In this document: positions 1 to 59,483 of the stretch, piece after piece
Position numbering within the stretch: the first letter of the stretch is position 1
How the letters are laid out: every line of letters begins with the position of its first letter
Source: Bdellovibrionales bacterium
GTDB taxonomy: Bacteria > Bdellovibrionota > UBA1018 > CAIMNF01
Assembly (NCBI GenBank): GCA_040379745.1
Contig: JBEIKL010000001.1
Span: 1 to 59,483, forward strand
Direction of reading: 5' to 3'
DNA: 59,483 nt
Notes under the pieces: generated by a model
Database searches by the model: none
Told to the model about the DNA's origin: nothing
What the model saw: the letters and a program-made list of their open reading frames with translations, nothing else
Translations under genes and position numbers: made by a program

Positions 1-819
1 GATCGCGCTGAATCCAAAGTCGTGATGATGGCTTCCACTGAAGGTGGAATGGAAATCGAAGAAGTGGCTGAACAGCACCCTGAGAAAATCTTCCGCGCGG
101 TAATCGACCCGGGTACGGGTTTCATGCCTCACCACGGTCGCACTCTCGCTCTTGCGCTTGGTCTTCCGACCGAGATGATGAAAGACGCAGTGGCGTTCTT
201 CAAAGGAATCTACGATTGCTTCATGCAAATGGATTGCTCTCAGGTCGAGATCAACCCGATGGTCATCACTGGCGACAACAAATTGCTCGCGCTTGATTGC
301 AAGATGAACTTCGACGAAAACGCACTCTTCCGTCACCCTGAAGTGGTTGAAATGCGCGATCTTCTCGAAGAAAACGCTCAGGACGTGGAAGCTTCCAAAT
401 ACGAACTTGCTTACATTGCGCTCGATGGAAACATCGGTTGCTTGGTGAATGGTGCGGGTCTGGCGATGGCGACTCTCGACATCATCAAGCTCGCTGGTGG
501 TACACCGGCGAACTTCCTCGATGTGGGTGGCGGCGCTTCGAAAGAAAAAGTGACCCAGGCGTTCAAGATCATTCTCAAGGATCCGAAAGTGAAAGCGATC
601 CTCGTGAACATCTTCGGCGGAATCATGAAGTGTGATGTGATTGCAGAGGGCGTGATCGCTGCTGCAAAAGAGCTTCAGCTTTCTGTTCCTCTCGTGGTTC
701 GTCTCGAAGGAACCAACGTGGAACTCGGAAAGAAACTTCTTTCCGAGAGCGGATTGAAAATCACACCGGCAGACGATCTTGCAGATGCTGCTAAAAAAGT
801 AGTGGAGGCAGCGAAGTAG
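1..819 (+). CDS. sucC: succinyl-CoA synthetase (ADP-forming) beta subunit, C-terminal part; the 5' end lies outside the window
   Basis: Frame 1 is open from base 1, so the M at 22 is internal. Motifs [24 protein letters not shown] and [16 protein letters not shown] are present. sucD follows 27 nt downstream. Confidence 0.95.
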
Positions 820-846
820 AACCGAAAGGTTCTCAGCTGAACAGAT

Positions 847-1734
847 ATGTCTATTTGGGTTGATAAAAATACAAAATTGATCGTTCAAGGAATCACCGGC
901 TCTCAAGGGCTGTATCACGCTAAAGGTTGTCATGAGTACGGCCTGAAGTTCGATGGTTCAAAAGTAGTGGGCGGAGTCACTCCGGGCAAAGGCGGTCAAT
1001 CCGTCGAAGGTTTCCCGGTATTCAATTCCGTGGGTGAAGCGGTGAAGAAAACCGGCGCAAATGCGACCATGATCTTCGTTCCGCCTCCTGCAGCAGCTGA
1101 TTCCATTTGTGAAGCGGCAGAAGCGGGCGTTCCACTGATCATCGCGATCACCGAAGGCATTCCAGTCGCGGACATGATCGCGACCAAGCGTTTCGTGAAA
1201 GAAAAAGGCTCTCGCCTGATCGGTCCGAACTGTCCGGGAATCATCACTCCGGGTCAGTGCAAGATCGGGATCATGCCGGGACACATCCATCTTCCAGGAA
1301 GAATTGGTGTGGTTTCCCGTTCTGGAACTCTTACTTATGAAGCAGTTTATCAGCTCACCAAGCTCGGCATCGGTCAAAGTACCTGTGTCGGTATCGGTGG
1401 CGACCCGGTAAATGGAACCAACTTTATCGATGTTCTCGAAGCATTCAATGCAGACCCGAACACTGACGGAATCATCATGATTGGTGAAATCGGCGGAACT
1501 GCGGAAGAAGAAGCGGCAGAGTTCATCAAGAAACAAGTCAAGAAGCCAGTGGTTGGCTTCATCGGCGGTGCATCTGCGCCTCCGGGTAAACGGATGGGAC
1601 ACGCAGGTGCCATCATTTCCGGCGGCAAAGGAACTGCTGAAGAGAAATTCAAAGCGCTTGAGGCTGCAGGAGTACGGATTTCCCGTTCACCGGCAACCAT
1701 GGGCATCACATTGAAAGAAGCAATGAAAGGGTAG
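847..1734 (+). CDS. sucD: succinyl-CoA synthetase alpha subunit
   Basis: CoA-binding N-terminus VQGITGSQG, the SRSGTLTYE motif and the phosphohistidine loop [11 protein letters not shown]. At 295 aa it is a typical length. Confidence 0.95.
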
Positions 1735-1738
1735 TATT

Positions 1739-2167
1739 ATGGCAATCGAAAAAACATTCAGTATCGTAAAACCAAACGCAGTCGAGAAGAACAATATCGG
1801 AAAGATCATCGATCGTTTCGAATCCAAAGGTCTTCGTGTATCCGCTGCTAAATTCACCAAGCTTTCCAAAGAAAAAGCGGAAGGTTTCTACATCGAGCAC
1901 AAAGAGCGTCCGTTCTTCGGAAGCCTGGTCAGCTTCATGACTAACGGTCCGGTATTGTTGATGGTTCTCGAAGGTGAGAACGCAGTACTGGCTAACCGTG
2001 AAATCATGGGCGCGACTGATCCGTCCAAAGCGGCAGAAGGCACCATCCGTAAGGATTTCGCTGACAGCATCGAAGCAAACGCAGTACACGGCTCTGACAG
2101 CCTTGCATCTGCTGAGCGCGAAATCAGCTACTTCTTCGAACGTTCTGAAGTCATTTCCCGTTTCTAA
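1739..2167 (+). CDS. ndk: nucleoside diphosphate kinase
   Basis: [10 protein letters not shown]-terminus and the NAVHGSDS active-site His motif; 142 aa. Confidence 0.95.
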
Positions 2168-2182
2168 TCCAAAGGAATCGTC

Positions 2183-2680
2183 ATGAATAAAAAAATCGAT
2201 CTCAACAAGTTCAAGGATGTGATGGGCCAGCTGAAGACCAAGCAACAGCAGCTTAAAACTTTGATGAATAAGGAAACCCTGAAGGAAGCGAAGAAATATG
2301 CTGAAGCTTCCGGCAAGGAACTGAAAGACATCATCAAGAACACGGACACGAAAAAAGTGAAGTCGTTCATCACCAAGGAAGCCAAAGAGTTGCAAAAACT
2401 CCAGAAGCAGATCCCGGGTGAAATCGCGAAATTCACCAAGTTCGTGAACTCCCAAGCCAAGGAACTTGAGAAGATTTTGAAAACCGTGAATGCGCTCGAA
2501 GCGGCGGACCTCATTCAGTCCAAAGTGAAAAGCACCATCAAGGGAAAATCTCCTGTAGGAAAAAAGTCCAAAACTTCTTCCAAGAAATCTTCCACTCCGG
2601 CAGCCGAAGCAGCAAAAGCGGAAGCGCCAAAAATGGAAACCATGGCAGAAGTGAAGACGGAAGAAACTCCGCAGGCGTAA
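2183..2680 (+). CDS. hypothetical Lys/Glu-rich predicted coiled-coil protein with a basic Ser/Lys tail
   Basis: 165-aa ORF with no signal peptide. It has a heptad-like K/E/L composition and a C-terminal [18 protein letters not shown]. It ends 3 nt before the next gene. I recognised no catalytic motif. Confidence 0.6.
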
Positions 2681-2682
2681 TC

Positions 2683-3297
2683 ATGGCTAAGAAACCAGTG
2701 AAAAAGGCCGCGGTAAAACCCGCAGCCAAGAAAACAACAGGTTTGAAAAAAGCGGCAGTTGCTAAAAAAGCGACTGCCGCAAAGCCTGTTGCATCAAAAA
2801 CTCCGAAAAAAGCGGCGAAAGTCGCTCCGGTAGTGGAATCATTGTTGAAAGTGGGGCAAAAGGCTCCTGCATTCACGCTGATGAATCACGCCGGTCAAAA
2901 GGTGTCGTTGAAGGACTTTGCGGGTAAGAAACTCGTGATTTATTTCTACCCGAAAGACGATACCCCGGGTTGCACCAAAGAAAGTTGTGACTTCCGTGAT
3001 CAGTTCGAACCGGTGAAAAAAAACGGCGCTGTGGTCATCGGGGTCAGCAAGGACTCGGTCGCATCCCATCTGAAGTTCAAGACCAAGTACTCGCTTCCGT
3101 TCGATCTACTCTCTGATGAAGAGGGCAAGATGTGCGAAGCCTACGGTGTTTGGAAGGAAAAAAGCATGTACGGCCGTAAGTACATGGGTATTGAACGTAG
3201 CACTTTCATCGTGGATGAATCCGGAAAGATCGCAAAAATCTATCCGAAAGTATCGGTCACCGGTCACGTCGATGAAGTACTGAAGGATCTGCAATGA
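2683..3297 (+). CDS. bcp: Bcp/PrxQ-type peroxiredoxin with a ~55-aa histone-H1-like Lys/Ala/Pro N-terminal extension
   Basis: [19 protein letters not shown] is the Bcp CxxxxC peroxidatic motif. Residues 1-55 read [34 protein letters not shown]... Alternative GTG/TTG starts at 2833-2851 would remove the tail. Confidence 0.85.
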
Positions 3298-3785
3298 ATC
3301 AGGAAGAACAAAACAAGACCTACGCTTCTTTTCAAGGAATCAAGAATGTGATCGTGGTGTTCTCGTCGAAGGCCCAGTCTTTCGATGAGGCCGCTCTGGA
3401 AAACTTCATCCATCACGCCTATCCGGGGGCGAAAGTCTTTTTTATTTCCACCAGCGGTCAGGCGATCGGCAAGAAGGCTCCATCCAAAGTGGATCTCTTG
3501 ATTGATTTCACCCAGCCAGGTGCCCGTCAGTCCCTGTTGTTTGCACTGAAAATGAGACAGAAGACCCGCTACGCGATCGGACGCAAGGCAGGTCTGTATT
3601 TCCGGTCCAAGAGGTATGACCGGATCTATGATGAGAAAAATGATTCTGCCAAACCAAAGGACTATCTGGCAGGTGAAACCTGGGCACAACGTAAAGTGCT
3701 GGAACTCGCAGGGGTTCCGGTCGTTCGCCAGGGCGGAGTGACTCAGGATCGCAGTAAGGAAATTGCGCTCGAGATCAGACGCTGA
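3294..3785 (+). CDS. hypothetical protein with a weak resemblance to the N-terminal half of GT9 glycosyltransferases
   Basis: ATGA overlap with the bcp stop. 163 aa with no signal peptide. The block [31 protein letters not shown] resembles the DLvIDlq..l.sa.l..la.a..riG block of heptosyltransferases. Confidence 0.5.
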
Positions 3786-3813
3786 TCCTGCAAGCAGCGT
3801 CGGGAATGGACCG

Positions 3814-5259
3814 ATGGCTCAAGGAATTTTGAAAATCGCAAATCAGGCTTGGAAAACCCTGATCTCCCTCAAATTCGCCGTCATGGTGATGGTGGCTCTG
3901 ACGATTTCGCTGATCGTAGCGACGTTCATTGAGTCCAACGTCGATACCAAAACAGCCCAATACTATGTCTATCGGACCTGGTGGTTTTTCAGCTTGCTCG
4001 GGTCTTTTGGCGCGTTGATTCTGGCTGTTGCCATCAGTCGTTGGCCTTGGAAGAAAAAACACACGCCGTTCCTCATGGCCCACGCGGGTATCCTGATGAT
4101 CCTCGTTGGTTCCTGGCTCACTTATTCCAAAGGGATCGACGGAAGCATGCAATTGACCGAAGGCGAGGTCAGTTCATCAGTCGAGCTCGACCAGCAAGTG
4201 CTCGTGTTCAAGAAGAACGAATCCATGCACTCGGTTAGTTTTCCATGGATGCCCGCATCCGTTGCGGAAAACTTCAAACCCAAGCCTTATTCTGAATTCG
4301 GAGTCCTCGTTGAAAAACTGATTGCCGATTCCACGCCGAACTTCCAATTCAATCCGGCTCCGGAAGGAAGCACGGAAAAAACGGGCTCAGCTGTTCTGGT
4401 CAAAATCTTGGGGGCACCGATGGGTGGCACACCGGAGATCTGGATGTGGACCGGTGATCCTGCCTGGGCAACCCAGAAAATGGGGCCTGCACGATTCTTG
4501 ATCCGTTCCGCTGATACGAAGTTACCACCAAGCGAACCGGGTGAAGCTCGTTTCGAATTCATCGTTTCAAAAAAGGGCGAGCTTTCTTTTGAAGCGATCT
4601 CTCCTCGTGGTGAAAAGCGCGGCGGTAAAATCAACTTTATGGGAACCGATCCGGTGGTCGTCAATCCGGGCTGGCGCATGCCGATTCAGTTGATGGTGAA
4701 AAAGTTCGTTCCTGTTGCGATCAATCAGACAGAATATGTGCCCGCAAAAGAACGCTCGAATAATCCGGTTCCGGCGATTCGCATTTCACTTCTGGAAAAC
4801 CCGGCTTCAAAGCTTTGGTTGGCGCTCGGCGACCGTGCTGAATTCACCAGTCAGGGGGTGGATCGCATCTCGGTGGGTTACTTCCAAAAGAGAGTCATTC
4901 TTCCATTCGCACTTCGTCTGAAAAACTTTGAAATGAAACATAATCCCGGAACGATGGATCCATCCGCGTATGCTTCCCACGTGCAGGTGATCGAGAACTT
5001 TCAAAAGTCCACTGAAGAAATGGATGCATTAACGGTGCACACCATTCAGATGAATGAACCATTGAAAGCTCAGGGGTTCACTTTCTATCAGGCGAGTTAC
5101 ATCCCTGATTTTCCGAGAGTGACCACGACCGTATTGTCCGTGAACCAGGATCCCGGTCGTTTCCTGAAGTATGCCGGGTCCCTGTTGCTCGTCCTCGGAT
5201 CCATTCTTCTCTATCTTACCAAAGTCGTTACCCGAAAAAAGGCGGTCGTCGCATCATGA
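3814..5259 (+). CDS. resB: cytochrome c biogenesis protein ResB/Ccs1 (system II)
   Basis: N-terminal TM segments and a large periplasmic loop. The C-terminal block is GFTFYQASYIPDFPRVTTTVLSVNQDPGRFLKYAGSLLLVLG. I chose the ATG at 3814 because the ORF-track start at 3763 overlaps the upstream gene. ATGA coupling to ccsA. Confidence 0.8.
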   Translation: MAQGILKIANQAWKTLISLKFAVMVMVALTISLIVATFIESNVDTKTAQYYVYRTWWFFSLLGSFGALILAVAISRWPWKKKHTPFLMAHAGILMILVGSWLTYSKGIDGSMQLTEGEVSSSVELDQQVLVFKKNESMHSVSFPWMPASVAENFKPKPYSEFGVLVEKLIADSTPNFQFNPAPEGSTEKTGSAVLVKILGAPMGGTPEIWMWTGDPAWATQKMGPARFLIRSADTKLPPSEPGEARFEFIVSKKGELSFEAISPRGEKRGGKINFMGTDPVVVNPGWRMPIQLMVKKFVPVAINQTEYVPAKERSNNPVPAIRISLLENPASKLWLALGDRAEFTSQGVDRISVGYFQKRVILPFALRLKNFEMKHNPGTMDPSAYASHVQVIENFQKSTEEMDALTVHTIQMNEPLKAQGFTFYQASYIPDFPRVTTTVLSVNQDPGRFLKYAGSLLLVLGSILLYLTKVVTRKKAVVAS

Positions 5260-6962
5260 AAAAAATCGCTTCAGTTTTATTTGTTTTATCCTTGTTTTCT
5301 TCTGCATTCATCGCAACAGCCGGTGCCGAAGACCGTTTCCCCGAGCCCCTGAAGGGCGCGCGCCTTTCCGACCTCAGACAGATTCCTACCCAATCAGGCG
5401 GTCGCTTGAAACCGTTTGACGAATTTGCGCGTGAGACGGTCCTTTCCATGACCGGCATGCGTTCCTTCGGGAAGCTGGAGCCGAGCGAGATGGTGGTTTC
5501 AATGCTGATTGAACCGCGCGTTTGGTCCGATCTTCCCATCATCCGTGTTTCCAATGATGAATTGAAAAAACAAATGCTCCTTGACCTCGGTCGCAAGTAT
5601 TTTACGCCGAACGAACTGATGAAGAACAATGTGTTCCTTCAATATGCCCAAGGCGTTCAAGGGCAGGGAGCTCAGGTCACCAGCAAGGGTATCGAGGTCA
5701 CCACCAGCAAGAAGAACCCGCGCACCGAAGAACTCAATCGAGTGGTGGATCGGGTCACGCGGTTCCAGAACCTGGTCGCAGGACAGTTGTGGATGGTCAT
5801 GCCGGATCAGACCGTGGCATTGTCTGCAGGTCAGGATCAAAAATGGATCGCCCTTCAGGAATCCATGAAGTCAGATCATCCTGCCATGCAAGCCGTGGTG
5901 GGTATGCTCAAGGCCTATTTGGAGCGCAATTCTAACGATTTCAATGAACAATCGCGTTTGGCGCGTGAACGGGTTTCCGCTGCGGTCCCGGGATTCGCCG
6001 AGCATCAATATGAGTTGAAGTCCGAGGTCCTGTACAATCTTCTTCGTCCGTTCCTTCAGGCGATGATTTTCTATCTCCTGGCCGGTATCTTGTGGATGTT
6101 CGCCAGTGGACACGCCATTGCCCGGATCATGGCAAAAATCACCACGTTCCTTGCGCTTTCCATGCACACCATCGGGTTCGCCTTGCGTTGTTATGTGGCT
6201 GGTCGTCCGCCGGTGACCAATATGTATGAATCGATCATCTGGGTCAGCTTGGGAGTGATGGTTTTCGCACTCTTGATCTATGCCAAACACAAGCATGTGA
6301 TCCTGCTGACCACTTCCACGATCTTGGCCGGTCTTTCGCTTTTTGCCGCCGATGCCGCACCGATGGTGATGGATCCGACCATTCGTCCTTTGGTACCGGT
6401 TTTGCGCAGTAATTACTGGCTCACGATCCACGTTCTGACGATCACACTCAGTTATGCCGCATTCATGCTGGCGATGGGGATTTCCAACATTTCGCTTTTC
6501 CGATTCACGCGCCCGGCAAGTGAAGCGAATGAGCAACGTATTTCACTTCTCAATCAATTGTCTTATCGGGCATTGATGTTCGGAACCGTCTTGCTTGCCG
6601 CAGGCACGATTCTCGGCGGGATTTGGGCGGATTATTCCTGGGGTCGATTCTGGGGTTGGGATCCGAAAGAAGTCTGGGCCCTCATCGCTCTTCTTGCATA
6701 CATGGCAGTTTTGCACGGCCGATTCACCGGTTGGGTGGGCAAGTACACCTTCCCGCTGTGGACCGTGATCTGTTTCAGCACCGTGCTCATGGCTTGGTAT
6801 GGTGTCAATTTCGTACTCGGAGTCGGCTTGCATTCCTATGGATTCTCGAATGGCGGTCAGGCGGTAATGGCATCATTCGTGATTTTTCAGGGACTGTTCT
6901 GCGCTTGGGTGCATTTCCGCAAGAAGAAAGATGCATCGGGTTCCGCCCATGCCGTTTCCTGA
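5256..6962 (+). CDS. ccsA: cytochrome c-type biogenesis protein CcsA/ResC (heme handling, W-rich motif)
   Basis: Signal or TM N-terminus and a polytopic membrane protein. The WWD-type motif WADYSWGRFWGWDPKEVWALIALLAYMAVLH is present. Adjacent to resB. Confidence 0.85.
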   Translation: MKKIASVLFVLSLFSSAFIATAGAEDRFPEPLKGARLSDLRQIPTQSGGRLKPFDEFARETVLSMTGMRSFGKLEPSEMVVSMLIEPRVWSDLPIIRVSNDELKKQMLLDLGRKYFTPNELMKNNVFLQYAQGVQGQGAQVTSKGIEVTTSKKNPRTEELNRVVDRVTRFQNLVAGQLWMVMPDQTVALSAGQDQKWIALQESMKSDHPAMQAVVGMLKAYLERNSNDFNEQSRLARERVSAAVPGFAEHQYELKSEVLYNLLRPFLQAMIFYLLAGILWMFASGHAIARIMAKITTFLALSMHTIGFALRCYVAGRPPVTNMYESIIWVSLGVMVFALLIYAKHKHVILLTTSTILAGLSLFAADAAPMVMDPTIRPLVPVLRSNYWLTIHVLTITLSYAAFMLAMGISNISLFRFTRPASEANEQRISLLNQLSYRALMFGTVLLAAGTILGGIWADYSWGRFWGWDPKEVWALIALLAYMAVLHGRFTGWVGKYTFPLWTVICFSTVLMAWYGVNFVLGVGLHSYGFSNGGQAVMASFVIFQGLFCAWVHFRKKKDASGSAHAVS

Positions 6963-7908
6963 TTGGATAGCCTCATTCGAACAGCTTCGTGAAGGATTCG
7001 ACGGCCTGATCGAATTCAGTGCTCCGTTGTCCAAAGTCACTTACTATCGCATTGGTGGGCCAGCAACGGTTCTCGCCACTCCGAAATCGGTGCGCGATCT
7101 GGAGCGACTTTCTCGCGCGATCGCACAAACGGGAGTGCCGTTTTTCATGCTCGGCTGGGGATCGAATCTGCTGTTCAGAGATGAAGGATTCAATGGCGTC
7201 GTCATCCGGATCAAGAACCTGTTCAATCAAATCGAAGAATTGCCTGATTCGCAATTGCGAGTTGGCGCCGGAGTAGGCGCTTCCACTCTCTTGCGTCGTG
7301 CACAGGAACAGGGCTATGGCGGACTCGAGTGCCTGACCGGAATTCCAGGCTCGGTCGGTGGCATGGTCGCGATGAACGCCGGCACCCACTTGGGCGAAAT
7401 GGCTGGTCTCTTGTCACAGGTGGAAACGGTTACGGTAGGAGCTTCAGAAGAGGACTTCGTGGTGAAATCCGTTGTGCCGAATTTCAGGAGTTTTTCTTAT
7501 CGGCGCAATCACTTTCTCCAACCGCACGAATTGGTGACTCATGTGGAACTCCGTTATCATCAGGAAGAGCCTTCAAGAGTCAAATCCACGATCGATGATC
7601 TTTATCAGCGTCGAAAGCTCACCCAGCCGGTGGATTATCCTTCTTGTGGAAGTGTGTTCATGAATCCCAAAGGAAAAAGCGGTGAGGGTGGAGTCGGACT
7701 CAATGCCTGGCAAGTGATCGATCAACTGGGGCTGCGCGGACATCGCATCGGTGGCGCTCAGATCTCTGAAAAGCACTCCAACTTCATCATCAATCTCGGT
7801 GATGCCAAGGCTGCCGAGGTGATCGCTTTGATCGAGCTGGTGAAGGTGCGCGCGCGAGTCGATCTTGGGATTGAGATGCACGAGGAAGTGAAGATCATCG
7901 GGAACTAG
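6931..7908 (+). CDS. murB: UDP-N-acetylenolpyruvoylglucosamine reductase
   Basis: TYYRIGGPA, GWGSNLLF, GIPGSVGGMVAMNAG and SCGSVFMNP. The start could instead be the ATG at 6949. Confidence 0.9.
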   Translation: MHRVPPMPFPDWIASFEQLREGFDGLIEFSAPLSKVTYYRIGGPATVLATPKSVRDLERLSRAIAQTGVPFFMLGWGSNLLFRDEGFNGVVIRIKNLFNQIEELPDSQLRVGAGVGASTLLRRAQEQGYGGLECLTGIPGSVGGMVAMNAGTHLGEMAGLLSQVETVTVGASEEDFVVKSVVPNFRSFSYRRNHFLQPHELVTHVELRYHQEEPSRVKSTIDDLYQRRKLTQPVDYPSCGSVFMNPKGKSGEGGVGLNAWQVIDQLGLRGHRIGGAQISEKHSNFIINLGDAKAAEVIALIELVKVRARVDLGIEMHEEVKIIGN

Positions 7909-9296
7909 TGGAAAATATTTTTCATCCGGTTCAGGAAATTCAGATTGCAGTAATCGAGTAAACTCGATTTTTTCACGCCAAATACCCGTTCCCGGAGCTC
8001 ATCCCGAACCCGGGCCAGTTTCTCATTGTTTTTCAGGATGTCATCCGACCCGCGCACGGGAATCAGTGAATCATCGATCAGGGCCCGCAGACTGGAACGC
8101 TTCATGCCGGCATCCCGGAGTCTTTCGAGGGTTTCGGCGAATCGCGAGGATTCACCGAGGATTCCGTAACCATCCGACCCCAGCACTACGGTCATTCCGG
8201 CTCGATGGATTTTCTCGATGGTTTTGACCAGGTCCTTGATTTCCGCCTGATGGATGCGGATGTTCGATTCGATGTTCGCTTCAAAACGGATTTTCATGCC
8301 TTGGTATTTGGGATACCTGCTCATGGAACGTTGATGGATCTTTTGAAAGCGGTCAATCGATTCCTGATCGAGCATGTTGATGTGCCCGACCCGAAGAGTG
8401 GCCGGAAGGCATTTCCGTGTGGCGCACTCGCGGAGTGCTCCCCAGATTGCATCATAGAATTTGCCGGTATTCGATCGTTCAAATGCATGGATTCTCACCG
8501 TCCCGCTAAACTGTGGACTGCTTTTGAAGGCGCTGATGATCCTGTCCTTGATTTTTTCTGTGCTTTCTTTTGCAAAGGAATCCTTATCCATCGATTCGTA
8601 AATGCTTCCGGATATGTCGACGCCGTAGATCAGGGGCGGATTGTTCCGGTTACCCATCAAGGATCTTGCATTGCTTAAAGATTCGTCGAATTTGTTTTTC
8701 GGAACATTCGATCGGGGAATCGAATAGTAATACTCGGAGTTCATCCCTTTTGCCCGATACATCCGTTCCAGTGTTCCCAGGATTTTCCGATCGGCGAGAT
8801 ATTCCGGAACACTGAAAAGGGATCTTCCTGCCTCATCGAACTTCGCTGTTTTCAGATAATGTTCGATCGCCGGAACGATTTTTTCAGGATCTTTCCGAAA
8901 CAGTTCGTCGCGGATCGTGGTCGAAGCCAGATAGGATCTGCGCGGATCACCGCCCATTTCCCTCATCTCAAACATGGATTCAAGGATTCCCTGTGGCGTG
9001 GTTCCGGGAATCCGGCTTGAAATGTTCTCGCAAAGTTTGGTGAGGTTGACGTCTTTCACCATATCCTTCAGATCCTCTGGCGGAATCAGATGTCCGAACT
9101 TGTCATTCAAGTGCGCAGGGTTACTGAAAAGATCCAGTGCGGGCAGTTCTCCAAGTTTGCCATCATAGGCGGCTTCGATGTCCACCAGTCTCGGTAGGTA
9201 CTGTAAGTGTTCATGATCATTCCCGGCCAAAGCCGAATGGAAAGTGAGTATGAGCAGGAATGCGAATGTTCCGAACTTACGGATGAATCCCATCAT
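7905..9296 (-). CDS. secreted adenosine-deaminase-like / amidohydrolase-superfamily protein (divergent), paralogue 1
   Basis: I chose the ATG at 9296 (MMGFIRKFGTFAFLLILTFHSALA signal peptide). Ordered motifs are GNDHEHLQY (HxH), GVDISGSIYE, RIHAFE, LRVGHI, FEANIESN and LGSDGYGI. They follow the order of the ADA motifs HxH, DLAGDE, HAGE, RIGHG, CPxSN and TDDP. Confidence 0.5.
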   Translation of the reverse strand: MMGFIRKFGTFAFLLILTFHSALAGNDHEHLQYLPRLVDIEAAYDGKLGELPALDLFSNPAHLNDKFGHLIPPEDLKDMVKDVNLTKLCENISSRIPGTTPQGILESMFEMREMGGDPRRSYLASTTIRDELFRKDPEKIVPAIEHYLKTAKFDEAGRSLFSVPEYLADRKILGTLERMYRAKGMNSEYYYSIPRSNVPKNKFDESLSNARSLMGNRNNPPLIYGVDISGSIYESMDKDSFAKESTEKIKDRIISAFKSSPQFSGTVRIHAFERSNTGKFYDAIWGALRECATRKCLPATLRVGHINMLDQESIDRFQKIHQRSMSRYPKYQGMKIRFEANIESNIRIHQAEIKDLVKTIEKIHRAGMTVVLGSDGYGILGESSRFAETLERLRDAGMKRSSLRALIDDSLIPVRGSDDILKNNEKLARVRDELRERVFGVKKSSLLDYCNLNFLNRMKNIFH

Positions 9297-9364
9297 TTTC
9301 TGATCGGCATTGTGACGGAATAACTGTTGAGTCAAGTCGTTGACGTTGTTTTGGCGGGAAAGGT

Positions 9365-10750
9365 TCAGGGGATGGGGATGAAAATCTCGGAAATATTCCT
9401 CATGAACCAATCCGCACACGGGTTTTTCGCGCTTTTCGCTGATTTCTTGAGCCGGTTCAGCATTTCATCGGTATTTGAGGAGAGCTTTTTCTGAAAATCA
9501 GGATCCCATTTTTGACCGGAAAGGGGTTCCTTCGCTTCCTGTGCCAAGCGATTGATCGAATCCTCACTGAGCCCGGCGTCCATCAGTCTGGACAGCGACA
9601 TCGAGTGATTGGATCGAACACCGAGGATGCCAGCGCCATCGCTACCGAGCGCCACTTTCATTCCGGATTTGTGGATGGATTCGATATTGCGAACCAAATG
9701 ATCGGTATAGGAACGGTTCAGGGTCAGGTTCGATTCCAAGTTCGCTTCAAAAACAATGTTCACGTTGTTCTTGAATTTGGCGAGTCTCTGGATGTCGTTC
9801 TTGCTCAGTCCCTGGATGTGACCAATGCGAAGGTTTTTAGGCATTTTACCGTTCTTTGCCGAGGTCTCCATCGCTTCCCAGAAATCATCATAGAACTGAC
9901 CACGATTGGTTTCCTCAAAACTGTGAATCCGGAGTGAGCTGTTCAACTCCGAACTGGTCTCGAATAATTGTTTCAAGCGCGAGTTCGTACTTTTTTGTCC
10001 AGTGCGCTCATAGATGCTTCCGGAGACATCCGCACCATGCAACCAACCTTCTTTCACGCCGGTTTCCAATTGGTGTTTCAGGTTTTGAAATGCCTTATCG
10101 CTTCCGTTGCCCAGGGTTTCCCGGGTGATGGAAAGCATGTTCTCGGTCATGTATCCTTTTTTACGATAAATCTCACCGATGGCTTTCAGTGTTTTTGCAT
10201 CCGCCAATTCCTGAGGGACGGAAAAAACGGTTTTGCTATTTTGCCAAATTCGGCCATTTTTCAAGCTGTTCTCGATTGAGTTTTTCAGGATCGAATGATC
10301 CTGATCCATCTTGAAAAAAAGTTGATTCCTTGTCGAGGCTGCGGCCAGATAGGAGTTTTTCGGATGCGCATGCCATGGTTCCAGGGCGAAAAAGCTTTTC
10401 ATCGCTTTTTGAGGAGTCACTCCGATTTTGCGCATTTGTGGCTTTTGGGCGATTTTTCGACAAAGACCATCGAAAGACTCTTCCCGGATCATCTTTTTCC
10501 ATTGGTCGTCCGTAAAAAGATCCTGCCCGAATCGGGCATGGAGATTGCTGATCATCCGATTGTTTTGCGAAATCAGACTCGATGCACGGTATTCTCCGAG
10601 GTAACCATCGGTCGCTTTCAGGATATCCTCAAAACGGGATTGATACTGGAGATGTTCATGCACGTTTCCAGCCCATGAGAATGGAATGGCAAGGATCGCA
10701 ACAGCAATCGACTCGAGCAAGACTCGATATGGATTCATTATCCTCATCAC
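9365..10750 (-). CDS. secreted adenosine-deaminase-like / amidohydrolase-superfamily protein (divergent), paralogue 2
   Basis: Signal peptide, then GNVHEHLQY, GADVSGSIYE, RIHSFEE, LRIGHI, FEANLESN and LGSDGAGI. It is alignable by eye with the neighbouring gene over its whole length. Confidence 0.5.
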   Translation of the reverse strand: MMRIMNPYRVLLESIAVAILAIPFSWAGNVHEHLQYQSRFEDILKATDGYLGEYRASSLISQNNRMISNLHARFGQDLFTDDQWKKMIREESFDGLCRKIAQKPQMRKIGVTPQKAMKSFFALEPWHAHPKNSYLAAASTRNQLFFKMDQDHSILKNSIENSLKNGRIWQNSKTVFSVPQELADAKTLKAIGEIYRKKGYMTENMLSITRETLGNGSDKAFQNLKHQLETGVKEGWLHGADVSGSIYERTGQKSTNSRLKQLFETSSELNSSLRIHSFEETNRGQFYDDFWEAMETSAKNGKMPKNLRIGHIQGLSKNDIQRLAKFKNNVNIVFEANLESNLTLNRSYTDHLVRNIESIHKSGMKVALGSDGAGILGVRSNHSMSLSRLMDAGLSEDSINRLAQEAKEPLSGQKWDPDFQKKLSSNTDEMLNRLKKSAKSAKNPCADWFMRNISEIFIPIP

Positions 10751-10874
10751 TGTCTGATCGGATTTGCAGGGTGGACGATCAAGCGCTGTTTTTTTGACGC
10801 CGCAGTCACGCCCCTTGAACAGGTATTTCGGGTTGATCTTGCGCCACTATCTATTGGTTGTTTAATATTATGGA

Positions 10875-11690
10875 ATGAAATCCCCGATCAAATACGTCGT
10901 TCCCGCCTTTTTGTTGATTGTTGTCGCTTGTGCAACTTCGCCCTTGGGGCGAAAGCAAATGCTCCTGCTCACCGAAAATCAGATGAACGATCTGGGGGCG
11001 AAGAGTTTCGAGGAATTGAAACAACAGACACCGATTGAAACCGACGCTGCCATCAATCAGTATGTGAAATGCATCACCACTCCGATCACGATCGAATCGG
11101 ACAAGCAGATCAAGGTGCCCAGTTGGGAAGTCGTGGTGTTCAAGAAGGATGAGTTGAACGCTTTCGCGCTTCCGGGTGGGAAAATCGGAGTCTATACCGG
11201 CATGATCAAAATGCTTCAGAACGATGCCCAGTTGGGTGCGGTGATCGGTCACGAAGTGGGGCACGTGATTGCCCAGCACGGAAACGAACGGGTTTCAGAG
11301 GGATTGGGTGCCAGAGCGGTATTTCTGGTGCTGGATTACCTGATCGGAAACAAGATGGAAAGAACCACGAAAAACACGATTTTTGTCGGACTGGGCATTG
11401 CCACTCAAGTGGGCGTGTTCCTTCCATTCAGTCGCACCCATGAAAGCGAAGCCGACGTCATCGGCTTACAGTTGATGGCAAAAGCCGGATTCGATCCGAA
11501 TCAGTCGGTTGAAGTGTGGAAGCTGATGAAAGCGAATTCAGGCACAAACCTTCCGGAAATTCTTTCCACCCACCCTTCGGATGATACACGCATTGCGAAC
11601 CTTTCATCCAAAATGCCCGAAGCGATGGGATATTACACAACTGCTCAAGCAGCCGGTCGGAAGCCGGTTTGTCCGAAACCGAAAATCTGA
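10875..11690 (+). CDS. M48-family Zn metallopeptidase lipoprotein (LoiP/YcaL-like)
   Basis: Lipobox LLIVVAC, the HExxH motif in GHEVGHVIAQH, and a downstream ESEADVIGLQLMAKAGFDP block. Confidence 0.85.
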   Translation: MKSPIKYVVPAFLLIVVACATSPLGRKQMLLLTENQMNDLGAKSFEELKQQTPIETDAAINQYVKCITTPITIESDKQIKVPSWEVVVFKKDELNAFALPGGKIGVYTGMIKMLQNDAQLGAVIGHEVGHVIAQHGNERVSEGLGARAVFLVLDYLIGNKMERTTKNTIFVGLGIATQVGVFLPFSRTHESEADVIGLQLMAKAGFDPNQSVEVWKLMKANSGTNLPEILSTHPSDDTRIANLSSKMPEAMGYYTTAQAAGRKPVCPKPKI

Positions 11691-11697
11691 TCCGGCA

Positions 11698-12162
11698 CTA
11701 TTGGGTTTTTTTCGGTTTTTTCCGCTTGATCATCTTCTTCAGGGCGATCAAGTGAAGGCCGAACGCTACCGTCCACAGTCCGCTGGCGATCAGGTGGATC
11801 GGAATCAGGATCTTCCGTCCGGTCTCATCGGCGGTTGTTTGTAGTACATACCCCGACCAGATCATCGGAACGATCAGGAACATCAGGATGCGTCCGGTGT
11901 GAATCTTCAGCTTTCCGAATTCGCGAACGGTTCCATTCTTCCAGCGCGACCAGATGTGGTTATGCCAGATCATACCGATGGCCAGTACCAGAAGTGGAGA
12001 AGTGATGATGTGCGCGTTGTAGGATACCACTTGCCACGGACTGGAGACGGGCGAGAATTCGTCCACGGGCTTGACGAAGTACTTGAACCACGCAAGGGCA
12101 AGGCCACTGCCGATGACCAACACATTGGTCACATTCTGGATGCGGATGTCCTGCTTCTTCAT
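11698..12162 (-). CDS. His-rich 4-TM inner-membrane protein, possible cytochrome b-like / DUF4405-like
   Basis: 154 aa with four hydrophobic helices. Conserved-looking His residues occur in or near them: NAHIITSPLL, WHNHIW, KIHTGRILMF, IPIHLIASGLW and FGLHLIAL. ATGA overlap with the upstream FMN-binding gene. Confidence 0.45.
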   Translation of the reverse strand: MKKQDIRIQNVTNVLVIGSGLALAWFKYFVKPVDEFSPVSSPWQVVSYNAHIITSPLLVLAIGMIWHNHIWSRWKNGTVREFGKLKIHTGRILMFLIVPMIWSGYVLQTTADETGRKILIPIHLIASGLWTVAFGLHLIALKKMIKRKKPKKTQ

Positions 12163-12716
12163 GGCATCGACCCTTTTTCTCGCAAAGCGAGGTGAATCGC
12201 AAGCACGCGTCTGGCGGCCTGAGTGGAGGCCTGGGCGGTGAGTGATGCTCCCGTCACGAATGGAATGCGCCGTTTGACTTCAAGATCGGCATTGAGTGGA
12301 GACTGATCGAATTTCCGGTACCACTGGTCTTTCGGCATGTATTCCAGAGGCTCTTCGAAGGCCAGTACTTCGAGATGACGGATTCGGTCTTCGGAATCGA
12401 CGATCAAGATGAGTGATTCCGTGTGAGACCGGACACGATGGGTGTCGGTGTAGGCGTACTCGTCCTTGCCGGTTTTTCTGTTTTTAGCGTGATAACGGAC
12501 CACCAGGGCACTCGGTGCCTCCAGTCCGGAAAGTTCCTTCGCTTTTCCGATTTGTTGCCGTGTCAGATAGCGGGTCTCCGGCGAGGTGGTCCATGAATCG
12601 CTTTCCGGAAATGCCGCATTCAGCGCTTCCTTCAGCGTGATGAACACCTTGGCCTGTGCGCAAGGCACAGACCAAGTGTTCATGAATAGCATCATCAGAA
12701 AAACCAAACGGTTCAT
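12159..12716 (-). CDS. periplasmic FMN-binding-domain protein, predicted ApbE flavinylation substrate
   Basis: I chose the ATG at 12716 (MNRLVFLMMLFMNTWSVPCAQA signal peptide). The N-terminal LKEALNAAFPESD and C-terminal IPFVTGASLTAQAS blocks match the FMN_bind [ST]GA[ST] flavinylation motif. Confidence 0.6.
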   Translation of the reverse strand: MNRLVFLMMLFMNTWSVPCAQAKVFITLKEALNAAFPESDSWTTSPETRYLTRQQIGKAKELSGLEAPSALVVRYHAKNRKTGKDEYAYTDTHRVRSHTESLILIVDSEDRIRHLEVLAFEEPLEYMPKDQWYRKFDQSPLNADLEVKRRIPFVTGASLTAQASTQAARRVLAIHLALREKGSMP

Positions 12717-12720
12717 ATGC

Positions 12721-14046
12721 TCAGAATACGAAGCCGACCGAGAGGTTCGCTTGGTCGACCGTCCTTCCTCCTGCAATGGTGAACCATTCATAATCGCCTT
12801 TCAACACAATCTGGGAAATGGGTTTGTAGTTGATGCCGGCCACCAGAACATTGATCTTGCTGGTGTCAATGAATCCGTAACCCGCTGGTACCGACTTCTG
12901 CGTGTTCACGAACTCGTAACGCGCGAATGGCATCAATGACTTGCCGTTGGTGTTTCCGTTCAGAAGATCGTATCCCGCTTGTACATAGGCCCCGAATTGT
13001 TCATCTCCCACCGAGTTCGCACCACTGACGCCCTTGAGTGAGTTCAATTGATCCACTTCCGACAGACGGGTCCAAGCGGCCAGTGCGCGAAAATCCCATG
13101 CATTCCACGTGTAATGGGTGTGGGCTTCCACCATGCGCATCGGGATCGAGTTGCGATCGGTTCCGGCTTTCGGCGTAGTCGTTGCTTCACCGACATAAGC
13201 CGACAACCCGGCGAGTAATCCCGGCACTGCGGTGTAGTCGGCACGACCAACCCAGGCGAACTGGTTGCCCATGACATAATCCTTGCGTTGTCTTCCCCCG
13301 CGGATACCCTCCGCCGCTGAGAAGCCGGATGCGTTCATACCGGTCACTAGGTAGGTTCGATAAGTAATTGGGCCGATGTCACCAAAAATACCCGCGCCGT
13401 TTTCCACCCAGGTGGTCGGAATGATCAGGGTTTCAACCAACGTCCGGTTGGAACCGAGGAAGGTCACGGGTTCGTGGGTTTCGTTGATCAAACCCACCGG
13501 CATCAGCATGCTTCCGAAGCGGAAATTCAATTCAGACGTGTGGAAGTGATCGAAGTAGAGGAACTCGATATAAATCGACTTTCCACCGTGTTCCCACTCG
13601 AGTTCACTGTTCATGACCCAGTCATCACTGAATTTGTAACCGGCGTAAAGAACCATGCGCTTCAAATCGTATTGGCTTTGGTACCCGTTCGGTAGCGAAG
13701 TGTAGCGTGAAAAACGACGCCCACTTTGTGTGGTTCCATCGGGATTGAAGCCACCCATGAATTGTTCGAACAGGAGTTCTCCGTAACCACCGAGCGAGAT
13801 CCCGGGCTTGGAGCGGTAGACTTTGGAGGCCGCAGGTCCGAGACCGTATTGCATCTGATCGGCCATCGGTTCGGCGGCAGCTGCACCCAGTTTCACTTTT
13901 TCGACTTCCTGGCCGATGATGTCCATCTGACGTTGCAGTTCTTCGATCCGGTCGTTGACCTTGTTGTCGGCCGCAAATGCAGATGCGGTGATCAGGGTGG
14001 TCAGGATGATGAGTGAAAGTGCGAGATTCGCAATCTTCTTTCTCAT
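12721..14046 (-). CDS. outer-membrane porin-like beta-barrel with an N-terminal coiled coil (OprO/P-like architecture)
   Basis: I chose the ATG at 14046 (MRKKIANLALSLIILTTLITASAFA). Coiled coil DRIEELQRQMDIIGQEVEKVK, then alternating aromatic/Gly-rich strands and a C-terminal ...ANLSVGFVF. ATGA overlap with the apbE stop. Confidence 0.55.
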   Translation of the reverse strand: MRKKIANLALSLIILTTLITASAFAADNKVNDRIEELQRQMDIIGQEVEKVKLGAAAAEPMADQMQYGLGPAASKVYRSKPGISLGGYGELLFEQFMGGFNPDGTTQSGRRFSRYTSLPNGYQSQYDLKRMVLYAGYKFSDDWVMNSELEWEHGGKSIYIEFLYFDHFHTSELNFRFGSMLMPVGLINETHEPVTFLGSNRTLVETLIIPTTWVENGAGIFGDIGPITYRTYLVTGMNASGFSAAEGIRGGRQRKDYVMGNQFAWVGRADYTAVPGLLAGLSAYVGEATTTPKAGTDRNSIPMRMVEAHTHYTWNAWDFRALAAWTRLSEVDQLNSLKGVSGANSVGDEQFGAYVQAGYDLLNGNTNGKSLMPFARYEFVNTQKSVPAGYGFIDTSKINVLVAGINYKPISQIVLKGDYEWFTIAGGRTVDQANLSVGFVF

Positions 14047-15104
14047 AGGTTTCTCTCTTTCTCTTTTTTGCAATGAGTGGGTTTGATCCATTTCAACCGA
14101 CTGATGTCGGCATCGAGCGGTGCATTCCAGTCACAACTGGTTTCCGCGATCCACTGGCCTTTTCGAGTTCCCGGTCTCAGGATCAAGATGCGCTCTTGAT
14201 TCCGATTCGCCCAATCCAGCGCTCTTTTCGCGCCCAGGACAAAAACCTTGGTGCGACAATCCGCTTTCAGCGCACTCGAATGAAGAACAGTGATGCTTCC
14301 TTCGTGCTCGATCGGTTTACCATTCAGTGGGTTCAGAAGGTGGCCAATTGTTTTCATGCGTCCGTTGACTACGGCAACGTTGCGATGAACCGAGTTGCTC
14401 GAAGTGGCAATTGAAGGAGCGTCGGTTCTGAAGGTGAGGAGGCGCTGATTGCGGTCTGATGGATTCGCCACATCAATCGGTCTTGGTCGGTTGCCGATCA
14501 TCGCAATTTGTCCACCGAAGTTCAAGAGAGCGTCTTTCACTCCGTTTTTTTTGAGATAGGCAATGGCCTCATCGAGTGCGGCGCCCTTGCCGAAGCCGCC
14601 TTCTTCAAAGCCGGCATGATTTGATTTTTTGGTGACCGAGAGAGTATTCGTTCCGGCGTTGAGTGTGAATTGAAAGTGTTTTGTTCCTGAATTCAAGAAA
14701 GCAGACTTCCATTCGGAATCGGCAGGCTGTTTTCCGCCGGTACGCATTCCCCATGCTTTCACCAAAGGGGCAAGTGCAGGGCTGAATGCCCGGTTGGTTT
14801 CGGTTTCGCACTCGACGGCTCCGCGCAAATCGGAAGACAATTCCGGCGAAAGCAAAACCGGCTGATTCGCAGGGGAGTGATTCAGACGTGAAAGTTCGCT
14901 CTCCGTTCTCCAGGTTGAAAGGCGATCTTCCGTGTTGCGGATGAATTTTAAAACCCCTTCACTGTGGGCAACGGCCAGTTCACGTGACAATCCCTCGAAC
15001 GAAATTGAAAGTTCCGTGCCCATGGCGAACACTTTCCGTTCGAACGGTTCAGCGTTCGCGGATGGGTTCATCACGACTAGAAAGAGAAATGCCAATCTGA
15101 GCAT
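14043..15104 (-). CDS. apbE: FAD:protein FMN transferase (ApbE family)
   Basis: Signal peptide MLRLAFLFLVVMNPSANA. Motifs GFEEGGFGKGAALDEAIAYLKKNG, NFGGQIAMIG and SIATSSNS. First gene of a four-gene overlapping operon. Confidence 0.8.
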   Translation of the reverse strand: MLRLAFLFLVVMNPSANAEPFERKVFAMGTELSISFEGLSRELAVAHSEGVLKFIRNTEDRLSTWRTESELSRLNHSPANQPVLLSPELSSDLRGAVECETETNRAFSPALAPLVKAWGMRTGGKQPADSEWKSAFLNSGTKHFQFTLNAGTNTLSVTKKSNHAGFEEGGFGKGAALDEAIAYLKKNGVKDALLNFGGQIAMIGNRPRPIDVANPSDRNQRLLTFRTDAPSIATSSNSVHRNVAVVNGRMKTIGHLLNPLNGKPIEHEGSITVLHSSALKADCRTKVFVLGAKRALDWANRNQERILILRPGTRKGQWIAETSCDWNAPLDADISRLKWIKPTHCKKEKERNL

Positions 15105-15110
15105 GAGGTC

Positions 15111-15138
15111 ACTATAGAGGTTTTCGGGAACGAGTCAA
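15111..15138 (-). promoter_or_regulatory. sigma-70-type promoter, TTGACT-16 nt-TATAGT, for the apbE operon; it predicts a leaderless mRNA
   Basis: The minus strand reads TTGACTcgttcccgaaaacctcTATAGTgacctcATG. Only 6 nt separate the -10 element from the apbE ATG at 15104. Confidence 0.45.
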
Positions 15139-15141
15139 GTG

Positions 15142-15164
15142 TTATTGATAACCATTATCAATAA
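15142..15164. promoter_or_regulatory. Fur-box-like operator
   Basis: TTATTGATAACCATTATCAATAA has perfect 10-nt inverted arms around CCA. The core TGATAACCATTATCA (15146-15160) matches the Fur 7-1-7 consensus TGATAATCATTATCA at 14 of 15 positions. It lies 3 nt upstream of the -35 element above. A weaker second box, GATTATTGACATTATC, is at 15201-15216. Confidence 0.55.
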
Positions 15165-15221
15165 GTAAACCAATCCCGTTGAGTGGTGCCATTCCAGCCA
15201 GATTATTGACATTATCGTGGG

Positions 15222-16667
15222 GTGAGCCGATCTGATATCCTGATGCGGATGATTCCGGCGAAGGATTGCCCCATCACTCCGATTTTAGCGCAGACACTCC
15301 GAAAGGGTTCCCGGTACCGCCGTTCGATCGCCTGGGGGCTTTTTCTGTGCCTGGTGTTTTCACCGGTTTCCATCTTTGCAAAACTTCCGGAATTCCCATC
15401 CGATTCCTGCGGTCTCAACTGTGAAAAGAAGAATGCCGAAAAGCTGCTCGAATCACTCGATCGGGTGAGCGAACCCACCGTCAATGCCTGTGAGCCCGTG
15501 GTGGAAGTACCGTCAGTTCCTGAAGGGATCCTCGGAGCCCGTGAACTCATGGCCCAGATCTATGGTTCTTGCGATGTCTTGAAGCTGCCCAACGTGGAGA
15601 ACTTCATCACTGCATTCGAAACCGTGCCGAAGCAGCCGTATCTGCATTGGGCTACTGATTCTTCCTGCATTAATCCCACTGCTTGTCGCACGTATCAAAA
15701 AACGGGGCAATTCAAGACCGATTCGTGCCTCAAGGCATCCTGCAATGCGGTCCAATATCCGCCGATGTATCTCATGGGTGGAAAAGTCAATGTAGCCAAG
15801 CCCGAGTCGAATTATGCGATCCATCCAGGCGGCGTGAGTGGTATCGATTGTTCCGGATTCGTTTCGGTGGCAATGGCGATGCGGGGATTACGACTGACTC
15901 CAACACAGAAGTCGAATGTCGCTCTCATGGGGACCGTGAATCTGATCGGTCTCGGTGCGCAAAAGCCGGTGGGAAATCCTGTGGATTGTTTTGATCGCCA
16001 GCAGTTCGCTCCGGGAGTGGCATCGGGTGATCTGATCGTTCAGGGGAGTGACCATGTGGTCATGGTCGATACAGTTGGAAAAGATCCTCTGGGATTCGAG
16101 GAATTCGTCAAGAACTCCTCTTTGGAAGACCTGTTTCAGGCTCATCAGAAGGCGAAGAAGGATCCTTCCGGTTCGTTGAATCTTCCGATTAACGATGTGT
16201 TCAGCGGCAAAAGCGTGAAAAAAATCGAGGATCAAGCCAAGCTACTTGTCAAATTTGCTGAAACGGTTTGTGACGAGCAAGTGGATGAGAAAAATTTCCG
16301 ATTCTCGATCATCCATTCTTCCGCCGCCAATCATCGGATCGGTGCACAGCGGGCACATGCGGCTCCGGGGTTACACGACGCCTTCGGATCCTTCATGGAG
16401 GAAAAAGGGGTTCAAGAGTGCATCGTGGCGCTGAAGAGAAAATGGGAAAAAGAACTGGCTGATCCGATGCTCATTGCAGCGGTTTCAAAGTACAAGACCG
16501 CCGACATGAAAACCTATGACCTGAATCTCAAGGTGAAACTCTTGCGCCACCGTCCCGATTACAAGGGATGCAAAGGAGAACCGTTCAAGCTTCAGTCTTC
16601 ACCGTGCAGTTCCTGTTGTGATCTTCATTCGACTTATGAGGGAATGAATCCGGAGGGATCGAAATGA
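15222..16667 (+). CDS. secreted or membrane-anchored NlpC/P60-family cysteine peptidase (cell-wall hydrolase-like)
   Basis: Hydrophobic anchor IAWGLFLCLVFSPVSIFA. The catalytic Cys context is GVSGIDCSGFVSVAMAMRG (Cys codon 15849-15851). The His context is GDLIVQGSDHVVMVDTVG (His codon 16053-16055), 68 residues later. The start may be the ATG at 15243 or 15249 rather than the GTG at 15222. Confidence 0.6.
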   Translation: MSRSDILMRMIPAKDCPITPILAQTLRKGSRYRRSIAWGLFLCLVFSPVSIFAKLPEFPSDSCGLNCEKKNAEKLLESLDRVSEPTVNACEPVVEVPSVPEGILGARELMAQIYGSCDVLKLPNVENFITAFETVPKQPYLHWATDSSCINPTACRTYQKTGQFKTDSCLKASCNAVQYPPMYLMGGKVNVAKPESNYAIHPGGVSGIDCSGFVSVAMAMRGLRLTPTQKSNVALMGTVNLIGLGAQKPVGNPVDCFDRQQFAPGVASGDLIVQGSDHVVMVDTVGKDPLGFEEFVKNSSLEDLFQAHQKAKKDPSGSLNLPINDVFSGKSVKKIEDQAKLLVKFAETVCDEQVDEKNFRFSIIHSSAANHRIGAQRAHAAPGLHDAFGSFMEEKGVQECIVALKRKWEKELADPMLIAAVSKYKTADMKTYDLNLKVKLLRHRPDYKGCKGEPFKLQSSPCSSCCDLHSTYEGMNPEGSK

Positions 16668-17137
16668 AGAATGTGTTCTTGTGGTGCTTGATGACTATGA
16701 CGGGATGGGCAGGGATGGCGCATGCTTACGACTGCTCCGATCAAAAGCGAATCACCTTGGAAATCATTGAGGCTGAGCTTTCGGGGATTCGCAGTCAGGC
16801 TTCGGACGACTTGCCATCGTGTTTTACCAAAAAAGAATTCAAGACGATTCGGACCGTCCATCAGCCATCCGGGGAATCGAATTTCCTGAAGCCTGAATAT
16901 CGGGTTCCGAAGACGGCGACCGTGAAGGTTTTGAGTGAGCCGGATCCAGCAGAAAATCGCCGTTTAATCGAAGTGAGGTTCTCCTATCCAACAATCGATG
17001 GAAGAACCATACAGGATGAGCTGCTTTATCGCAGGATTCCCGCCTCGCGCGCCCAGCGACGGGGGTGTGCGGAGATTTTGGCCATTCCACGACATTTCTC
17101 CTTGCGGGAAGACTGCACCACTCCGGCTGGTCAGTGA
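16664..17137 (+). CDS. hypothetical small secreted 4-Cys protein
   Basis: ATGA overlap with the NlpC/P60 gene stop. Signal peptide MKNVFLWCLMTMTGWAGMAHA. 157 aa with no recognised motif. Confidence 0.55.
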   Translation: MKNVFLWCLMTMTGWAGMAHAYDCSDQKRITLEIIEAELSGIRSQASDDLPSCFTKKEFKTIRTVHQPSGESNFLKPEYRVPKTATVKVLSEPDPAENRRLIEVRFSYPTIDGRTIQDELLYRRIPASRAQRRGCAEILAIPRHFSLREDCTTPAGQ

Positions 17138-17243
17138 CAAGTCTTCGGAATGACGTGCTTTTATTAATTAAACAAAATCGATTGACAAATTAAACGCAAT
17201 CCGTTAAACCTCTGCCAGACATTTTAAATCCTGGGAGAGGGAT

Positions 17244-17771
17244 ATGAAAACACTGAAAATCACACTGATGCTGATGGTGGCTTTGGCCGGAAACCTCGCA
17301 AACGCGAAGGTGGTCCGATTGGCCAATATCAGTCTTGGTTACGGCAAACTCGATGTGGGCGCGGGAAACGGCTACATCAGTGCACTGACTGATTCCAAAA
17401 ACCAGCTTTTGGGAATCTCGGTCAAAGCCCTTGCCGACCTCTTCGGGATCGAATCCAATATCTCCAAATACATCGAAGTGGGAAGTCTTGCCAAAGGCGA
17501 GTCCCAGCGGTTTCTGATGGATGGTGGAAAGAGTGCCATCCTCGTCATCAAGCCGAAGAGTGGTTTTACCGGTCAAGGCGGCCAAATCCAACTCAGTATT
17601 CTTACGACAGTAGGTTATATCCATGAAAATCTGGAAATCACCAAGGGTGCCCAAAGCGGACAGTATCGCATCTATCGTGGCGAGCAGATGATCAACCAGA
17701 TCGACCTGAATCTTCGTGGTTACAGCGTTGCTGAAATGAAGGTCGGCTGGTACGACTTGAAGTCCGAATAA
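17244..17771 (+). CDS. hypothetical secreted protein
   Basis: GGGAGAGGG lies just upstream of the ATG. Signal peptide MKTLKITLMLMVALAGNLANA. 175 aa, Gly/Ser-rich and beta-like. I prefer it over the 215-aa antisense ORF. Confidence 0.6.
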   Translation: MKTLKITLMLMVALAGNLANAKVVRLANISLGYGKLDVGAGNGYISALTDSKNQLLGISVKALADLFGIESNISKYIEVGSLAKGESQRFLMDGGKSAILVIKPKSGFTGQGGQIQLSILTTVGYIHENLEITKGAQSGQYRIYRGEQMINQIDLNLRGYSVAEMKVGWYDLKSE

Positions 17772-17875
17772 ATGCCTTCTGTCATTCCTGGAATCAGCAG
17801 ATTCGATCGTTGAAATTTCAACTTCCGTTGTCTCCATCCCCCCGCTACCATGAGGGAAAGAGGAGCTCCATCCAC

Positions 17876-18982
17876 ATGAATCACCGGATCGTAGTGAAAG
17901 TCGGTTCGCTTGCCGTGACCGATGAAAAAGGCGGCGTCAGTCCGCAAAAAATCAAATCACTCATCGATGATCTGCAGCTTCTCCGTAAGCAGGGCTTTCA
18001 GCCCATCCTGGTTTCTTCCGGCGCGATCAACACCGGTCGCATGAAAGTTTCAAAACCCGAGGCCAAGAAGCAGATGATTTCCTACCAGCAATCCTGTGCG
18101 GCGGTAGGGCAACCGTTGCTGATGAAGGCTTACCTTGATGCGCTCGAGCGCCATTCCTGGTCCTGTGCCCAGATCCTGGTCACGCATGATGACTTCAAGG
18201 AACGTAAACGGTTTCTCAACATCCGGAACACACTGAACCATCTTTTGGATCAGGGCATTCTTCCCATCGTGAATGAAAACGACACGGTTTCATTCGAGGA
18301 AATCACGGTGGGTGACAACGATCAGCTTGCCGTAATGATCACCGAAGCCAGCGATGCCGAAAAACTCCTGCTTTTGTCAGAAGCGGATGGATTATTCGAC
18401 AAAAACCCGAACGAACCCGATGCAAAACGGTTTGACGAAGTCGATTTCCGGGATGATTTTTCATCCGTAAAAATCGCGGCCAAAACTTCGGTCGGTCGAG
18501 GTGGAATGGACACCAAACTCAAGGCTGTGCGCAAACTCACTCCGCTGGGAGTGGATGTGGTTCTCGGTAGTTTTCTTTTTGATCATCCGGTCACCCGCCT
18601 GCTTGCAAAAAAGGGTGGCACGCTTTTCCGCGGAAATCCGGTTCGTCAGAAATCCCGTCGCAAATCCTGGCTCTCGACGGTGGTCAAGAATGATTGTTCA
18701 GTGGTGATCGATGAGGGTGCTGCACGCGCACTGACGTCGAGAAACACCTCTCTGCTTCCGGTCGGAATCCGCAAGGTGCAGGGTAGATTCAAGCGAGGAG
18801 ATGTGATTCAGATCCGACACCGAAGCAAGGTGCTGGCAGTAGGGCTCAGTGAATATGATCACCGCGATCTCGAGCGGATCAAGGGAATCCAGTCTTCCGA
18901 ACTCGATTCGGTTCTGGACCATGTGCACTCCGAAGTCGCGATCCACAAGGACAACCTGTTACTGAAAAAGGATGAAGCATGA
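17876..18982 (+). CDS. proB: glutamate 5-kinase with a C-terminal PUA domain
   Basis: I chose the ATG at 17876 because of the AGGAG at 17861-17865. Motifs IVVKVGSLAVTDEKGG and VSSGAINTG. ATGA-type overlap with proA. Confidence 0.9.
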   Translation: MNHRIVVKVGSLAVTDEKGGVSPQKIKSLIDDLQLLRKQGFQPILVSSGAINTGRMKVSKPEAKKQMISYQQSCAAVGQPLLMKAYLDALERHSWSCAQILVTHDDFKERKRFLNIRNTLNHLLDQGILPIVNENDTVSFEEITVGDNDQLAVMITEASDAEKLLLLSEADGLFDKNPNEPDAKRFDEVDFRDDFSSVKIAAKTSVGRGGMDTKLKAVRKLTPLGVDVVLGSFLFDHPVTRLLAKKGGTLFRGNPVRQKSRRKSWLSTVVKNDCSVVIDEGAARALTSRNTSLLPVGIRKVQGRFKRGDVIQIRHRSKVLAVGLSEYDHRDLERIKGIQSSELDSVLDHVHSEVAIHKDNLLLKKDEA

Positions 18983-20169
18983 ACACGCTCGAGCTGGCTC
19001 AAAAAGCGAAGGAATCCTGCGCAACCTTGCAGGGCCTTGACGAATCGATCCGGATCCAGGCGTTGAATCAAGTCTCAAAGGCGTTGATGGAAAACGAGCA
19101 GGCGATCCTTGCAGCCAATGAAAAAGATCTTGCGGATGCGAAATCAAACGGATTGGGATCGGCCATGATCGATCGTCTCACGTTGAGTGCGAAGTCCGTT
19201 CAGTCGCTTGCCAGAATGTGTTTGGAAGTTGCCGGTCAAAAACAAGTCGTCGGTCTGATCACTCATTCCCAAACGCGTCCGGACGGTCTGGTCATCGAAA
19301 AACAGCGCATCCCTCTCGGCGTGATCGGAATGATTTTCGAATCCCGACCGAATGTCGTGGTCGATGGCGCGGCTCTCGCAATCAAATCCGGCAACGCGAT
19401 CATTTTAAAGGGTGGCAAAGAAGCTCGTCATTCCAATCGTATTCTTTTTGAGACGATTCAGCAGGCAATTCTTGGCATTTTGCCCGAAGGTGCGGTCAGT
19501 CTGATCGAGTCACGCGAGGAAGTGGCCGAGTTGTTGAAACTGGATCAGTACATCGATCTGATGGTGCCCCGTGGTGGTTCCACTTTGGTGCAATTCGTGA
19601 AGGCCCATGCGACGATGCCGGTCGTCGCGCATGACAAAGGGCTATGTCATTTGTATGTCCATGCCGACTGTGAAGTTGATGCGGTGAAGGTCGTGTTGAA
19701 TGCGAAAATCCAGCGACCGGGGGTTTGCAATGCTCTGGAAACCCTGATTTTGAATCAGGGTTATCCTCGTTGTTTGGAAATCATCAAGGCATTGAAGGAA
19801 GCAGGAGTAGAGGTCAAGGATCCTGCGAGTGATGAGGATTTCTCGACCGAGTGGCTCGACAAAAAAATCTCCATCAAGTGGGTGAAGGATCATCATGAGG
19901 CGATCGCGCACATTCAGAAGTATTCTTCCCATCACACGGAATCGATTCTCGCGAAGGATCCCCGCGTGATCGAGGATTTCATGAATGCCTTGGATTCATC
20001 CTGCATTGCGATCAATGCATCAACCCGATTCAATGACGGGGGCGAGCTGGGGCTGGGTGCCGAGCTTGGGATTTCCACATCGAAGCTCCATGCTTATGGC
20101 CCGATGGGAGCCGAGGAAATGACCACCACCCGTTTTGTGGTGCGCGGACAAGGACATCTGCGCGGTTAG
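18979..20169 (+). CDS. proA: gamma-glutamyl phosphate reductase
   Basis: ESRPNVVVDGAALAIKSGNAIILKGGKEA and the catalytic Cys block GVCNALETLIL. Confidence 0.92.
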   Translation: MNTLELAQKAKESCATLQGLDESIRIQALNQVSKALMENEQAILAANEKDLADAKSNGLGSAMIDRLTLSAKSVQSLARMCLEVAGQKQVVGLITHSQTRPDGLVIEKQRIPLGVIGMIFESRPNVVVDGAALAIKSGNAIILKGGKEARHSNRILFETIQQAILGILPEGAVSLIESREEVAELLKLDQYIDLMVPRGGSTLVQFVKAHATMPVVAHDKGLCHLYVHADCEVDAVKVVLNAKIQRPGVCNALETLILNQGYPRCLEIIKALKEAGVEVKDPASDEDFSTEWLDKKISIKWVKDHHEAIAHIQKYSSHHTESILAKDPRVIEDFMNALDSSCIAINASTRFNDGGELGLGAELGISTSKLHAYGPMGAEEMTTTRFVVRGQGHLRG

Positions 20170-20181
20170 AATGAAAATACC

Positions 20182-21408
20182 CTAATAACTGCTGCTTTCG
20201 CCTGACTTGAATTGGTCCGGACAACGTTGTTTCAGGAAAACTTCATGGTATTTCTTGTTGTACCAGCCACCTTCAAAGCAAATGGATTCTTCGCCTTCGC
20301 AATCCTGATAAACGCGACCGTTCTCGCTTTTGCACGTTTTTGAAGGTGATTTCTGTTCGCATTTTTCCGGTTTGTTGAGAATCGCGTTGATATTCTCGAT
20401 TTTCTTCACGCTTTCGGTAAGAGTGATCTTGGCATCTTCGTTGCGATTGACGATGATTCCGGATTGCGCCAGTGCCGATTCTTTCATCATTTGATTCGAA
20501 CTGATGAAGTCGAGTCCAAGGCATTTGCCCAAGTCGATCAATAGCGGAATCGCTTCCTTGTTGATGGTTTTGATGTCATGGAACAATGCGATTTTTACTC
20601 CGGGTTTTCCCTCTCCGTCGCAGAGTTGCTCGAGGTTGGTCAGGAGATATTGGGTCGGATCAGTCACACCATTCACCGAGTCTCTCGAGTCGTGATTCCA
20701 GCCCACGTGAGTGAATCCTTCATCGCCCAGGGTATCCAATGCTCCGCTCTTCAGTCGGTATTCACGAATCCTGCCTTCATACTGATTCGATGAGAAACTC
20801 ATCAGTTTTTTTTCAGCCATGTGATTCAGTTCCGTGCGGGAGGGCATGGCTCCACGGCCATAAGGGAACCGATAGAACAGATGTTTCTGTTTTGAAAACC
20901 CGCCATGAGTGGCTTGATCCAGCAACTGTTTGCTCTTTTGAACTTGTTCCAATCGTTGCTGTTCGGTGAATCCGGATTGTACCACTCCGCCGACAATTCT
21001 GAGGTCATAGGCCTCGTGTAAGTGACCGTGACTGGCCACCGTGTGTCCCTCTTTGAGTTCTCTGGCAACGATATCTCGGTTCTTTTGCTGCCGATCGGAT
21101 TCAAGATTGGTCGTGGTGACAAAGAATGTGGCTTGGACTTTTCGTTTGCTCAACTCGTCGAGGAGAAAGGGAGTGACTTTATCATTCGGGCCATCATCAA
21201 AGGTGAGGTGAACCCTGTTTTTCTGGCAGGAAAAGGGCTTCTGATTGAAGCGCTCCAAAACAGTTCGACCCAATCCTTCCTGGCTGAGAATAGTACAGGC
21301 GCTGAGTGCTTCAGCGGGACGAGCGGAGTTCGCAGGCTTCGCGGTTTGTGCGTAGCCAATGGTTCCCCATGCACTGAAAATCGAAAGCCAGAGAATGAAT
21401 GCCCTCAT
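20182..21408 (-). CDS. secreted polysaccharide/peptidoglycan deacetylase (NodB domain) with a Cys-rich C-terminal module
   Basis: Signal peptide MRAFILWLSIFSAWGTIGYA. NodB motifs VHLTFDDGPNDKVTPF...ATFFV and ASHGHLH. The C-terminal ~60 aa carry 6 Cys (KCEQKSPSKTCKSENGRVYQDCEGEESICFEGGW...RCPDQ). Confidence 0.8.
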   Translation of the reverse strand: MRAFILWLSIFSAWGTIGYAQTAKPANSARPAEALSACTILSQEGLGRTVLERFNQKPFSCQKNRVHLTFDDGPNDKVTPFLLDELSKRKVQATFFVTTTNLESDRQQKNRDIVARELKEGHTVASHGHLHEAYDLRIVGGVVQSGFTEQQRLEQVQKSKQLLDQATHGGFSKQKHLFYRFPYGRGAMPSRTELNHMAEKKLMSFSSNQYEGRIREYRLKSGALDTLGDEGFTHVGWNHDSRDSVNGVTDPTQYLLTNLEQLCDGEGKPGVKIALFHDIKTINKEAIPLLIDLGKCLGLDFISSNQMMKESALAQSGIIVNRNEDAKITLTESVKKIENINAILNKPEKCEQKSPSKTCKSENGRVYQDCEGEESICFEGGWYNKKYHEVFLKQRCPDQFKSGESSSY

Positions 21409-21432
21409 CCTCTGGCTTATCGGTAAACCGTC

Positions 21433-21463
21433 AAAAAAACATGAGTGGCGGGTTCGAAACCCG
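21433..21463 (-). terminator. possible weak intrinsic terminator after fbaA
   Basis: The minus strand reads CGGGTTtcgAACCCG (6-bp stem), followed 9 nt later by T7. It lies 12 nt after the fbaA stop. Confidence 0.3.
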
Positions 21464-21474
21464 TTTCCGACTAA

Positions 21475-22539
<1,065 letters not shown>

Positions 22540-22641
22540 AGTTCTCTAAATTACCCCTTGAATTCGATGAAAGTCAATGCGAGCGACTCAATCAAACGCA
22601 TTGATATTCATCAGGATTACGTCAGGCGTCATGATTCCCGA

Positions 22642-22669
22642 TTGACTTCGACAGGTTTTAATTTAAAAT
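22642..22669 (+). promoter_or_regulatory. sigma-70-type promoter, TTGACT-16 nt-TAAAAT, upstream of DUF47-pit
   Basis: attgacttcgacaggttttaatttaaaatatc. The -10 element ends 10 nt before the ATG at 22680, giving a very short leader. Confidence 0.35.
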
Positions 22670-22679
22670 ATCTTCACTT

Positions 22680-23309
22680 ATGGTCATGAAAAGATTCTTC
22701 CCGAAGCAGCCCAACTTTTTCAAAATTCTTTCGAAGATGGCGGACCTCTCCTGGAGCGTATCCCAAGAGTTCGAGAAGTTCCTCGATCCGAAAAACTCTG
22801 CAAAAGAGGTCGCTACACAGGTTGCGAACATCGAACACGAAGCGGACGATCACGTACGCGACTCGATCAAACTGCTGGCCGACACCTTCATCACTCCGAT
22901 CGAGCGCAATGACCTTCATGCTCTTTTTGTCGCTACGGATGAGGTGATCGATCTTTATCACGCGGCTTCTCAGCGTTACTACAGCTACAACATGGCCGGT
23001 ATGTCGGCGGGAGCCAATAATCTCGTGAAACTCACCTCGAATTGCGTGCGCGAATTCCAAGAGTTGATCCATCGCCTTGAAGAGATCGATTCCCCGGAAC
23101 ACATCGAGAAAATCATCGCATCCATTCACAAGATTGAAAAAGCCGCTGACCATGAAATGCGTTCTTCGTTGGCTGCTTTGTATGATTCCGGTGCAAGCGT
23201 TGCTCAGATTTTCAAGGAACGGGACATGATTCTCGTTCTCGAGCGCATCACCGATCAGATCGAACGCGTGACCCGTTTGATCGAGTCTGTTGTTCTTGAT
23301 AAAGCCTGA
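22680..23309 (+). CDS. DUF47-family (PhoU-like) phosphate transport regulator
   Basis: ~205-aa all-helical acidic protein immediately upstream of a PiT transporter, which is the usual DUF47-Pit pairing. Confidence 0.7.
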   Translation: MVMKRFFPKQPNFFKILSKMADLSWSVSQEFEKFLDPKNSAKEVATQVANIEHEADDHVRDSIKLLADTFITPIERNDLHALFVATDEVIDLYHAASQRYYSYNMAGMSAGANNLVKLTSNCVREFQELIHRLEEIDSPEHIEKIIASIHKIEKAADHEMRSSLAALYDSGASVAQIFKERDMILVLERITDQIERVTRLIESVVLDKA

Positions 23310-23331
23310 TCCTCGTTAAGGAGACCCCATC

Positions 23332-24318
23332 ATGGATTACTCAACACTGCTGATCATCGCCATCGTGTTTGCATTGGCCTTTGACTTCATCAACGGCTTC
23401 CATGATGCGGCCAACTCGGTAGCCACCATTGTCGCCACCCAGGTCCTGAAGCCCCATTGGGCTGTTCTTTGGGCAGCATTCTTCAATTTCATCGCCTTCA
23501 TGTTTTTTGAGCTCAAGGTGGCCACCACGATCGGAAAGGGCGTGATCGATCCGAAGATCGCCGACACCACGTTGGTGTTGTCGACCCTCATCGGTGCCGT
23601 CACTTGGAACCTGGTCACTTGGTATTGGGGCTTGCCATCCAGTTCATCTCACGCCTTGATCGGTGGCCTCGTTGGTACTGCCATCGCCAAAGCAGGAACG
23701 AGTGCACTCAATTGGGAAGGGCTGACTAAAATCTTTTTCTCGATCGTCGGTTCCCCTTTGTTCGGATTGATTCTCGGATTCCTGTTGATGAAGTTGATTC
23801 GCATGATTGTTCAATACGGAAAACCGCGGTCCATCGATGGCTGGTTCCGAAAACTTCAATTGGTATCGGCCGCTCTCTACAGTCTCGGTCATGGTGGTAA
23901 TGATGCTCAAAAAACCATGGGGATCATCACTGTTTTGTTGATCGCGAACGGCCACCTCGGCGCGAATGATCAGACTCCGTTTTGGGTGGTTCTGACCTGT
24001 CAGTTGGCGATGGGAATCGGTACTTTGTTCGGGGGTTGGAAAATCGTGAAGACCATGGGGATGAAGCTGACGAAGCTGAAACCGATCGGTGGCTTCTGCG
24101 CAGAAACCTCCGGTGCTGCGACCTTGTTCCTGGCGACCTCACTGGGGATTCCGGTTTCCACCACTCACACCATCACCGGATCCATCGTTGGGGTAGGGTC
24201 TGCGGACTCTGCTAAAAAAGTGAAATGGGATATTGCTGGCCGCATCGTCTGGGCCTGGATCTTCACCATTCCTGCTTCGGGGCTGATCGGCGCCGCTTCT
24301 TATCTCCTGTTGAAATAG
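23332..24318 (+). CDS. pit: inorganic phosphate transporter, PiT family
   Basis: Duplicated PiT signatures INGFHDAANSVATIV and GHGGNDAQKTMGII. Polytopic membrane protein. Confidence 0.9.
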   Translation: MDYSTLLIIAIVFALAFDFINGFHDAANSVATIVATQVLKPHWAVLWAAFFNFIAFMFFELKVATTIGKGVIDPKIADTTLVLSTLIGAVTWNLVTWYWGLPSSSSHALIGGLVGTAIAKAGTSALNWEGLTKIFFSIVGSPLFGLILGFLLMKLIRMIVQYGKPRSIDGWFRKLQLVSAALYSLGHGGNDAQKTMGIITVLLIANGHLGANDQTPFWVVLTCQLAMGIGTLFGGWKIVKTMGMKLTKLKPIGGFCAETSGAATLFLATSLGIPVSTTHTITGSIVGVGSADSAKKVKWDIAGRIVWAWIFTIPASGLIGAASYLLLK

Positions 24319-24455
24319 TTCTCGGAATACATCGACGTATCGTTGCGCCCTTTGTGTCTTTTCTTATTAGTGTGAATCATTGAAATCACCAGAAATCACT
24401 CTTCTGAGCCTTTTTTGTATGGTTTGTTGGTCTGTCTGAATTGCGGACATGCCAT

Positions 24456-24540
24456 GGAGGCAAGGAGGCAAGGAGGCAAGGAGGCAAGGAGGCAAGGAGG
24501 CAAGGAGGCAAGGAGGCAAGGAGGCAAGGAGGCAAGGAGG
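24456..24540. repeat. perfect 8-nt tandem repeat, (GGAGGCAA) x 10.6
   Basis: 24461-24540 is exactly ten copies of CAAGGAGG, preceded by GGAGG. The repeat is intergenic, between pit and tRNA-Leu. Confidence 0.97.
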
Positions 24541-24658
24541 GCTCCCGAAGTAACAAGCCATTCTGTAGAGCAATCGTTTAAAGATGAGTATTTTAAGGCA
24601 AGCTGAAATGTAAATCTCAACTTAGGTCTGAAATGAAATCAAAAGGGCGATTTTTAGA

Positions 24659-24744
24659 TGGTGCCGAAGGTCGGACTCGAACCGACACATCCGTGAAGAT
24701 ACTGGATTTTGAATCCAGCGCGTCTACCATTCCACCACTCCGGC
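24659..24744 (-). tRNA. tRNA-Leu (anticodon CAA), class II with a long variable arm and an encoded CCA
   Basis: The reverse complement reads GCCGGAG-TG-...-CTGGA TTCAAAA TCCAG-(long arm)-GTCGG TTCGAGT CCGAC-CTTCGGC-ACCA. The 7-bp acceptor stem includes one G-U pair. U33 and A37 flank the CAA anticodon. Confidence 0.93.
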
Positions 24745-24845
24745 ACAAATAGAAATAGGTTTAAGTACCGTAGCACCACCCGTCGTGAAAATCAAACAAT
24801 CGTCATGTTTAAATTACGCTCACGCACCGCGCAATGATTAAGTTT

Positions 24846-24866
24846 CTCAATCCGTGGTGGATTGAG
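24846..24866 (-). terminator. perfect 8-bp hairpin downstream of ldcA; possible terminator or processing site upstream of tRNA-Leu
   Basis: CTCAATCC gtggt GGATTGAG, 25 nt after the ldcA stop. No clear U-tract follows. Confidence 0.3.
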
Positions 24867-24890
24867 TGCTAAAGCTTGAAACGAATTCGA

Positions 24891-25940
24891 TTAAACGAGC
24901 TTGAGGTTCCCTTTGGAATCCAGGGTATAGCGCAACCCCATGCCGAGGGCGTGGTAGTTCGGTCCGTGACCCACGGGTGCATTCTTCCAGACCGGAATAC
25001 CGGTCTTTTCACCAATCAGTCGAAATACAAAATCCAAGGCTTCTTCTGAAGGGTAGATCTTGCGGATGGGGCGGTCGTTCACTTTCATCACGGAGTCATG
25101 GCAATCGAGAAAATCCCCCAGGATGATCGCCTTCACGCCTTTCAGGCCACCAGCCTGTTCTAGGTGATGAATCATGCGGTTGATGCGGGGAATGTTTTCC
25201 TGGATCTCTTCCAGAAAAAGGATTTTTCCACGGGCATTGCCTGCAAACGGGGTGCCGATCAGTGAGTTCCAAACAGCAAGGTTTCCGCCCACGATCGGTG
25301 CAGTGATCGGTTTTTTTTCCAATGACTTCGGCACAAATACCGGCTTCAGTGAAGAGAAATTCGATGCGCTCAAGGGGGAGGCTTTTTTTCCGCGTGTAGC
25401 GACTTCGATCTGTTCCATGATGCTGGCCCACTCGGTGTCCTTCAGGTTCGTGAACACGGTATTGCTCGGCATCGGGGAATGAATCGCATTCCATCCCCAA
25501 TTCACTCGGGTGAACTCCAGAAGCGCAGTCGCATCGCTATATCCCAAAAAGGTTTTTGGAGATGGCTTTTTGCGAAGACTCGCTTTCTTGAGATAGGGAA
25601 GCAGGTGAGTTGCTCCGTAACCGCCACGCGCACACCAGATCAGATCCAGATCATCGCGATAAGCGAAATCCAAAAACGCCTTGGCACGAGTTTCATCATC
25701 AGCCGGATAAAAATAATCCTGGCCCAATACGGTCGGGTGCACTTCGACGTCGAATCCGGCCGCCTCCAAGTGAGCCACGCCTTTTTTGAAATCCTCTGCA
25801 GGGACGACGGATGAAGGTGCAATGATGCCGATTCGGAGCGCTTGATCGGGTTCCGACTGTTTGCCCTTGTTTATCGCTGAAGAAATGGGTTTTTTCTTCA
25901 TCTGTTTTTTCACTGTAGTCTTCGTTGCTGTTTTTTTCAT
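24891..25940 (-). CDS. ldcA: LD-carboxypeptidase (S66 family) with a Lys-rich N-terminal extension
   Basis: FLGYSDATALL nucleophile-Ser block and the S66 overall layout. The N-terminus reads MKKTATKTTVKKQMKKKPISSAINKGKQ. Confidence 0.8.
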   Translation of the reverse strand: MKKTATKTTVKKQMKKKPISSAINKGKQSEPDQALRIGIIAPSSVVPAEDFKKGVAHLEAAGFDVEVHPTVLGQDYFYPADDETRAKAFLDFAYRDDLDLIWCARGGYGATHLLPYLKKASLRKKPSPKTFLGYSDATALLEFTRVNWGWNAIHSPMPSNTVFTNLKDTEWASIMEQIEVATRGKKASPLSASNFSSLKPVFVPKSLEKKPITAPIVGGNLAVWNSLIGTPFAGNARGKILFLEEIQENIPRINRMIHHLEQAGGLKGVKAIILGDFLDCHDSVMKVNDRPIRKIYPSEEALDFVFRLIGEKTGIPVWKNAPVGHGPNYHALGMGLRYTLDSKGNLKLV

Positions 25941-25988
25941 GCGGATTTCCTTGCTGATTTTTTCAACGATTTTTCGCGACGGTTTTCC

Positions 25989-26645
25989 TCACAGCTGTTT
26001 TCTCAGGAACTCAATCGACCGTTGGTCTTCAATGCTGACCCAGAACAGGTCCTCGGCTTGCAGTCCGTAATCGGAAAGTGCGGCGACGACTTCTTTCTTT
26101 CGACGGGCACGGTCCGATTGTGTTTTCAATTTATCGGTTTTGGTCAGGATCACCCGCACCGGTATTCCTTGTTGAAGAATATAGTCCAGGGCTTGCAGGT
26201 CATCCGGAGTAGGGCCCAGTCGACTGTCAAACAGGATCAGCACGCATTCCAGTCCCGTGTCCTGGGTAATGTATGACCCGATCAGTTTCGACCACTCCTG
26301 CTGTTCTGCCTTCGGAACTTTGGCGAATCCATAGCCGGGAAGGTCGGCAACGATTTTACCGATCTTCTCCCAAAGAAAGAAATGAATCGCCTTGGTCTTG
26401 CCCGGGGTTTGAGATACCCGCGCCACCCGCTGTTGCATCAGTGAATTGATGAGTGAGCTTTTGCCCACATTCGAACGTCCGACCATCGCGATCCGCGGTT
26501 GGGCGTATCCTTTGAAAAACCCGTCTTTCACGAGTTTCGGAATCTGGGCAGTGTCGGCCAATGTAACAATGAAGGGATCTTTTGTGGTCATCTCCCCACA
26601 AGTTACCATGAACGACCCCTTAAAATCGAGAACGAAGGATGGCAT
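25989..26645 (-). CDS. engB: ribosome biogenesis GTP-binding protein EngB/YsxC
   Basis: G1 MVGRSNVGKSSLINSL, G3 DLPGYGFA and G4 LTKTDKL. The true start is possibly the ATG at 26609 or 26591. Confidence 0.88.
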   Translation of the reverse strand: MPSFVLDFKGSFMVTCGEMTTKDPFIVTLADTAQIPKLVKDGFFKGYAQPRIAMVGRSNVGKSSLINSLMQQRVARVSQTPGKTKAIHFFLWEKIGKIVADLPGYGFAKVPKAEQQEWSKLIGSYITQDTGLECVLILFDSRLGPTPDDLQALDYILQQGIPVRVILTKTDKLKTQSDRARRKKEVVAALSDYGLQAEDLFWVSIEDQRSIEFLRKQL

Positions 26646-26678
26646 GCGGGTTGCTCAAGGGGATCCCGAGGAGTGACT

Positions 26679-27977
26679 ATGAAAAACATTAAGTTCATGC
26701 AAGTTCGAGATCCAAGTGGTGAAACCCGTGTGTTGAAGCTGGATTCATATCCCATCCAATTGGGCACCTTTCCCGGAAATGCCGAAGGTTTCCGTGACCC
26801 GCAGCTCAGTGCGAATGCGATGGTGGTCCAGGAGTGCGAAGGTGGAGGGCTCATTCTCAAGGCTGTTCAGGAAGGCCTGATGTTCGAAGTCGGCGATCTT
26901 CGCTTTCCCGCCCTTCAGATTCCCTTCGCTGTTCCGGTGAAAATGGGCGATTCAGAAGTCGTTTTCCATCATCAGGATCCGCGCAAGAATCCCATTCAGG
27001 ACCCGGTGATCGCCCAGAGCAAGTGGTACACCAAATCGGAAGTCGGTATCCGCATGCTCACGGATCTTCGCAAGTCGAGTGCGACCAAGCTCTCGGTTTA
27101 CCTTCATGGGCAGACCGGGACCGGGAAAGAGCTCCTTGCCCGCCAGATCCATGAGTGGTCCGATCGAGCCTCCGGACCGTACATCACCATCAATTGCGGA
27201 GCGTTGCCGGTATCGCTTGCGGAAAGCGAATTGTTCGGTCATGTGAAAGGAGCGTTCACCGGAGCATGTCGTGATCGTCCGGGTGCGCTTCTTCAGGCGC
27301 ATCACGGAACCCTTTTTCTGGATGAAGTCGGAGATCTGCCGGCTGAATTGCAGGTGAAACTGCTCCGTTTCCTGGAGAGTGGAGAGATCCGTCCGGTCGG
27401 ATCGGATCGGGTGGTTCATGCCGATGTGCGTGTGGTGTCTGCGACTCACAAGCCGCTGGACAAACTGGTAAATGAAGGAAGCTTCCGACAGGATCTTTAT
27501 TTCCGATTGGCTTCGATTCCGCTCGATATTCCTTCCTTGAATTCACGTCCTGAGGATATTCGCGCGCTTTCGGTGAAATTCGCCACGGAGGGCGGGAAAG
27601 TGCTTTCAGAGAATGCGCTGGATCGACTGGTTTCCCATCAGTGGGCCGGAAACGTGCGAGAGCTCCGCCATGCGATCGAGCGAGCCTGTGGTCTTGCAGG
27701 TCCGTTCGAAGAAGTCCTGCATGGAGAGAGTTTTGCATTCCTCGTTCACGGTGGCGATGGTTTGGTGGTGGCACAGACCGTGATCAAGGGACTTTGCACG
27801 CTTGAAGAAATGGAAAAGGTCATGCTCCTGCGCGCATTGAAGCTTACGAATGGAAATCGCACCACGGCGGCGAAGGTTCTTGGAATCGCGCGTAGTACGC
27901 TCTTTGATATGATGAAACGTCATCGGGTCGTGGGTCCCAGGTCAGCGGAATATCGATTCACAGAGGTAGCGGTCTAG
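26679..27977 (+). CDS. sigma-54-dependent transcriptional activator lacking a receiver domain; the N-terminal ~170 aa are possibly FHA-like
   Basis: I chose the ATG at 26679 because of the GAGGAG at 26668-26673. AAA+ motifs LHGQTGTGKELLARQIH and ESELFGHVKGAFTGA. C-terminal HTH TTAAKVLGIARSTLFDMMKRH. Confidence 0.85.
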   Translation: MKNIKFMQVRDPSGETRVLKLDSYPIQLGTFPGNAEGFRDPQLSANAMVVQECEGGGLILKAVQEGLMFEVGDLRFPALQIPFAVPVKMGDSEVVFHHQDPRKNPIQDPVIAQSKWYTKSEVGIRMLTDLRKSSATKLSVYLHGQTGTGKELLARQIHEWSDRASGPYITINCGALPVSLAESELFGHVKGAFTGACRDRPGALLQAHHGTLFLDEVGDLPAELQVKLLRFLESGEIRPVGSDRVVHADVRVVSATHKPLDKLVNEGSFRQDLYFRLASIPLDIPSLNSRPEDIRALSVKFATEGGKVLSENALDRLVSHQWAGNVRELRHAIERACGLAGPFEEVLHGESFAFLVHGGDGLVVAQTVIKGLCTLEEMEKVMLLRALKLTNGNRTTAAKVLGIARSTLFDMMKRHRVVGPRSAEYRFTEVAV

Positions 27978-28472
27978 ATTACCGTTCACATAATGGAAGG
28001 TCCCTTCACAGGGATTTCCACTGAGGATGTAAGGAAGAAAATGCCGATCCCCCGGCCAAAGATTCAACTGTAAGACATCCGGCGAAGGAATCCAGGAAAG
28101 GGTTCCTTCGTTTGTTTTTTGCAATACCTGTCCGACTTGTTCATCGCTCAGGGTGCAAGTGAAGACAGTGACCGACCAATCCTCATGCTTGTGTGGCTTG
28201 AAATCAGGGAAGTGCAGCTGTCCCATCCATTTCCACTGATCCGGAGAGGTGATGCATCCGGCTTCTTCCAGGAATTCGCGGACCGCGCATTCCCGCGGAC
28301 TTTCATTTTTTTCGAGTTTGCCGCCGAGTCCATTCCATTTTCCGAGATGGTCATCGTTCGGATTAGAATTCCGGTGGATCATCAGGGTTTTTCCGCCGTG
28401 AAATGCGTAGAGAAGGACCGCGGGAATCACTTTCTGTGTTCCGGCTTCGTAAGCGTTTTTTTCCGGACTCAT
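27942..28472 (-). CDS. NUDIX hydrolase
   Basis: Nudix box GLGGKLEKNESPRECAVREFLEEAG. Confidence 0.85.
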   Translation of the reverse strand: MSPEKNAYEAGTQKVIPAVLLYAFHGGKTLMIHRNSNPNDDHLGKWNGLGGKLEKNESPRECAVREFLEEAGCITSPDQWKWMGQLHFPDFKPHKHEDWSVTVFTCTLSDEQVGQVLQKTNEGTLSWIPSPDVLQLNLWPGDRHFLPYILSGNPCEGTFHYVNGNLDRYLCESIFR

Positions 28473-29104
28473 TCGACGCTCTGGCCTTCGATGCTCAGGT
28501 TGTTGAAGTTCACTTCCACCACCTTTCCGCCCAGATGGAGAGTGTTCAGCTGGTCTGCGATTTTCTGGCGGAGCAGTTTCTTCTGTTCCGCATTCTCATA
28601 AATTTCCGGTTTGGTCGCCGCAATCACCGGTATCAGGATGTCGTTCACCTGTTCCGGGTTTTCCTTGATGAAGTCACAGGCTTCCTTGGTCGTGCATTCA
28701 AAGGCGAGTTCCACTCGAAGGTCCTGTTCATTGGTCAGCACGACATGCAGGAGTGGCATCTCGAAACTGAAGAGCGCCGTTTCGCTGGCGGCTTCGACGA
28801 GTGGCGGGTGAGAGGCTTTTCTTTTTTTCAGGTAAAGCGCCGTCAAGAAACCGATGCAGATGATGGAAATCAGGGCGAAGAGTTTTGCATAAAGGAACAT
28901 TTTCCGGCTGATCGGATCCCCCTGCATTTCACCGGAAACAGAAGATTTTTTCTTTTTGTCGCGGGGCGCATCGGCAGCATTCTTCTCGTCCGCATTCGGG
29001 GGAGTGGCCTGATTTTCAGAGGATTCGGGAGCAGGGCCATCGGAAGGTGGCAGTTGGGTGCCGGATTCTACGGTTTCGGTTGCAGGTTCTGTAGTGGTTT
29101 CCAC
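28469..29104 (-). CDS. FliL-like single-pass membrane protein
   Basis: GTG start and an acidic/Pro-rich N-terminus. One TM (LFALISIICIGFLTALYL), then a FliL-like C-terminal domain ending in LGGKVVEVNFNNLSIEG. ATGA overlap with the NUDIX gene start. Confidence 0.4.
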   Translation of the reverse strand: METTTEPATETVESGTQLPPSDGPAPESSENQATPPNADEKNAADAPRDKKKKSSVSGEMQGDPISRKMFLYAKLFALISIICIGFLTALYLKKRKASHPPLVEAASETALFSFEMPLLHVVLTNEQDLRVELAFECTTKEACDFIKENPEQVNDILIPVIAATKPEIYENAEQKKLLRQKIADQLNTLHLGGKVVEVNFNNLSIEGQSVE

Positions 29105-29155
29105 TCAAATAGGATAGCACTATCAGCCTGGAATTGTGGTAATCTTTTTAAGCAC

Positions 29156-30175
29156 ATGGATACCTATTTTGATTTTGAAAAGCCAATTGTCACACTTGAA
29201 AAAAAGCTCCAGGAGCTGCGCGAAATCGAACAAACCGATGGCGTGGACTTCAAAGACGAGATCAAGACCCTTGAGAAAAAACTCCAGAAGCTGATTCAGG
29301 AAACCTATTCCAAACTGAGCACCTGGCAACGGGTTCAACTTTCCCGTCACCCCAGCCGTCCATACACGATGGATTATATCGAAAGCATCTTTCCCGATTT
29401 TCAGGAATTGCATGGCGATCGGAAGTACAGTGACGATGCGGCATTGATTTGCGGAACCGCGACTTGGACCCATCAGGGCAAGAAGATTCCGGTGATGCTC
29501 ATGGGACACCAAAAGGGACGTACCACCAAGCAGAAAGTGGAACGTAATTTCGGGATGGCCCGTCCAGACGGTTATCGCAAGGCGATCCGTATGTTTGAAA
29601 TGGCGGAACGTTTCCGCATGCCCGTCATCACGTTCATCGATACTCCGGGTGCTTATCCGGGAATGGATGCCGAAGAACGCGGCCAATCCGAGGCGATTGC
29701 CGAGAGTATTCGTGTCATGTTCTCGCTCACGGTTCCGACCTGTGCGGTCGTGATCGGTGAGGGCGGATCCGGTGGCGCGCTCGCGATCGGAATCGGCAAT
29801 GAAGTTCACATGCAGGAATTCTCCACGTATTCCGTCATCAGTCCTGAAAGCTGTGCTTCCATTCTCTGGAGTGATTCCACTCTCGCTGAACGTGCGGCGG
29901 AACGACTGAAGATCACTGCGAAGGATCTGGACCAGATGAAACTGGTGGATCAGATCATTCCGGAACCGAACGGTGGAGCGCACCGTGATCCTGCCTCGGC
30001 AATTCAGTCGATGAAGAAGACCCTCGAAAAATTCCTGGAGGCTTCGGTGAAAAAGAATTTCCTCGACCCTCAATCCAGGGAAAGCCGTGCCATTCAGATG
30101 TCCCGGATTGAGAAGTTCCGCAAGATGGGTGACTTCGCCATCACCAAAGTCACTGCCAAGGGAGATGCCCGATGA
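29156..30175 (+). CDS. accA: acetyl-CoA carboxylase carboxyltransferase alpha subunit
   Basis: Homology starts at MDTYFDFEKPI (ATG at 29156). Motifs ARPDGYRKAIRMFEMAERFRMPVITFIDTPGAYPG and IGEGGSGGALAIG. Confidence 0.93.
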   Translation: MDTYFDFEKPIVTLEKKLQELREIEQTDGVDFKDEIKTLEKKLQKLIQETYSKLSTWQRVQLSRHPSRPYTMDYIESIFPDFQELHGDRKYSDDAALICGTATWTHQGKKIPVMLMGHQKGRTTKQKVERNFGMARPDGYRKAIRMFEMAERFRMPVITFIDTPGAYPGMDAEERGQSEAIAESIRVMFSLTVPTCAVVIGEGGSGGALAIGIGNEVHMQEFSTYSVISPESCASILWSDSTLAERAAERLKITAKDLDQMKLVDQIIPEPNGGAHRDPASAIQSMKKTLEKFLEASVKKNFLDPQSRESRAIQMSRIEKFRKMGDFAITKVTAKGDAR

Positions 30176-31089
30176 TCTGTTCCATGACGGGATTTTCCAC
30201 TCGTGTTTTTTCGTACAACGGCGAGAATTACAAGATCGAGTTGAAAACGCTGAACCACCGGTTCCTCGAAATGAAATTCAGGATTCCGAAAGAGTGGTCG
30301 ACACTGGAAGCTCCCGTCAAGACTTTGCTGGAATCAAAACTGAAGAGGGGTTCGGTCGATGTTTGGATCGAACGCGCGAGCGAAACACGATCGAATTCCG
30401 CCGAATTCCGCATCAATTCCCAGCAAGCCGAAAAGGCATTCGACTTGTTGAAGGATCTCCAGAAGAAACTGAAACTTACCGATGCCATCACCATCCGTGA
30501 CATCCTCAATTTTCCGGATGTTCTCAGTAAGCCAACCGCGCCGCAATTGAGCGACGAGGCCCTGATCGAGTTGAAGCTGACCCTGATGGAAGAAATGAAT
30601 GGAGCACTGGAAGATCTGGTCCGTTCCCGCGCCACCGAGGGTGATAAGATCAAGAAATCGATCCTGACCGTGATCGAACAGTTCCGGAACACGCATTTGC
30701 GTTTCATGAATCTTCGGATCACCATGCAGCGCAAGTCTCAGGAACGGGTCCGTAAGAAAATCGAACAGTGTTTCGAGTCTTTCACCACAACCGATGCCCA
30801 GATGCGTGCCCTGATGGAAACACGCATTGCCCAGGAAATCGCGCTCATGCTCGACAAGCTGGACATCGAAGAGGAATTGAACCGTTACCGCGGTCATGTG
30901 GATGAGATTGAACATATTCTTTCCATCGGCGGACTGATCGGAAAAAAGCTGGATTTCATGTTCCAGGAGTTGAATCGCGAAATCAACACCCTCGGGAACA
31001 AGGCACAAGACCTTAACATCAGCCATGAAGTGATCGAGCTCAAGACCATGGTTGAGCAATTGCGTGAACAGAGCCTCAACGTCGAATGA
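30172..31089 (+). CDS. yicC: YicC-family stress-induced protein
   Basis: MTGFS N-terminus, helical middle region and a C-terminal ELKTMVEQLREQSLNVE block. ATGA coupling on both sides. Confidence 0.85.
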   Translation: MICSMTGFSTRVFSYNGENYKIELKTLNHRFLEMKFRIPKEWSTLEAPVKTLLESKLKRGSVDVWIERASETRSNSAEFRINSQQAEKAFDLLKDLQKKLKLTDAITIRDILNFPDVLSKPTAPQLSDEALIELKLTLMEEMNGALEDLVRSRATEGDKIKKSILTVIEQFRNTHLRFMNLRITMQRKSQERVRKKIEQCFESFTTTDAQMRALMETRIAQEIALMLDKLDIEEELNRYRGHVDEIEHILSIGGLIGKKLDFMFQELNREINTLGNKAQDLNISHEVIELKTMVEQLREQSLNVE

Positions 31090-31694
31090 CCAGTCAGCAG
31101 AAAATCAGCGACCAATTCGGCTTGATCGTTGTTTCCGCCCCGTCCGGAGCGGGGAAAAGCACGCTTTGTGGAGCGCTTTTGAAGAATCTCTCGTTGCGTC
31201 TCGCACTTTCCATTTCATCCACATCGCGTGCTCCCCGTGGCGCCGAAGTCGACGGCAAGGAGTACTTCTTCCTGAGTGCGGACCGTTTTCGGGAACAAAT
31301 CGATCAGGGAGTTTTTGTCGAGTGGGCGAATGTGCACGGAAATTACTACGGCACTTCCCGCGAGACACTAGACCGTTTCTGGTCGGGTGGCAGGCATGTG
31401 CTCCTCGATATCGATGTGCAAGGGGCCGACAGTCTTCGCCACTCGTTCGGTAAAAGAGCGTTCACCGTATTCATCGCTCCACCCAGCATGGAGATTCTCG
31501 AATCCCGACTGCGCGGTCGCGGAACCGATTCGGAAGAGGTCATTCGCAAGAGAATGGCCAATGCGGTCAGCGAGATGAAACAACAGGATCTTTTCGATCT
31601 CGTCATCGTGAATGATGATTTTGAAAGGGCGTATCAGGAACTGGAAGTTGCCGTGCGGTCCTTCATGGATCGTCTGGAGGGAAATCATGGCTAA
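31086..31694 (+). CDS. gmk: guanylate kinase
   Basis: P-loop VVSAPSGAGKSTL and STSRAPRGAEVDGKEYFF. Confidence 0.93.
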   Translation: MTSQQKISDQFGLIVVSAPSGAGKSTLCGALLKNLSLRLALSISSTSRAPRGAEVDGKEYFFLSADRFREQIDQGVFVEWANVHGNYYGTSRETLDRFWSGGRHVLLDIDVQGADSLRHSFGKRAFTVFIAPPSMEILESRLRGRGTDSEEVIRKRMANAVSEMKQQDLFDLVIVNDDFERAYQELEVAVRSFMDRLEGNHG

Positions 31695-33870
31695 GGCACC
31701 GGAAGCGACGATTGACGGAATCTGCAGGACGGTGCTTTCCTATTACCCGGATGCGAATATCGACCTGGTGAGGAAAGCCCACGATTTTGCGAACCGCGCG
31801 CACCAGGGACAGATGCGTTCCAGCGGTGATCCGTACATCATCCATCCCACCGAAGTGGCGATGATCCTCGCTGAATTACGGATGGATCTTGCTTCCATCT
31901 GTGCCGCGTTCCTGCACGATACGGTCGAGGACACTTCCGTCCGCATCGAGGATGTAGAGAAGGAATTCGGCAAGGACGTAGCCAATCTGGTCGAGGGTGT
32001 GACCAAACTTTCGAAAATGACTTTCCGTACTTCCGAGGAAAAACAGGCGGAGAATTTCCGCAAGATGATCATCGCCATGGCGAAAGACATCCGTGTGATC
32101 ATCGTGAAACTCTCGGACCGTCTCAGTAACATGCGTTCGCTCGAATTCCTGGCACCACACAAACAGAAGACCATTGCCCAGGAAACCCTCGACATTTATG
32201 CGCCCTTGGCGAACCGCCTCGGTATGAGCAAACTCAAGGTGGAGCTTGAGGACCTCTGTCTTCGCTTCATCCACCCCGATGTTTATTACAAATTGGCCGA
32301 GCTCATTTCCCGCAGCAAGAATGAGCGTGAGAAATACATCGAGGATGTCATTCACATCATCACCGAAAAACTGGGTGAATACGATGTGAAGGCTCAGGTG
32401 CTTGGTCGGGCAAAGCATTTCTATTCGATTTACAAGAAAATGGAGCGACGTCAGGTCGACTTCAGCGAGTTGCACGACATCATTGCCTTCCGGATCATCG
32501 TCGACAACATCACCGAGTGTTATAAGGCGCTCGGGGTGATCCACGCCGCATTCCGTCCGGTGCCTGGCCGATTCAAGGATTACATCGCCATGCAGAAGGC
32601 GAACCACTATCAGTCCCTGCATACCACGGTGATCGGCTTGGGTGGGGAACGAACGGAAATCCAGATCCGCACACAGGAGATGAACGTTGTTGCCGAGCGC
32701 GGGATCGCCGCCCACTGGAAGTACAAGGAAGGCAAGTTTGATACCCGTTCGCATGACAGTGTGGATTGGGTGAATCGACTTCTCGAGTGGCAGAAGGATC
32801 TTTCCGATCCGAACGAGTTTCTCGAAACCGTGAAAGTCGATCTCTTTTCCGAAGATGTATTCGTGTTCACGCCGTCGGGCGAAGTGAAAGAACTTCCCCA
32901 TGGCGCGACTCCGCTCGATTTCGCCTACGCGGTCCACACCGATGTGGGAAATCGTTGTACCGGCGCGAAAGTGAATGGCCGTATCGTTCCGCTCAAGCAC
33001 CGCTTGAAATCCGGGGACGCCGTCGAGATCATCACCTCACCGACTCAGACTCCTTCGAAGGACTGGCTCAAGATTGTCATTTCCTCCCGTGCAAAGGCGA
33101 AAATCCGCGCCTTCATCAAAGCGCGTGAGCGTGTGACCGCTCAGTTGCAAGGCAAGGAGATCCTCGATCGGATCATTCGTGAATACGATCTGACCTGGTC
33201 GAAGGTGGAAAAAACCGCACAGTTCGATCAGTTGAAGCGCGATCTGAAATTCAGCAATCTTGAGGAACTGCATGTGGCCATGGGGTACGGTCGCTTGACC
33301 GAAGACCAGATTGTTACCCGCATCGTCTCACGTGAAGAACTGGAAGCGAAGAAGGCAAGACTGAAGACCGCCGAGCAGGAAACGTTCCTCAAAAAAGCGA
33401 TCAAATCGGCGACAAAGAAAAGTGAAGCACGCAACGCCATCATCATCGAAGGCGTGGATGATGTGTTGGTCCGTTATGCCCGTTGCTGCAATCCGATTCC
33501 AGGCGAGAGCATCACCGGCTTCATCACCCGCGGGCGCGGAGTCACCATTCACCAGGCGAATTGTCCGCGTGCGCTCGACACCGATACGGAACGCAGGATC
33601 GATGTCGCATGGAACAAGACCCTGGTCAGTCCGGTCACCCGTAACGTTCGCATTCGTGTCCTGTCGAATGATGAACCGGGATTATTGGCTCTGATGTCAC
33701 AGTCGATCACGGGGGTGGGCGTGAACATCTCTTCTGCGAACATCCGCACGACGAAGGACAAGAAGGCGATCGCTGTCTTTGAAGTATCGGTCGGCAACAT
33801 GGAGCAACTCAATCGGGTGATCAGTGCTCTGGAATCGAAAAAAGGCGTGATTTCCGTCGAACGGAGTTGA
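31687..33870 (+). CDS. spoT: bifunctional (p)ppGpp synthetase/hydrolase, RelA/SpoT homologue
   Basis: I chose the ATG at 31687. HD hydrolase motifs HPTEVAMILAEL...FLHDTVEDT. Synthetase motifs DIIAFRIIV and YQSLHTTV. C-terminal TGS and ACT regions. Confidence 0.93.
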   Translation: MAKAPEATIDGICRTVLSYYPDANIDLVRKAHDFANRAHQGQMRSSGDPYIIHPTEVAMILAELRMDLASICAAFLHDTVEDTSVRIEDVEKEFGKDVANLVEGVTKLSKMTFRTSEEKQAENFRKMIIAMAKDIRVIIVKLSDRLSNMRSLEFLAPHKQKTIAQETLDIYAPLANRLGMSKLKVELEDLCLRFIHPDVYYKLAELISRSKNEREKYIEDVIHIITEKLGEYDVKAQVLGRAKHFYSIYKKMERRQVDFSELHDIIAFRIIVDNITECYKALGVIHAAFRPVPGRFKDYIAMQKANHYQSLHTTVIGLGGERTEIQIRTQEMNVVAERGIAAHWKYKEGKFDTRSHDSVDWVNRLLEWQKDLSDPNEFLETVKVDLFSEDVFVFTPSGEVKELPHGATPLDFAYAVHTDVGNRCTGAKVNGRIVPLKHRLKSGDAVEIITSPTQTPSKDWLKIVISSRAKAKIRAFIKARERVTAQLQGKEILDRIIREYDLTWSKVEKTAQFDQLKRDLKFSNLEELHVAMGYGRLTEDQIVTRIVSREELEAKKARLKTAEQETFLKKAIKSATKKSEARNAIIIEGVDDVLVRYARCCNPIPGESITGFITRGRGVTIHQANCPRALDTDTERRIDVAWNKTLVSPVTRNVRIRVLSNDEPGLLALMSQSITGVGVNISSANIRTTKDKKAIAVFEVSVGNMEQLNRVISALESKKGVISVERS

Positions 33871-33876
33871 GAGGCG

Positions 33877-34854
33877 ATGAAACGTTATACGATCAGATTG
33901 CCGAACTCGACTCCTCGGATCCGACTCGACGATTACCTGGTTTCCTGGCTTCCCTCGGCAACCGGCCTGGAACTGTCGAAGGCGAAGATTCGTCCGTTGA
34001 TCCTCTCCGGTTCCGTTTACGTGAATCGTCATCGCAACAAGATCCCTTCGAGTGAGATTTTCGCCGGAGCCGTGATCGAGGTGTATTTCGACGAGTCACG
34101 CATGAAGGCGGTGGAGACCAAATCGGTGGCGCAACCCATCGGCCTGACGGCGGCAAAAGTCCTATATGAGGATGAGTGGATCATCCTGGTGAACAAGGAC
34201 CCGGGAATTCCGACTCAACCCACGATTGATCCGAACCGTCCGAACCTGTTCGATCTGACCCGCAAATATCTTTCAAAAAAAGAGGGAAAAGCCGAACCTT
34301 ATCTCGGTCTTCATCATCGTTTGGATCGCGACACATCCGGTGTGGTTCTCTTCACCAAAAGCGAATCCGCAAACAAAGGGGTTGCCGACCTGTTCGCCGG
34401 TCATCGGATCCAAAAGACCTATCAGTGTCTGGTATGGCGGGCTCCCGCTTCAGAACATCGGGATACGCAGGACCGCTTCACCGTGAAGAACTTCTTGGGA
34501 AGGGTTTCAGCGAAGAACGAAACGGCGCGATTCGGAAGCGTGAATTCGAATGGTGATCCGGCTCACACCGATTTCCGCGTGCTCGAGGTCTTTCGTCAGT
34601 GTTATTGGCTGGAAGCGATGCCACGCACGGGGAGGACGCACCAGATCCGTGTGCATGTTTCAGGGGAAAATCTGCCGATTCTCGGTGACCCCTTGTATTT
34701 CCCGAAGAATGTTTTCGCCATGGTCAACGCGCCAAGATTGATGTTGCACGCTCATCGGCTTCAGTTTGATCATCCGGTAACGGGTCTTCCCATGAATGTG
34801 GAAGCTCCATTACCGGAAGATTTCCTGAAAGTATTGAGTTCGCTGAAAGCCTGA
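33877..34854 (+). CDS. RluA-family 23S rRNA pseudouridine synthase with an S4-like N-terminus
   Basis: HHRLDRDTSGVVLFTK catalytic Asp motif and GRTHQIRVH. Confidence 0.85.
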   Translation: MKRYTIRLPNSTPRIRLDDYLVSWLPSATGLELSKAKIRPLILSGSVYVNRHRNKIPSSEIFAGAVIEVYFDESRMKAVETKSVAQPIGLTAAKVLYEDEWIILVNKDPGIPTQPTIDPNRPNLFDLTRKYLSKKEGKAEPYLGLHHRLDRDTSGVVLFTKSESANKGVADLFAGHRIQKTYQCLVWRAPASEHRDTQDRFTVKNFLGRVSAKNETARFGSVNSNGDPAHTDFRVLEVFRQCYWLEAMPRTGRTHQIRVHVSGENLPILGDPLYFPKNVFAMVNAPRLMLHAHRLQFDHPVTGLPMNVEAPLPEDFLKVLSSLKA

Positions 34855-34872
34855 GAAACGATCAGTTGTTGA

Positions 34873-37800
34873 TCAATCCACATCCGGCAGTTTTGTCGAC
34901 GCATCTACCGGTGCAATCGATACCGACAGGTTCGCCATGATGTCGAGAAGATCCTTGCGATAAGTTTTCGGTTCGACCGGGTCGCGATCCTCCGGATCCT
35001 TGCTCATGAACTTCCATTTGGTCACCCAGTAATAGAATTCCTTCGCGATCTTCAGCTTTTCGAACCATCCGTCATCGGGTCCGATCGAGCGCGGTGGGAC
35101 CCGTTTGATCAGAAGGTGCGCAAAGATGGCTTGAATTTGTTTCGGCTCTTCGTCCGGTTCACACGAACCGGATACGAACTCGCCCGCGGCCCGTTTGATC
35201 TCGCGGCAGAACACTGGAAATCCATCCATGCCTTCGCTGAACACGAGGTGCTGATCGTGGTTGCGATCCAGGCGTAAGAAGATGTTCTCAGCATAATACG
35301 GGGTCGACACCAGGGTTTCGAGATCATCGAGTTCAATCTCTCCCCGTTTCTTCCAGTCCGGATACGTTGCCGCAACCATGACAGAATTGATGAACTTCTT
35401 CACGTCCTGATCCGAGAGTTCGGTCAGGTAGTGCTTTGTCATGCGAGGAATCACTGCTTCGTACTGGTCGCGGAAGAATCCCTTGTCGAAAAACACGGTT
35501 TCCAGGCATTTCGTCGAGAACTTGTCCTGGGTGCGATAGGTGAGGTTCGATGGGTAGCATCGATTCACTAGATTTTTCCTCACCTGATCAAAGAGTTCCT
35601 TGCCAGCAAAGGTCGTCGTGAGGAATTCAACTGTTTCAACCACATCGATATGGCCATCGCCGTTACCCGTGCGGGTGAACAGGTTGATGCTTTGCATGCG
35701 ACGATCGGCTGAAATCTTCACTTCGTCCGGAGAGAACGAAAGGCCCAGTTCATAAACCGCATCGTTGATGTCGTCGAACAGATCATACAGATCATTGATG
35801 GTGAGTCGTGGCAGTGTACCCGGTTTTTCAGGGTCGGCTTCCACTTCATAAGCGGGAAGAATCCACATCAGGCCCTGATAGATCACCGACTTGTAACGAA
35901 GGTCTTCGAGGAAGTATTCCGAATAGGTGCCGTTATTTCCCGGGAAATAAGGCATTCCTGTTTCTTCGTTCAGGACCGGATGCAATGAGGAGACGATGAA
36001 CCGGGTATCCTGGCGTTGCAATTTGGATTCAAGTAAAGATCCTTGAAGCGGAGTTTTTGCAGGCAGTCCCCTGTAAGCCGCTTCCAGATCCTGAAGGTCG
36101 AGTTTGGCGAGTTTCAGGAAGTCGCGGATACCGGCGAGTTTCCAGGATGCGATGGAAGGGGGAAGGGTTTTTGGTTTTGGTCCCTTGTTCTTGTCTAGAA
36201 CGCGGTGATTTAGTGCGATCAACAAACGCTCAACCGTTTCCGGCCGCACTTTCATTCCCGGCCCTTTCAGTTGCGAGAACAGGAGTTCCTTCAGTGCGAA
36301 GTTCGAATACGTGAAGTCCTCATTGTCCATCATGCCTTGGAGCACGGCTTCCAAGATCGCCAGGGTGTGGCTGTTGAGTCCCGCTTCGTATCCGTTCGGA
36401 AGGTTTTGGGATACCGGTTTCAGATTTCGGAAAATGGTAAAGCCCAGTTGTGCCAGTTTCGAGAATTCACCTTTTTCCAAGCGATAGGACGATCCACCAA
36501 TCAGGAACGTCTTCAGGGGACCAACCAGATCATCCGTCAGTCCGAGCTTTTCGAGTTTCCGGTTTTCCGGAAGGAATCGGTCAATCGCGAACATCAGGTC
36601 CTTCAGTTTCACCGAGGAGAACGGATTGGTCTTGAAGAAGCGCGCGAGATTCTCCAGCGAGTCGGAAAGATCCGGTTTCTCACTGAAAGCTTTCCAGGCG
36701 GAATGCAATTGGGTCAGTTCCTGGTTGCTGATCGAATCGGCTCCGGTGGCGAACAGGACCGACTTCAGTCTTGCCGCATCCAACACCATCTCATCAAGAG
36801 CGGCCCAGTTCACCGTACTGGTGAGTTTCATCGTCGTGAACAGTTTTTCCGCATTCCGGATGACCGATCGGACCCGATCCACGCTGATGGCGGGAGCGGA
36901 TGGTTTTCTCAGCAATACTTCAAGTGAACCGGAAAGGGATTTGTTGAAATCGCCAGCACGCTGGCCTCCCCAAAGACTGTAAAGCTCACTGGCTTTCTTG
37001 AAGAGGATGCGGAAATCACGGACGCTCATCTTTCCGCTTTCCTTGCCGATCAGGATCGAACTCACGTCATCCATCATGGCGAAGATCAGGTCGATCGAAG
37101 CGTGATCACTCTCCTGTTCGAAGAGGATCTTCAGGCTACCGATGTATTCCCGCATTCTCGCCAATTGAATCACGGCAACCTTGCCATCACGGGCTTTTTC
37201 GAAAAGCTCGACCAGGTTGTCAGCCATGCGATCGATCACATCATCGCTCCGGTCGCCGTTCATGACTTTGGTCATGTCGTCGATCAGGAAGCCGGTCAGT
37301 CTCCGCATTGCCGGAGACCCGAAATAGCGTTTGATCGCCAGTTGGTCCTGGCTGTCAGGATAGAGGAATGCATTCAGAATCAGTGTTTTCGCCCATCGAT
37401 CCGAAAGAAGGGTGATCGTGCTTTTGGTGTAAACGCCTTGGTCGCGCTTCAGTTTTTTCAGGACCAGTGTGAGCATCTCGGTCGCTTTTTTCTGTTCCGC
37501 ATCGGTCGCGTCGATTTCGAGTCCGAGTTGCTCCATCATCTCGTTCGTGGTCGTGGTCAAGTAGAGTGCATTGTATACTGTTGAAATTGTCTTCAGGATC
37601 GGATGCCATTTCGCGCGCTCGATTCCGAACTCGTCTCCACCGACCACCATCAATTTCATGTATTGGAAAACCTGAACCTGTTCACGGATGACGGTCAGTG
37701 CGCTCGGGTTCGGAGCTCCAAGGTATTTTTCAAGTTCGCCCACGAACAGGGAGATCTCGGTCCAACTCACCGTGTTTTCGGAGTCACCCAGCAGGTCGGC

Positions 37801-38370
37801 CATATCGAGAACGAACTGGTTGAGCCGTTGGCCCGCCATCTGCGCCCGTCCATCCGAAAGGGTTTCAAACGGTTTCAGAAGTGTTGAAATGTAAGGAGCC
37901 AAAGGAAGGATGATCTCGCCAAACCGGTTCAGTTTCGCACGAAGCTTGATGATTTCTCCCTGGGTGATGCGATCAGGGGTGCCGCCCAGTACCGCCGTTT
38001 TCAGTTTGAAGATCGCGCCGACCAGGGATTTGCTGAAAAGTTGGTCCTGGGGAAGGTATCGGTTGGCGAAACTCTGGAGTTCCGAATCGCGATAGTACTC
38101 CTGGTTCACTCCCTTGGTGTATTTGGAAAAGGTGTTCAGAGACTGATCAAGACAGGCCCAGATTTCACCGATTTCCTTTTTGTCTTTCGGTGATTCCCGG
38201 TATTTTCCTGCAAAAAGATTCTGTAGCTGGGCTGGCATCACTCTCAAGCAAGAGAGGTCCATTTGTTTGGATTCGAAACTTTTTTGCGGTTTCGCTTCAT
38301 CACGGATCCACGAACAGGATGTCAGTACGAGCGATGCACTCATCGCCAAGGCAATCCATTTACAACGCAT
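34873..38370 (-). CDS. 1165-aa hypothetical lipoprotein, all-helical, with EF-hand-like loops
   Basis: Lipobox ASLVLTSC. No P-loop or other catalytic motif. Two EF-hand-like loops, TGNGDGHIDVVE (35635-35670) and DRNHDQHLVFSE (35233-35268), plus many degenerate copies. 11-nt overlap with the upstream barrel gene. Confidence 0.7.
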   Translation of the reverse strand: MRCKWIALAMSASLVLTSCSWIRDEAKPQKSFESKQMDLSCLRVMPAQLQNLFAGKYRESPKDKKEIGEIWACLDQSLNTFSKYTKGVNQEYYRDSELQSFANRYLPQDQLFSKSLVGAIFKLKTAVLGGTPDRITQGEIIKLRAKLNRFGEIILPLAPYISTLLKPFETLSDGRAQMAGQRLNQFVLDMADLLGDSENTVSWTEISLFVGELEKYLGAPNPSALTVIREQVQVFQYMKLMVVGGDEFGIERAKWHPILKTISTVYNALYLTTTTNEMMEQLGLEIDATDAEQKKATEMLTLVLKKLKRDQGVYTKSTITLLSDRWAKTLILNAFLYPDSQDQLAIKRYFGSPAMRRLTGFLIDDMTKVMNGDRSDDVIDRMADNLVELFEKARDGKVAVIQLARMREYIGSLKILFEQESDHASIDLIFAMMDDVSSILIGKESGKMSVRDFRILFKKASELYSLWGGQRAGDFNKSLSGSLEVLLRKPSAPAISVDRVRSVIRNAEKLFTTMKLTSTVNWAALDEMVLDAARLKSVLFATGADSISNQELTQLHSAWKAFSEKPDLSDSLENLARFFKTNPFSSVKLKDLMFAIDRFLPENRKLEKLGLTDDLVGPLKTFLIGGSSYRLEKGEFSKLAQLGFTIFRNLKPVSQNLPNGYEAGLNSHTLAILEAVLQGMMDNEDFTYSNFALKELLFSQLKGPGMKVRPETVERLLIALNHRVLDKNKGPKPKTLPPSIASWKLAGIRDFLKLAKLDLQDLEAAYRGLPAKTPLQGSLLESKLQRQDTRFIVSSLHPVLNEETGMPYFPGNNGTYSEYFLEDLRYKSVIYQGLMWILPAYEVEADPEKPGTLPRLTINDLYDLFDDINDAVYELGLSFSPDEVKISADRRMQSINLFTRTGNGDGHIDVVETVEFLTTTFAGKELFDQVRKNLVNRCYPSNLTYRTQDKFSTKCLETVFFDKGFFRDQYEAVIPRMTKHYLTELSDQDVKKFINSVMVAATYPDWKKRGEIELDDLETLVSTPYYAENIFLRLDRNHDQHLVFSEGMDGFPVFCREIKRAAGEFVSGSCEPDEEPKQIQAIFAHLLIKRVPPRSIGPDDGWFEKLKIAKEFYYWVTKWKFMSKDPEDRDPVEPKTYRKDLLDIMANLSVSIAPVDASTKLPDVD

Positions 38371-39673
38371 AAGTTACCCCCAGTCTGATTCGGTCCAGAG
38401 CGCGAAGATCGCCCAGGAATTCGGCTCCCCGATCGGACGAATTGAATCGTCCCGCATTGATCATGTCTCCACCCAAAATGGTGCTCCAGTTCGCAGTCCA
38501 TTGTTTTTTCCAGTCCAGGGCGATCCAATCGCCCGAGACCGCGTATTCGTGAAGAAAACGGGCGGTGATTTCATCCAGTTCGATGGTGAGCTGGGTCGCA
38601 TTCCGGAAAAGGATACGCGAACTGAACAGGTTTTGTTCCGAGTTCGGATTCGCATTCGGCCCGATATCGGCTCCGACTCCGCCAAACGAAAAAACCTGGG
38701 CGAGACGGAAAGAACCGAACTTCACCCACGGAGTCAGGTGGTTCGTAGCGCCCAGTGCAGTGACCGTATAATCGGATGGCAGGGAGCTCTCGGCGATGAT
38801 CTCGTCGCGGATCACCGATAGGCCAAGGCGGGTGGATTCACCGATCTCGGCACTGAGATCCGTGGAGTACACGGCATGGGAAAGGATTCTCGGGTGCAGA
38901 TCCACCACAATCTGATCGAGATTGATGTTCAGTGCCGCCTGAAGAGCCACGGGGAAATAATTCAACGGAAGATAACCCGCTGTTACGCGGATGTGGAATG
39001 GCGCCAGACTCTTCCTGCTTTCAATCGAGCCGAGTAGACTGGGTCTCAACAGGAGTTTGCCGAGTGAGGGAAGAGTCAAACGGTAACCCATCGGAGTCGG
39101 GCGACTGAGCAACTCGTAGGTCTGAGGTCCTGAGCTGACTGAATGCGGGTGATAGAACTGGAACTGATCGTTCTCAATGATCACGTTCGGAGTCGACTCC
39201 GGAATCATCAGATAGGAAGCGAACAGGTCAAAACGGATCGAATCATTTTCGGAAGAAAGGAACAGTCCGGTCAAGCCTTGAGAACTGGGACGGAGTCGAT
39301 CCCAGGAATTCAGTGGGTTCAGGATGCCGGTGTTCCAGATCTCATCGCCCTCACTCCAGTTGATCCACTTTCTTCCGATCGAGAACTGAAGCGGAGAGCT
39401 CGCTTCAAAAAAACGATAATGGAAATTTTTCGAAGTCAGTGCATTCGCTTTCGGGTGCGAGGGGTTGAATCGGAACTGAAGATCGTATTCCATTTGTTCC
39501 GACTGGCCATCCACTTCCGCCCGAATGATGGGAAAGAAGGAAGGCTTGGCTACTTCACGGTAAAATTGCGATTCAGCTCCAAGTCGCAAGTTTGCAGCAT
39601 GAACGGCTGGACCGTTCAGGTAGCAAATCGCTCCAATCAACGAGAAGAGTAGAATCGACATAGTGCGCCGCAT
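38360..39673 (-). CDS. hypothetical outer-membrane beta-barrel-like protein
   Basis: I chose the ATG at 39673 (MRRTMSILLFSLIGAICYLNGPAVHA signal peptide). Alternating hydrophobic/aromatic strand pattern and a C-terminal RIRLGVTYAL. Confidence 0.5.
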   Translation of the reverse strand: MRRTMSILLFSLIGAICYLNGPAVHAANLRLGAESQFYREVAKPSFFPIIRAEVDGQSEQMEYDLQFRFNPSHPKANALTSKNFHYRFFEASSPLQFSIGRKWINWSEGDEIWNTGILNPLNSWDRLRPSSQGLTGLFLSSENDSIRFDLFASYLMIPESTPNVIIENDQFQFYHPHSVSSGPQTYELLSRPTPMGYRLTLPSLGKLLLRPSLLGSIESRKSLAPFHIRVTAGYLPLNYFPVALQAALNINLDQIVVDLHPRILSHAVYSTDLSAEIGESTRLGLSVIRDEIIAESSLPSDYTVTALGATNHLTPWVKFGSFRLAQVFSFGGVGADIGPNANPNSEQNLFSSRILFRNATQLTIELDEITARFLHEYAVSGDWIALDWKKQWTANWSTILGGDMINAGRFNSSDRGAEFLGDLRALDRIRLGVTYAL

Positions 39674-39678
39674 GAAAC

Positions 39679-39723
39679 CATACTTTGATGGATCAGTCAA
39701 AGTATGATGTGTTAAAACACATC
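39679..39723. promoter_or_regulatory. two abutting perfect palindromes in a 52-nt divergent intergenic region; operator-like
   Basis: CATACTTTGA-tggatcag-TCAAAGTATG (39679-39706) and GATGTGTT-aa-AACACATC (39706-39723). The second ends 3 nt before the ATG at 39726. Confidence 0.4.
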
Positions 39724-39725
39724 AA

Positions 39726-42332
39726 ATGGACCGATTTTTGGACAAAATCTTGAGTGATATTGATGGTCTAGACCCGAAGGCTTCCTTAGTGCTCGGGTCG
39801 GGATTTGTCCGCGAGGAATGGAAAACCCTTTGTTTTAAAAAGGGTTATTCTCTCACTGGTTCAGCCATCCAGTCCATTCGGCAAATCGCAGTGAATTTGG
39901 TGCCAGAGTCGAAAGATCGGATTCTGGAAACCCACGCACGAGTTGAACTTTTGCGTCAGGAATTCAAGAAAGAATTACTTCGGGATGCGCTTCCTTTGCT
40001 CACTCGCCACCGTTCGCGTCCTTCTTATTTTGAAAAACTCGATCAGACCTTGCAGCAGGGACGAATGAACTTTGCCCATGCCGAAGAGTCCGAAGTCATT
40101 GAAAGCCAGTTGGTCGAAAAAACGGGGGATCTTCGCAAAAGGGAGGAGTTCTTTCTCCTGAACCGTTACTGGCAACAGTTCCTGATTCGAAACGAACTCT
40201 GGGACGAAGCCCGACTTTATGAAACCGCAGTGGAGCGACTGGCCTCCGGCGATGGAAAACTTTTCCCTCTTTATTATCGGGTCGATCACCTGCGTGAAAA
40301 ACCCCGGATCGAATGGTTCTGGTCCGAGTTGTCCCGTTACGCTGAAATCCGATCGGTGTCCTCGCTGGAAATCATCCGGGAAATCTATCCATCCCTTCAT
40401 CCGGGTGAGGGGTTGTACTTCACCCGAAAACGCGCGCACTCGCTGGAAGATGCGGCGAACTTCCTTCTGGATGAGGTCGTGGTGGATCCCGATCATCGTA
40501 TTGTGGTCATTGAGGACGTACCGGTGATTCGTCGGACCCTTCAGCGGGTCGCTTCCCAGCGCGGTCTCTTTCTCATGGATTCCCGCGATCCGACCTTGGT
40601 TTCCCGCAGTGAGGCGGTCAAGCTCGCGATTCTCGATCTAGAGCTTGTGGCGAGGAATTTTTCCCGCGCATCAGTCTTGGAGTGGTTACGCCAGTTCGTT
40701 CCGGCTTCGGGCGAACAACGCAAGAAAATCGTCGACGGCGCCATCGTTCAGGGGCTCGCATCCTATGAGCGTGTACCGGCCGTTCATTTCCAACTTCGCA
40801 GGGTTTTTGACCGTTATCCATCGCGGCTCAGTCTTGTTCAGCTGGAAAAGGCGATCCTCGAATCGATCCGCATCCATGAGCTTCCGGTTTGGACCAATCG
40901 GGTGATCCTGAGGTTGTTCGATGAGTGGAATAAGTCACTCCGTCAGATCGGCATGCATCGCATGCGCAAGCCCCTGCGTTTCTGGCACGAGCAATTGCGT
41001 GAACGGCTGAAGCAGGTGAACCCGGTCATTGATCCGACCAAGAACCGGAAGGGGCTTCGCATTCACCGGGTCGATCAGTGTCCGAGCCTGCTGTTGCATC
41101 CGGAAAATGTGAAAATCCATTTTTTCGGAATATCCAATTCTTTTTTCGAATCCAAGGAATCACAGGGAGAGTGGTTCAGTGTGCGCGATCAGGAAATCCT
41201 TTCTGGAGAATTCGGATGGCTTTCTTCGCTTGATCGGAGCGATCAGAACCGCAAATCCTTCGATCTGTGGAACCTGAACGAAGGTTCGGTGTTCTGGGAA
41301 TTCGAATACGATTCAAGCGGTGCTGAAACTGAAGGTTTCGATTTCACACTGGGAGACCAGAATCGCTATCCGCTTCAGTTGGTCGGAGCGCATCCCCGCA
41401 TGATTCCATCGTGGAAAGGTACGACCCCGGTTCCGATGGAAGTGAAAAACCTGCGTCTCCCTGTGCGAGCGGAAGGCGAAAAGAATTCCTGGCCGTTTTC
41501 CTTTCTCAATGCCTACGGAAACTGTCCCTTCATCGCCTATTCCCAGCAATTGCTTCGCATTCAGGATGAACGCGATGTGGAGGTTGAGCTCGCCGCCGAC
41601 CGTTTCGGAACCCTCCTGCATTCGGCACTCGAGGAGATCTCGAAAAATCCATCCATCGCAATCGAAGAGGCGTTCGAGATCGCTTGGAAAAAGACGCCGA
41701 CCACTGCTTGGGAATGGAATGAACGCTGGTATCAGGCCACTCGCGCCCGGGTCCTGAAAACGCTGCAAACTTTCGCCGCCGATGAAATCGAGTACCGAGC
41801 ACGTTCCGGAACCGATCTGCTGGAATCCGAAAAGGAAGTGGAAGTCGAATTGTCCGGACTTCCGTTGAGAGGGCGAATCGATCGAATCGATCGTCATGAC
41901 GATGGTCTTGTGGTCATGGATTACAAGACGGGTGGGGGATCGGTCGACGGAACCAAGGCGATCGAGATCGGAAAGAACCTCCAGCTCGGGTTGTATGCCC
42001 TTGCGGTCAGGAAGTTGCTGGGAGAAGAGGTGATCACCGCCCAGTACGTGAAGATTGACGAAACCGGTGTGAACCGCAATTCCGGCTTCCTGTTCAGTCG
42101 CTGGAACAAGGGAAAAAAGGCCGATCCGGTGGAAAAACCCGTTTCAACGGCTCGATCGGTCAGCAAATCCCTTTTTACCGTCGAACCGGAGGAGATCTGG
42201 CAGAAAGTCGAAACAAGGGTCGACAGCCTGGCTCAGTCCATTCGTGAAGGGGATTATTCTCCTAAGCCAGCCGATCCGAAAGATTGCGCAGAATGTCGCT
42301 ACCAGGCTGTTTGTGGAGAATCGCGGCGTTAA
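39726..42332 (+). CDS. AddB-like PD-(D/E)XK nuclease with a 4-Cys iron-sulfur staple and an inactive helicase-like N-terminal region
   Basis: Nuclease motif RGRIDRIDRHDDGLVVMDYKTG. The first cluster Cys is in NAYGNCPFIAYSQQLL and the C-terminal CxxCx5C is in DCAECRYQAVC. I saw no Walker A motif. Confidence 0.7.
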   Translation: MDRFLDKILSDIDGLDPKASLVLGSGFVREEWKTLCFKKGYSLTGSAIQSIRQIAVNLVPESKDRILETHARVELLRQEFKKELLRDALPLLTRHRSRPSYFEKLDQTLQQGRMNFAHAEESEVIESQLVEKTGDLRKREEFFLLNRYWQQFLIRNELWDEARLYETAVERLASGDGKLFPLYYRVDHLREKPRIEWFWSELSRYAEIRSVSSLEIIREIYPSLHPGEGLYFTRKRAHSLEDAANFLLDEVVVDPDHRIVVIEDVPVIRRTLQRVASQRGLFLMDSRDPTLVSRSEAVKLAILDLELVARNFSRASVLEWLRQFVPASGEQRKKIVDGAIVQGLASYERVPAVHFQLRRVFDRYPSRLSLVQLEKAILESIRIHELPVWTNRVILRLFDEWNKSLRQIGMHRMRKPLRFWHEQLRERLKQVNPVIDPTKNRKGLRIHRVDQCPSLLLHPENVKIHFFGISNSFFESKESQGEWFSVRDQEILSGEFGWLSSLDRSDQNRKSFDLWNLNEGSVFWEFEYDSSGAETEGFDFTLGDQNRYPLQLVGAHPRMIPSWKGTTPVPMEVKNLRLPVRAEGEKNSWPFSFLNAYGNCPFIAYSQQLLRIQDERDVEVELAADRFGTLLHSALEEISKNPSIAIEEAFEIAWKKTPTTAWEWNERWYQATRARVLKTLQTFAADEIEYRARSGTDLLESEKEVEVELSGLPLRGRIDRIDRHDDGLVVMDYKTGGGSVDGTKAIEIGKNLQLGLYALAVRKLLGEEVITAQYVKIDETGVNRNSGFLFSRWNKGKKADPVEKPVSTARSVSKSLFTVEPEEIWQKVETRVDSLAQSIREGDYSPKPADPKDCAECRYQAVCGESRR

Positions 42333-42378
42333 AACCTCGTGCGGGCTCAAAAAAAATCATGTTACACTGAAGGGGAAA

Positions 42379-44022
42379 ATGTGGAAAACATTGCGCTCCA
42401 AGGTATTCGGTTTTCTCTCCTTCCTGATCCTGGTCAGCATTGCCGGCGTTGGCGTCAGCTTCTGGATCACGCAGAAACTCAATGAGCGCACGACTGAAGT
42501 CAATTTGCGCACTTTTCCCATTCAGAAAAACCTGATCCAACTCAACGCCGACACCGAAATTCTCAAACGCGAGATGGACCGCAGTCTCGGACAGGCCCAC
42601 TGGAATAACGGTTTCTGGAAGCCGAAGAGGATTCCGTCATGGGTGATGGAATCCCATCGAGACACTTTGGAAAAATTCAAGCCTACTGATTTCATCTCCG
42701 ACTCCTGGAAGGAATGGCACCACCGAATGCTCTTCCTGCATGAACAGTTGGAACAACTTTCCGAACAGACCTATCTGGCCCTGATCGAGGAAAATCAGTT
42801 AAAAGCAGCCGAACTCGGATCCCGATGGAACACGTCCCTCGAAACCCTTCAGAAGGAAATCGACTGGGCAAAGCGCCAGATCGAAGAGGAAACCCGTTCT
42901 TCATTCAAGAAAGTGCAGGAAGAAGTGAAGGACCTTCGCTTCGCACTTCAAATCCTGTTGCTGGTGGTGATCAGTGTCGCACTTCTGATGTTGTGGATGG
43001 GAGAGCGCGCGCTCCGCCCCATCGATCATCTTCGGAAAATGGTGAAACAGGTCACTGAGCGTGGAGCCCTGACCATGGAAGCGAAAGCGAGCCTTCCTTT
43101 GGCATCCATTCTTCACAAGGATGAGGTGAGCGAGTTGGCCCGCGAGTTCCATCAGATGGCGGTCAGTCTTCTCGAGCGGGAAAAAATGATCGAATCGCAA
43201 AAGAACCGTCTCGAGGAGCAGAACAAAATGCTTCTGCAGATGAGCGAATTGCAGAAACGTCTCCAGGAGGCCGAACATCTTGCCGGAATCGGACGCCTTT
43301 CCGCGCAGGTCGCCCATGAAGTCGGAAATCCACTGCATTCCATCGGACTGGAAGCGGAATTGGCCATCGATCTTTTGCAGGAAATGCAGGCCAAGGAAAC
43401 CGATTCCGCCAAAGCGATTCACCTTCGCCAGTCGCTTCAGTCGATCCTGGCCAGCGTGGAACGATTGAAGAACATCACCATGAATTACCTGCGCATCTCC
43501 AAGGGCAGAATGCAAACCAAACACGTGAACATTTCCGAAGTGATTGAATCGACCCTCGCGACTTATGCGAACTCCATTCAACAGGCAGGCGCCCGTATCC
43601 GCTGGTTTTATCCGGAGAACTTCAAGAACGAGGAAAGGCTCGTGGTCAATGTCGATCCTGCGTTACTCGAGCAGGCCTTTGGAAACCTGATCCGCAATTC
43701 CCTTCAGGCAATGGCCGATGTTCGCGAAGGACGGATTGACATCCAAGTCAGTCTTACCGATCAGGAAACACTGATGGTTCAATTCTTCGACAACGGAAAG
43801 GGGATCGTTTCTTCCGATCGGGAAAACATTTTCAAGCCGTTCTTCACGACGAAGGCGGATGGTACCGGCCTCGGACTTTCTTTTGTGAAAAAAGTTTTCA
43901 CTGATCACGGCGGTTCATTCGTCCTCCGCGATTCCAACAAAGAAGGCACCTTGTTCGAGGGCGTCCTGCCCTTGAGTACCCTGGCGCTTGAAAAACCGGT
44001 TGAAAGCGGGGCAATGGCATGA
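42379..44022 (+). CDS. sensor histidine kinase (2 TM, periplasmic loop, HAMP-like, HisKA, HATPase)
   Basis: I chose the ATG at 42379 (AAGGGGA upstream). H-box SAQVAHEVGNPLHSI, N/G boxes FDNGKGI and GTGLGLSFVKKV. Confidence 0.85.
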   Translation: MWKTLRSKVFGFLSFLILVSIAGVGVSFWITQKLNERTTEVNLRTFPIQKNLIQLNADTEILKREMDRSLGQAHWNNGFWKPKRIPSWVMESHRDTLEKFKPTDFISDSWKEWHHRMLFLHEQLEQLSEQTYLALIEENQLKAAELGSRWNTSLETLQKEIDWAKRQIEEETRSSFKKVQEEVKDLRFALQILLLVVISVALLMLWMGERALRPIDHLRKMVKQVTERGALTMEAKASLPLASILHKDEVSELAREFHQMAVSLLEREKMIESQKNRLEEQNKMLLQMSELQKRLQEAEHLAGIGRLSAQVAHEVGNPLHSIGLEAELAIDLLQEMQAKETDSAKAIHLRQSLQSILASVERLKNITMNYLRISKGRMQTKHVNISEVIESTLATYANSIQQAGARIRWFYPENFKNEERLVVNVDPALLEQAFGNLIRNSLQAMADVREGRIDIQVSLTDQETLMVQFFDNGKGIVSSDRENIFKPFFTTKADGTGLGLSFVKKVFTDHGGSFVLRDSNKEGTLFEGVLPLSTLALEKPVESGAMA

Positions 44023-45347
44023 AAATCCTGGTCGTGGATGATGATCCGCAATCGCTTTCCTCCACCGGTCGCATCCTGGAACACGCCGGTCATGAAGTGG
44101 TGTACGCCTCTTCGGGCGACGAGGCTTTGGGTGTTCTGGATCGGATTTCACCGGTAATGGTCATCACCGATGTGCGCATGCCAGGCATGAACGGAATGCA
44201 GTTCGTCGAGGCTTATCAGAAAAAAGGGTTTCAAATTCCGTTCGTGATCATGACCGCGTTCGGTGAAGTGCAGGATGCGGTGTGGGCGATGAAAATGGGC
44301 GCTGTCGATTTCCTGTTGAAGCCATTTTCGAAGCAGGACCTTTGCAAGGCCGTCGATCAGGTGCTGGTCCGAACCCGCAAAACGGATCGTGGAACCGTGC
44401 TCGAGTTGCAGGACAAAAGCACGATGATCGGTTCGTCCAAGACCATGCAAAAACTGAGAACCCATATCAGCCAAGTGGCGACAACGGACGCCTCTGTGTT
44501 GGTACTCGGTGAGAGTGGAACTGGAAAAGAGCTGGTTTCACAGATGATTCATGATCAGAGTGTGCGCTCGAAAAAGCCGTTCATCGCGGTGAATTGCGCG
44601 GCCATTCCGGAAAACCTCATGGAGAGCGAACTCTTCGGTTATGAGCGCGGGGCTTTTTCTGGTGCCGATCATTCACGTGCAGGGCTGATTGAAGCCGCGG
44701 ATGGTGGAACGCTCTTGCTGGATGAAATCGGTGACATGCCTCTTTCCTTGCAACCGAAACTCCTGAGGGTGTTGGAAACGCAAACTCTTCGACGCTTGGG
44801 ATCCGTACAGGAGCGCAAGCTGAATGTCCGCTTCATTGCAGCGACTCATCAGAATTTGCTGGAGAGGGTGAGGCAGGGTTTGTTCCGGCAAGATCTTTAT
44901 TATCGCTTGGAAGTCATGCCGCTGAATGTTCCATCCCTTAGGGAGCATCCTGAAGACATCCCCGAGCTGATCCAATTCTATCTTGGCAGGTTTTCCGCCG
45001 AACACTTTAAAGTCATCTCCGGAATCGAATCGGATGCGCAAGCAATGCTCATGAGTCATCCGTGGCCCGGAAATGTGCGGGAACTTTCGAATGTCCTGGA
45101 AAGGGCAGTAGTGTTGAATTCCAGCGGCCGGATTGCTTGCGCAGACCTGCCGATCCATATTTCACCGTCCACTGGCAATGGCTCCGAAATCACGATTCCC
45201 CTTGGAACCAGCCTCAAGGAAATCGAAGACCTTTTGATCCAGAAAACGCTGGATCTGACCAACGGGGACCGGGCACAGGCCGCCAGGATGCTGGGAGTGA
45301 ATGAACGGACGGTTTATCGCTGGATCAATCGATCCAAAGAAGATTGA
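44019..45347 (+). CDS. sigma-54-dependent response regulator, NtrC family (REC-AAA+-HTH)
   Basis: ATGA overlap with the kinase gene. REC block MVITDVRMPGMNG. AAA+ motifs VLGESGTGKELVSQMIH and ESELFGYERGAFSGA. HTH RAQAARMLGVNERTVYRWI. Confidence 0.9.
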   Translation: MKILVVDDDPQSLSSTGRILEHAGHEVVYASSGDEALGVLDRISPVMVITDVRMPGMNGMQFVEAYQKKGFQIPFVIMTAFGEVQDAVWAMKMGAVDFLLKPFSKQDLCKAVDQVLVRTRKTDRGTVLELQDKSTMIGSSKTMQKLRTHISQVATTDASVLVLGESGTGKELVSQMIHDQSVRSKKPFIAVNCAAIPENLMESELFGYERGAFSGADHSRAGLIEAADGGTLLLDEIGDMPLSLQPKLLRVLETQTLRRLGSVQERKLNVRFIAATHQNLLERVRQGLFRQDLYYRLEVMPLNVPSLREHPEDIPELIQFYLGRFSAEHFKVISGIESDAQAMLMSHPWPGNVRELSNVLERAVVLNSSGRIACADLPIHISPSTGNGSEITIPLGTSLKEIEDLLIQKTLDLTNGDRAQAARMLGVNERTVYRWINRSKED

Positions 45348-45903
45348 TCTTCCAGGAGCGGATCTGATCGTCTCCGCCCGGAAGGATGGTCGCATGGATT
45401 TCCATTCTCAGGTTGCGGGACAAGTGGTAGCAGAATCCTCGAAAAACTTCGAGATACAGTGAACAGAGTTCGGAGTGATCGATCGGGGAAGCCAGCCAGT
45501 AGAATGAGCAGCTGTTTGCCGTTTTCCTTTCGAGAATGAAAGGATCGGAATGCTGGAGATTCCCTGTTTTCAGGCTCGAAATCGCCAGAAATGCATCATG
45601 TGGATGGTCGATGTTTGCTTGGGGCCACTCTTTTTCGGCAAGGCTCTTTCCGTATTGCCAGCTGGCGCTTTGCAATTGGTTGAATTGGCTTGCCGGTGAA
45701 TCCGATATCGACAACGTTTCCAAGAGCGTTCGTTGCTGATGATTGAAAAGTTCAGCCCATCCCACTGAACCGGTCAGAATCGACTTCTCTTCGACCGGTG
45801 CGTTCCAGAGCATGCTCAGAGAAATGAAATTTCGAAGCTGGTTCTCTTTGCGAGTTTCTTCAATCAGGGGGTAAGGCGAATTCCAGTGTGACTCAGGCAA
45901 CAT
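45325..45903 (-). CDS. hypothetical cytoplasmic protein (192 aa)
   Basis: It starts 9 nt after the stop of the 899-aa gene, in the same operon. No signal peptide. The C-terminal part (CSFYWLASPIDHSELCSLYLEVFRGFCYHL...) has only a vague V4R-like look. Confidence 0.5.
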   Translation of the reverse strand: MLPESHWNSPYPLIEETRKENQLRNFISLSMLWNAPVEEKSILTGSVGWAELFNHQQRTLLETLSISDSPASQFNQLQSASWQYGKSLAEKEWPQANIDHPHDAFLAISSLKTGNLQHSDPFILERKTANSCSFYWLASPIDHSELCSLYLEVFRGFCYHLSRNLRMEIHATILPGGDDQIRSWKINLLWID

Positions 45904-45912
45904 GATTCATCC

Positions 45913-48612
45913 TCACTGCAAAAGCCCCATTTTTAAAGCGGATGTGTTTTCCAGGGTTTCAATCAGGCACGCGCTGAGAAGATGTTTCAGTTCTTTTTTT
46001 CTCATTTTTTCCGCGTGGTAGGCCTTGATGATCTGATTGCTGACGATCCGGATCTGTTCCGGATTTTTAGGAATGCGGATCTCAAGACAGATTTCCTTCC
46101 AGGTCGGTTCGGCAACGATGTTTCTCATTACCACCAGTTTATCCAAAGTCTGTTCACGAATCCAGCTGTCCTGAATGTGCAAGAATTGGGTGAGTCCCTT
46201 GTTGGTCGCCAGAACGATACCGGGTGTCGGTTGCTGAACCGCACTGATGCTGGAGATCGCCTGGTGTTCAGGCATGGTCGGAGTGAAGCGGATCAACGGG
46301 TGCTGATCGATGCGGCACAGATCACCATCTTGAAGGACAAACTTCTCCAGCTGGTGTTGGAGGATTTGGCCGTCTTCCGACACCATGGAGAACAGGGCCG
46401 CTTGTTCCTTTCGCTGCTGATAAAGCACTTGAGCCGCGAGAACGAAAATTTTCGATTTCAAGGAAGCCGATTCCTGTTTTTTGCTTTCCAAGAGGGTCAG
46501 AGCTTCACCCGGCTTGGACGGCACCAGTGAGATCAGTCGCTCCTCGAGAGGACTCAGTGGAATCAACGAAGCCTGAAGATGGGATTCCTTCAGGTATCGG
46601 CAGATGTGTTTCGGAATCGGGATCGATTTGACATCGGATTCCTTCAGCATCCAGTTTCCTTTTTTGCGTTCCGCGGAATACTGCAACCAATCCCGCGTGA
46701 GGTGCGAACGGATCAGTGACTGAAGCGGTACGGACCAGCTGCCATCCTGCGGGTAGATGATGAACACGTTTCCTTTTTTCATCGGATCATTCGGCAGATC
46801 GGCTTCTTCAGCCGTGAAGATCTCGTTTCCTTGTGAGCCGGTCTCAGACCAGAGGAAGTACCGGGGCGGAGAGGAAATCATCGGATTACCCGGTGTGGAG
46901 CTGGAAAGGTTCCGGATGAGTTCCACCCAGGAAACCATTCTGACGATGGCCAGTTCTCCCAGTGGGGTGGAGCTCCGCTTCAGGGATTCGATCTGATCAA
47001 CCATCTCATCGTCAGCCGGGTTGAACCAGTGTTGTTCCCATTCGCGTTGTTCGATCGGGCTGATCCGGGAATGAATCTGGAACGGTTCGTGAGGGAAGCT
47101 CTGATCGGGTTTCTTCAGTAGCGAGAAAATGCGATCAAACAAGAGTTGTACATCCGTGGAGTTGTTCACGGCTCCGTACGTCTTGATCATGATCGGACGA
47201 TGGCCTTTCCGTTCTTCCATCTGGTTCTCTCGTTGGAAAACATAAAGCGCTTTGGGAAGATCTCGCTTGATCGAATCCTGGGAACATTGGAGTGCGCTCA
47301 GGTCGGCGATGAAGAGGAGCTTTGCCTGATTGAGGATGAAGTGAAGGGCGTTCTTTCCCGAAGTCTCATCCAGGATTTCTTCCCGTGCCCAGACGAGGAT
47401 GCCGCCCTGTCTTAGTTTGTCGAGGGACTGGCACGCCTGATAGATTCCGCGCGTGGTGTTCTGATCCTTCACTTTTTTCAGCACCGAATGCTGATCAATC
47501 TGCTTCCGGAGAGCCTGTCCTGCCAGGGTTCTTGACTGCGTCCGGATCGGATTCTCCTCGGCAATGATGGAAATCTCGCAGGAGGAAATCGCTTCGATCT
47601 GCTGGATGATGTTCTGTTTTCCGCAATGGGTGAGTTGAAGCGAGGATTGGTGGTCCATGCTCATTTCGAGACTGCTTCCACGGATCCAGAGAGGAAGTGT
47701 TTTCGGTTCGCTCCAAAGATAACGGATTTCACAGAAAAGAAGCTCGAACGAAAGCGGTTCGAATCCGATCCATTCGATGTGTTCGGGGGAATGATCCATC
47801 ATGGAACCATCGCGAAGGGTGGGGCAGAAGCCGAATACCGATCGCTCGGACTGACGGATCAGCTGATGGCTTTGCATGGATTTCCAAAGATAGCGGTAAA
47901 AATACTTGCTGTAACGATCTCGTTCGCCAAGCGTATCGGCTGAAATTTTCCGTGCTTTGACCAACAGCCATTCCTTGATTTTCTCAAGCCCCGGATCTTC
48001 TGAAGTCGCGGATTCGATCAGGTTCCAAAGTTGGTTCTGATGGTTGGCGGTGAGGTTGTACCAGGAATAGAAATTCTGCTGGATCAATTGGCTGGTCGAA
48101 GTCTGAAGATTCACGAAAGAACTCATCGCCTTGTTGATGGCGGATGTGAGGTTCTTCAGGTCCATCATCACGAATTTTTCCTTGGACCACGATTTCACCA
48201 ATAGGGCTTTTCCCAATTGCACGAATGCGATCTGCCGGAACAGGTGTTTCAATGCTTCCTGTGCTTGGGGGGAGCGGTCTTGTGCGATGAATTCCTTCAG
48301 TTTTTCCTGCGGATTTTCCGGTTCCGGTTGCTTGGAGAGTTCAGCGAGGAAGCGACCGATGCTTTCCCTTCTGGACGGGTTGAGTTTGCAAAGTTGATCC
48401 GCGTTTTTCAGGAGTTCCTGAACCACGTCCTCGATGAATTGATTGAGCTGTTTTTCAAGAAAATATGCCGGGGTGACGGGTGCGGAAGGGGGAATGGACT
48501 GACTGGAAATCGGATCAATCGGGGCGCGTTCAACCTTGCCAGAATTGAGTTTGGACTCGATTCTGTCTCTCTGGAGCAAGTTTGTTAAGTTGAAGCCAGG
48601 TTGTTTGTTCAT
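45913..48612 (-). CDS. hypothetical cytoplasmic protein (899 aa) with no recognisable catalytic motif
   Basis: Long uninterrupted ORF with no signal peptide, TM segment or P-loop. One block, DKLRQGGILVWAREEILDETSGKNALHFILNQAKLLFIADLSAL, resembles the post-catalytic region of N6-adenine DNA methyltransferases. There is no (D/N/S)PP(Y/F/W) motif and no SAM-binding loop. Confidence 0.65.
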   Translation of the reverse strand: MNKQPGFNLTNLLQRDRIESKLNSGKVERAPIDPISSQSIPPSAPVTPAYFLEKQLNQFIEDVVQELLKNADQLCKLNPSRRESIGRFLAELSKQPEPENPQEKLKEFIAQDRSPQAQEALKHLFRQIAFVQLGKALLVKSWSKEKFVMMDLKNLTSAINKAMSSFVNLQTSTSQLIQQNFYSWYNLTANHQNQLWNLIESATSEDPGLEKIKEWLLVKARKISADTLGERDRYSKYFYRYLWKSMQSHQLIRQSERSVFGFCPTLRDGSMMDHSPEHIEWIGFEPLSFELLFCEIRYLWSEPKTLPLWIRGSSLEMSMDHQSSLQLTHCGKQNIIQQIEAISSCEISIIAEENPIRTQSRTLAGQALRKQIDQHSVLKKVKDQNTTRGIYQACQSLDKLRQGGILVWAREEILDETSGKNALHFILNQAKLLFIADLSALQCSQDSIKRDLPKALYVFQRENQMEERKGHRPIMIKTYGAVNNSTDVQLLFDRIFSLLKKPDQSFPHEPFQIHSRISPIEQREWEQHWFNPADDEMVDQIESLKRSSTPLGELAIVRMVSWVELIRNLSSSTPGNPMISSPPRYFLWSETGSQGNEIFTAEEADLPNDPMKKGNVFIIYPQDGSWSVPLQSLIRSHLTRDWLQYSAERKKGNWMLKESDVKSIPIPKHICRYLKESHLQASLIPLSPLEERLISLVPSKPGEALTLLESKKQESASLKSKIFVLAAQVLYQQRKEQAALFSMVSEDGQILQHQLEKFVLQDGDLCRIDQHPLIRFTPTMPEHQAISSISAVQQPTPGIVLATNKGLTQFLHIQDSWIREQTLDKLVVMRNIVAEPTWKEICLEIRIPKNPEQIRIVSNQIIKAYHAEKMRKKELKHLLSACLIETLENTSALKMGLLQ

Positions 48613-48778
48613 TGTCGAAGACTCAATCCCCTATGTCGTCGCCAGCCCAATTTTTGCCGGAAAAATCTTATATCAGCACCTAGTCAATGAATCTAGTTTT
48701 AATTTTCCATAGAAATTACGGGTACTTGTACTCGAATAAAACTCTACAGTTTTTTGAATTTAGGGCCGATCAGAGGGT

Positions 48779-49180
48779 ATGTCAAAGGCCCTTTCCAGAG
48801 TGCGAGCATTGGTATCTGAAATCGACGCAATCCAGACCGGAGGACGCAAGTACTCCTCGTCATCCGTCCCACTGATGAAAGCGGTCGAGACGGTAAAGGC
48901 GCTCCAGTCCGAACAGGCTTCTGGCGCATCCGGTTATATGCCACCGATGGGTGCGGAAGCGGGTAATGTCTATCAGTTGAATTCCGCTCCGGTCGCCACT
49001 CCCGTGGTTCCCGCTACGCCGGAAGGGAAGATCCTGATCCAGATGACCGGCAAGATTGCCGTTCAACTCCAGATGGACGATACAGATGAAATCGTTGAGG
49101 TTCGTCAACTCGGGGAAATGATCGAGATTCGCTTTAATGACGGAAAAGCCATTCACTTACCGCTGAAAAACGTGGCATAG
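48779..49180 (+). CDS. hypothetical small protein (133 aa)
   Basis: AGAGGG lies 5 nt upstream of the ATG. Helical N-terminus, Pro/Ala/Val linker and a beta-rich C-terminus. It ends 7 nt before rsmD. Confidence 0.5.
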   Translation: MSKALSRVRALVSEIDAIQTGGRKYSSSSVPLMKAVETVKALQSEQASGASGYMPPMGAEAGNVYQLNSAPVATPVVPATPEGKILIQMTGKIAVQLQMDDTDEIVEVRQLGEMIEIRFNDGKAIHLPLKNVA

Positions 49181-49187
49181 TTGATCC

Positions 49188-49772
49188 GTGCTCAAAATCA
49201 CTTCAGGACTTTTTCGCGGTCGTCTCATCCAGTCGCCACCGGGTTCGGAAACCCGGCCCACCACTGAACGTTTGCGTCAGGCTTGGTTGAACGCACTCCA
49301 GTTTTCTTTGCAGGATGCACGCATCCTGGACTTGTTTTCAGGCTCCGGCGCATTGGGGCTTGAGGCTCTTTCTCGTGGAGCCGCTTACGTGATCTTCGTC
49401 GAGGCGGATGCCAAGGCTGCTACCATCATCCAGAAAAACATCCAGACTCTCGGCCTTCAGGATCAGGCACGTGTGATCGTTCGCAAGGTGGAAGTGGCAC
49501 TGACCGAGCTTTCAAAAGAACCCCCGTTCGATCTCATCTTCATGGATCCTCCGTATCATCAGGGTTACGAAGAGATGATCCTCCAGAATTGGCCATTGAG
49601 GGAATTGCTCGTCGAAAATGGAAAACTCTGTGTCGAGAGTGCAAAACAGAAAAAATCTTCCACCAAAGGCGGCTATCCTCCGCCACCAACATTCGAAGTC
49701 GTCCGTGACGAACGTTACGGAGACAGCCAGCTCACATTCTATTCTCCTTTGGAATCGAGGGAAAATGCATGA
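49188..49772 (+). CDS. rsmD: 16S rRNA (guanine966-N2)-methyltransferase RsmD
   Basis: GTG start. SAM motif LDLFSGSGALGLEALSRGA and catalytic FMDPPY. The usual rsmD-coaD pairing. Confidence 0.85.
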   Translation: MLKITSGLFRGRLIQSPPGSETRPTTERLRQAWLNALQFSLQDARILDLFSGSGALGLEALSRGAAYVIFVEADAKAATIIQKNIQTLGLQDQARVIVRKVEVALTELSKEPPFDLIFMDPPYHQGYEEMILQNWPLRELLVENGKLCVESAKQKKSSTKGGYPPPPTFEVVRDERYGDSQLTFYSPLESRENA

Positions 49773-50242
49773 AGGCAATTTATCCCGGATCCTTTGATCC
49801 GTTCACCAATGGTCATCTGGACATCCTGGAACGTGCTCTTCGCATGTTCAAGGAAGTCACCGTTCTAGTGGCGGGTAGCAGTCGCAAGACCAAGCTCCTC
49901 ACTGTTGAGGAACGCGTGGAGCTCATTCGCGAAACCGTAAAGGACATGCCGAACGTGAAGGTGGACAGCACCACCGGCCTCATCATGGAATACGCCCATC
50001 AACATAAGGTCAGGGCAGTGATCCGCGGTCTTCGCACTCCGAGTGATTTCGAATATGAATACATGATGGCAACCATGAACAAGAACATTCATCCCGAATG
50101 TGAAACGGTGTTCATGATGACATCCCAAGGGCTTTATTTCGTCAGTTCCAGCATGATCAAGGAACTGCACACTTATGGAGGCGACATTTCGCCCTACGTT
50201 CCCGCGCCTGTCCTGAAAAAATTGAAGGAAAAGTTGAAATGA
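49769..50242 (+). CDS. coaD: phosphopantetheine adenylyltransferase
   Basis: IYPGSFDPFTNGHLDI; 157 aa. Confidence 0.93.
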   Translation: MKAIYPGSFDPFTNGHLDILERALRMFKEVTVLVAGSSRKTKLLTVEERVELIRETVKDMPNVKVDSTTGLIMEYAHQHKVRAVIRGLRTPSDFEYEYMMATMNKNIHPECETVFMMTSQGLYFVSSSMIKELHTYGGDISPYVPAPVLKKLKEKLK

Positions 50243-51435
50243 GATTCACCCATCGCGTGAGCAGCTTGCGCGAAAGCGCCACACTCAAGATCAACGCCAT
50301 TGCCAATCAGCTCAAGCAAGAAGGCAAGTCGATCATCAATCTCACCGCCGGTGAACCTGATTTCCCTGTTTTTGACGAGGCGAAAAAGGCCGTGATCGAA
50401 GCCTTGGAAAAAAACCTTTCCAAATACACCCCGACTCCGGGAATTCCCGAGTTGCGTGAATTGGTGGCGAAAAAAACAAACGCCCAACAACCGGCGCTGG
50501 TCGCAAATCCGTGGAAGGCTTCGAACGTGATGGTCACCAATGGAGGGAAACAAGCCCTGTTCGATGTGATTCTCACGTTGATCGAAAAGGGTGACGAGGT
50601 GCTGATTCCTTCCCCGTTCTGGTTGAGCTATCCGGAAATGGTGAGTGTGGCGGAAGGGGAGTCCCGATTCATCCCAACCACTTTCGAATCACGTTACAAG
50701 ATCACTGCCGACTCACTGGAAAAGGCGATCACCGCGAAAACCAGAATGATGATCCTGAACTCACCGAGCAATCCCACCGGTGCCATGTACAGTCGCGAAG
50801 AATTACAGGCTCTGGGCACCGTTCTTGAAAAGCATCCCCAGGTTTGGATCGTCAGTGACGAGATCTATGATCTGATTGATTATACTACGGGGGGCTGGAC
50901 CTCTTTTCTCGAAGCGAACCCGTCCTTGCGTAATCGCACGATCACCGTCAATGGAATGTCGAAAAGCGGAGCGATGACCGGTTGGCGCGTGGGTTGGTCC
51001 GTCAGTCCCGAATCCGTAACACCTAAGCTGAATGCGCTTCAGGGGCACTCAACCTCCGGAATTTGCTCGTTATCTCAGGCGGCGGCCGTAGCGACCTTGA
51101 AATTGCCCCGTGAACGCTTTGCCTACCAGCTCAAAGAATATTTAAATAGGCGCAATTTAGCGTTGGAAGTGCTCAGGAAATCAGGGAAAATCAGGGTAGA
51201 CGAGCCTCAGGGTGCATTCTATCTCTTCATGGATCTCTCCGGGGTGTTCGTCGGTAACAAAGCCGGGCAGGATGCGGATGGATTTGTACAGGATCTTCTC
51301 AGGGATGAACAGGTTGCGGTCGTTTCAGGGGTCGATTTCGGCGCTCCGAAATGCGTTCGCATCAGCTTTGCGACCGACCTCGACACGCTCCTTGCCGGTT
51401 GCCGCAAAATCGTCGATTACTGCGATCGCTATTAG
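50239..51435 (+). CDS. class I PLP-dependent (aspartate-type) aminotransferase
   Basis: LNSPSNPTGAMY and the PLP-Lys block NGMSKSGAMTGWRVGW. Confidence 0.88.
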   Translation: MRFTHRVSSLRESATLKINAIANQLKQEGKSIINLTAGEPDFPVFDEAKKAVIEALEKNLSKYTPTPGIPELRELVAKKTNAQQPALVANPWKASNVMVTNGGKQALFDVILTLIEKGDEVLIPSPFWLSYPEMVSVAEGESRFIPTTFESRYKITADSLEKAITAKTRMMILNSPSNPTGAMYSREELQALGTVLEKHPQVWIVSDEIYDLIDYTTGGWTSFLEANPSLRNRTITVNGMSKSGAMTGWRVGWSVSPESVTPKLNALQGHSTSGICSLSQAAAVATLKLPRERFAYQLKEYLNRRNLALEVLRKSGKIRVDEPQGAFYLFMDLSGVFVGNKAGQDADGFVQDLLRDEQVAVVSGVDFGAPKCVRISFATDLDTLLAGCRKIVDYCDRY

Positions 51436-52411
51436 TTCACAGCTCCTGATTCAAGGATGCGGACTTTCTCCGTTCGACGTCAACAACGAGACCGATCGGA
51501 ACACAATGATTGCAACGATCCGGAGCAATCTCAGCTCTTTCAACTGTGCTTCCGCAGTTGAAAAGTCCGAATCCCTCTTCAATTCCCGTTATGTGACCAA
51601 TGAAATCCGAATGCTTCATGCTTCTTCTTATGGTTGCCTTGCAGGCGTCCAGCTGATTCCGCTCATGACCGCGGTTGGAAGTGGGGATTACACAGTGGTC
51701 GCTGGTGTGCCTCCCACGACAAAATTCTTCAATACCATGGCTCAGATTTTTCCTTCCAGTGCCATTGTCGATGCCAAGACCCAAAGCTTACAGAAAATGC
51801 AGGATGTGCTTCAGAGCATGATTGTTCCAGGTGCCGTGCTTTCCGATTTCGATTCGAACATCATCAATCCCTACAATACGGGATCACTGCTTTACCGCGA
51901 CCGAACCGATGATGCCAACACGCTTCTGATGTTTTCCTCCATGGCGCTTTTTGGAACCCTGTTGAGCCGGTATGGCGATCCGGATCCATCCAGTTACGAC
52001 CAACGGAAAAAGATCCTGGACACTTGGTCGAACGAGACCGCAATCGCCAACGACGTCACCAAAAACGCCTGTTCCTTCGCTTCCAGTGTCTTGAACATGT
52101 ATGATGGTGTTTCCGTGGTTTCCACGGTTTCGTCCGGAGCCTTGGGAACAGCGCTACTGGCAATGCAGGCCGCGCTCGATACGATCATCTCCGCAGGCAT
52201 GCAGAAATGCAGGAATGGCCAAGTGGGAATCGGTGACGGCGATGACGATCCGACCAATGACCGTTATGGCGAAACCCGTTGTAACAATGCAAAGTCAAGG
52301 CTCCGTTACCGCAACGCCTGTCATGAGACCGATCGTGATCCTCAGCCGGTGCGGACTTTCGTGCATGGAATGATGATTGCCATCGATGGAACCTGGGCGG
52401 GAGTTCCATGA
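51392..52411 (+). CDS. hypothetical lipoprotein; the start is uncertain
   Basis: A TTG at 51392 would give (M)PVAAKSSITAIAISSQLLIQG|C, a 22-aa lipoprotein-type signal, but it overlaps the aminotransferase 3' end by 44 nt. The first ATG after that gene is at 51506 and gives no signal peptide. ATGA overlap with the downstream barrel gene. Confidence 0.45.
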   Translation: MPVAAKSSITAIAISSQLLIQGCGLSPFDVNNETDRNTMIATIRSNLSSFNCASAVEKSESLFNSRYVTNEIRMLHASSYGCLAGVQLIPLMTAVGSGDYTVVAGVPPTTKFFNTMAQIFPSSAIVDAKTQSLQKMQDVLQSMIVPGAVLSDFDSNIINPYNTGSLLYRDRTDDANTLLMFSSMALFGTLLSRYGDPDPSSYDQRKKILDTWSNETAIANDVTKNACSFASSVLNMYDGVSVVSTVSSGALGTALLAMQAALDTIISAGMQKCRNGQVGIGDGDDDPTNDRYGETRCNNAKSRLRYRNACHETDRDPQPVRTFVHGMMIAIDGTWAGVP

Positions 52412-53496
52412 TTCGACTTTTTGCCCTGATGAGTTTGGTTTTTTCCGTACTTCAGGCCCCGTCGGTCGATGCAAGGGAGCAGGGTACGAGCTTGGTCCGT
52501 CAAGCGCGATCGAAGGCGATGGGTGGTATCGGGGTCGGAATGGCCGATGATGATTTCGCCATGTTCAATAATCCAGCAGGTCTTGCTGGCAACGAATTGA
52601 GTGGATGGCGTCCGCTCTATTTCCAGTTGGAAGGAACCCTGGATGATTATCTTTATTTTGCTGAGCTCACCGACGTCACTTCCGGATTTACACTCGATAA
52701 ATTGAATGCCCTCATGGGCAAGGACATCGGAGGGCGAACCGGTGGAATGACCATGTTCATGCTTCCGCACTTCCATCTCGCTTATCTCGCCGACACGCAG
52801 GTTTCATTCGGTCAGTACAATCCGGTGAACCCCATTTATCAGATCGGTGCCATGATCACTCACGGAGTTCAGTTGGGCGCTGCTTGGAGTTACAAGCGAG
52901 GACGGAGGGCGCCGGATGAATTTCGCTGGGGTTTTGCTGGCAAGTTCCTTTTTCGCAAGGGGGGATTCTATGAGATCGGAACCACGTCGATTCTTCAGTC
53001 CGCCAGTGATCCGCAAACCTATTTCGCTGGTGTGATCGGTGAGTTCGGAACAGCATTGGGTGGCGATCTCGGAGCCCAGTATGTACGCAAGATCGACTAC
53101 GATACCACCTTTTACCTTGGATCATCCCTGCAGGACATCGCCGGGACCCGTTTTCCCGATATCCGCACGCAATCGATTCCGATGGCTTTGAATGCGGGGT
53201 TCGGTTTCAAGCGGAATCTGAATGGTTCCTCATTTTCCATCGGAATGGACTATCGGAACATTCTTCTTTCCACTGCGTTATCGAACAAGCTCCACTTTGG
53301 AGGGGAATTCGGGCTAGGCAAGGTTTTTTTCCTCCGCGCGGGTTTGAATCAGCTTCGAGCGAGTTATGGAGCGGAATTTAATTTCTGGCTCCTCAAGATC
53401 GGTGCAGCCAGTTTCGGTGAGGAGTTGGATTCAGCCTATGGTATCTCCTCAACCCGTAGATTCGTATTCGATATGAGTCTCGGTATTGCAATCTGA
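52408..53496 (+). CDS. outer-membrane beta-barrel protein with a FadL/TraF_2/PorV-like N-terminal motif
   Basis: Signal peptide MIRLFALMSLVFSVLQAPSVDA. The AMGGIGVGMADDDFAMFNNPAGLAG motif and an alternating strand pattern. Confidence 0.5.
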   Translation: MIRLFALMSLVFSVLQAPSVDAREQGTSLVRQARSKAMGGIGVGMADDDFAMFNNPAGLAGNELSGWRPLYFQLEGTLDDYLYFAELTDVTSGFTLDKLNALMGKDIGGRTGGMTMFMLPHFHLAYLADTQVSFGQYNPVNPIYQIGAMITHGVQLGAAWSYKRGRRAPDEFRWGFAGKFLFRKGGFYEIGTTSILQSASDPQTYFAGVIGEFGTALGGDLGAQYVRKIDYDTTFYLGSSLQDIAGTRFPDIRTQSIPMALNAGFGFKRNLNGSSFSIGMDYRNILLSTALSNKLHFGGEFGLGKVFFLRAGLNQLRASYGAEFNFWLLKIGAASFGEELDSAYGISSTRRFVFDMSLGIAI

Positions 53497-54729
53497 TCAA
53501 GGCACAAAGACAACGCATTGGAATCCGGTAGTCCAGGATTCCGTACCACTCGCAAGCAACGGGATCACGGCAATCTGATTGATACCACTGGGACGTGACG
53601 AGGCAATCAACCATCCGGCCGCAGGCACGGTGGTGGGCGAGCATTGCACGATTGAAGCGGTGGTTACGCCACTGCAAGTGGAGGTGGTCTCTGTGCCGGA
53701 GGACTGGCTTGCACTCGCAATCGTGCAACGGATGATTTTCTGGAAAGTCGATCCGCCACTGCCCAGAATGAAGTTACCCGAAAGGGAGGTGGTGTCGGTG
53801 AATGTCTTGTTTCCACCGATGGTCTGTGAGTTGCTCCGGTCCACCATGTCGGATGTGTCGATCATGCTTGCATCGAGTTTACCCGAAGCATTCAGAACGG
53901 GGATCTTCAATGCGTCACCCGCACCGGACGATGCAGTCGTAGTGCTGTACATTCCGCTGATCGTTCCGGTCGCATCCGTTGCCATGACCCTGTTCGCGCT
54001 GTAAGTGGGCAGGAGGGAGGTTGAGAGTTTTCCACCGGTGCTCAGAACCGGAATGGTGCCCACCGTGGTTCCGGTGTTCATCGTGCACGCATTGCCAAGC
54101 CCGGTGATCTGGGTGTTGGCGAAACTGAACGATGAAAAATTCAGCATTGAGTTATCAATGAATCCATTGGTGTTCAAAAGCGCGAATTTTCCCGCATCGC
54201 CGGCACCCGCAGATTGGTCTGTCTTAATGGAGGCGACCAGATTGTCAGCGGTACCGGCGGATTGGGCAATGAATGCGGTCGGAGCTGAATTCAGGGGAAT
54301 ATCCCAAATCGGTTTTTGGGTATCGATCGAACTTTCCGCATAAATCCTGATCTTCAGTGCTCCCGTTGCGCCGGTGGAAAGAAGTGCAGAATCAAGATTC
54401 AAAGCAGAAAAATTCGATACGCATTCACTGGTAGCCGCATTCGCATTCGAAATGAGTGTGATGTTCGTCCCCGTTCCGCTGATCCGGTAATTCATCATCC
54501 CATTCGTGATCGGCACTCCGGAATGCCGTTGTGCCCAGATGCAGTTATTGTCTTTGAAAATCGCAAACACGAAATCACCGGAAGTCGCAGAAACGGGCGA
54601 ATTGTTGGAAAGCTTCAAGAAGGATTGAATGTTGAATCCATCGATGGACGGCGGTGCCGCCAGTGCCGTCTTTCCACAGAGCATCAGGGCAAACATCAGA
54701 ATGCGAATGACAAAGGGAGTGGTTTTCAT
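53497..54729 (-). CDS. secreted phage-tail-fibre-like protein with a Cys-containing C-terminal domain
   Basis: I chose the ATG at 54729 (MKTTPFVIRILMFALMLCGKTALA). Three fibre-type repeats are AGDAGKFALLNTNGFIDNSMLNF, TVGTIPVLSTGGKLSTSLLPT and AGDALKIPVLNASGKLDASMIDT. The SNSQTIGGNKTFTDTTSLSGNF motif follows, then a 4-Cys C-terminal ~90 aa. Confidence 0.5.
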   Translation of the reverse strand: MKTTPFVIRILMFALMLCGKTALAAPPSIDGFNIQSFLKLSNNSPVSATSGDFVFAIFKDNNCIWAQRHSGVPITNGMMNYRISGTGTNITLISNANAATSECVSNFSALNLDSALLSTGATGALKIRIYAESSIDTQKPIWDIPLNSAPTAFIAQSAGTADNLVASIKTDQSAGAGDAGKFALLNTNGFIDNSMLNFSSFSFANTQITGLGNACTMNTGTTVGTIPVLSTGGKLSTSLLPTYSANRVMATDATGTISGMYSTTTASSGAGDALKIPVLNASGKLDASMIDTSDMVDRSNSQTIGGNKTFTDTTSLSGNFILGSGGSTFQKIIRCTIASASQSSGTETTSTCSGVTTASIVQCSPTTVPAAGWLIASSRPSGINQIAVIPLLASGTESWTTGFQCVVFVP

Positions 54730-54736
54730 TCGTGCC

Positions 54737-55630
54737 TCACCATTCTCCGATCGTGGCGGCTCCACCCACTACATGCTTGATGTTGGAATGGGTGTGAGAA
54801 CCGGAAAGGTAACTGGCACTGGACTGGATCACGATGCTTCCGCTGGTGACCGTTGAGCTGCCGATTTCCTGGATGGCCAGAGGAACCACCACATCCGTTC
54901 TGGATTCGATGGTCATGGTGTTTGAGGTGGAATTTCCGGCTCCATCGTAAGCGGTAAAGTTCAGATTCATCACGGAGTTGTTGGTGACCGTGGCATTGAA
55001 CAGGAATGAGGAGTGAATGCCATCCTCATCCGTGCGCAAGACGAGATTCTGAAGATTCGGGCCGGTAAGTTTTTTCACATCCCGCTTCACGCGCCCTTTG
55101 ATCTGGATCTGGGAGGTGGAATCGGTGATGAGGTATTGGTTCCCGGTGGTCGGCAAAAGAAAGGTCGGCTGATCTGGAACGGTGATGTCGTAGACGATAT
55201 TTTTCGTCATCGAGCTCATTCCACTGATCGCTTGTCCAGCTTGGGAGAGCGGCGTAAAGATCACCTGGTGGTCGGCTTCATCGGTAAAGGTCTTGTCCCA
55301 AGTGAACGAGCTATTTAAGCAGTTTATGGTTTCGGTGGAATTGGCGGAAGAGGATTGGATCGCAACGCTGACCTGTTTGACCGTTCCTCCGCAAAATCCG
55401 GTGATCCGGAACTGGCTGAAGCGGGTATAGTAGGTTCCAGAATAAATCTCTGGATTGAGGTTGGTACCAGGTCCCGTTTTGAACGTCTTCAAGGTCAGCT
55501 CATCGCTGTTGGTCGTACTTTTGACAGAATTGGATGAGGATGTGCCGGAGCCTCCCTTGGTGCAGGCACTCAAGGTAAGGGGCAGGAGCAGGATCCAAAA
55601 TCCATGTCGGAGAGCAAAAAACCGCCACAT
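54737..55630 (-). CDS. hypothetical lipoprotein, Ser/Thr-rich and probably built of Ig-like beta domains
   Basis: Lipobox LPLTLSAC and a beta-rich T/S/N composition. The stop lies 7 nt upstream of the fibre-like gene start. Confidence 0.55.
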   Translation of the reverse strand: MWRFFALRHGFWILLLPLTLSACTKGGSGTSSSNSVKSTTNSDELTLKTFKTGPGTNLNPEIYSGTYYTRFSQFRITGFCGGTVKQVSVAIQSSSANSTETINCLNSSFTWDKTFTDEADHQVIFTPLSQAGQAISGMSSMTKNIVYDITVPDQPTFLLPTTGNQYLITDSTSQIQIKGRVKRDVKKLTGPNLQNLVLRTDEDGIHSSFLFNATVTNNSVMNLNFTAYDGAGNSTSNTMTIESRTDVVVPLAIQEIGSSTVTSGSIVIQSSASYLSGSHTHSNIKHVVGGAATIGEW

Positions 55631-55666
55631 GTTAATAGTTTATCGGTTTTGTCAGGCTTTTGCTAA

Positions 55667-55694
55667 ATGATAAATATTTTTTGAATAATATCAA
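55667..55694 (-). promoter_or_regulatory. sigma-70-type promoter, TTGATA-16 nt-TATCAT, for the lipoprotein/fibre operon
   Basis: The minus strand reads TTGATAttattcaaaaaatattTATCAT, about 37 nt upstream of the ATG at 55630. Confidence 0.3.
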
Positions 55695-55698
55695 ACAA

Positions 55699-55726
55699 AT
55701 AGGCTGAGTATTTCTACCCAGCCTAT
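55699..55726 (-). terminator. intrinsic terminator after the POT transporter gene
   Basis: ATAGGCTG-(12 nt loop)-CAGCCTAT, an 8-bp stem 28 nt after the stop. On the minus strand it is followed by the T-rich TTGTTTGATATTATT. Confidence 0.45.
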
Positions 55727-55753
55727 TGAATTTGAACAATGGTTTGGATTGAA

Positions 55754-57280
55754 TCAGGCGTCCCCGGTCACCTTTTTCAGACGTTTTTCCATGGCGAGGA
55801 AGAAAATCCCCACAAGAACGCCCATACCGGCAAGAATCAGGAAGAACATGTCTTTCGGCATTTTTTCGTAGAAGGTGCCGATGTACCCACCAAGGTAATT
55901 TCCAAAGAACGCAGACATCAGCCAGATCCCCATCATCATGGAGATCATGCGAGGTGGAGCAACTTTGGTTACAAAGGAAAGTCCGATTGGAGAAAGATAA
56001 AGCTCACCGATCGTGGTGATCAATGTTGAGTACACCAGCCACATCAGGCTTGCTTTCTCCGGTCCATCTCCCACAACTTTTGCAGCGGCAATCATCACAA
56101 TGAAGGATGCGCCACATAGAATGCTACCCAAGCCCATTTTACGGATGGATGTCGATGTATGTCCTTTTCTTGCTCGATAGCTCCAAAACATATCGAGGAG
56201 TGGGGCAAGCATGAAGATCATGGCCGGGTTGAAAGACTGGAACCAAGTGGAAGGAATTGCCGTACCGAAGAATACCCAGTCAGTTTTATCATCAGCCCAA
56301 AGTTGAAGAGTATTACCCTGTTGTTCGTACACCGCCCAGAACATGACTGTTGCGATACAGACGACCACCAAAGCGACGACGCGATCCTTATCCTCGCTAT
56401 TCAGGCGTGAAATGGCATAAACCGCTCCCGCAACCAGGATCAAAATCAGAATCAGTTTGTAAACCGCTGGAATGATCAGAATCACAAAAAACGCAACGGC
56501 AATGGCAAGAAACGAAAGGAAAACCTTGGAAGCATAAAGTCCACCCAGTGATTCTGAGGGCCTTCCTTCGAGTTTGCACTTCTGTTCCTTATCGAGAGGC
56601 AAGAGGTGTCTGCCGAAATGATAGACTCCCAATCCAAGCAACATTCCGATACCGGCTGCACCAAAACCATAGTGCCATCCATAAATCTGTCCAAGGGTTC
56701 CGCAAACCAAAGGGGAGAAAAATCCACCCAGGTTGATCCCCATGTAGAAAATAGTGAACGCACCGTCTCGACGCTGATCGCCTGGGGCGTAAAGTTCTCC
56801 CACCTGAGTGGAGATGTTCGGCTTGAACGCTCCATTCCCCAATACGAGGAACATCAAGGCAATCAAGAAGAACTGTTCGAACGCCATCAAGAAGTGACCG
56901 ATCGCCATGAGTGCACCACCCACGTAAACGGTTTTACGCTGTCCCCAAACCTTGTCTGCAATCATTCCACCGAAGAAAGGGGAGAGATACACAAACCCAG
57001 TGTAGAGCCCATAGAGTTGTGAAGCCAATGGCTGGGACTCCAATGGTCCGAAGCCGGTTTCCAACAAGTGCTTGAGTGCATTGAATCCGAAAACGGAATT
57101 CGCTTTTTCCGGATCCTTGATCAGGTAGGAAACCATATAGAGCGTCAGAAGAGCTCTCATTCCATAGTAAGAGAATCTCTCCCACATTTCCGTGAAGAAA
57201 AGAACGAACAATCCTGCCGGATGTCCGAAGTAAGTTTTCTGTTTTGCCGGTTCGATATGGCTGCTCATGACATTCCCCAA
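55754..57280 (-). CDS. proton-dependent oligopeptide transporter (POT/PTR2 family)
   Basis: PTR2 signature FTEMWERFSYYGMRALLTLYM. 508 aa with about 14 TM segments. Confidence 0.92.
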   Translation of the reverse strand: MGNVMSSHIEPAKQKTYFGHPAGLFVLFFTEMWERFSYYGMRALLTLYMVSYLIKDPEKANSVFGFNALKHLLETGFGPLESQPLASQLYGLYTGFVYLSPFFGGMIADKVWGQRKTVYVGGALMAIGHFLMAFEQFFLIALMFLVLGNGAFKPNISTQVGELYAPGDQRRDGAFTIFYMGINLGGFFSPLVCGTLGQIYGWHYGFGAAGIGMLLGLGVYHFGRHLLPLDKEQKCKLEGRPSESLGGLYASKVFLSFLAIAVAFFVILIIPAVYKLILILILVAGAVYAISRLNSEDKDRVVALVVVCIATVMFWAVYEQQGNTLQLWADDKTDWVFFGTAIPSTWFQSFNPAMIFMLAPLLDMFWSYRARKGHTSTSIRKMGLGSILCGASFIVMIAAAKVVGDGPEKASLMWLVYSTLITTIGELYLSPIGLSFVTKVAPPRMISMMMGIWLMSAFFGNYLGGYIGTFYEKMPKDMFFLILAGMGVLVGIFFLAMEKRLKKVTGDA

Positions 57281-57348
57281 TCAATAGGTTTAAGCAAAAA
57301 GTTGATCACACCGTTTTAAGCGAAACTGATGCCCATTGTCGAGCGAAA

Positions 57349-58257
57349 TTAATGAATAATCGCCCGACTCATGAAAAAGAATCCTACGAGGAAAAATGAA
57401 AATGCGATCACGAGGTACCGATTCGGAAGTCGTCGTTCCCGGACGTGTTCGATGATCGAAACCCAGATCGGTCCCGTGATGGAAATGGCTGTCAGGCTCG
57501 CAATATGCGCTGTTTTCAATGCCTTGAGAAAGAGGGTCAGCGCTACAAATGTTCCCAAAAGGCATGCTCCGATCAGCTGGATGCGATCGTTTTTCTTCAG
57601 CCGGGTCAGATCACCGTAAATCATATTCGTTGAAGAAGGTTTCAGTAAATTGAATGCGATCACTGCTCCCAGTGCCCGGGTCGCATTCGCCTCGAAGGAT
57701 CCGGTGTCAGGTGAACTTTCGTAAGCCTGTCGTGAAAACACGATCCCCAGGGCATCGAATCCGATTCCGACGAAGGCCAGGCCGAAGTTCTTCATGTCCC
57801 ATTTTCCCAGAGTCCTGTTTCGTTCCAGAACAAAGGTGAATACGCAGGCGATCATGCAGGCGATGGCGATGATTCGCATGGTTCCGAGGCTTTGCCCCAG
57901 AAAAATGAAGCCATAAACTCCCAACAAAAACGGCTGAAAAGAATACAGAACCAAGGTTCTTGTGGCTCCTAAGTTCGCAAATCCACGAAAAAGAAACCAA
58001 TCCCCCAGGAACAAGCCCAGGATCCCGCTGGCGAAGAAAAAACTGCTGCTTCGGAGATTCAAATGAAAGCCCTCTTCGAAAAGCAGAAATCCAATCAGGA
58101 AGCCGATCAGCGCAATCGTAACCTTCAGTTGATTCAACCAGCTTGCGCCGAAGCGGCTCGAATACTGGGAAAACTTCACGCTTGCAGTTCCAAAACAGAG
58201 GTTTGAAGTGATTGCGAGGAAGTAGGGAGTCAGTGAGGTCCAGTCGGTGGTTTCCAT
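57349..58257 (-). CDS. EamA/DMT-family transporter
   Basis: 302 aa with about 10 TM segments in two EamA-like halves. Confidence 0.8.
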   Translation of the reverse strand: METTDWTSLTPYFLAITSNLCFGTASVKFSQYSSRFGASWLNQLKVTIALIGFLIGFLLFEEGFHLNLRSSSFFFASGILGLFLGDWFLFRGFANLGATRTLVLYSFQPFLLGVYGFIFLGQSLGTMRIIAIACMIACVFTFVLERNRTLGKWDMKNFGLAFVGIGFDALGIVFSRQAYESSPDTGSFEANATRALGAVIAFNLLKPSSTNMIYGDLTRLKKNDRIQLIGACLLGTFVALTLFLKALKTAHIASLTAISITGPIWVSIIEHVRERRLPNRYLVIAFSFFLVGFFFMSRAIIH

Positions 58258-58348
58258 GTTTCAGTCTTTCCGAAACAAGCCATTCTTCCGCGAAAACGGA
58301 TCACCCATCTTCAGAAGTGCGCTTCTTTCCCTGTGATCAGCCGATACC

Positions 58349-59483
58349 CTACATTTTTTCCGGTTTAGGGATGCCCAGGATCTCCAGACCCTTGCTCAGG
58401 ACTTTCTGAGTTGCCAACACCAACGCCAGTCGCGACTCGGTCAATTCCGGTTGATCCGGGTTGCTGACCTTGCATTCGCGATAGAACAATCCGAAGTCCT
58501 TGGCGAGATCGATGAGATAAGTTGCCAGTTGGCTCGGCTTACGCTGCTCCAGTGTCCGTTCCAGCGCACTCGGGAATCTACCCAGAGACTTCATCAGGAA
58601 GATCTCTTCTCTGCTGTTGCAAAGTTTTGCAATGGATTCACCGTTGAACTTAGGGGTTTTTCCAGTATCCTTTTCCGTTTTTTTCAAGATGCTCAGACAA
58701 CGGGTGTGGGCATACTGAAGGTAAGGGCCTGTTTCTCCCTCGAAAGAAATCACGCGATCCACATCAAAGTCCAGGTCCTTCGTCGGATCCGTGCTCAGAT
58801 CGGCGAATACGATCGCACCGATGGCTACCTGGTCGGCGATCGTCTTGATTTCCTCTTCGGTGAGTTTGCGTTCTTCGTTCTCGTTTGCAGATGCCCGCTC
58901 ACGCATCAATTTCAATGCTTTTTCGATGCACATTTCATTCACCTCTTCGAGAGTGATGAAATTTCCCTTGCGGGTCGACATCTTCGCATCCTTGAATCGG
59001 TAAAGACCTGTCGGAAGGTGTTCGCAGGTTTTCTCCCATGGCAGATTCATCGCTCGCAACACGCTGAACACCTGTTCAAAGTGCAACTGCTGCTCCTTGC
59101 CCACGATGTAAGTCATGCGGTCGAAATCCAGTTTCTGATGGCGATAAACTGCCGCCGCCACATCCCGGGTCGCGTAAATCGACGAGCCGTCGCTTTTTTC
59201 CAGGATGCATGGGGTGATCTCTTTCCCCTCACGGTTGTGAGCGGGGACAATCCATGCGCCTTGATCCTGAATCAACACTTTCTTGGCTTTCAGATCGGCA
59301 AGAAGCGGCTTCAATTGATCTTCATAAAAGGATTCGCCCCAGTAGTGATCGAATTGCACCTGGTAACGTTCATAAGTCTTGAGAAACTCCTTCAAGGAAA
59401 TGTCCACGCATTTTTTCCAGATCGCGCGCATTTCCGGATCGCCGGATTCGAGTTTCCGGAATGCCTCTTGTCCTGCAGGCTCA
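58349..59483 (-). CDS. argS: arginyl-tRNA synthetase, C-terminal part; the 5' end lies outside the window
   Basis: The ORF stays open to the window edge, so the M at 59431 is internal. The KMSKS variant KMSTRKGNF is present. The DALR anticodon-binding domain contains RKPSQLATYLIDLAKDF, and the protein ends in M. Confidence 0.93.
   Translation of the reverse strand, partial: EPAGQEAFRKLESGDPEMRAIWKKCVDISLKEFLKTYERYQVQFDHYWGESFYEDQLKPLLADLKAKKVLIQDQGAWIVPAHNREGKEITPCILEKSDGSSIYATRDVAAAVYRHQKLDFDRMTYIVGKEQQLHFEQVFSVLRAMNLPWEKTCEHLPTGLYRFKDAKMSTRKGNFITLEEVNEMCIEKALKLMRERASANENEERKLTEEEIKTIADQVAIGAIVFADLSTDPTKDLDFDVDRVISFEGETGPYLQYAHTRCLSILKKTEKDTGKTPKFNGESIAKLCNSREEIFLMKSLGRFPSALERTLEQRKPSQLATYLIDLAKDFGLFYRECKVSNPDQPELTESRLALVLATQKVLSKGLEILGIPKPEKM

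Follow-up and report, generated by a model that had tools for sequence, protein, structure and literature searches.

The apbE-associated DUF4405 cytochromes bind haem b (Huang et al. 2024, mSystems, PMC11334425). Clusters of P19/FTR1 with FMN_bind genes have been recorded by Méheust et al. (2021, PMC8238504), and PepSY-like and MsrQ-like flavinylation systems are Fur-regulated and implicated in the reduction of ferric or siderophore iron (PMC8238504). In Bifidobacterium breve, bfeUO-sifABCDE and apbE are required for growth under iron chelation; the bfeUO-sifABCDE cluster encodes FTR1, two FtsX proteins, an ABC protein and SifE, an FMN-binding "possible ferric reductase" (PMC5449479). The four-gene set analyzed here is best read as one of the flavinylation-associated electron-transfer systems, and as one that is itself undescribed. 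Literature searches found no name for the gene combination, in agreement with the first-pass annotation of this DNA.

The window, a stretch of 59,483 nt from a Bdellovibrionales bacterium, carries the set on the minus strand at 11698-15104. As originally annotated, it consists of four tightly packed ORFs, which encode ApbE (14043-15104, 353 aa), an outer-membrane porin (12721-14046, 441 aa), an FMN_bind-like protein (12159-12716, 185 aa) and a four-helix (4-TM) protein (11698-12162, 154 aa). Read directly, the gene junctions are ATGA overlaps at 14043-14046 and 12159-12162, and a 4-nt gap (GCAT) at 12717-12720. Computation showed what the genes encode and how the products fold, which motifs are conserved, that the set recurs, that a Fur-type operator is present and that the set is associated with iron genes. 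In the Pfam/HMM family check that had been proposed for the set, ApbE was matched directly. The window's flavoprotein, cytochrome and porin fell below every Pfam and NCBIfam threshold, and these three were therefore assigned through their relatives and structure models.

The annotation of the first gene as an ApbE flavin transferase was borne out by a match to PF02424 with an E-value of 4e-47 and 161 bits over positions 1-260 of the 266-position profile. The protein also resembles the solved ApbEs 3PND and 6NXI at about 1e-19, and its catalytic His is kept, the S-H-I-I-D-P of the solved enzymes being replaced by G-H-L-L-N-P. This FAD:protein FMN transferase starts with an N-terminal signal peptide (MLRLAFLFLVVMNPSANA).

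The FMN_bind-like product has a signal peptide ending at AQA/KVF and is predicted to be periplasmic. Many of its 168 homologues match PF04205 or are named RnfG or FMN-binding, and PF04205 was matched by 27 of the 32 relatives that were aligned. The family profile aligns with the RnfG chain 9eri_G, with vtGasLt opposite the ITGSTIT site. On these relationships the 12159-12716 product is classified as a divergent FMN_bind/RnfG-like protein. Its predicted flavinylation motif, T155-G156-A157-S158, is encoded at 12243..12254 (minus strand), with S158 as the predicted FMN-bearing residue. Every one of the 32 homologues in the alignment has the motif [ST/A]G[AC][ST]L[ST], with G156 and L159 invariant. 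The sequence FVTGASLTAQ, which had been singled out behind the signal peptide, is present, conserved in the family and aligned to the RnfG site, with flavinylation predicted. A second motif, D91-x-H93-x-x-R96, is invariant and specific to this family, and T92, V95 and T97 are nearly invariant.

The AF2 model of the last gene product consists of four helices (pLDDT 96.3), and the family has 476 representatives. In 55 sequences with 33% mean identity, the sole invariant residues were G90 and four His, namely H51 (codon at 12010-12012), H69 (11956-11958), H123 (11794-11796) and H137 (11752-11754, all minus strand). The four His sit in helices 2 and 4 as two trans-membrane pairs, consistent with the initial remark that they are placed like the ligands of a bis-haem cytochrome b, although haem here is a prediction. 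On helix 4 the spacing (H123-H137) is the canonical 14 residues; the 18 residues of H51-H69 are an unusual spacing. By inspection, the charged residues follow a positive-inside pattern that indicates an N-in/C-in topology. The best Foldseek folds were HyaC and cytochrome b6/b, i.e. di-haem cytochromes b, at values below statistical significance (E about 0.6-2, TM 0.52-0.56), and no match was found when the family profile was compared with PDB sequences. The initial guess of DUF4405 agrees with weak matches among the relatives to this family (PF14358, 19 of 55) and to Ni_hydr_CYTB, none of which reaches Pfam significance. Taken with the model, the protein is a putative inner-membrane di-haem cytochrome b. 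Cytochrome b and ApbE are naturally fused in P0251, P0323 and P0356, the last of which lies within a porin-FMN_bind-fusion-Fur locus. The ApbE signal peptide region, lying between the cytochrome and ApbE parts of the fusion, could form a fifth membrane helix, a position that agrees with the proposed topology.

The dedicated outer-membrane porin of the first-pass annotation was recovered as a 16-stranded fold both in the AF2 model (pLDDT 82.5) and by Foldseek, which matched OmpT, OmpU, PorB, OmpF, OmpM1 and DcaP (E 2e-11 to 1e-9). The model of this minus-strand gene product comprises a signal peptide (residues 1-25), a periplasmic coiled coil (about 28-52), a barrel (82-440) and a C-terminal Phe. 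The window's own protein gave no match in the family search, its relatives match Porin_O_P, BBP2 and OMP_b-brl weakly, and none of its more than 3000 homologues is named. The core of its most conserved stretch is N188-E-T-H-E-P193 (13468..13485, minus strand), in which N188, E189, H191, E192 and P193 were invariant in 37 sequences of about 45% identity. On the model, the motif maps to the long loop that joins strands 5 and 6, where general porins have their constriction loop L3, and the NExHEP loop may form a metal-selective constriction.

Conservation of the neighbourhood, a check named in advance, was examined with the porin alone as bait. The 80 loci retrieved, the best 80 of more than 572, are all from metagenome-assembled genomes and span at least seven phyla (Bdellovibrionota/Oligoflexia, Acidobacteriota, Gemmatimonadota, Planctomycetota, Verrucomicrobiota, Eisenbacteria and Schekmanbacteria). 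Among more remote homologues of the porin, other gene contexts may occur. One of the loci, L074, belongs to Bacteriovorax stolpii, which can be cultivated. In the 66 evaluable loci, which had room on both sides of the porin, the flavoprotein gene adjoined it in every case, the cytochrome gene in 61 and apbE in 58, and all four genes were kept together in 54, an arrangement far beyond chance. In all, hundreds of uncultured bacteria probably have the set in this form, and it acts as an independent, portable unit.

A 7-1-7 type Fur box lies at 15146..15160 (TGATAACCATTATCA on the plus strand), with one mismatch to the consensus TGATAATNATTATCA, so that the near-consensus box described earlier in front of the operon is indeed present. 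AT-rich hexamer repeats around it span about 15141-15165. It is the sole match with two mismatches or fewer in the window, where 16 of 100 shuffles gave at least one such match anywhere. The box is located 8 nt upstream of a predicted sigma-70-like promoter at 15111..15138 on the minus strand (TTGACT-16 nt-TATAGT, 10/12 in a consensus scan, a pattern match only). The end of the predicted -10 element is 7 nt from the apbE ATG, so the transcript may have little or no leader.

Related palindromes are kept at the equivalent position in orthologous loci. A degenerate pattern (TGAKAATNATTMTCA) was set after viewing three loci and then tested on others. Its density was 1.27 per kb in the promoter regions of orthologous loci versus 0.03 per kb elsewhere, an enrichment of about 50-fold. 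With the three defining loci excluded, 23 matches were found in 70 independent promoter regions versus 0.44 ± 0.70 in shuffles; at the chosen stringency, the palindrome was present in only 19 of the 70, plus the three pattern-defining loci. Fur-family boxes alone cannot tell iron from other metals.

Genes for Fur, FeoB or FTR1/EfeU adjoin the set in 35 of 84 loci. Within 5 kb, fur was found in 15 loci, FTR1/FtrD-like genes in 17 and FeoB in 10, with Pfam checks of the assignments. FTR1::FtrD-like, FtsX, FtsX and ABC genes come immediately before the set in 17 loci; locus L086 reads, on one strand, Fur, FTR1::FtrD-like, FtsX, FtsX, ABC, ApbE, porin, FMN_bind and cytochrome. No Fur, FeoB or FTR1 gene was found in the 59,483 nt of the window. 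In the four adjacent regulators tested, Fur models scored above PerR and Zur models; the regulators stay under the NCBIfam Fur equivalog cut-offs and are also matched by the PerR and Zur models.

As the conserved set lies beside iron regulators and transporters, it most likely represents an undescribed, iron-starvation-induced ferric reduction system for uptake. This function, which we infer, had been suggested at the outset, and the conserved Fur-type palindromes and adjoining fur, feoB and FTR1/EfeU genes support it. We lean towards the view that the products of the Fur-repressed operon make up a periplasmic chain for ferric-iron reduction that is self-contained and has an entry pore of its own in the outer membrane. 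Upon iron starvation, release of Fur from 15146-15160 would allow expression of the four genes, which are translationally coupled. ApbE, exported by means of its signal peptide, would join FMN covalently to Ser158 of the FMN_bind-like protein in the periplasm, and the four-helix protein would hold two b-type haems, one at H69/H137 near the cytoplasmic face and one at H51/H123 near the periplasmic face. This cytochrome would draw electrons from a cytoplasmic donor or the quinol pool and pass them across the membrane to the flavoprotein. Small iron species would enter via the 16-stranded porin, with N-E-x-H-E-P at the constriction-loop position, without TonB, and the reduced flavin would convert Fe(III) to Fe(II). 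Most Fe(III)/Fe(II)-chelate couples have potentials well above those of flavins, which favours reduction. Inferred parts of the scheme are the binding of haem and FMN, which way the electrons flow, their donor, the substrate and the pore cargo. Fe(II) would then be passed to an inner-membrane transporter, which for this window would be encoded elsewhere; related genomes encode FeoB or FTR1/EfeU-FtrD-FtsX-ABC alongside as candidates.

A periplasmic reductase for another substrate is unlikely. It would act on Cu(II) or Mn, or in an MsrPQ-like manner in oxidative stress or repair, under a Fur-family regulator that senses something other than iron (PerR, Zur or Mur). Sequence alone is a poor guide to the metal of a Fur-family box or protein, the adjacent regulators have the ambiguous scores given above, and in two Bacteriovoracaceae-type loci the cluster includes a 556-aa unannotated gene whose product has a region weakly similar to MauG/MbnH-like di-haem peroxidases. 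However, the Fur models rank first in all four regulators, and the adjoining transporters, FeoB and EfeU/FTR1, are iron-specific. The window box fits the Fur consensus (TGATAAT-N-ATTATCA) and not the B. subtilis box variants for PerR (TTATAAT...) and Zur (TCGTAAT...). Rather improbable is a reversed flow, in which flavoprotein and cytochrome b would accept the electrons of periplasmic Fe(II) oxidation and so feed an FTR1-type Fe(III) permease, as has been proposed for FtrB/FtrD or EfeB. The 17 loci co-linear with an FTR1/EfeU::FtrD-like permease, which are without a P19, cupredoxin or EfeO/EfeB partner, would fit, as would a DyP (EfeB-like) gene near the set in two Oligoflexia loci. Against this, FMN oxidises Fe(II) poorly, given the midpoint potentials of flavins; FeoB, the neighbour in 10 loci, needs no oxidation step; and the window and many other loci are without FTR1.

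Slightly less probable again is an extracellular electron conduit that works without cytochrome c but otherwise resembles the MtrAB-type porin-cytochrome complexes. In it, the flavoprotein would dock at or in the porin, or reduce a diffusible shuttle cycling through it, and extracellular Fe(III) minerals would be reduced for respiration or solubilisation. The strict co-inheritance of barrel and flavoprotein (66/66 loci) speaks for it, and the porin coiled coil and a conserved GLGPAASKVY segment are a possible docking site. The MtrB barrel, however, has 26 strands, and one of 16, as in general porins, is too narrow for an FMN_bind domain; no CXXCH motif occurs in any of the four proteins, and Fur control and linkage to uptake transporters indicate assimilation. 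The "trans-envelope" electron transfer of the first-pass annotation is not supported, as there is no sign of electrons crossing the outer membrane and the barrel is too small to house the flavoprotein. That the four genes are adjacent by chance, without common function, has a next to negligible probability given the ATGA overlaps, the conservation across at least seven phyla and the cytochrome-ApbE gene fusions; the conserved gene order effectively refutes it.

The proposed ferric reductase chain shares with the DUF4405-type systems a small membrane protein beside apbE whose most conserved residues are four His placed for trans-membrane haem b, and a cytochrome proposed to feed a flavinylated extracytosolic protein (PMC11334425). 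It differs in having four helices instead of six, an FMN_bind/RnfG-like instead of a Flavodoxin_4 partner, and a distribution in Acidobacteriota, Gemmatimonadota and Bdellovibrionota instead of Firmicutes and Proteobacteria (PMC11334425). Furthermore, a dedicated porin is always present here, unlike in the DUF4405-type systems, and haem is a prediction.

The FTR1/P19 FMN_bind clusters (PMC8238504) and bfeUO-sifABCDE (PMC5449479) likewise tie an ApbE-dependent FMN_bind protein to iron uptake, and the gene types preceding the set in 17 loci are also annotated in bfeUO-sifABCDE (PMC5449479). These clusters are mostly Gram-positive and have no outer-membrane protein, and they were described without a membrane electron-transfer component (PMC8238504, PMC5449479). 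The window is without their FTR1, P19 and FtsX genes. In the PepSY-like (FoxB, VciB) and MsrQ-like systems, as proposed here, a di-haem inner-membrane protein sends electrons to the periplasm, but these proteins are unrelated in sequence to the four-helix protein and pair with TonB-dependent receptors rather than a passive 16-stranded porin.

RnfG and NqrC share with the flavoprotein the FMN_bind fold family and the [ST]GA[ST] site for ApbE, predicted here. Unlike them, it lies outside a multi-subunit Rnf/Nqr pump, has a cleavable-looking signal peptide in place of an N-terminal anchor, and carries the family-specific D91-x-H93-x-x-R96. The porin has the 16-stranded barrel of DcaP (Acinetobacter baumannii), OmpT, OmpU, PorB and OmpF. 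DcaP has an N-terminal periplasmic coiled coil, a feature common to both proteins. Sequence identity to DcaP and the general porins is 8-15%, and the porin is set apart from them by the invariant NExHEP at the L3 position and by a gene that is always part of the flavin/cytochrome operon instead of standing alone.

The four genes of the operon, all on the minus strand, fill positions 11698-15104 of the window. The apbE gene (14043-15104) ends ...AAC CTA TGA, and this end shares an A with the ATG of the porin gene (12721-14046) as an ATGA overlap at 14046-14043. The porin gene terminates with TTC TGA at 12721, and after four bases (GCAT) the flavoprotein gene (12159-12716) starts at 12716; it overlaps the gene of the four-helix protein (11698-12162) likewise by ATGA, at 12162-12159. 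Upstream starts at 14091 and 12791, giving longer ORFs, were also listed by the ORF finder, and are unlikely because the downstream ATGs yield proper signal peptides (MRKKIANLALSLIILTTLITASAFA/A and MNRLVFLMMLFMNTWSVPCAQA/K). On the downstream side, a peptidase M48 gene recognised by Pfam (10875-11690, plus strand) is convergent to the operon, which therefore consists of four genes. The tight packing and the overlaps described in the first-pass annotation were thus confirmed when the minus-strand sequence was read directly.

The product of the first gene (353 aa) is unambiguously ApbE by sequence. It matched PF02424 with an E-value of 4.1e-47 (161 bits, cut-off 25.6) over profile positions 1-260 of 266, and solved ApbE structures aligned to it at 8e-20 to 1e-15. 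S-H-I-I-D-P of the V. cholerae enzyme (6NXI) corresponds to G-H-L-L-N-P here, with the His unchanged; A-L-x-A-D retains its Asp, and the ATSGDYRN motif has become ATSSNSVHRN. An N-terminal signal peptide (MLRLAFLFLVVMNPSANA) is present, as would be expected of an extracytoplasmic enzyme.

The flavoprotein (185 aa) gave no match in Pfam (E ≤ 0.1), NCBIfam or the PDB sequences. A homologue search with it detected 168 proteins, a large part of them containing PF04205 or named RnfG or FMN-binding protein at source, and 27 of 32 aligned homologues (35-69% identity to the window protein) matched PF04205 individually, the best at 9.7e-8. The family profile matched RnfG (9eri_G; E 0.032 over 115 positions), and placed v-t-G-a-s-L-t on I-T-G-S-T-I-T of this solved protein. 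The window protein has T155-G-A-S158, a motif kept in 32 of 32 homologues, with G156 and L159 invariant. As the motif is both conserved and aligned to the RnfG site, S158 is predicted to be the residue bearing covalent FMN. The signal peptide ends AQA/K. The family alignment also revealed an invariant D91-x-H93-x-x-R96, with T92, V95 and T97 nearly invariant, which is absent from RnfG (window 12444-12464, minus strand; FMN_bind residues 85-91..97). This region could be a substrate site, a metal site or the docking surface for the cytochrome.

Relatives of the four-helix protein numbered four in a word-indexed search and 476 cluster representatives (50% identity) in an exhaustive profile search. 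Solely H51, H69, G90, H123 and H137 were invariant in 55 relatives with a mean identity of 33%. The AlphaFold model (pLDDT 96.3) has four helices (3-29, 42-76, 84-109 and 113-148), with the invariant His on the second and fourth and, on the latter, at the classical distance of 14 residues. The charges, judged by eye, agree with the positive-inside rule and put both termini and the 72-91 loop on the cytoplasmic side; six basic residues fall in this loop and eight in the C-terminus. With this topology H51/H123 would lie near the periplasmic face and H69/H137 near the cytoplasmic face, a layout that fits a trans-membrane wire of two haems. The top Foldseek matches were HyaC (6g94_A and 4gd3_A, hydrogenase-1 cytochrome b) and cytochromes b6/b, all of them modest (TM 0.52-0.56, E 0.6-2).

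The four-helix protein itself matched nothing in Pfam (PF14358, DUF4405, included), NCBIfam or the PDB sequences, nor did its family profile find a match among the PDB sequences. Of the 55 relatives, 19 matched DUF4405 weakly (best E 0.0016) and 12 matched Ni_hydr_CYTB (PF01292) weakly (best E 1.7e-4), and one orthologue has a weak precomputed match to the latter. Four conserved trans-membrane His, sufficient for two bis-His sites, are present as in DUF4405-type cytochromes, but those are six-TM proteins (PMC11334425), whereas the model has four helices. Membership in DUF4405 or Ni_hydr_CYTB is therefore not demonstrable from sequence, and it was concluded from the conserved His and the model that the protein probably functions like a di-haem cytochrome b.

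Natural fusions of an N-terminal cytochrome b to a C-terminal ApbE occur in at least three sequence clusters (proteins P0251, P0323 and P0356). One of these fusions belongs to a related locus (L090:5303-6733) in which it follows the porin and FMN_bind genes and has a fur gene next to it on the opposite strand. The fusions hold the ApbE signal peptide region between both parts; there it could form a fifth membrane helix, in line with the topology proposed for the cytochrome. Two apparent fusions of FMN_bind to the cytochrome (P0301 and P0387) are probably frameshift or gene-calling artefacts, as their junctions look out of frame; the FMN_bind part of P0301 terminates before the flavinylation motif.

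The second gene product has more than 3000 homologues, all of them 'hypothetical', and some bear spurious names, FtsB and DUF1192 among them, which we attribute to the coiled coil. The protein had no match in Pfam (Porin_O_P, PF07396, and BBP2, PF07642, included), NCBIfam or the PDB sequences; among 37 relatives, 6 matched Porin_O_P (best 9e-7) and 11 matched BBP2. In the AF2 model (pLDDT 82.5) the signal peptide is followed by a helix (28-52) and 16 strands. Foldseek returned 245 PDB chains with E ≤ 0.001, the top ones being OmpT (best, 2e-11), OmpU, PorB, OmpF, OmpM1 and DcaP; DcaP likewise has a coiled coil ahead of its barrel. The number of strands, the long strand 5-6 loop and the aromatic C-terminal residue (...GFVF) are those of 16-stranded general porins. 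Conservation within the family peaks outside the barrel, in the strand 5-6 loop (residues 182-213), where P-x-G-x-x-N-E-x-H-E-P is invariant. In general porins the L3 loop forms the constriction, and since the conserved loop occupies this position, it is reasonable to propose that the porin is a specific, possibly metal-selective channel.

The conservation of the gene set was analysed with the porin alignment alone as bait. At least 572 stretches in one-genome-per-species contigs encode relatives, and the best 80 of these, i.e. those with the most similar porins, were studied; all related loci come from metagenome-assembled genomes. They belong to Oligoflexia/Bdellovibrionales/Bacteriovorax, Gemmatimonadota, Planctomycetota, Verrucomicrobiota, Eisenbacteria, Schekmanbacteria and Acidobacteriota (Thermoanaerobaculia, Holophagales and Vicinamibacteria). 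Gene content was determined by profile searches on six-frame ORFs for the 66 loci whose flanks were long enough. The flavoprotein gene lay directly 3' of the porin gene in 66/66, the cytochrome gene was present in 61/66 and apbE in 58/66, and all four genes occurred together in 54/66. The exact order of the window with nothing extra was found at 40 loci, and nine further loci had a second apbE; in order variants, apbE was placed between the porin and flavoprotein genes. Loci retrieved via the flavoprotein agreed with this result. Many Thermoanaerobaculia loci have a second apbE immediately past the cytochrome gene and in opposite orientation, and a TetR-family gene often comes next; second-apbE loci were L010, L016-L019, L021, L026, L027, L038, L081 and L086:12314-13312.

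Neighbouring genes were clustered with the cluster span excluded, because antisense and read-through ORFs in high-GC DNA otherwise confound the analysis. Within 5 kb of the set, a Fur-family gene was found at 15 loci, FTR1/FtrD-like genes at 17 and FeoB at 10, and DyP and a TonB-dependent receptor at 2 loci each; Pfam searches backed these identifications. At locus L086, Fur, FTR1::FtrD-like, FtsX, FtsX, ABC, ApbE, porin, FMN_bind and cytochrome genes follow each other on a single strand. The adjacent regulators scored higher with Fur than with PerR or Zur models, yet under the equivalog cut-offs. In the window, tblastn with FTR1::FtrD, FtsX, ABC, FeoB, Fur and DyP queries detected none at E ≤ 1e-3; a weak tblastn match suggesting a Fur-like gene at 54885-55202 received no support from Pfam.

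Some related loci carry additional genes. The two closest named Oligoflexia relatives (L001:244-2758, minus strand, and L006) have a DyP-type peroxidase (EfeB-like) gene and an unannotated 383-aa gene, divergent from a fur-apbE-porin-FMN-cytochrome cluster; these two genes may be an EfeOB-like pair. Bacteriovoracaceae-type loci (L087:3956-5626 and L074) include an unannotated 556-aa gene, overlapping the apbE start in L087, whose C-terminal region weakly resembles MauG/MbnH di-haem peroxidases. At L003 a DUF3325 gene (6941-7252, minus strand) is directly downstream of the module, with a TonB-dependent receptor 3 kb off; DUF3325 is often found with PepSY-type iron reductases.

The first-pass annotation had also placed the operon behind a near-consensus Fur box, and this was borne out. 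The box at 15146-15160 (TGATAACCATTATCA) matches the 7-1-7 Fur consensus at 14/15 positions, with the single mismatch among the 14 specified bases, and is the sole match at ≤ 2 mismatches within 59 kb. It adjoins a promoter-like TTGACT-16-TATAGT, the -35 element being 8 nt away. When 83 other loci were scanned with the consensus, three matches at ≤ 2 mismatches were obtained, each just upstream of the operon. A generalised palindrome (TGAKAATNATTMTCA, ≤ 3 mismatches) occurred at 1.27/kb in promoter regions vs 0.03/kb elsewhere. In an independent test, which drops the three loci that suggested this palindrome, 23 matches were found in 19 of 70 promoter regions, against 0.44 ± 0.70 (maximum 3) in dinucleotide shuffles. 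Palindromes thus stand at the same position in orthologues, and with its box adjoining the promoter the operon is a predicted member of the Fur regulon. No riboswitch or other RNA family was detected at 11000-16000. The predicted -10 hexamer ends 7 nt ahead of the apbE ATG (15104-15116), so the apbE transcript may have little or no leader, unless the promoter prediction is mistaken.

The 117-bp intergenic region holding the Fur box is shared with a divergent 481-aa ORF (15222-16667, plus strand), which lacks a Pfam match; its G-I-D-C-S-G-F motif recalls the NlpC/P60 cysteine peptidases. The ORF is followed by two small unannotated ORFs (16664-17137 and 17244-17771), and the three genes, matched on gene sizes, also flank the operon in the contig of the closest relative. 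Genes resembling ResB and CcsA, of System II for cytochrome c biogenesis, occupy 3763-6962 (plus strand), some 5 kb away from the operon. A CcsA-like gene is also close by in the contig of the closest relative, and the likely reason is ordinary conservation of gene order, not a functional link. Pfam matches among the flanking genes included ResB/CcsA, MurB, aldehyde dehydrogenase (putative proA) and fructose-bisphosphate aldolase, while several had no match. As the flanking genes tested are housekeeping genes, an origin of the set as a mobile island is unlikely. Large ORFs without a Pfam match at 1e-5 lie at 34873-38370 (1165 aa), 45913-48612 (899 aa) and 7905-9419 (504 aa), all on the minus strand.

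The model with the best support is a ferric reductase chain that is repressed by Fur and serves iron assimilation, and the idea of the first-pass annotation, an iron-controlled flavin electron-transfer module and possible ferric reductase coupled to uptake through the porin, is supported as far as comparative genomics allows. Computation showed what the genes are, that they are inherited together and that they have an operator, and it gave the logic of the topology. Electrons supplied by a donor in the cytoplasm or by the quinol pool would enter the two haems of the cytochrome, pass to the covalent FMN of the periplasmic flavoprotein and from there reduce Fe(III) admitted through the dedicated porin. 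The Fe(II) product would then be taken up by FeoB, an FTR1-type or another inner-membrane transporter. The cofactors, direction of flow, substrate and pore specificity are what we infer here.

Flow in the reducing direction is favoured by the thermodynamics of flavins and by the FeoB neighbours; it is possible, though less supported, that the flavoprotein and cytochrome instead accept the electrons released by ferroxidation at FTR1. An action of the set on a substrate other than iron is likewise possible and less supported. The same grade applies to an extracellular electron conduit, and here the comparison with MtrAB/Pcc systems speaks against the reading, since no CXXCH, the motif of their multihaem c-type cytochromes, occurs in the four proteins and the barrel has 16 strands where those have at least 20. 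A bolder version of the ferric reductase model would be a TonB- and siderophore-independent reductive iron uptake widespread in diderms, in which a metal-selective porin with NExHEP in its constriction loop is physically joined via its periplasmic coiled coil to the covalent flavoprotein and to a hitherto unrecognised four-helix di-haem cytochrome b, as one trans-periplasmic complex capturing and reducing the entering iron. We regard this as improbable. In its strongest form it would be a conduit that reduces extracellular Fe(III) without c-type cytochromes.

Flavinylation-based electron transfer beyond the cytoplasm is a recently recognised theme. The module is of interest mainly because it is widely conserved, offers roles for three unnamed families and introduces a new porin coupling. 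Acidobacteriota, Gemmatimonadota and Bdellovibrionota are abundant, poorly cultivated phyla of soil and water, and to our knowledge their iron acquisition is largely unstudied. If the ferric reductase model is true, it would explain iron uptake by these bacteria in the absence of siderophore receptors, and three large families of 'hypothetical proteins' would receive names and functions that can be tested.

The module was not described in the literature searched. Méheust et al. (PMC8238504) catalogued ten flavinylation systems, together with P19/FTR1 clusters with FMN_bind genes, which are mostly Gram-positive and were described without a membrane electron-transfer component. FTR1 belongs to the same cluster there, and is absent from that of the window; conversely, the catalogue contains no porin or small cytochrome b, both of which are present in the window module. 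The four-helix family is a candidate link from FTR1/P19-type FMN_bind clusters to the membrane electron pool, and the dedicated porin is a component not previously reported in such systems. Huang et al. (PMC11334425) showed that haem b is bound by six-TM DUF4405 proteins adjoining apbE, and B. breve needs bfeUO-sifABCDE and apbE under iron chelation (PMC5449479). The window module brings these ideas together in diderm hosts, with a cytochrome from a distinct four-helix family, a flavoprotein from a divergent subfamily of FMN_bind and a porin of its own.

What the first reader, a model, noticed from the sequence alone, without database searches (positions are those of the whole stretch)
24456..24540. 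Ten perfect copies of an octamer that is a Shine-Dalgarno on one strand and an anti-SD on the other
(GGAGGCAA) x 10.6 has no mismatches. On the plus strand, downstream of pit, each unit contains AAGGAGG, a full-strength ribosome-binding site repeated every 8 nt. On the minus strand, about 120 nt downstream of tRNA-Leu, each unit is CCUCCUUG. That mimics the CCUCCUU core of the 16S rRNA 3' end.

Because 8 is not a multiple of 3, any ORF crossing the array encodes the same 8-aa repeat in all frames: EARRQGGK on the plus strand and LPPCLLAS on the minus strand. Gain or loss of a unit would shift the downstream frame.

A perfect array of this length is a slipped-strand hotspot. Possible roles are a phase-variable switch, a ribosome or 16S-tail sponge RNA, or a protein-binding array.
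Basis: seen in the sequence. Interest (0 to 1): 0.6.

Follow-up and report, generated by a model that had tools for sequence, protein, structure and literature searches.

The report
Octamer array tied to RHH regulator
The perfect (GGAGGCAA)x10.6 repeat is real, but its ribosome-binding-site look is probably incidental: it is one of three same-unit arrays in this Bdellovibrio-type genome, and the main copy sits in front of a fast-evolving DNA-binding (ribbon-helix-helix) gene whose relatives all carry such arrays with different units.

Summary
Window 24456-24540 holds 10.6 perfect copies of GGAGGCAA between the convergent pit gene and tRNA-Leu(CAA).

The array is not unique. The same freshwater Bdellovibrionota MAG has (GGAGGCAT)x13 on contig C5 and (GGAGGCWT)x7.8 on C106. 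The nearest species, G008, has four arrays of a different octamer, GGAGCAAA. The other 114 genomes of the order have none.

In both genomes one array lies directly upstream of an orphan gene. That gene encodes a ribbon-helix-helix (RHH) domain fused to a degenerate MNT nucleotidyltransferase domain. Eight further relatives were readable in metagenome contigs:
- Five carry long arrays of 8-9-nt units just upstream of the gene, each with its own unit: ACTGCTGTC, ACTGCTATC, AAACTAGC, CTCAGCCAG.
- Three are cut off after 2-3.5 units.

The canonical RHH-MNT/HEPN antitoxin relatives carry two palindromic 8-bp boxes at the same place.

Best reading, inferred and not shown: the arrays are slippage-expanded tandem operators of this RHH protein, like omega heptads, and the window's array is a satellite copy. 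One contig from another lake holds a 2-box allele, which supports copy-number polymorphism.

A Shine-Dalgarno or anti-Shine-Dalgarno sponge is not supported. Earlier notes of this scan describe similar octamer and heptamer arrays in other phyla.

The parts
24456..24540 (+). (GGAGGCAA)x10.6 perfect tandem octamer array. It is read here as a satellite copy of the GGAGGCWW array family of this genome.
24544..24555 (+). 12-nt flank CCCGAAGTAACA. It is identical to the 3' arm region of the hairpin that follows the C106 array, at nearly the same offset, which shows that the C1 and C106 arrays are paralogous copies.
   Evidence: 84-nt alignment, 80% identity, running past the array
24450..24455 (+). 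Upstream junction TGCCAT. Together with the first GGAGG it forms one CATGGAGG unit of the C5 (master) type before the CAA units begin.
24390..24416 (+). Weak hairpin (CAGAA/TTCTG) followed by a T-run, probably the pit terminator. It was read by eye and not called by the scan.
   Evidence: sequence; one search found no terminator by its criteria
23332..24318 (+). pit (PHO4-family phosphate transporter), the upstream convergent neighbour.
22680..23309 (+). PhoU_div/DUF47 partner of pit.
24659..24744 (-). tRNA-Leu(CAA), the downstream convergent neighbour.

Best explanation
The array is one member of a genome-specific family of tandem octamer arrays, three loci in this MAG with core GGAGGC(A/T)(A/T).

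The master copy lies 30 nt upstream of an orphan gene at C5:30409-31116. The gene encodes an N-terminal ribbon-helix-helix DNA-binding domain fused to a degenerate MNT nucleotidyltransferase domain. It descends from the RHH-MNT antitoxins of HEPN/MNT modules.

In the canonical relatives, the operator position just before the start codon holds two tandem palindromic 8-bp boxes. In the orphan subfamily the same position holds a long, slippage-prone array of 8-9-bp units, and the unit differs from lineage to lineage.

Most likely mechanism (inferred): dimers of the RHH protein bind one unit each and polymerise cooperatively along the array, as omega does on heptads and MetJ on 8-bp metboxes. The array then acts as an expanded autoregulatory operator.

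Copies of the array with a short flank were pasted to other intergenic sites. The window's array is such a satellite. Replication slippage then changed its length, from 2 boxes in one natural strain to 10.6 here.

The window's array sits between two convergent gene ends, so it probably regulates no promoter. If it is bound, it would act as a decoy that titrates the protein, or as a roadblock between the converging pit and tRNA transcription units.

Shown: the arrays, their shared unit within a genome, the gene-array association, the homology of the protein, and copy-number differences.

Inferred: protein binding and any consequence of it.
For: 1. Same unit at three loci of G000, and nowhere else even as a 2-unit seed.

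2. The closest species, G008, has four loci that all use a different unit, GGAGCAAA. One of them is orthologous to the C5 locus: MBL/ComEC-like gene, then array, then RHH gene.

3. The RHH gene and the GGAG-type arrays co-occur in 2 of 116 genomes of the order, and in none of the other 114.

4. Only 22 proteins among 1.84 billion representatives match. All 10 family members with readable DNA have tandem 8-9-nt units upstream of the ATG, each subgroup with its own unit. Seven of them, counting G000 and G008, have arrays of at least 4.6 units. Three contigs are cut off after 2-3.5 units.

5. In L339 the upstream gene is a different one, but the array stays with the RHH gene.

6. The N-terminal domain is RHH. 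Pfam HicB hits 11 of 16 members (best E 6e-8), and there are weak hits to Arc, ParG, CopG and ORF56. The AlphaFold model has pLDDT 88.

7. Homology to canonical RHH-MNT proteins is strong (hhalign 99.5%, E 4e-23). Those proteins are followed by HEPN genes. 21 of 24 loci scanned carry at least two half-box motifs within 50 nt of the start. One of the three that fail is a true HicB, and the other two show a box pair by eye. The motif is 66-fold denser there than further upstream.

8. Precedent: omega (RHH) binds six separate arrays of 7-10 non-palindromic heptads on pSM19035, one dimer per unit (PMC9499535).

9. The flank shared by C1 and C106 shows copy-paste. A metagenome orthologue of the C106 locus keeps an array and the hairpin at 89% flank identity.
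Against: - No binding experiment exists and none could be simulated here.
- G000 and G008 are sister species, so the co-occurrence of gene and arrays counts as one evolutionary event.
- Satellites could be checked in only two genomes.
- The canonical operators are essentially single-copy in G016, G010 and G018, so a multi-site regulon is not ancestral.
- The expanded units are not palindromic, unlike the canonical boxes.
- The window's array differs from the master unit at position 8 (CAA against CAT).
- Its position between convergent gene ends gives no obvious regulatory target.
- Octamer arrays with GGAGG occur in many phyla without any known link to RHH genes.
Confidence: 0.5

Rival explanations
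1. The array is a neutral dispersed microsatellite (VNTR). An array arose once by slippage, was copied with a bit of flank to other intergenic sites by ectopic recombination, and drifts in length and unit. Its position next to the RHH gene reflects only that this spacer tolerates repeats, and no protein reads the array.
For: - Arrays are gained and lost between sister species. The pit/tRNA spacer is 13 nt in G005 and holds mscL in G008. The G008 C10 array has no counterpart in G000.
- Copy number is polymorphic.
- The window's array has no plausible target.
- Similar arrays are widespread in unrelated phyla.
Against: This reading does not explain three things. All 10 readable members of a very rare gene family have a tandem repeat just upstream of the gene despite different upstream neighbours. 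That place is the operator position of the canonical relatives. Units are homogeneous within a genome but different between genomes.
Confidence: 0.3
2. The master array is a contingency (phase-variation) element. Its length sets expression of the RHH gene through promoter-to-start distance or 5'-UTR length, and the satellites, including the window's array, are by-products.
For: - The master arrays lie within 0-30 nt of the SD or start codon. In G008 the last unit supplies the SD.
- Copy number differs between assemblies that encode the identical protein: 7.4 against at least 12.7 units.
Against: - Known promoter or UTR switches use 1-5-nt units.
- This does not explain why satellites keep the unit of the master.
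- The window's array is not upstream of any gene.
Confidence: 0.08
3. The array acts at the RNA level. It would be a multi-SD transcript that soaks up 30S subunits or CsrA (plus strand), or a CCUCC anti-SD mimic (minus strand).
For: - Each unit contains AAGGAGG, or CAAGGA, which resembles the CsrA consensus core (own knowledge).
- The genome encodes CsrA.
- The plus-strand RNA is predicted to have little stable base pairing (-10 kcal/mol without quadruplexes).
Against: - No promoter or terminator frames the array beyond chance, and Rfam finds no match.
- The array is not conserved in 114 relatives.
- Sister arrays of the family have units without GGA or SD.
- Orientation relative to neighbouring transcription differs at each locus.
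Confidence: 0.05
4. The array is a G-quadruplex-forming element. GG-A-GG-CAA repeats would fold into tandem two-tetrad quadruplexes in DNA or RNA and affect replication or transcription, like the G-rich heptamers of Xanthomonas and Nostoc.
For: ViennaRNA with its quadruplex model predicts five consecutive 2-tier quadruplexes, at -25.5 against -10 kcal/mol. G-rich intergenic heptamer arrays that form G4 are described in PMC4692102.
Against: There are only two-G runs. The homologous arrays in related lineages (ACTGCTGTC, AAACTAGC, GGAGCAAA) cannot form quadruplexes, so this cannot be the common function of the family.
Confidence: 0.05

Closest known systems
omega (ParB-pSM) repressor and its parS/operator arrays on plasmid pSM19035 (PMC9499535)
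   Same: An RHH protein acts on several separate arrays of 7-10 contiguous short non-palindromic repeats. One dimer binds per unit and binding is cooperative. One of the arrays lies in front of the protein's own gene.
   Different: - The omega system is plasmid-borne with a ParA partner and uses 7-bp units in mixed orientation.
- Here the system is chromosomal, no ParA is nearby, and the units are 8-9 bp and all direct.
- The protein here carries a degenerate MNT domain.
- Binding is not shown here.
MetJ repressor and tandem 8-bp metboxes (own knowledge: Somers and Phillips 1992); ParG with 8-bp-spaced ACTC boxes of TP228 (own knowledge)
   Same: RHH dimers sit on tandem boxes with an 8-bp period. 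The canonical relatives found here have two palindromic 8-bp boxes at the start of the gene.
   Different: MetJ sites have 2-5 boxes and are stable. The arrays here reach 13 or more units, are hypervariable, and change unit between species.
HEPN/MNT (HepT/MntA) type VII toxin-antitoxin modules (PMC7641770, PMC11586414)
   Same: The protein next to the master array is homologous to MNT antitoxins (hhalign E 4e-23). Its canonical relatives in Bdellovibrionota are followed by HEPN genes.
   Different: Typical MNT antitoxins have no DNA-binding domain (PMC7641770), whereas these carry an N-terminal RHH. The G000/G008 subfamily lacks the GS...DxD catalytic motif and has no HEPN partner.
Dispersed intergenic 7-8-nt tandem repeats: cyanobacterial STRR heptamers, GGGAATC of Xanthomonas (PMC4692102), TAACTGA of Beggiatoaceae (PMC4679880)
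   Same: These are short tandem units repeated at several intergenic loci of one genome. The unit is specific to the lineage and the function is unknown.
   Different: Those families have tens to hundreds of loci, against three or four here. No cognate protein gene next to a master array has been reported for them.

Membership tests
Long simple sequence repeat / VNTR | Perfect head-to-tail copies of a short unit | tested here: met
   10.6 copies, 100% identity
Long simple sequence repeat / VNTR | Copy number varies between strains | tested here: met
   One k=31 contig of run X3 joins 24454 to 24527, leaving 2 GGAGG boxes. Loop-to-flank depth ratios differ among runs. This rests on a single contig at depth 3.5, so support is moderate.
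RHH tandem operator / centromere arrays (omega, MetJ, ParG type) | Contiguous 7-9-bp units, at least two in a row | tested here: met
RHH tandem operator / centromere arrays (omega, MetJ, ParG type) | A cognate RHH protein is encoded in the genome, with an array of the same unit at its own gene | tested here: met
   C5 array lies 30 nt upstream of the RHH gene. RHH assignment. The association recurs in every readable homologue.
RHH tandem operator / centromere arrays (omega, MetJ, ParG type) | The protein binds the repeat specifically | not testable with these tools
   Needs EMSA, footprinting or ChIP.
RHH tandem operator / centromere arrays (omega, MetJ, ParG type) | The array overlaps a promoter or acts with a ParA partner | tested here: not met
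   The window's array lies between convergent gene ends. No ParA is next to the RHH gene. This holds for the window's copy only.
CsrB/RsmZ-type CsrA sponge sRNA | Own promoter and terminator, GGA motifs presented in hairpin loops, conserved among relatives | tested here: not met
   - No framing signals.
- No hairpins presenting the GGA motifs.
- Absent from 114 relatives.
- CsrA itself is present.
Phase-variable contingency locus | Repeat inside an ORF, or between promoter elements of a gene | tested here: not met
   The array is intergenic, downstream of both neighbours.
G-quadruplex-forming G-rich SSR (Rehm et al. 2015) | Four or more runs of at least three G | tested here: not met
   Only GG runs are present. 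A two-tetrad fold is predicted.
HEPN/MNT type VII TA (for the linked protein) | MNT catalytic motif GS...DxD and an adjacent HEPN toxin gene | tested here: not met
   The motif is deleted or substituted in the subfamily. There is no HEPN gene downstream. Homology to the family is met.

The most novel reading that the evidence does not exclude
A domesticated, catalytically dead RHH-MNT ex-antitoxin has a tandem-repeat operator that expands by slippage and re-codes its unit together with the protein's DNA-reading strand. Copies of the array seeded around the chromosome form a lineage-specific set of binding sites.

If true, this is the first case in which a dispersed family of 7-9-nt intergenic tandem repeats has an identifiable cognate protein. 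It would also give a recipe for the old puzzle of STRR-like repeats: find the master array next to a small DNA-binding gene.
Probability: 0.3. Interest if true: 0.8.

Novelty: new variant of a known kind. Interest (0 to 1): 0.55.

Why it matters
Short tandem repeats of 7-9 nt scattered between bacterial genes have been known since 1990 (cyanobacterial STRR, Xanthomonas GGGAATC, Beggiatoa TAACTGA). No function has been assigned to them.

Here a small repeat family can be tied by comparative genomics to one gene. This is a rare RHH-domain descendant of MNT antitoxins that always carries such an array at its operator position, with a unit that changes from lineage to lineage.

The idea that these repeats are protein-binding arrays then becomes directly testable with one protein and a few oligonucleotides. 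The case also shows an antitoxin that has lost both toxin and catalysis but is retained at a fixed chromosomal locus.

For the window itself, the practical message is that the striking Shine-Dalgarno look of the unit is probably a coincidence of this lineage.

Tried and rejected
- Rfam scan of the spacer found only the tRNA.
- The promoter/terminator scan found nothing above chance.
- A flank comparison looked for a larger mobile element around the three arrays. Only a 12-nt shared flank (C1 and C106) turned up. The 38-nt REP-like element near C106 is a separate family.
- The first pattern search (GGAGGNNN) suggested the arrays were unique to this genome. That was misleading, because the sister species uses GGAGCAAA. 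It was found only by reading the orthologous locus and widening the pattern.
They show the motif class is widespread but give no enrichment statistic, since no control pattern could be run.
- Only one metagenome contig, L176, is related to this genome.
- Logan contigs are k=31, so copy number cannot be read directly. Only the short allele and the loop-depth ratios are informative.
- Pfam on the G000 protein alone gave nothing. The profile of the subfamily was needed.
- PADLOC gave no hit for the orphan protein.
- A search for satellites of the canonical two-box operators in three genomes found essentially none.
- No further genome of the order carries the orphan subfamily, so the satellite prediction could not be tested in a third genome.

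Full report
**1. Observation**

The window holds (GGAGGCAA)x10.6 at 24456-24540 with no mismatch (TRF score 170). It lies in a 340-nt spacer between two convergent genes:
- pit (23332-24318, PHO4 family);
- tRNA-Leu(CAA) (24659-24744, minus strand).

None looks like a gene. The promoter/terminator scan finds nothing above chance and Rfam finds only the tRNA.

Contigs of other public freshwater metagenomes enter the array from both flanks or hold the 38-nt loop unitig expected for a period-8 repeat at k=31. The array therefore exists in nature. The 85-nt length could still be a lower bound set by the assembler.

**2. The array is not alone in the genome**

The window belongs to a 2.5-Mb, 78%-complete MAG. 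Earlier notes of this scan place it in Bdellovibrionota, and the runs that hold it are freshwater metagenomes. TRF over the whole MAG finds two more octamer arrays with nearly the same unit:
- C5:31147-31250 reads (GGAGGCAT)x13 on the minus strand.
- C106:4652-4713 reads (GGAGGCAT/CTT)x7.8.

There are no shorter seeds of the motif anywhere else in the genome.

The C1 and C106 arrays are followed at almost the same offset by the identical 12-mer CCCGAAGTAACA. In C106 this is part of an 8-bp-stem hairpin. These two arrays are therefore copies of one another, not independent births. The first unit of the window's array is preceded by CAT, which makes one master-type unit before the CAA units start.

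Orientation relative to neighbouring genes differs at each locus:
- C5: sense, between co-directional genes.
- C106: antisense, 93 nt upstream of a gene for a small secreted protein.
- C1: between convergent genes.

**3. Relatives**

In the two nearest species with the same pit/tRNA-Leu synteny, the spacer has no array. It is 13 nt long in G005 and contains an mscL-like gene in G008.

A pattern search for GGAGGNNN arrays found none in 115 other genomes of the order. Reading the orthologue of the C5 locus in G008 showed why: that genome has an array there with a different unit, GGAGCAAA. A wider pattern then found this unit at several G008 loci:
- the master locus, split over two contig ends, and at least 14.8 units in another assembly;
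- C10, 7.5 units, about 60 nt upstream of a near-consensus promoter of an iscS-like gene;
- C18, 4.5 units, 45 nt from the start of a divergent lipoprotein gene;
- C62, 2.4 units in a 36-nt convergent spacer.

Units are thus uniform within a genome and different between sister genomes. A metagenome contig (L176) is orthologous to the C106 locus at 89% identity. It keeps both an array, (GGAGGCAT)x9 or more, and the hairpin.

**4. The linked gene**

In G000 and G008 the master array lies between a metallo-beta-lactamase (ComEC-like) gene and a small orphan gene. The gene starts 30 nt after the array in G000. In G008 it starts 5 nt after, so the last unit serves as the Shine-Dalgarno.

The two proteins (235 and 156 aa) are only 24-27% identical, far less than their neighbours. 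A profile of the two finds nothing else in 116 genomes of the order, and only 22 proteins among 1.84 billion cluster representatives.

I fetched the contigs of eight of these homologues. Together with G000 and G008, all 10 readable members have tandem 8-9-nt units just upstream of the start codon. Seven have arrays of at least 4.6 units. The other three are cut off by the contig end.

| Protein (locus) | Unit and copies |
|---|---|
| P0004 (L339, L340) | (ACTGCTGTC), x7.4 in one assembly and at least x12.7 with a scaffold gap in another |
| P0008 (L344, L345) | (ACTGCTATC), at least x4.6 |
| P0005 (L341) | (AAACTAGC), at least x6.6 |
| P0009 (L346) | (CTCAGCCAG)x8.1, complete |
| P0010 (L347) | (ACTATAGT)x3.5 |
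| P0007 (L343) | 2.2 units of TACTATAG in a 26-nt palindrome |
| P0006 (L342) | two imperfect GGCAAG-type units, where the contig begins |

Many of these contigs begin or end inside the array, which shows that the arrays are long enough to break assemblies. In L339 the upstream gene is a different one (peptidase S13). The array therefore goes with the orphan gene, not with ComEC.

**5. What the protein is**

The N-terminal 45 residues are a ribbon-helix-helix domain:
- Pfam HicB hits 11 of 16 members (best E 6e-8).
- There are weaker hits to Arc, ParG and RHH_4, and PDB profile hits to ORF56/CopG-type RHH proteins, ParD and ParG.
- AlphaFold2 with the 16-sequence alignment gives pLDDT 88: an extended N-terminus, two helices, then an alpha/beta domain.

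With the larger profile, about 40 of 401 sampled Bdellovibrionota genomes have related proteins of about 190 aa. These are RHH fused to an MNT nucleotidyltransferase domain (Pfam NTP_transf_2). In 19 of 20 loci they are followed by a HEPN gene, so they are HEPN/MNT toxin-antitoxin modules.

Profile-profile comparison puts the orphan subfamily in this family over both domains (99.5%, E 4e-23). The subfamily lacks the invariant GS...R...SDxD motif: nine residues are deleted and the second Asp is replaced. It also has no HEPN partner. It is best described as a catalytically dead ex-antitoxin that kept its DNA-binding domain. Its intact reading frame in at least 16 diverged lineages and its confident fold argue that it is still functional.

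**6. The operator position**

In the canonical loci the 50 nt before the start codon contain two adjacent 8-bp palindromic boxes of the TAGTACTA, TGATACTA or TGATATCA type, usually running into the ATG. Of the 24 loci scanned, 21 have at least two half-box motifs there. One of the three that fail is a true HicB (L372). The other two, G018 and G016, show a TGATATCA/TNATATCA pair by eye. The half-box motif is 66 times denser there than in the 550 nt further upstream.

This is the classic layout of an RHH autoregulatory operator with an 8-bp period, as in MetJ metboxes (own knowledge). The long arrays of the orphan subfamily occupy the same place.

The closest described analogue of a long array is omega of pSM19035. 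It is an RHH protein that binds six separate arrays of 7-10 contiguous non-palindromic heptads, one dimer per heptad and cooperatively, including the array at its own promoter (PMC9499535).

**7. Interpretation**

These facts are best joined by one model. The arrays are tandem binding sites of the RHH protein, they expanded by replication slippage, and their unit co-evolves with the protein. The window's array is a satellite copy.

The model explains four observations:
- the unit is the same at all loci of one genome and different in the sister genome;
- arrays occur only in the two genomes of the order that have the gene;
- orientation relative to transcription does not matter;
- the period is 8-9 bp.

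It also makes the Shine-Dalgarno look of the G000 and G008 units incidental, because other members of the family use units without any GGAG.

What the window's copy does is uncertain. It lies downstream of both neighbours, so it is unlikely to control a promoter. A decoy or roadblock role, or none, are the options. The 2.4-unit site of G008 sits in a comparable convergent spacer.

**8. Copy-number variation**

One contig of run X3, from another lake study, joins 24454 to 24527. That allele has only two GGAGG boxes. Loop-to-flank depth ratios differ among runs: about 0.9 in X1, 4.7 in X2 and over 10 in X3. These are rough figures, because other organisms may add to the loop depth.

Two other arrays of the family also vary:
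- The 15-mer array downstream of the G000 RHH gene has 8.6 copies in the MAG and 4.6 in another assembly that encodes the identical protein.
- The P0004 array differs between two assemblies.

**9. Rivals**

- A purely neutral dispersed VNTR remains possible (0.3). It fits the gain and loss between species and the lack of a target, but not the fixed association with the operator position of a rare gene family.
- A contingency switch for the RHH gene could hold for the master array, but not for the window's copy.
- RNA sponge ideas (30S, 16S tail, CsrA) lack any transcript signals and any conservation. They are contradicted by the non-SD units of sister arrays. CsrA is encoded, which keeps a small residual probability.
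- A two-tetrad G-quadruplex is predicted for the plus strand but cannot be general for the family.

**10. Wider context**

GGAGG-containing octamer arrays of five or more units occur in at least 120 stretches of species-representative genomes of many phyla. Arrays of GGAGGCWW occur in at least 120 metagenome stretches.

Several genomes again show one unit at several loci. Many arrays are paired with an inverted copy to form long hairpins, which is not the case here. Earlier notes of this scan described such octamer and heptamer arrays in Chloroflexota, Gemmatimonadota, Verrucomicrobiota and others, and pointed to the literature on heptamer repeats (PMC4692102, PMC4679880). None of them reported a cognate protein gene.

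**11. Limits**

- Binding is inferred.
- The two genomes with satellites are sisters.
- The copy-number evidence for the window's array rests on one low-depth contig.
- The control needed to say whether GGAGG octamers are over-represented among all octamer arrays could not be run.

Noticed in passing
G000 contig C106:4806-4843 and more than 40 other places in the MAG (for example C85:6275-6312, C130, C94, C291, C75): A REP-like element of about 38 nt (core GCATCAAAAAAGCGCCGGACACCTTTT) recurs at gene ends, sometimes as tandem pairs. Weaker copies occur in G008 and G005. It is unrelated to the octamer arrays.
   Followed up: partly
G000 contig C5:30069-30197 (outside the window); L338:1005-1073: A second VNTR, (GTGCACGGAGAGAGT)n, lies in the convergent spacer just downstream of the RHH gene. 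It has 8.6 copies in the MAG and 4.6 in another assembly that encodes the identical protein.
   Followed up: partly
Loci L350-L377 (about 40 of 401 Bdellovibrionota genomes): HEPN/MNT toxin-antitoxin modules whose MNT antitoxin carries an N-terminal RHH domain. Typical MNT antitoxins have no DNA-binding domain. A conserved pair of palindromic 8-bp boxes runs into the ATG, with no room for a Shine-Dalgarno, which suggests leaderless, autorepressed transcripts.
   Followed up: partly
G000 contig C198:1-145: (CCTATTGAGGAACA)x10.4 lies at a contig start. It is the highest-scoring tandem repeat of the MAG and its context was not examined.
   Followed up: no
window 24319-24658 compared with G008:C105 and G005:C16: The pit/tRNA-Leu spacer turns over quickly. 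It is 13 nt in G005, about 480 nt with an mscL-like gene in G008, and 340 nt with the array and no mscL in this genome.
   Followed up: partly
Metagenome loci L181, L194, L211, L216, L258, L260, L270, L288 and others: In unrelated environmental contigs, (GGAGGCAA)n arrays are often followed within a few bases by the inverted array (CCTTGCC-type units), giving long hairpins with octamer arms. The window's array has no inverted partner.
   Followed up: no
window 22680-24318: A PhoU_div (DUF47) gene sits directly upstream of pit. This is the usual pairing for PHO4-type phosphate transporters and is ordinary.
   Followed up: no

Follow-up and report, generated by a model that had tools for sequence, protein, structure and literature searches.

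The locus examined here raises the question of what a putative outer membrane (OM) β-barrel and a very large lipoprotein, encoded by overlapping genes, might do together. It lies in a 59,483-nucleotide stretch of DNA from a Bdellovibrionales bacterium, which is referred to as the window. The original prediction described a 437-residue protein with a signal peptide and a 1165-residue lipoprotein whose genes overlap by 11 nt, and the open reading frames and coordinates agree with that description:

38360..39673, minus strand: barrel gene, 437 aa from the ATG at 39673; the ORF 38360..39700 would give 446 aa from an alternative TTG at 39700
34873..38370, minus strand: lipoprotein gene, a 1165 aa ORF with an all-α AlphaFold2 (AF2) model
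38360..38370, minus strand: dual-coding overlap ATGCGTTGTAA, 11 nt, encoding the barrel end Tyr-Ala-Leu-stop and the lipoprotein start Met-Arg-Cys-Lys
38377..38381, minus strand: Shine-Dalgarno-like GGGGG for lipoprotein translation, supplied by the Gly-Val codons of the barrel C-terminal β-signal

Ten junctions, those of the window and nine related loci, were read at the DNA level, and in all ten the barrel codons for Gly-Val-x-Tyr-Ala/Val-Phe/Leu-stop also supply the Shine-Dalgarno sequence and start codon of the lipoprotein gene. The pattern [A/T]TG-NNT-TNT-AR recurs in 9/9 of the related loci, most of the related junctions having GGAG, GGGGG or GGGGT at the Shine-Dalgarno position. This 11-nt junction is kept across GC contents of 36–60% and a protein identity of ~25%, and the N-terminal tetrapeptide forced by the overlap is found in 86 of 113 representatives of the lipoprotein family, where ~2–3 would be expected by chance. 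Judged from the junction DNA, the barrel and lipoprotein genes are shown to be translationally coupled. The identities of the two proteins also co-vary (r=0.88), and an HMM search of the window found the cassette only once.

All 22 examined loci have a lipoprotein homologue directly 3′ of the barrel homologue and in the same orientation; five of them (L008, L009, L010, L022 and L023) have an unrelated neighbourhood, and the pair is tightly co-conserved. The upstream genes of three distant cassettes are barrel homologues by HMM or hhalign comparison (probability 99.7–100%, E 2e-26 to 2e-49), as are those of the other two distant cassettes by hmmsearch (E 1e-50 and 9e-125). The two proteins might also function separately and share no more than expression from a compact operon, gene overlaps being common in compact bacterial genomes, but we consider this very unlikely, given that the linkage holds even where all other neighbours differ, that the junction persists through such divergence in sequence and GC content, that overlap-forced residues stand at most family N-termini and that the two proteins co-diverge.

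Both proteins had been called orphans, a label that does not hold: there are 56 relatives of the barrel and 903 of the lipoprotein, the latter being 50%-identity cluster representatives with E≤1e-3 from an exhaustive HMMER search. Identity between cassette types is low (~25%). Every named relative comes from Bdellovibrionota, to which the cassette is apparently confined on the basis of six named homologues from five source records. A scan of GTDB genomes with the lipoprotein returned one partial locus only, and neither window protein had an exact-sequence match in a protein collection that does not include the window's own genome. At every locus orthologous to the window the pair sits in a housekeeping neighbourhood of RelA/SpoT, RluA, Gmk, YicC and AccA; gene neighbourhoods at the loci examined gave no functional hint. 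The divergent gene, whose product was first taken for an orphan nuclease, in fact matches PD-(D/E)XK family PF12705 at 1.3e-36 and is AddB/Cas4-like. Its association with the cassette is local synteny only and is missing at the five loci with unrelated neighbours. A functional tie to this nuclease, to the histidine kinase or to the sigma-54 regulator was rejected because these genes are restricted to the block of orthologous synteny and none lies beside the distant cassettes.

The spacer between the barrel and nuclease genes contains a further feature:

39679..39724, no strand assigned: two perfect palindromes within the 52 nt that separate the barrel gene from the gene for the divergent PD-(D/E)XK nuclease, from sequence and a shuffle test

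The first palindrome is CATACTTTGA-8-TCAAAGTATG at 39679–39706 and the second TGATGTGTT-2-AACACATCA at 39705–39724, and when the surrounding 120 nt were shuffled even one such repeat arose in just 105 of 20,000 shuffles. The elaborate palindromes of the original prediction are therefore present, but the first is limited to the window and L011, a 90%-identical relative. The CTTTG...CAAAG arms and TTGACT are kept in 6/7 of the closer orthologous loci, and the spacer is a candidate operator or promoter region; an obvious sigma-54 promoter for the barrel gene was not seen when these 52 nt were inspected by eye.

Two regions of the barrel protein stand out:

39596..39673, minus strand: Sec (SPase I) signal peptide MRRTMSILLFSLIGAICYLNGPAVHA, cleavage before A, from the translation; the model has a helix at residues 2–18 with low pLDDT
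39260..39376, minus strand: most conserved stretch, residues 100–138, GRKWINWSEGDEIWNTGILNPLNSWDRLRPSSQGLTGLF, with 13 invariant columns in a 56-sequence alignment

The AF2 model of this protein is all-β (pLDDT 88.8, pTM 0.85), with a modelled strand number of roughly 18–21. Foldseek matched it to OM porins, OprD and AlgE (E 4e-9 to 1e-7); there were 226 PDB matches at E≤1e-3, and the 50 listed are all OM barrels or OmpF-derived constructs. With the all-β model and Foldseek matches to OM barrels at E of about 1e-8, the earlier guess of a β-barrel is well founded, and the likeness to known barrels is generic (TM 0.35–0.44, rmsd about 10 Å). The protein has the general features of an OM β-barrel, namely a signal peptide, an all-β model and a C-terminal β-signal, the family C-terminus being Y-V/A-F in 39/56 members and Y-A-L in 9/56. 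The window barrel itself ends in Leu (Y-A-L) and not in the usual Phe. Together with the structural matches, the model supports assignment of the first protein as a porin-like OM β-barrel. No Pfam domain was found in the barrel or any of its 56 homologues, even at E≤5, and neither barrel nor lipoprotein gave a match in Pfam, NCBIfam, PDB sequences or PADLOC.

The conserved residues 100–138 make up a long non-strand segment that includes one short helix. In the AF2 model they run from the end of strand 95–102 across a gap free of strands into the first part of strand 134–142, and they may fold inwards as a porin L3-like loop. The best Foldseek matches of the barrel are porins (OmpF/OmpC, OprD/Occ, AlgE and Campylobacter MOMP), which, like it, have a signal peptide, a C-terminal Y-x-F signal and a long internal loop that is conserved. 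These matches are diffusion channels, and the most conserved residues lie in a long loop where porins have their constriction loop, so the pair might be a nutrient or ion uptake unit, analogous to SusCD or a calcium-gated pore, in which the barrel would be a substrate-specific channel and the lipoprotein a capturing or gating partner whose EF-hands (below) could link calcium to gating. This seems distinctly unlikely, as a TonB box, a plug domain and a SusD/TPR fold are all lacking, a repetitive helical protein of 1165 residues would be an odd substrate-binding lid, and neither transporter nor catabolic genes show a consistent linkage. Porins lack an obligatory, translationally coupled giant lipoprotein, unlike the barrel here, and Pfam searches of the 56 barrel members gave no match to the classical porin families (Porin_1, Porin_4, OprD), whose barrels have 16 or 18 strands.

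The lipoprotein begins with three distinct segments:

38314..38370, minus strand: signal peptide with lipobox L-T-S-C, Cys19 being the predicted acylated residue, from the translation
38251..38313, minus strand: conserved tether after the lipid Cys, modelled at low confidence, SWIRDEAKPQKSFESKQMDLS, a candidate barrel-binding or threading segment
37516..38250, minus strand: N-terminal domain common to the whole family, residues 41–285, with invariant Cys41-Cys73 and LKxxxxGG motifs

Its N-terminus, MRCKWIALAMSASLVLTSC, contains the lipobox with Cys19, and MRCKWIALAMSASLVLTS-C19 has the form of an SPase II substrate with predicted acylation, in which a positively charged n-region and a hydrophobic h-region precede a lipobox of the type [LVI][ASTVI][GAS]C. 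The lipobox claimed for this protein is confirmed, and Cys19 is present in 73/74 aligned members of the family; the lipobox is seen in 60/91 members, the others being fragments or having differently called starts. The +2 residue is Ser, Gly or Ala. Residues 17–32 are modelled with pLDDT <50, and W21, D24, P26/K27, F32, L37, D38 and L39 are conserved among orthologues of 1100–1460 residues. The lipoprotein is modelled as all-α (pLDDT 92.1, pTM 0.73), consisting of about 16 helix-loop-helix units, with internal repeats detected. Length varies from 720 to 1500 residues across the family, most relatives of 720–1050 residues matching the N-terminal domain. No solved or viral fold matched the whole lipoprotein significantly (Foldseek against PDB and BFVD), the best matches being α-solenoids with a TM of about 0.1.

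The original prediction saw no nameable motif in this protein, but EF-hand-type loops are present towards its C-terminus:

34915..35823, minus strand: C-terminal domain common to the whole family, residues about 850–1152, with EF-hand loops and invariant Cys938-Cys955
35635..35670, minus strand: EF-hand-type loop 1, TGNGDGHIDVVE, residues 901–912, with ligand positions 3, 5, 9 and 12 conserved and position 1 not
35233..35268, minus strand: canonical EF-hand loop 2, DRNHDQHLVFSE, residues 1035–1046, matching the consensus both in the window and throughout the family

In loop 1, G904 is found in 83/83 and E912 in 81/83 sequences; loop 2 keeps D1 in 84/85, N/D3 in 80/85, D/S/N5 in 80/85, L/I8 in 78/85 and E12 in 82/85. 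A profile of the lipoprotein family searched against the PDB matched the EF-hand proteins ALG-2 (6e-8), neurocalcin, calbindin and secretagogin, and the EF-hand found near the C-terminal end of the profile presumably corresponds to loop 1035–1046; ten relatives scanned singly against Pfam gave weak, sub-threshold EF-hand matches only. Cysteine pairs 41/73 and 938/955 are invariant in the family. From the profile matches and its ligand pattern, the C-terminal domain holds a true EF-hand and is predicted to bind calcium, and the model supports a conserved, putatively disulfide-braced domain in which one loop is canonical and the other nearly so. In ALG-2/PDCD6, calbindin D28k and secretagogin the likeness lies in the 12-residue loop (D1, N/D3, D/S/N5, G6, L/I8, E12) and its flanking helices. 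Those proteins are, however, small soluble sensors or buffers with 2–6 hands, whereas here two ligand-competent loops stand at the end of a 1165-residue protein whose other units keep no calcium ligands. Bacterial extracytoplasmic EF-hand proteins exist, MltB/Slt35 being an example. For the roughly 14 units outside the C-terminal domain, the EF-hand likeness appears to be a secondary structure pattern of the model only. In the PDB, a profile of the N-terminal domain matched de novo helical bundles, through compositional similarity, but not a single EF-hand protein; it gives no independent support for an EF-hand origin of the N-terminal units.

Among known systems, SusC/SusD (RagA/RagB) of Bacteroidota also has a barrel gene followed by that of a helical partner lipoprotein, with many diverged paralogous pairs in one phylum and, as we presume here, a 1:1 complex. 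SusC, however, is a TonB-dependent 22-strand barrel of roughly 1000 residues with a plug, whereas the present barrel has 437 residues and neither plug nor TonB-dependent receptor domain: the window barrel and its 56 homologues gave no match to PF07715 or PF00593 (Pfam, E≤5), and the model contains no plug. SusD is a TPR-like lid of roughly 550 residues, in contrast to a 1165-residue protein of helix-loop-helix units with EF-hands, and there was neither a Pfam match to the SusD/RagB folds PF07980 and PF12771 nor a SusD-like structure by Foldseek against the PDB. Slam (DUF560), with TbpB, fHbp and HpuA in Neisseria and other Proteobacteria, likewise links a barrel to a lipoprotein with possible surface placement. 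It combines an N-terminal TPR region and 14-strand DUF560 barrel with β-rich substrates, neither of which is seen here; DUF560 (PF04575) had no Pfam match, and, apart from the signal peptide, the barrel model has no N-terminal helical domain. Searches for two-partner secretion (FhaC/ShlB with TpsA) gave no POTRA, ShlB or TPS Pfam matches, and TpsA is secreted and β-helical, whereas the partner here is an all-α protein with predicted acylation. In LptD/LptE, and in RcsF with OmpA, OmpC or OmpF, a lipoprotein is lodged in or threaded through a barrel, and the short tether after the lipid Cys is similar. LptE and RcsF are, however, small α/β proteins of about 130–190 residues, which the present lipoprotein exceeds six- to ninefold in size, and LptD, a barrel of 26 strands, carries an OstA domain. 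Neither sequence nor domain searches linked the pair to these systems, OstA/LptD and the LptE fold having no Pfam or NCBIfam matches. The pair is therefore unlike SusCD, Slam and two-partner systems, as first suggested, and unlike LptDE also. The original prediction of an undescribed complex is partly supported: profile searches of Pfam, NCBIfam and PDB sequences were null for both proteins, the domain tests failed and the pair is co-conserved, so that neither of the outcomes named as speaking against it was found.

With moderate confidence, we favour a translationally coupled 1:1 OM complex in which the barrel docks a calcium-stabilised scaffold lipoprotein, and we infer both physical complex formation and surface exposure. 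The barrel would be inserted by BAM and the acylated lipoprotein brought to the OM by the Lol system, where its conserved 20-residue N-terminal tether would be docked, and possibly threaded, by the barrel. Calcium binding and disulfides would stiffen the C-terminal head, and the helical body of variable length (720–1500 residues) may project as a scaffold or adhesin, more likely at the cell surface than in the periplasm. The same complex could instead face the periplasm, with the lipoprotein on the inner leaflet of the OM, threaded like RcsF or plugging the barrel like LptE, and its helical body a spacer or tether to peptidoglycan or the inner membrane. The +2 residue rule predicts OM targeting only and not surface exposure, disulfides and calcium binding are possible in the periplasm too, the tether is equally compatible with RcsF-type threading, and the window's orthologue group lies in a conserved housekeeping neighbourhood. 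We regard this arrangement as possible but doubtful, as a large family of such variable length and low identity is more typical of diversifying surface-exposed proteins than of a periplasmic housekeeping strut present in single copy, and a Pfam search detected no peptidoglycan-binding domain (OmpA_C, LysM or SPOR).

The favoured docking complex may be taken further, to a previously unrecognised, barrel-dependent display system for surface lipoproteins specific to predatory Bdellovibrionota, although we think this unlikely. The small barrel would then be both dedicated translocon and anchor, threading the tether, and the lipoprotein a calcium-switched rod of EF-hand-derived repeats displayed at the cell surface, with paralogues of different rod length serving prey contact or envelope attachment. 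Predation depends on divalent cations, and such a system, if real, would tie the family to that dependence.

The barrel and lipoprotein form an always-paired two-gene unit of predatory Bdellovibrio-type bacteria and an undescribed family, the function of which we infer; literature searches on Bdellovibrio EF-hands, lipoproteins or calcium turned up nothing on it. Barrel-lipoprotein pairs such as LptDE, SusCD, Slam with surface lipoproteins and RcsF-OmpA have central roles in building the envelope, capturing nutrients and displaying proteins at the surface, and the new pair falls outside all four, in a large family of at least 903 clusters at 50% identity. Its dual-coding junction, in which a β-signal becomes the partner's ribosome-binding site and start codon, offers a clean system for stoichiometric co-production, and its lipoprotein a very large all-helical fold with no solved counterpart. 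Hundreds of "hypothetical protein" entries in Bdellovibrionota genomes and MAGs could be annotated as one family pair. The EF-hand domain of the lipoprotein is conserved and extracytoplasmic, and belongs to a phylum that depends on envelope-to-envelope contact for predation.

The original prediction described a signal-peptide protein of 437 aa whose gene runs by 11 nt into that of a very large lipoprotein, with palindromes beyond, and the ORFs, overlap, signal peptide, lipobox and palindromes were all found as described. The two ORF calls are:

34873-38370, minus strand, lipoprotein ORF, 1165 aa
38360-39700, minus strand, barrel ORF just upstream of the lipoprotein ORF, 446 aa from TTG (437 aa from the ATG at 39673)

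In translation a typical Sec signal peptide (MRRTMSILLFSLIGAICYLNGPAVHA, cut before A) stands at the start of the barrel protein, and the lipoprotein starts with MRCKWIALAMSASLVLTS-C19, a lipoprotein signal and lipobox, so that two exported proteins are predicted, one carrying an SPase-I signal and a C-terminal β-signal and the other an SPase-II lipobox. Neither protein matches a characterised family in Pfam, NCBIfam, PADLOC or the PDB sequences, as anticipated, and the 56 barrel homologues (36–90% identical), scanned singly against Pfam at E ≤ 5, likewise gave no match. Exhaustive HMMER searching of 1.84 billion cluster representatives returned 903 relatives of the lipoprotein at E ≤ 1e-3 (505 at E ≤ 1e-10), about 20 of the 903 being full-length orthologues of 1100–1200 aa and the remainder mostly 720–1050 aa, with a few of 1250–1500 aa. 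Regions common to the query and these shorter or longer relatives are N-terminal (residues ~1–270) and C-terminal (~850–1100). Named members of the family come from Oligoflexia, Bdellovibrionales and Bdellovibrio sp. ArHS.

The β-barrel guess for the 437-aa protein gained support from structure prediction. An AlphaFold2 model built from the 56-sequence alignment (pLDDT 88.8, pTM 0.85) is all-β past the signal helix, with ~18–21 strands by DSSP, and Foldseek against the PDB retrieves outer-membrane barrels (the OmpF/OmpC/OmpT porins, OprD/Occ, AlgE and MOMP), the fit being generic only (E 4e-9 to 1e-7, TM 0.35–0.44, rmsd ~10 Å). The C-terminus of the family, ...DRIRLGVxY[VA][FL] in the same alignment, is a classical β-signal, ending Y-A-L in the window and its close relatives. 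The most conserved stretch, residues 100–138, has 13 invariant positions, including W106, D110, W113, W124, D125 and R128, and overlaps a long non-strand segment between two strands of the model, which we infer to be a lumen-folded loop like porin L3. The model thus supports a porin-like barrel.

The junction of the two genes is unusually constrained. The 11-nt overlap in the window DNA is ATGCGTTGTAA, and in all ten junctions read as DNA (the window and nine other loci) the barrel ends in Tyr-(Ala/Val)-(Phe/Leu)-stop, the single departure being the distant locus L023, where Tyr gives way to Val and the lipoprotein starts, in unchanged register, with TTG. Elsewhere the lipoprotein start codon is made of the AT of the barrel Tyr codon and the G of the next, TATGCNTTYTAR, and the same overlap is kept over a GC range of 36–60%. 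In most of these junctions the β-signal Gly-Val codons (GGGGGT or GGAGT) lie 6–7 nt upstream of the lipoprotein start, where a Shine-Dalgarno sequence would be. Because of the overlap the lipoprotein must start with M-[HPRLYSCF]-[FSCY]-[KNSRDE]. Among the 113 family representatives that have a Met start and a lipobox, 86 show such a start (MFSK, MFFK, MSSK, MRFK and others), against ~2–3 expected by chance, so that most of the family probably shares the arrangement. Coupled translation signals are evident in these sequences, and the overlap is a strong argument that translation is coupled and that the two proteins are made in equal numbers. In two distant cassettes misplaced starts in public annotations hide the overlap and the lipobox or signal peptide: the annotated lipoprotein start lies 9 codons upstream of the proper one in L008 (10001-12238) and ~40 codons downstream of it in L023 (8001-12386), where the TTG start was missed.

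Mere co-expression of barrel and lipoprotein would be a rival explanation of the pairing. Co-conservation had been set beforehand as a test of the prediction. Loci were gathered via barrel homologues, via lipoprotein homologues and by scanning metagenomes with the barrel alignment, and a lipoprotein-family gene lies immediately downstream on the same strand in 22 of 22 loci with a barrel homologue, one of which is fragmented. Orthologous loci keep a block of nuclease, kinase, sigma-54 regulator, RluA and RelA genes, into which two ABC exporter genes have sometimes been inserted, so linkage there could be mere synteny. In five loci of distant lipoprotein relatives, however, one from Bdellovibrio sp. 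ArHS, the neighbours are entirely different and a barrel homologue is still directly upstream in each. Their lipoproteins (745, 774, 1027, 1289 and 1461 aa) are ~25% identical to that of the window, and the upstream barrels were recognised by hhalign in three (probability 99.7–100%; E 2.4e-26, 2e-30 and 2.3e-49) and by hmmsearch in the other two (E 1.4e-50 and 9.2e-125). Barrel and lipoprotein identities co-vary (r=0.88, 105 locus pairs), indicating that the cassette duplicated and diverged as a unit. The barrel-lipoprotein linkage is obligatory. In the fragmented locus (L021, 107-2559, on a 3.1-kb metagenome contig) both genes are broken over several reading frames, through either pseudogenisation of the copy or errors in the assembly.

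The lipoprotein had been thought to lack any nameable motif; this did not hold, as two EF-hand-type loops are present:

lipoprotein residues 901-912, EF-hand-type loop 1, TGNGDGHIDVVE
lipoprotein residues 1035-1046, EF-hand loop 2, DRNHDQHLVFSE

The model (pLDDT 92.1, pTM 0.73, from a 91-sequence alignment) is all helical, with ~16 recurrences of a helix, a short loop with a 1–3-residue β-bridge and a second helix, the secondary-structure pattern that marks helix-loop-helix units of EF-hand type. Internal repeats were detected by hhalign between residues 75–139 and 569–635 (88% probability) and between 189–270 and 574–651 (92.7%). Calcium ligands are kept only in the two C-terminal loops. Loop 2 is canonical across the family (D1 84/85, N/D3 80/85, D/S/N5 80/85, G6 52/85, L/I8 78/85, E12 82/85); loop 1 keeps positions 3, 5, 9 and 12, position 1 not being conserved. 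Against the PDB the family profile matches the EF-hand proteins ALG-2 (6e-8) and neurocalcin, calbindin and secretagogin (1e-6 to 1e-5), the match falling at an EF-hand near the C-terminal end of the profile that we take to be loop 2, and several relatives have sub-threshold Pfam EF-hand matches. Alignment and profile together point to an EF-hand that is conserved and has its ligands intact. For the remaining units, likeness to EF-hands is without sequence support, the N-terminal domain profile finding designed helical bundles only, and no EF-hand proteins, in the PDB. The whole model matched nothing among solved and viral predicted structures (best E 1.4e-3, TM ~0.1). The lipid Cys, Cys41/Cys73 and Cys938/Cys955 are essentially invariant, which fits a protein stabilised by disulfides outside the cytoplasm. 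The model supports a helical repeat protein with a conserved, disulfide-braced C-terminal head.

Upstream of the cassette lie:

39674-39725, 52-nt divergent spacer with two perfect palindromes
39726-42332, plus strand, divergent nuclease of 868 aa, AddB/Cas4-like PD-(D/E)XK (PF12705, 1.3e-36), 52 nt from the barrel gene

The nuclease, originally considered an orphan, is instead clearly a PD-(D/E)XK protein, and its C-terminal part carries a Cys cluster (…DCAECRYQAVCG). Its gene has no neighbour encoding an AddA-type helicase, the genes that follow being those of a histidine kinase and a sigma-54-dependent response regulator (42244-45347). When 120 nt around the spacer were shuffled, only 105 of 20,000 shuffles yielded at least one palindrome of that quality. 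Six of the seven closer orthologous loci share the TTGACT and CTTTG…CAAAG elements; the TGATGTGTT/AACACATCA palindrome occurs in the window and, with one mismatch, in the 90%-identical locus L011 alone. The spacer with its palindromes is a candidate operator. The neighbours (RelA/SpoT, Gmk, YicC, AccA, an RluA-family synthase and the histidine kinase with its sigma-54 regulator) and the GC content of ~51% fit a stretch of Bdellovibrionota chromosome. A second uncharacterised pair (899 aa, 45913-48612, minus strand; 192 aa, 45325-45903, minus strand), without Pfam or PADLOC match, has equivalents in the same place in loci L002–L006 (897–939 and 192–248 aa), none with a recorded Pfam match. In L002, L003 and L006 the lipoprotein gene is separated from RluA by a tandem pair of ABC exporter genes (ABC_membrane + ABC_tran, ~545–557 aa each, at ~14.7–18.2 kb of each locus), which are missing from the window and L004. 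The order RelA/SpoT, RluA, two ABC exporters and lipoprotein C-terminus (64% identical), shared by the Bdellovibrionota loci L002, L003 and L006, recurs in L001 (CALPVV020000103.1, 1-6638), a contig in a MAG labelled ‘Nitrosovibrio sp. Nv4’; this contig probably comes from a Bdellovibrionota genome and was mis-binned. In the window only 18 nt separate the end of the lipoprotein gene from that of the convergent RluA-family gene (33877-34854). The last lipoprotein codons contain an imperfect 17-nt palindrome (34884-34911), and a simple scan called no intrinsic terminator at 34855-34911.

The expectation that the pair is unlike SusCD, Slam and two-partner systems was upheld. The TonB-dependent receptor, plug and SusD domains of SusC/SusD, the DUF560/TPR domains of Slam, the POTRA/ShlB/TPS domains of two-partner secretion and the LptD and LptE domains of LptD/LptE are all absent, and both proteins differ in size and fold from known barrel-plus-lipoprotein pairs. 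The cassette would work like such pairs while being a member of none; its proteins belong to three generic classes only, outer-membrane β-barrel, bacterial lipoprotein and, for the C-terminal loops, EF-hand domain. BAM would insert the barrel, and Lol would carry the lipoprotein to the outer membrane; of 60 members, 40 have S, G or A at position +2 and 2 have Asp. The segment that joins the lipid Cys to the first helix, residues 20–40, has low confidence in the model, yet is conserved among long orthologues (C-[SG]-W-x-[RHQ]-D-x-P-K...F...L-D-L), a combination typical of a partner-binding linear segment. The barrel may bind or thread this tether, calcium would rigidify the head, and the variable-length body could form a projecting scaffold or adhesin. 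Alternatively, the lipoprotein may be a periplasm-facing spacer or plug, as in LptDE or RcsF, or an accessory or gating component of a channel formed by the porin-like barrel. Surface exposure appears slightly favoured over a periplasmic role, since many members, high divergence and variable length, all seen in this family, are traits that surface proteins tend to share. We are confident that the two gene products are as described, and lean only narrowly towards the complex and scaffold mechanism as stated. The pair is a real, non-random, uncharacterised, Bdellovibrionota-wide cassette of a translationally coupled outer-membrane barrel and EF-hand lipoprotein.

What the first reader, a model, noticed from the sequence alone, without database searches (positions are those of the whole stretch)
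45325..48612. Cytoplasmic orphan operon: 899-aa protein with a methyltransferase-like remnant plus a 192-aa partner
The two genes are 9 nt apart and neither product has a signal peptide, TM segment or NTPase motif.

The large protein has a helical N-terminal third and a central block, DKLRQGGILVWAREEILDETSGKNALHFILNQAKLLFIADLSAL. That block resembles the LKxGG...P...L.....R..L......I..LP region following the catalytic motif of gamma-class N6-adenine DNA methyltransferases and type IIG enzymes. A long C-terminal region is organised like a target-recognition part. However, neither a (D/N/S)PP(Y/F/W) motif nor a SAM-binding Gly loop is present.

It could be a catalytically dead DNA-recognition scaffold working with the small partner, for example as a defence, regulatory or epigenetic-reader module. 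It could also be something entirely new. It sits between a two-component system and core genes, in an AT-rich-flanked slot.
Basis: inference. Interest (0 to 1): 0.7.

Follow-up and report, generated by a model that had tools for sequence, protein, structure and literature searches.

The report
Conserved inactive DNA-methyltransferase relic with partner
The 899-aa protein is a vertically inherited relative of DNA adenine methyltransferases found across Bdellovibrionota; it keeps the whole enzyme architecture but has lost the cofactor-binding and catalytic motifs, and it sits next to a small protein with a ligand-sensor fold, so it is probably a repurposed non-enzymatic protein, not a defence gene or an orphan.

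Summary
In detail: an 899-aa ORF (45913-48612, -) and a 192-aa ORF (45325-45903, -) lie 9 nt apart. Neither has a TM segment, a real NTPase motif, NPPY or a Gly-rich SAM loop.

No Pfam, NCBIfam, PADLOC or PDB sequence profile hits either protein. However, the AlphaFold model (pLDDT 82) matches gamma-class N6-adenine DNA methyltransferases with fused specificity domains (M.BseCI, CamA, BpuSI, BREX PglX, type I M; E down to 6e-11). Distant relatives still score as Eco57I/N6_Mtase/TaqI_C.

The motifs form a decay series. Motif I goes DPATGSG, DPTMGSG, NPIAGAG, then CPTLRDG here. Motif IV goes NPPY, CPPE, HFPD, then EE here. The substituted residues are invariant, and the core is the most conserved domain.

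The pair is not an orphan, not mobile and not defence-like. There are 177 clusters, all named ones from Bdellovibrionota. The gene always lies divergent from rsmD-coaD-aminotransferase, and its divergence tracks the housekeeping genes.

The partner (pLDDT 88) has a V4R/Bet3/H-NOX ligand-binding fold. It is co-conserved with the large gene. In distant clades it is coupled to a ChaN-like gene, and sometimes to the adjacent sigma-54 two-component operon.

Most likely function: a non-catalytic, possibly DNA-binding regulatory scaffold. This is inferred, not shown.

The parts
45913..48612 (-). Gene for the 899-aa pseudo-methyltransferase (LARGE)
   Evidence: ORF; 62 full-length homologues; AF2 pLDDT 82; Foldseek hits to gamma-class N6A DNA MTases with TRDs
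47863..48471 (-). N-terminal all-helical domain (residues 48-250); the region best conserved with the distant Eco57I-type relatives
   Evidence: DSSP on the model; hmmsearch domain 1 alignments to P0183, P0191 and P0209; coordinates checked
47053..47862 (-). Rossmann-type methyltransferase core (residues 251-520) with substituted motifs; the most conserved domain (0.74)
47806..47823 (-). Former motif I (SAM loop), now PTLRDG (residues 264-269); P264, R267 and G269 are invariant, and R267 replaces the first Gly of DPxxGxG
   Evidence: alignment to FDPTMGSGNFL of P0191; conserved in about 60 cluster representatives; invariant columns; translation
47758..47766 (-). Motif II remnant GFE (residues 283-285) with invariant E285, aligned to GSE/GCD of the relatives
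47542..47562 (-). Position where motif IV (NPPY) is expected: AEENPIR (residues 351-357) at the end of predicted strand beta4 (345-352); E352 and E353 are invariant
   Evidence: The exact residue equivalence is ambiguous, but no NPPY-like motif exists anywhere in the protein
47290..47421 (-).
45916..47052 (-). C-terminal specificity-type module (residues 521-899): TRD1, long helices, smaller TRD2-like beta region, long terminal helix. It includes the TaqI_C-like motif LIRS..W...E.KKG.W.L....KSIPIPK (46609-46728)
   Evidence: secondary structure; alignment to the TaqI_C region of P0209; Foldseek hits to fused M+S enzymes; invariant S636, W642, E648, W654, P665, P667
45325..45903 (-). Gene for the 192-aa partner with a V4R/Bet3/H-NOX-type fold
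   Evidence: ORF; homologues; homology to the 222-250-aa partners of distant loci; AF2 pLDDT 88, pTM 0.84; Foldseek
45454..45489 (-). Partner residues 139-150, SPIDHSELCSLY. This is the position of the C-x-H...C..H signature seen in distant clades (a putative Zn or ligand site); in this clade only C147 of it remains
   Evidence: V4R Zn-site precedent in PMC10933270
48757..48785 (-). Sigma-70-like promoter candidate (TTGACA-17-TAAATT) about 145 nt upstream of the LARGE start; a consensus match only
   Evidence: no Rfam element and no excess structure in the leader
42244..45347 (+). Adjacent histidine kinase (42244-44022) and NtrC-type sigma-54 response regulator (44019-45347). They are convergent, and the regulator's 3' end overlaps the partner's by 23 nt. 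This is a syntenic neighbour whose functional link is only inferred
   Evidence: Pfam; synteny; partner translationally coupled to the regulator in L034-L036

Best explanation
The 899-aa protein is a pseudo-methyltransferase. It is a vertically inherited descendant, found across Bdellovibrionota, of an orphan Eco57I/TaqI-type (gamma-class) N6-adenine DNA methyltransferase with a fused specificity module. It keeps the N-terminal helical domain, the Rossmann core and the TRD-helix-TRD-helix module. The SAM loop DPxxGxG has become (C/S/T)PTLRDG, with an invariant Arg in place of the first Gly. The catalytic NPPY is gone, and the predicted beta4 strand now ends in an invariant Glu-Glu. It therefore most likely no longer transfers methyl groups. 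The remodelled pocket is the most conserved part of the protein and the DNA-recognition architecture is retained, so the likeliest role is a non-catalytic DNA-binding or ligand-gated scaffold or regulator. The 192-aa product has the V4R/Bet3/H-NOX small-ligand-binding fold. In this clade it is co-transcribed with the large protein and probably translationally coupled to it. It most likely modulates the large protein or connects it to the adjacent sigma-54 two-component system. SHOWN: fold, remote homology, motif replacement and its conservation, phyletic spread, synteny, vertical inheritance, co-conservation of the pair. INFERRED: loss of SAM binding and catalysis, DNA binding, physical complex, regulatory role. 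Rough confidences: pseudo-MTase identity 0.85-0.9; non-catalytic 0.8; DNA-binding regulatory scaffold working with the partner 0.3-0.4.
For: Fold: the AF2 model (pLDDT 82) matches only gamma-class N6A DNA MTases with TRDs, namely type I M2S1 7eew (5.8e-11), M.BseCI, CamA, BpuSI, PglX/BrxX, HsdM and M.TaqI, and giant-virus fused M+S adenine MTases (2.9e-16). Homology: an exhaustive profile search links the family to P0209 (E 1e-15), P0183 (1.6e-26) and P0191 (1.4e-21), which score as Eco57I, N6_Mtase, MmeI_Mtase and, for P0209 only, TaqI_C in Pfam. Motifs: PTLRDG aligns with PTMGSG and KLRQGG with KLREGG. Decay series: P0209 has DPATGSG and NPPY; P0191 and P0183 have DPTMGSG and CPPE; P0216 has NPIAGAG and HFPD; the window has CPTLRDG and AEEN. 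The substituted motifs are conserved across about 60 divergent representatives, with invariant R267, E285, E352, E353, R410 and E411. The core is the most conserved domain. Core-gene status: all 36 GTDB loci are Bdellovibrionota; the gene order is conserved; even deep relatives sit next to rsmD-coaD-aminotransferase; LARGE identity tracks RsmD, CoaD and the aminotransferase (rho 0.85-0.91). Partner: homologous across clades and found near LARGE, usually directly downstream, in almost all loci with enough DNA, often with overlapping stop and start codons. Its model has pLDDT 88. Its Foldseek hits are H-NOX, Bet3/TRAPPC3 and BcsD, the same fold set that PMC10933270 describes as one ligand-binding fold.
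Against: There is no direct profile hit of the window protein to any MTase family. The assignment rests on a predicted structure and on transitive homology. Loss of SAM binding is inferred from sequence only, and the motif II acidic residue (E285) is still invariant, so a nucleoside-type ligand is not excluded. The residue-level placement of the lost motif IV is ambiguous. The two TRD-like regions are acidic (pI 4.9 and 5.7) and their loops are the least conserved parts, which is weak evidence against sequence-specific DNA binding. No heterocomplex could be modelled. In L030 and L034-L036 the partner is not co-oriented with LARGE, and in L034-L036 it is coupled to the response regulator and a ChaN-like gene. 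The partner's Foldseek scores are modest (E about 1e-3, TM 0.40-0.48) and it has no Pfam V4R or H-NOX hit.
Confidence: 0.55

Rival explanations
1. The partner's real functional unit is the neighbouring signalling module (histidine kinase, sigma-54 regulator and, in other clades, a ChaN-like protein), acting as a stand-alone V4R/H-NOX-type sensor for the kinase or regulator. Its co-transcription with the pseudo-methyltransferase in this clade is a secondary arrangement. This is not mutually exclusive with the best explanation.
For: H-NOX/V4R-type fold. V4R is the sensor domain of the bacterial PoxR protein, which from my own knowledge is an NtrC-family sigma-54 activator. In L034-L036 the partner overlaps the stop codon of the response regulator and is followed by ChaN. 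Partner-then-ChaN adjacency holds in 14 loci in both orientations. The C-x-H signature and ChaN are lost together at least twice.
Against: In most loci with enough DNA the partner directly follows LARGE on the same strand, often with 0-20 nt spacing or overlap. In the window the gap is 9 nt and the partner is convergent with the regulator. Deep relatives without the PTLRDG-type core (L041, L042, L044) also lack the partner.
Confidence: 0.25
2. The protein has been re-targeted to RNA or to a protein (for example the ribosome), or its remodelled acidic/basic pocket is a new catalytic or ligand-binding site. Under this view it is not a DNA binder.
For: It is invariably divergent from rsmD (a 16S rRNA MTase gene), even in the deepest relatives. 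The TRD-like regions are acidic with variable loops. The former active site carries invariant charged residues: R267, E285, E352, E353, R410 and E411 invariant, D268 and R357 nearly so.
Against: All structural neighbours are DNA adenine MTases with DNA-specificity domains. The TaqI_C-type motif is retained. Adjacency to rsmD-coaD may be nothing more than conserved gene order, which extends over more than 15 kb.
Confidence: 0.1
3. It is still an active DNA methyltransferase that uses non-canonical motifs.
For: The complete MTase and TRD architecture is retained. The motif II Glu (E285) is invariant. There is strong purifying selection on the core.
Against: There is no (D/N/S)PP(Y/F/W) anywhere and no GxG loop. 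An invariant Arg replaces the first Gly of the SAM loop, and Glu-Glu occupies the position expected for Asn-Pro. No MTase profile matches, even at E<=1.
Confidence: 0.07
4. It is a defence, anti-mobile-element or epigenetic-reader module (BREX-like, type IIG/IIL-like or a new system).
For: The structural relatives include PglX/BrxX, BpuSI and LlaBIII. It is a two-gene cassette with no annotation.
Against: No PADLOC hit. No nuclease, ATPase, PglZ or BrxC-type neighbour, and the neighbours are housekeeping genes. The position is fixed and divergence is vertical. No phage or plasmid copies. No tRNA or att-like repeats, and the GC is host-like.
Confidence: 0.03

Closest known systems
Orphan gamma-class N6-adenine DNA methyltransferases with a C-terminal TRD: CamA (C. 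difficile), M.BseCI, M.TaqI
   Same: Rossmann core followed by a target-recognition domain; Foldseek E 4e-10 to 1e-6; stand-alone, with no restriction partner; the retained KLRxGG (motif V/VI) region and the TaqI_C-type L..S..W...IP.P motif.
   Different: Those enzymes bind SAM and carry NPPY-type motif IV; this family has PTLRDG and EE instead. They are 390-580 aa, without the 200-residue N-terminal helical domain or the second TRD-like and helical extension.
BREX methyltransferase PglX/BrxX and type IIG/IIL enzymes (BpuSI, MmeI); Pfam Eco57I PF07669
   Same: Large single-chain architecture of helical domain, Eco57I-type MTase and TRD. The Foldseek alignments run over about 980-1030 columns with PglX (E 7e-9 to 7e-8) and 726 with BpuSI. 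Distant relatives of this family hit PF07669 and PF20473.
   Different: No BREX genes or PADLOC hit; no N-terminal nuclease (no strand before residue 259); catalytic motifs lost; chromosomal, syntenic and vertically inherited, not island-borne.
Type I M2S1 methyltransferases and fused M+S adenine methyltransferases of giant viruses
   Same: Best PDB hit is 7eew (5.8e-11) and best viral hits are at 3e-16 to 1e-11. The TRD, long helix, TRD, long helix layout resembles an S subunit fused to M.
   Different: No HsdR or HsdS neighbours; inactive motifs; the second TRD is small (about 85 residues).
Catalytically inactive methyltransferase-fold regulators (DNMT3L, METTL14, mitochondrial TFB-type factors); named from my own knowledge, not tested here
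   Same: The concept: an MTase fold kept under selection after loss of SAM or catalytic motifs, acting as a scaffold or nucleic-acid binder, often with a partner.
   Different: Unrelated lineages and substrates. I found no described bacterial, phylum-wide pseudo-enzyme derived from an R-M-type adenine MTase in five full-text searches.
V4R / Bet3 (TRAPPC3) / H-NOX / BcsD ligand-binding fold (for the 192-aa partner)
   Same: An N-terminal helical layer plus beta-beta-alpha-beta-beta. Foldseek hits to H-NOX, Bet3 and BcsD at E 1e-3 to 2e-2, TM 0.40-0.48, probability about 1, the same set grouped as one fold in PMC10933270. The distant-clade C-x-H...C..H signature sits where V4R proteins have a Zn site tethering the sheet to a helix.
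   Different: No Pfam V4R or H-NOX hit at E<=1 and no PDB profile hit. No conserved proximal His or YxSxR haem motif. Apart from C147, the Cys/His signature is lost in the window's clade.

Membership tests
Gamma-class N6-adenine DNA methyltransferase (Pfam Eco57I PF07669 / N6_Mtase PF02384) | Class I (Rossmann-like) MTase fold with a gamma-type arrangement plus a TRD | tested here: met
   AF2 model with pLDDT 82; Foldseek top 50 are all such enzymes; viral library likewise
Gamma-class N6-adenine DNA methyltransferase (Pfam Eco57I PF07669 / N6_Mtase PF02384) | Motif I SAM-binding loop (D/E/N)PxxGxG | tested here: not met
   The aligned position reads CPTLRDG, with R267 invariant in place of the first Gly
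Gamma-class N6-adenine DNA methyltransferase (Pfam Eco57I PF07669 / N6_Mtase PF02384) | Motif IV catalytic tetrapeptide (N/D/S)PP(Y/F/W) | tested here: not met
   No match anywhere in the protein; predicted beta4 ends in the invariant E352-E353
Gamma-class N6-adenine DNA methyltransferase (Pfam Eco57I PF07669 / N6_Mtase PF02384) | Profile HMM match at the curated threshold | tested here: not met
   0 Pfam and NCBIfam families at E<=1. Homology is only transitive, through P0183, P0191 and P0209
Gamma-class N6-adenine DNA methyltransferase (Pfam Eco57I PF07669 / N6_Mtase PF02384) | SAM binding and methyl transfer to DNA | not testable with these tools
   Needs biochemistry or methylome data
BREX (PglX/BrxX) | PglX encoded with BrxA/B/C, PglZ and BrxL-type genes | tested here: not met
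   No PADLOC hits; the neighbours are HK, RR, RsmD, CoaD and an aminotransferase
Type IIG/IIL restriction-modification (BpuSI, MmeI) | N-terminal PD-(D/E)XK nuclease domain fused to MTase-TRD | tested here: not met
   Residues 1-47 are disordered and 48-250 are all-helical, with no strand before residue 259; no nuclease family hit
Type I R-M methyltransferase (HsdM/HsdS) | Separate HsdS and HsdR genes in the locus | tested here: not met
   None in the window or in the 36 related loci
H-NOX haem sensor (partner) | Proximal His haem ligand and Y-x-S-x-R propionate-binding motif | tested here: not met
   No universally conserved His. Only W7, R10, W33, Q56, G85, W93, R126, P140, G156 and a few Leu reach 80% or more. 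No Pfam hit
V4R / Bet3 fold (partner) | Two-layer alpha/beta fold with an internal cavity and often a Cys-rich Zn site tethering the sheet to a helix | tested here: inconclusive
   Topology and Foldseek hits agree. A C-x-H...C..H signature is present in distant clades but, apart from C147, lost here. No PF02830 hit. The cavity was not examined because no coordinates were available

The most novel reading that the evidence does not exclude
The invariant charged cluster that replaced the SAM and NPPY site (R267, E285, E352, E353, R410 and E411 invariant; D268 and R357 nearly so) is a new functional pocket. Under this reading the protein is a neofunctionalised enzyme, or a ligand- or base-sensing, sequence-reading DNA protein, controlled by a V4R/H-NOX-type sensor subunit and wired to a sigma-54 two-component system. 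That would be a previously unrecognised chromosomal regulatory system specific to Bdellovibrionota, built by domesticating a restriction-modification-type methyltransferase.
Probability: 0.25. Interest if true: 0.8.

Novelty: new variant of a known kind. Interest (0 to 1): 0.55.

Why it matters
Bacterial DNA methyltransferases of the restriction-modification type are usually mobile, patchy and catalytically active. This one appears to have been fixed at a single chromosomal position in the ancestor of a whole phylum. It was stripped stepwise of catalysis and then of cofactor binding, with intermediates still extant, yet it has been kept under strong selection for its full 900-residue architecture, together with a sensor-fold partner. 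If confirmed, it would be a clear bacterial example of a domesticated pseudo-methyltransferase, analogous in concept to DNMT3L or METTL14. It would also mark an unknown core function in Bdellovibrionota, the phylum that includes predatory Bdellovibrio and Bacteriovorax. A practical consequence is that homology-based methylome or R-M annotation would wrongly call such genes 'DNA methylase'.

Tried and rejected
(1) Direct profile assignment: Pfam, NCBIfam and PADLOC at E<=1, and PDB sequence searches with a single sequence and with profiles, all gave nothing for either protein.

(2) Defence or mobile island: rejected.

(3) Sigma-54 control of the operon by the neighbouring NtrC-type regulator: there is no GG-N10-GC element upstream of LARGE, and window-wide matches equal chance (28 found against 26 expected).

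(4) Riboswitch or structured leader: no Rfam hit at E<=1, and the leader folds no better than shuffles (z = -0.01).

(5) NTPase in the partner: the ASWQYGKS regex hit was rejected because it lies in a helix and is not conserved.

(6) Haem-sensor (H-NOX) membership for the partner: rejected for lack of a conserved His or YxSxR.

(7) Naming a cultured organism or a published gene: two cluster look-ups returned only 'hypothetical protein' from MAGs, and five literature searches found nothing on this family.

(9) Residue-exact mapping of the lost motif IV: MAFFT and hmmalign place IIAEE against a relative-specific LEG segment, whereas spacing and predicted secondary structure favour IIAEENP against VCANPPY. 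This is unresolved.

Full report
**1. Observation**

The two ORFs are exactly as described: 45913-48612 (-), 899 aa, and 45325-45903 (-), 192 aa, separated by 9 nt. The quoted block is residues 398-441.

LARGE has no NPPY-like tetrapeptide, no GxGxG, no Walker A and no TM segment. The partner matches a loose Walker-A regex (ASWQYGKS), but the match lies inside a predicted helix and is not conserved.

The GC content of the two genes (0.51 and 0.49) equals that of the window (0.51). Only the upstream intergenic region is AT-rich (0.39). At the other end, the partner's 3' end overlaps the convergent response-regulator gene by 23 nt.

**2. No direct family assignment**

Pfam, NCBIfam and PADLOC at E<=1 return nothing for either protein. 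PDB sequence searches with single sequences and with profiles also return nothing.

**3. The large protein is a conserved family**

The word-index search gave 62 full-length homologues down to 28% identity, all unannotated. An exhaustive HMM search of 1.84 billion cluster representatives gave 177 hits.

The alignment (A1) shows 61 invariant columns spread along the whole length.

**4. Fold**

The AlphaFold2 model built on A1 is confident (pLDDT 82, pTM 0.60). Its layout is:

- a disordered N-terminus (residues 1-47)
- an all-helical domain (48-250)
- an alpha/beta core (about 251-520)
- a beta-rich domain (about 521-667)
- long helices (668-745)
- a second, smaller beta-rich region (about 746-850)
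- a long terminal helix

The top Foldseek hits against the PDB are exclusively gamma-class N6-adenine DNA methyltransferases with specificity domains:

- type I M2S1 7eew (5.8e-11)
- M.BseCI, CamA and BpuSI
- BREX PglX/BrxX (alignments of about 1000 columns)
- HsdM, M.TaqI and LlaBIII

The viral library gives giant-virus adenine MTases with fused M and S parts (E down to 2.9e-16).

**5. Remote homology and motif decay**

Among the weakest hits of the exhaustive search are proteins of about 900-1200 aa that Pfam recognises as Eco57I, N6_Mtase, MmeI_Mtase and TaqI_C (P0209, P0183, P0191).

HMM alignments put the family's fsPTLRDGs on FDPTMGSGNFL, and its LeKLRqGG.LiWaREe on LSKLREGGKLGFVT. The family's LqsLlRSqltrdWl...kkgaW.L...dlKsIPvPk aligns with the TaqI_C part of P0209.

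Direct inspection gives a graded series:

| Protein | Motif I | Motif II | Motif IV |
|---|---|---|---|
| P0209 | DPATGSG | GSE | NPPY |
| P0191 / P0183 | DPTMGSG | GCD | CPPE |
| P0216 | NPIAGAG | GCE | HFPD |
| Window family | CPTLRDG | GFE | AEEN(P)IR |

Across about 60 divergent representatives, the substituted motifs are themselves conserved: (S/T/C)PTLRDG, G(L/F)E, EE..(I/V)R and KLRPGG..WAREEPL. The MTase core is the most conserved domain (0.74, against 0.50-0.66 elsewhere). This is remodelling under selection, not decay.

One caveat applies. Automatic alignments gap out the NPPY strand and pair IIAEE with a relative-specific LEG segment. Spacing to KLRxGG and the predicted beta4 strand (345-352) favour IIAEENP against VCANPPY. 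Under either alignment the protein has no NPPY.

**6. Not an orphan, not an island**

A scan of GTDB species genomes returned 36 loci, 35 of them labelled Bdellovibrionales, Oligoflexia, Bacteriovoracaceae, Bdellovibrionota or unclassified 'Proteobacteria' MAGs. The one exception (L019, 'Nitrosovibrio') is probably mis-binned.

Gene order is conserved throughout: o362, aminotransferase, CoaD, RsmD and (p133) on one strand; then, divergently, LARGE and the partner; then, convergently, the NtrC-type regulator, the histidine kinase and an AddB-like gene.

Even very distant relatives (P0188, P0192, P0225, P0191) lie beside rsmD, and the first three directly beside rsmD-coaD-aminotransferase, so they are positional orthologues. 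The fully active-looking P0209 sits in a different context.

LARGE identity to the window protein correlates with that of RsmD (rho 0.91), CoaD (0.85) and the aminotransferase (0.87).

There are no phage or plasmid copies, no nearby tRNA and no att-like repeats.

**7. The partner**

Direct searches find only close homologues (52% identity or more). However, the 222-250-aa ORFs downstream of distant LARGE genes are homologous to it (pairwise E 2e-20 and 4e-6; profile hits 1e-54 to 1e-6). In most loci the partner starts within 0-20 nt of the LARGE stop, or overlaps it.

Its model is confident (pLDDT 88, pTM 0.84): five helices followed by beta-beta-alpha-beta-beta.

Foldseek returns H-NOX domains, Bet3/TRAPPC3 and BcsD (E 1e-3 to 2e-2, TM 0.40-0.48). 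A structural study groups this same set, together with the V4R domain of PoxR, as one ligand-binding fold. That fold often has a Zn site tethering the sheet to a helix, and the site is sometimes lost (PMC10933270).

No haem-type His or YxSxR motif is conserved.

**8. Wider neighbourhood logic**

In the distant clade (27-32% identity), a ChaN-like protein (PF04187) directly follows the partner in 14 loci. This holds whether the partner-ChaN pair is co-oriented with LARGE, or inverted and fused to the end of the HK-RR operon.

The partner's C139-x-H141 signature is present in 14 of 14 loci with ChaN and in 0 of 17 loci without it. L039 is an independent co-loss.

The window's clade has neither ChaN nor the C-x-H signature.

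Deep relatives whose core is not of the PTLRDG type lack a recognisable partner (L041, L042, L044). L043 has a divergent, assembly-split one followed by ChaN.

**9. Expression signals**

There is one sigma-70-like site (TTGACA-17-TAAATT, 48785..48757) about 145 nt upstream of the start. There is no sigma-54 element, no Rfam family and no unusual leader structure.

**10. Interpretation**

Shown:

- LARGE is a homologue of Eco57I/TaqI-type DNA adenine methyltransferases with a fused specificity module.
- It has lost both the canonical SAM loop and NPPY.
- It is vertically inherited and widely conserved in Bdellovibrionota.
- It is co-conserved with a V4R/H-NOX-fold protein.

Inferred:

- It no longer methylates.
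- It acts as a non-catalytic DNA-binding or ligand-gated scaffold.
- The partner modulates it or links it to the adjacent sigma-54 two-component system.

Weak counter-indications to DNA binding are the acidic, variable TRD-like regions. The invariant motif II Glu and the invariant charged cluster leave room for a new ligand or a new activity.

**11. Novelty and score**

I found no description of this family. All database names are 'hypothetical protein', and five literature searches were negative.

It is a new variant of a known kind: a domesticated pseudo-enzyme derived from an R-M-type methyltransferase. Interest is moderate to high (0.55). The evolutionary story is clean and testable, but the function remains inferred.

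Noticed in passing
window 45325-45347: The 3' ends of the partner gene (-) and the NtrC-type response-regulator gene (+) overlap convergently by 23 nt. Similar overlaps of 8-50 nt recur in related loci (L001, L002, L008, L009), leaving no room for an intergenic terminator and raising the possibility of transcriptional interference.
   Followed up: partly
L003 8430-10199; L034 8735-10678; 14 loci in all: A ChaN-like protein (PF04187, haem-binding/Tiki superfamily; 589 aa in L003, 647 aa in L034) directly follows the partner in every distant-clade locus except L039, in either orientation. It is absent from the window and from the window's clade. Its presence correlates perfectly (14/14 against 0/17) with a C-x-H signature in the partner.
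   Followed up: yes
window 48779-49180 (+): A 133-aa ORF (p133) lies divergent from LARGE and upstream of rsmD. It is conserved in the Bdellovibrionales-clade loci and has only a weak KfrB-domain hit (E 0.043). The LARGE promoter-like site overlaps its start.
   Followed up: partly
L019 (CALPVV020000129.1): A contig with 80% identity to LARGE and the same rsmD-coaD synteny is deposited in a MAG labelled 'Nitrosovibrio sp. Nv4'. It is probably a mis-binned Bdellovibrionales contig.
   Followed up: no
window 52408-53496 (+); also 51212-52411 and 53497-54765: Three ORFs of 360-420 aa have no Pfam hit. The 362-aa one (o362) is syntenic phylum-wide, downstream of the aminotransferase, in nearly all related loci. 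It is another conserved unknown.
   Followed up: partly
window 34873-38370 (-) and 38360-39700 (-): Large ORFs of 1165 aa and 446 aa next to the AddB-like PD-(D/E)XK gene have no Pfam family at E<=0.001. In L001 the corresponding position holds a 1088-aa RCC1-repeat protein.
   Followed up: no
window 26640-26655 (+): The best sigma-54-promoter-like match in the window is TGGCATGCGGGTTGCT (1 mismatch). The overall number of matches is at chance level.
   Followed up: no
L045 (P0209 contig): The only relative with fully intact MTase motifs (DPATGSG, NPPY, TaqI_C) is on a 5-kb contig, followed by a 151-aa ORF and a 162-aa P-loop protein. This context is unlike the rsmD-linked locus and may represent the mobile, active sister lineage.
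   Followed up: partly
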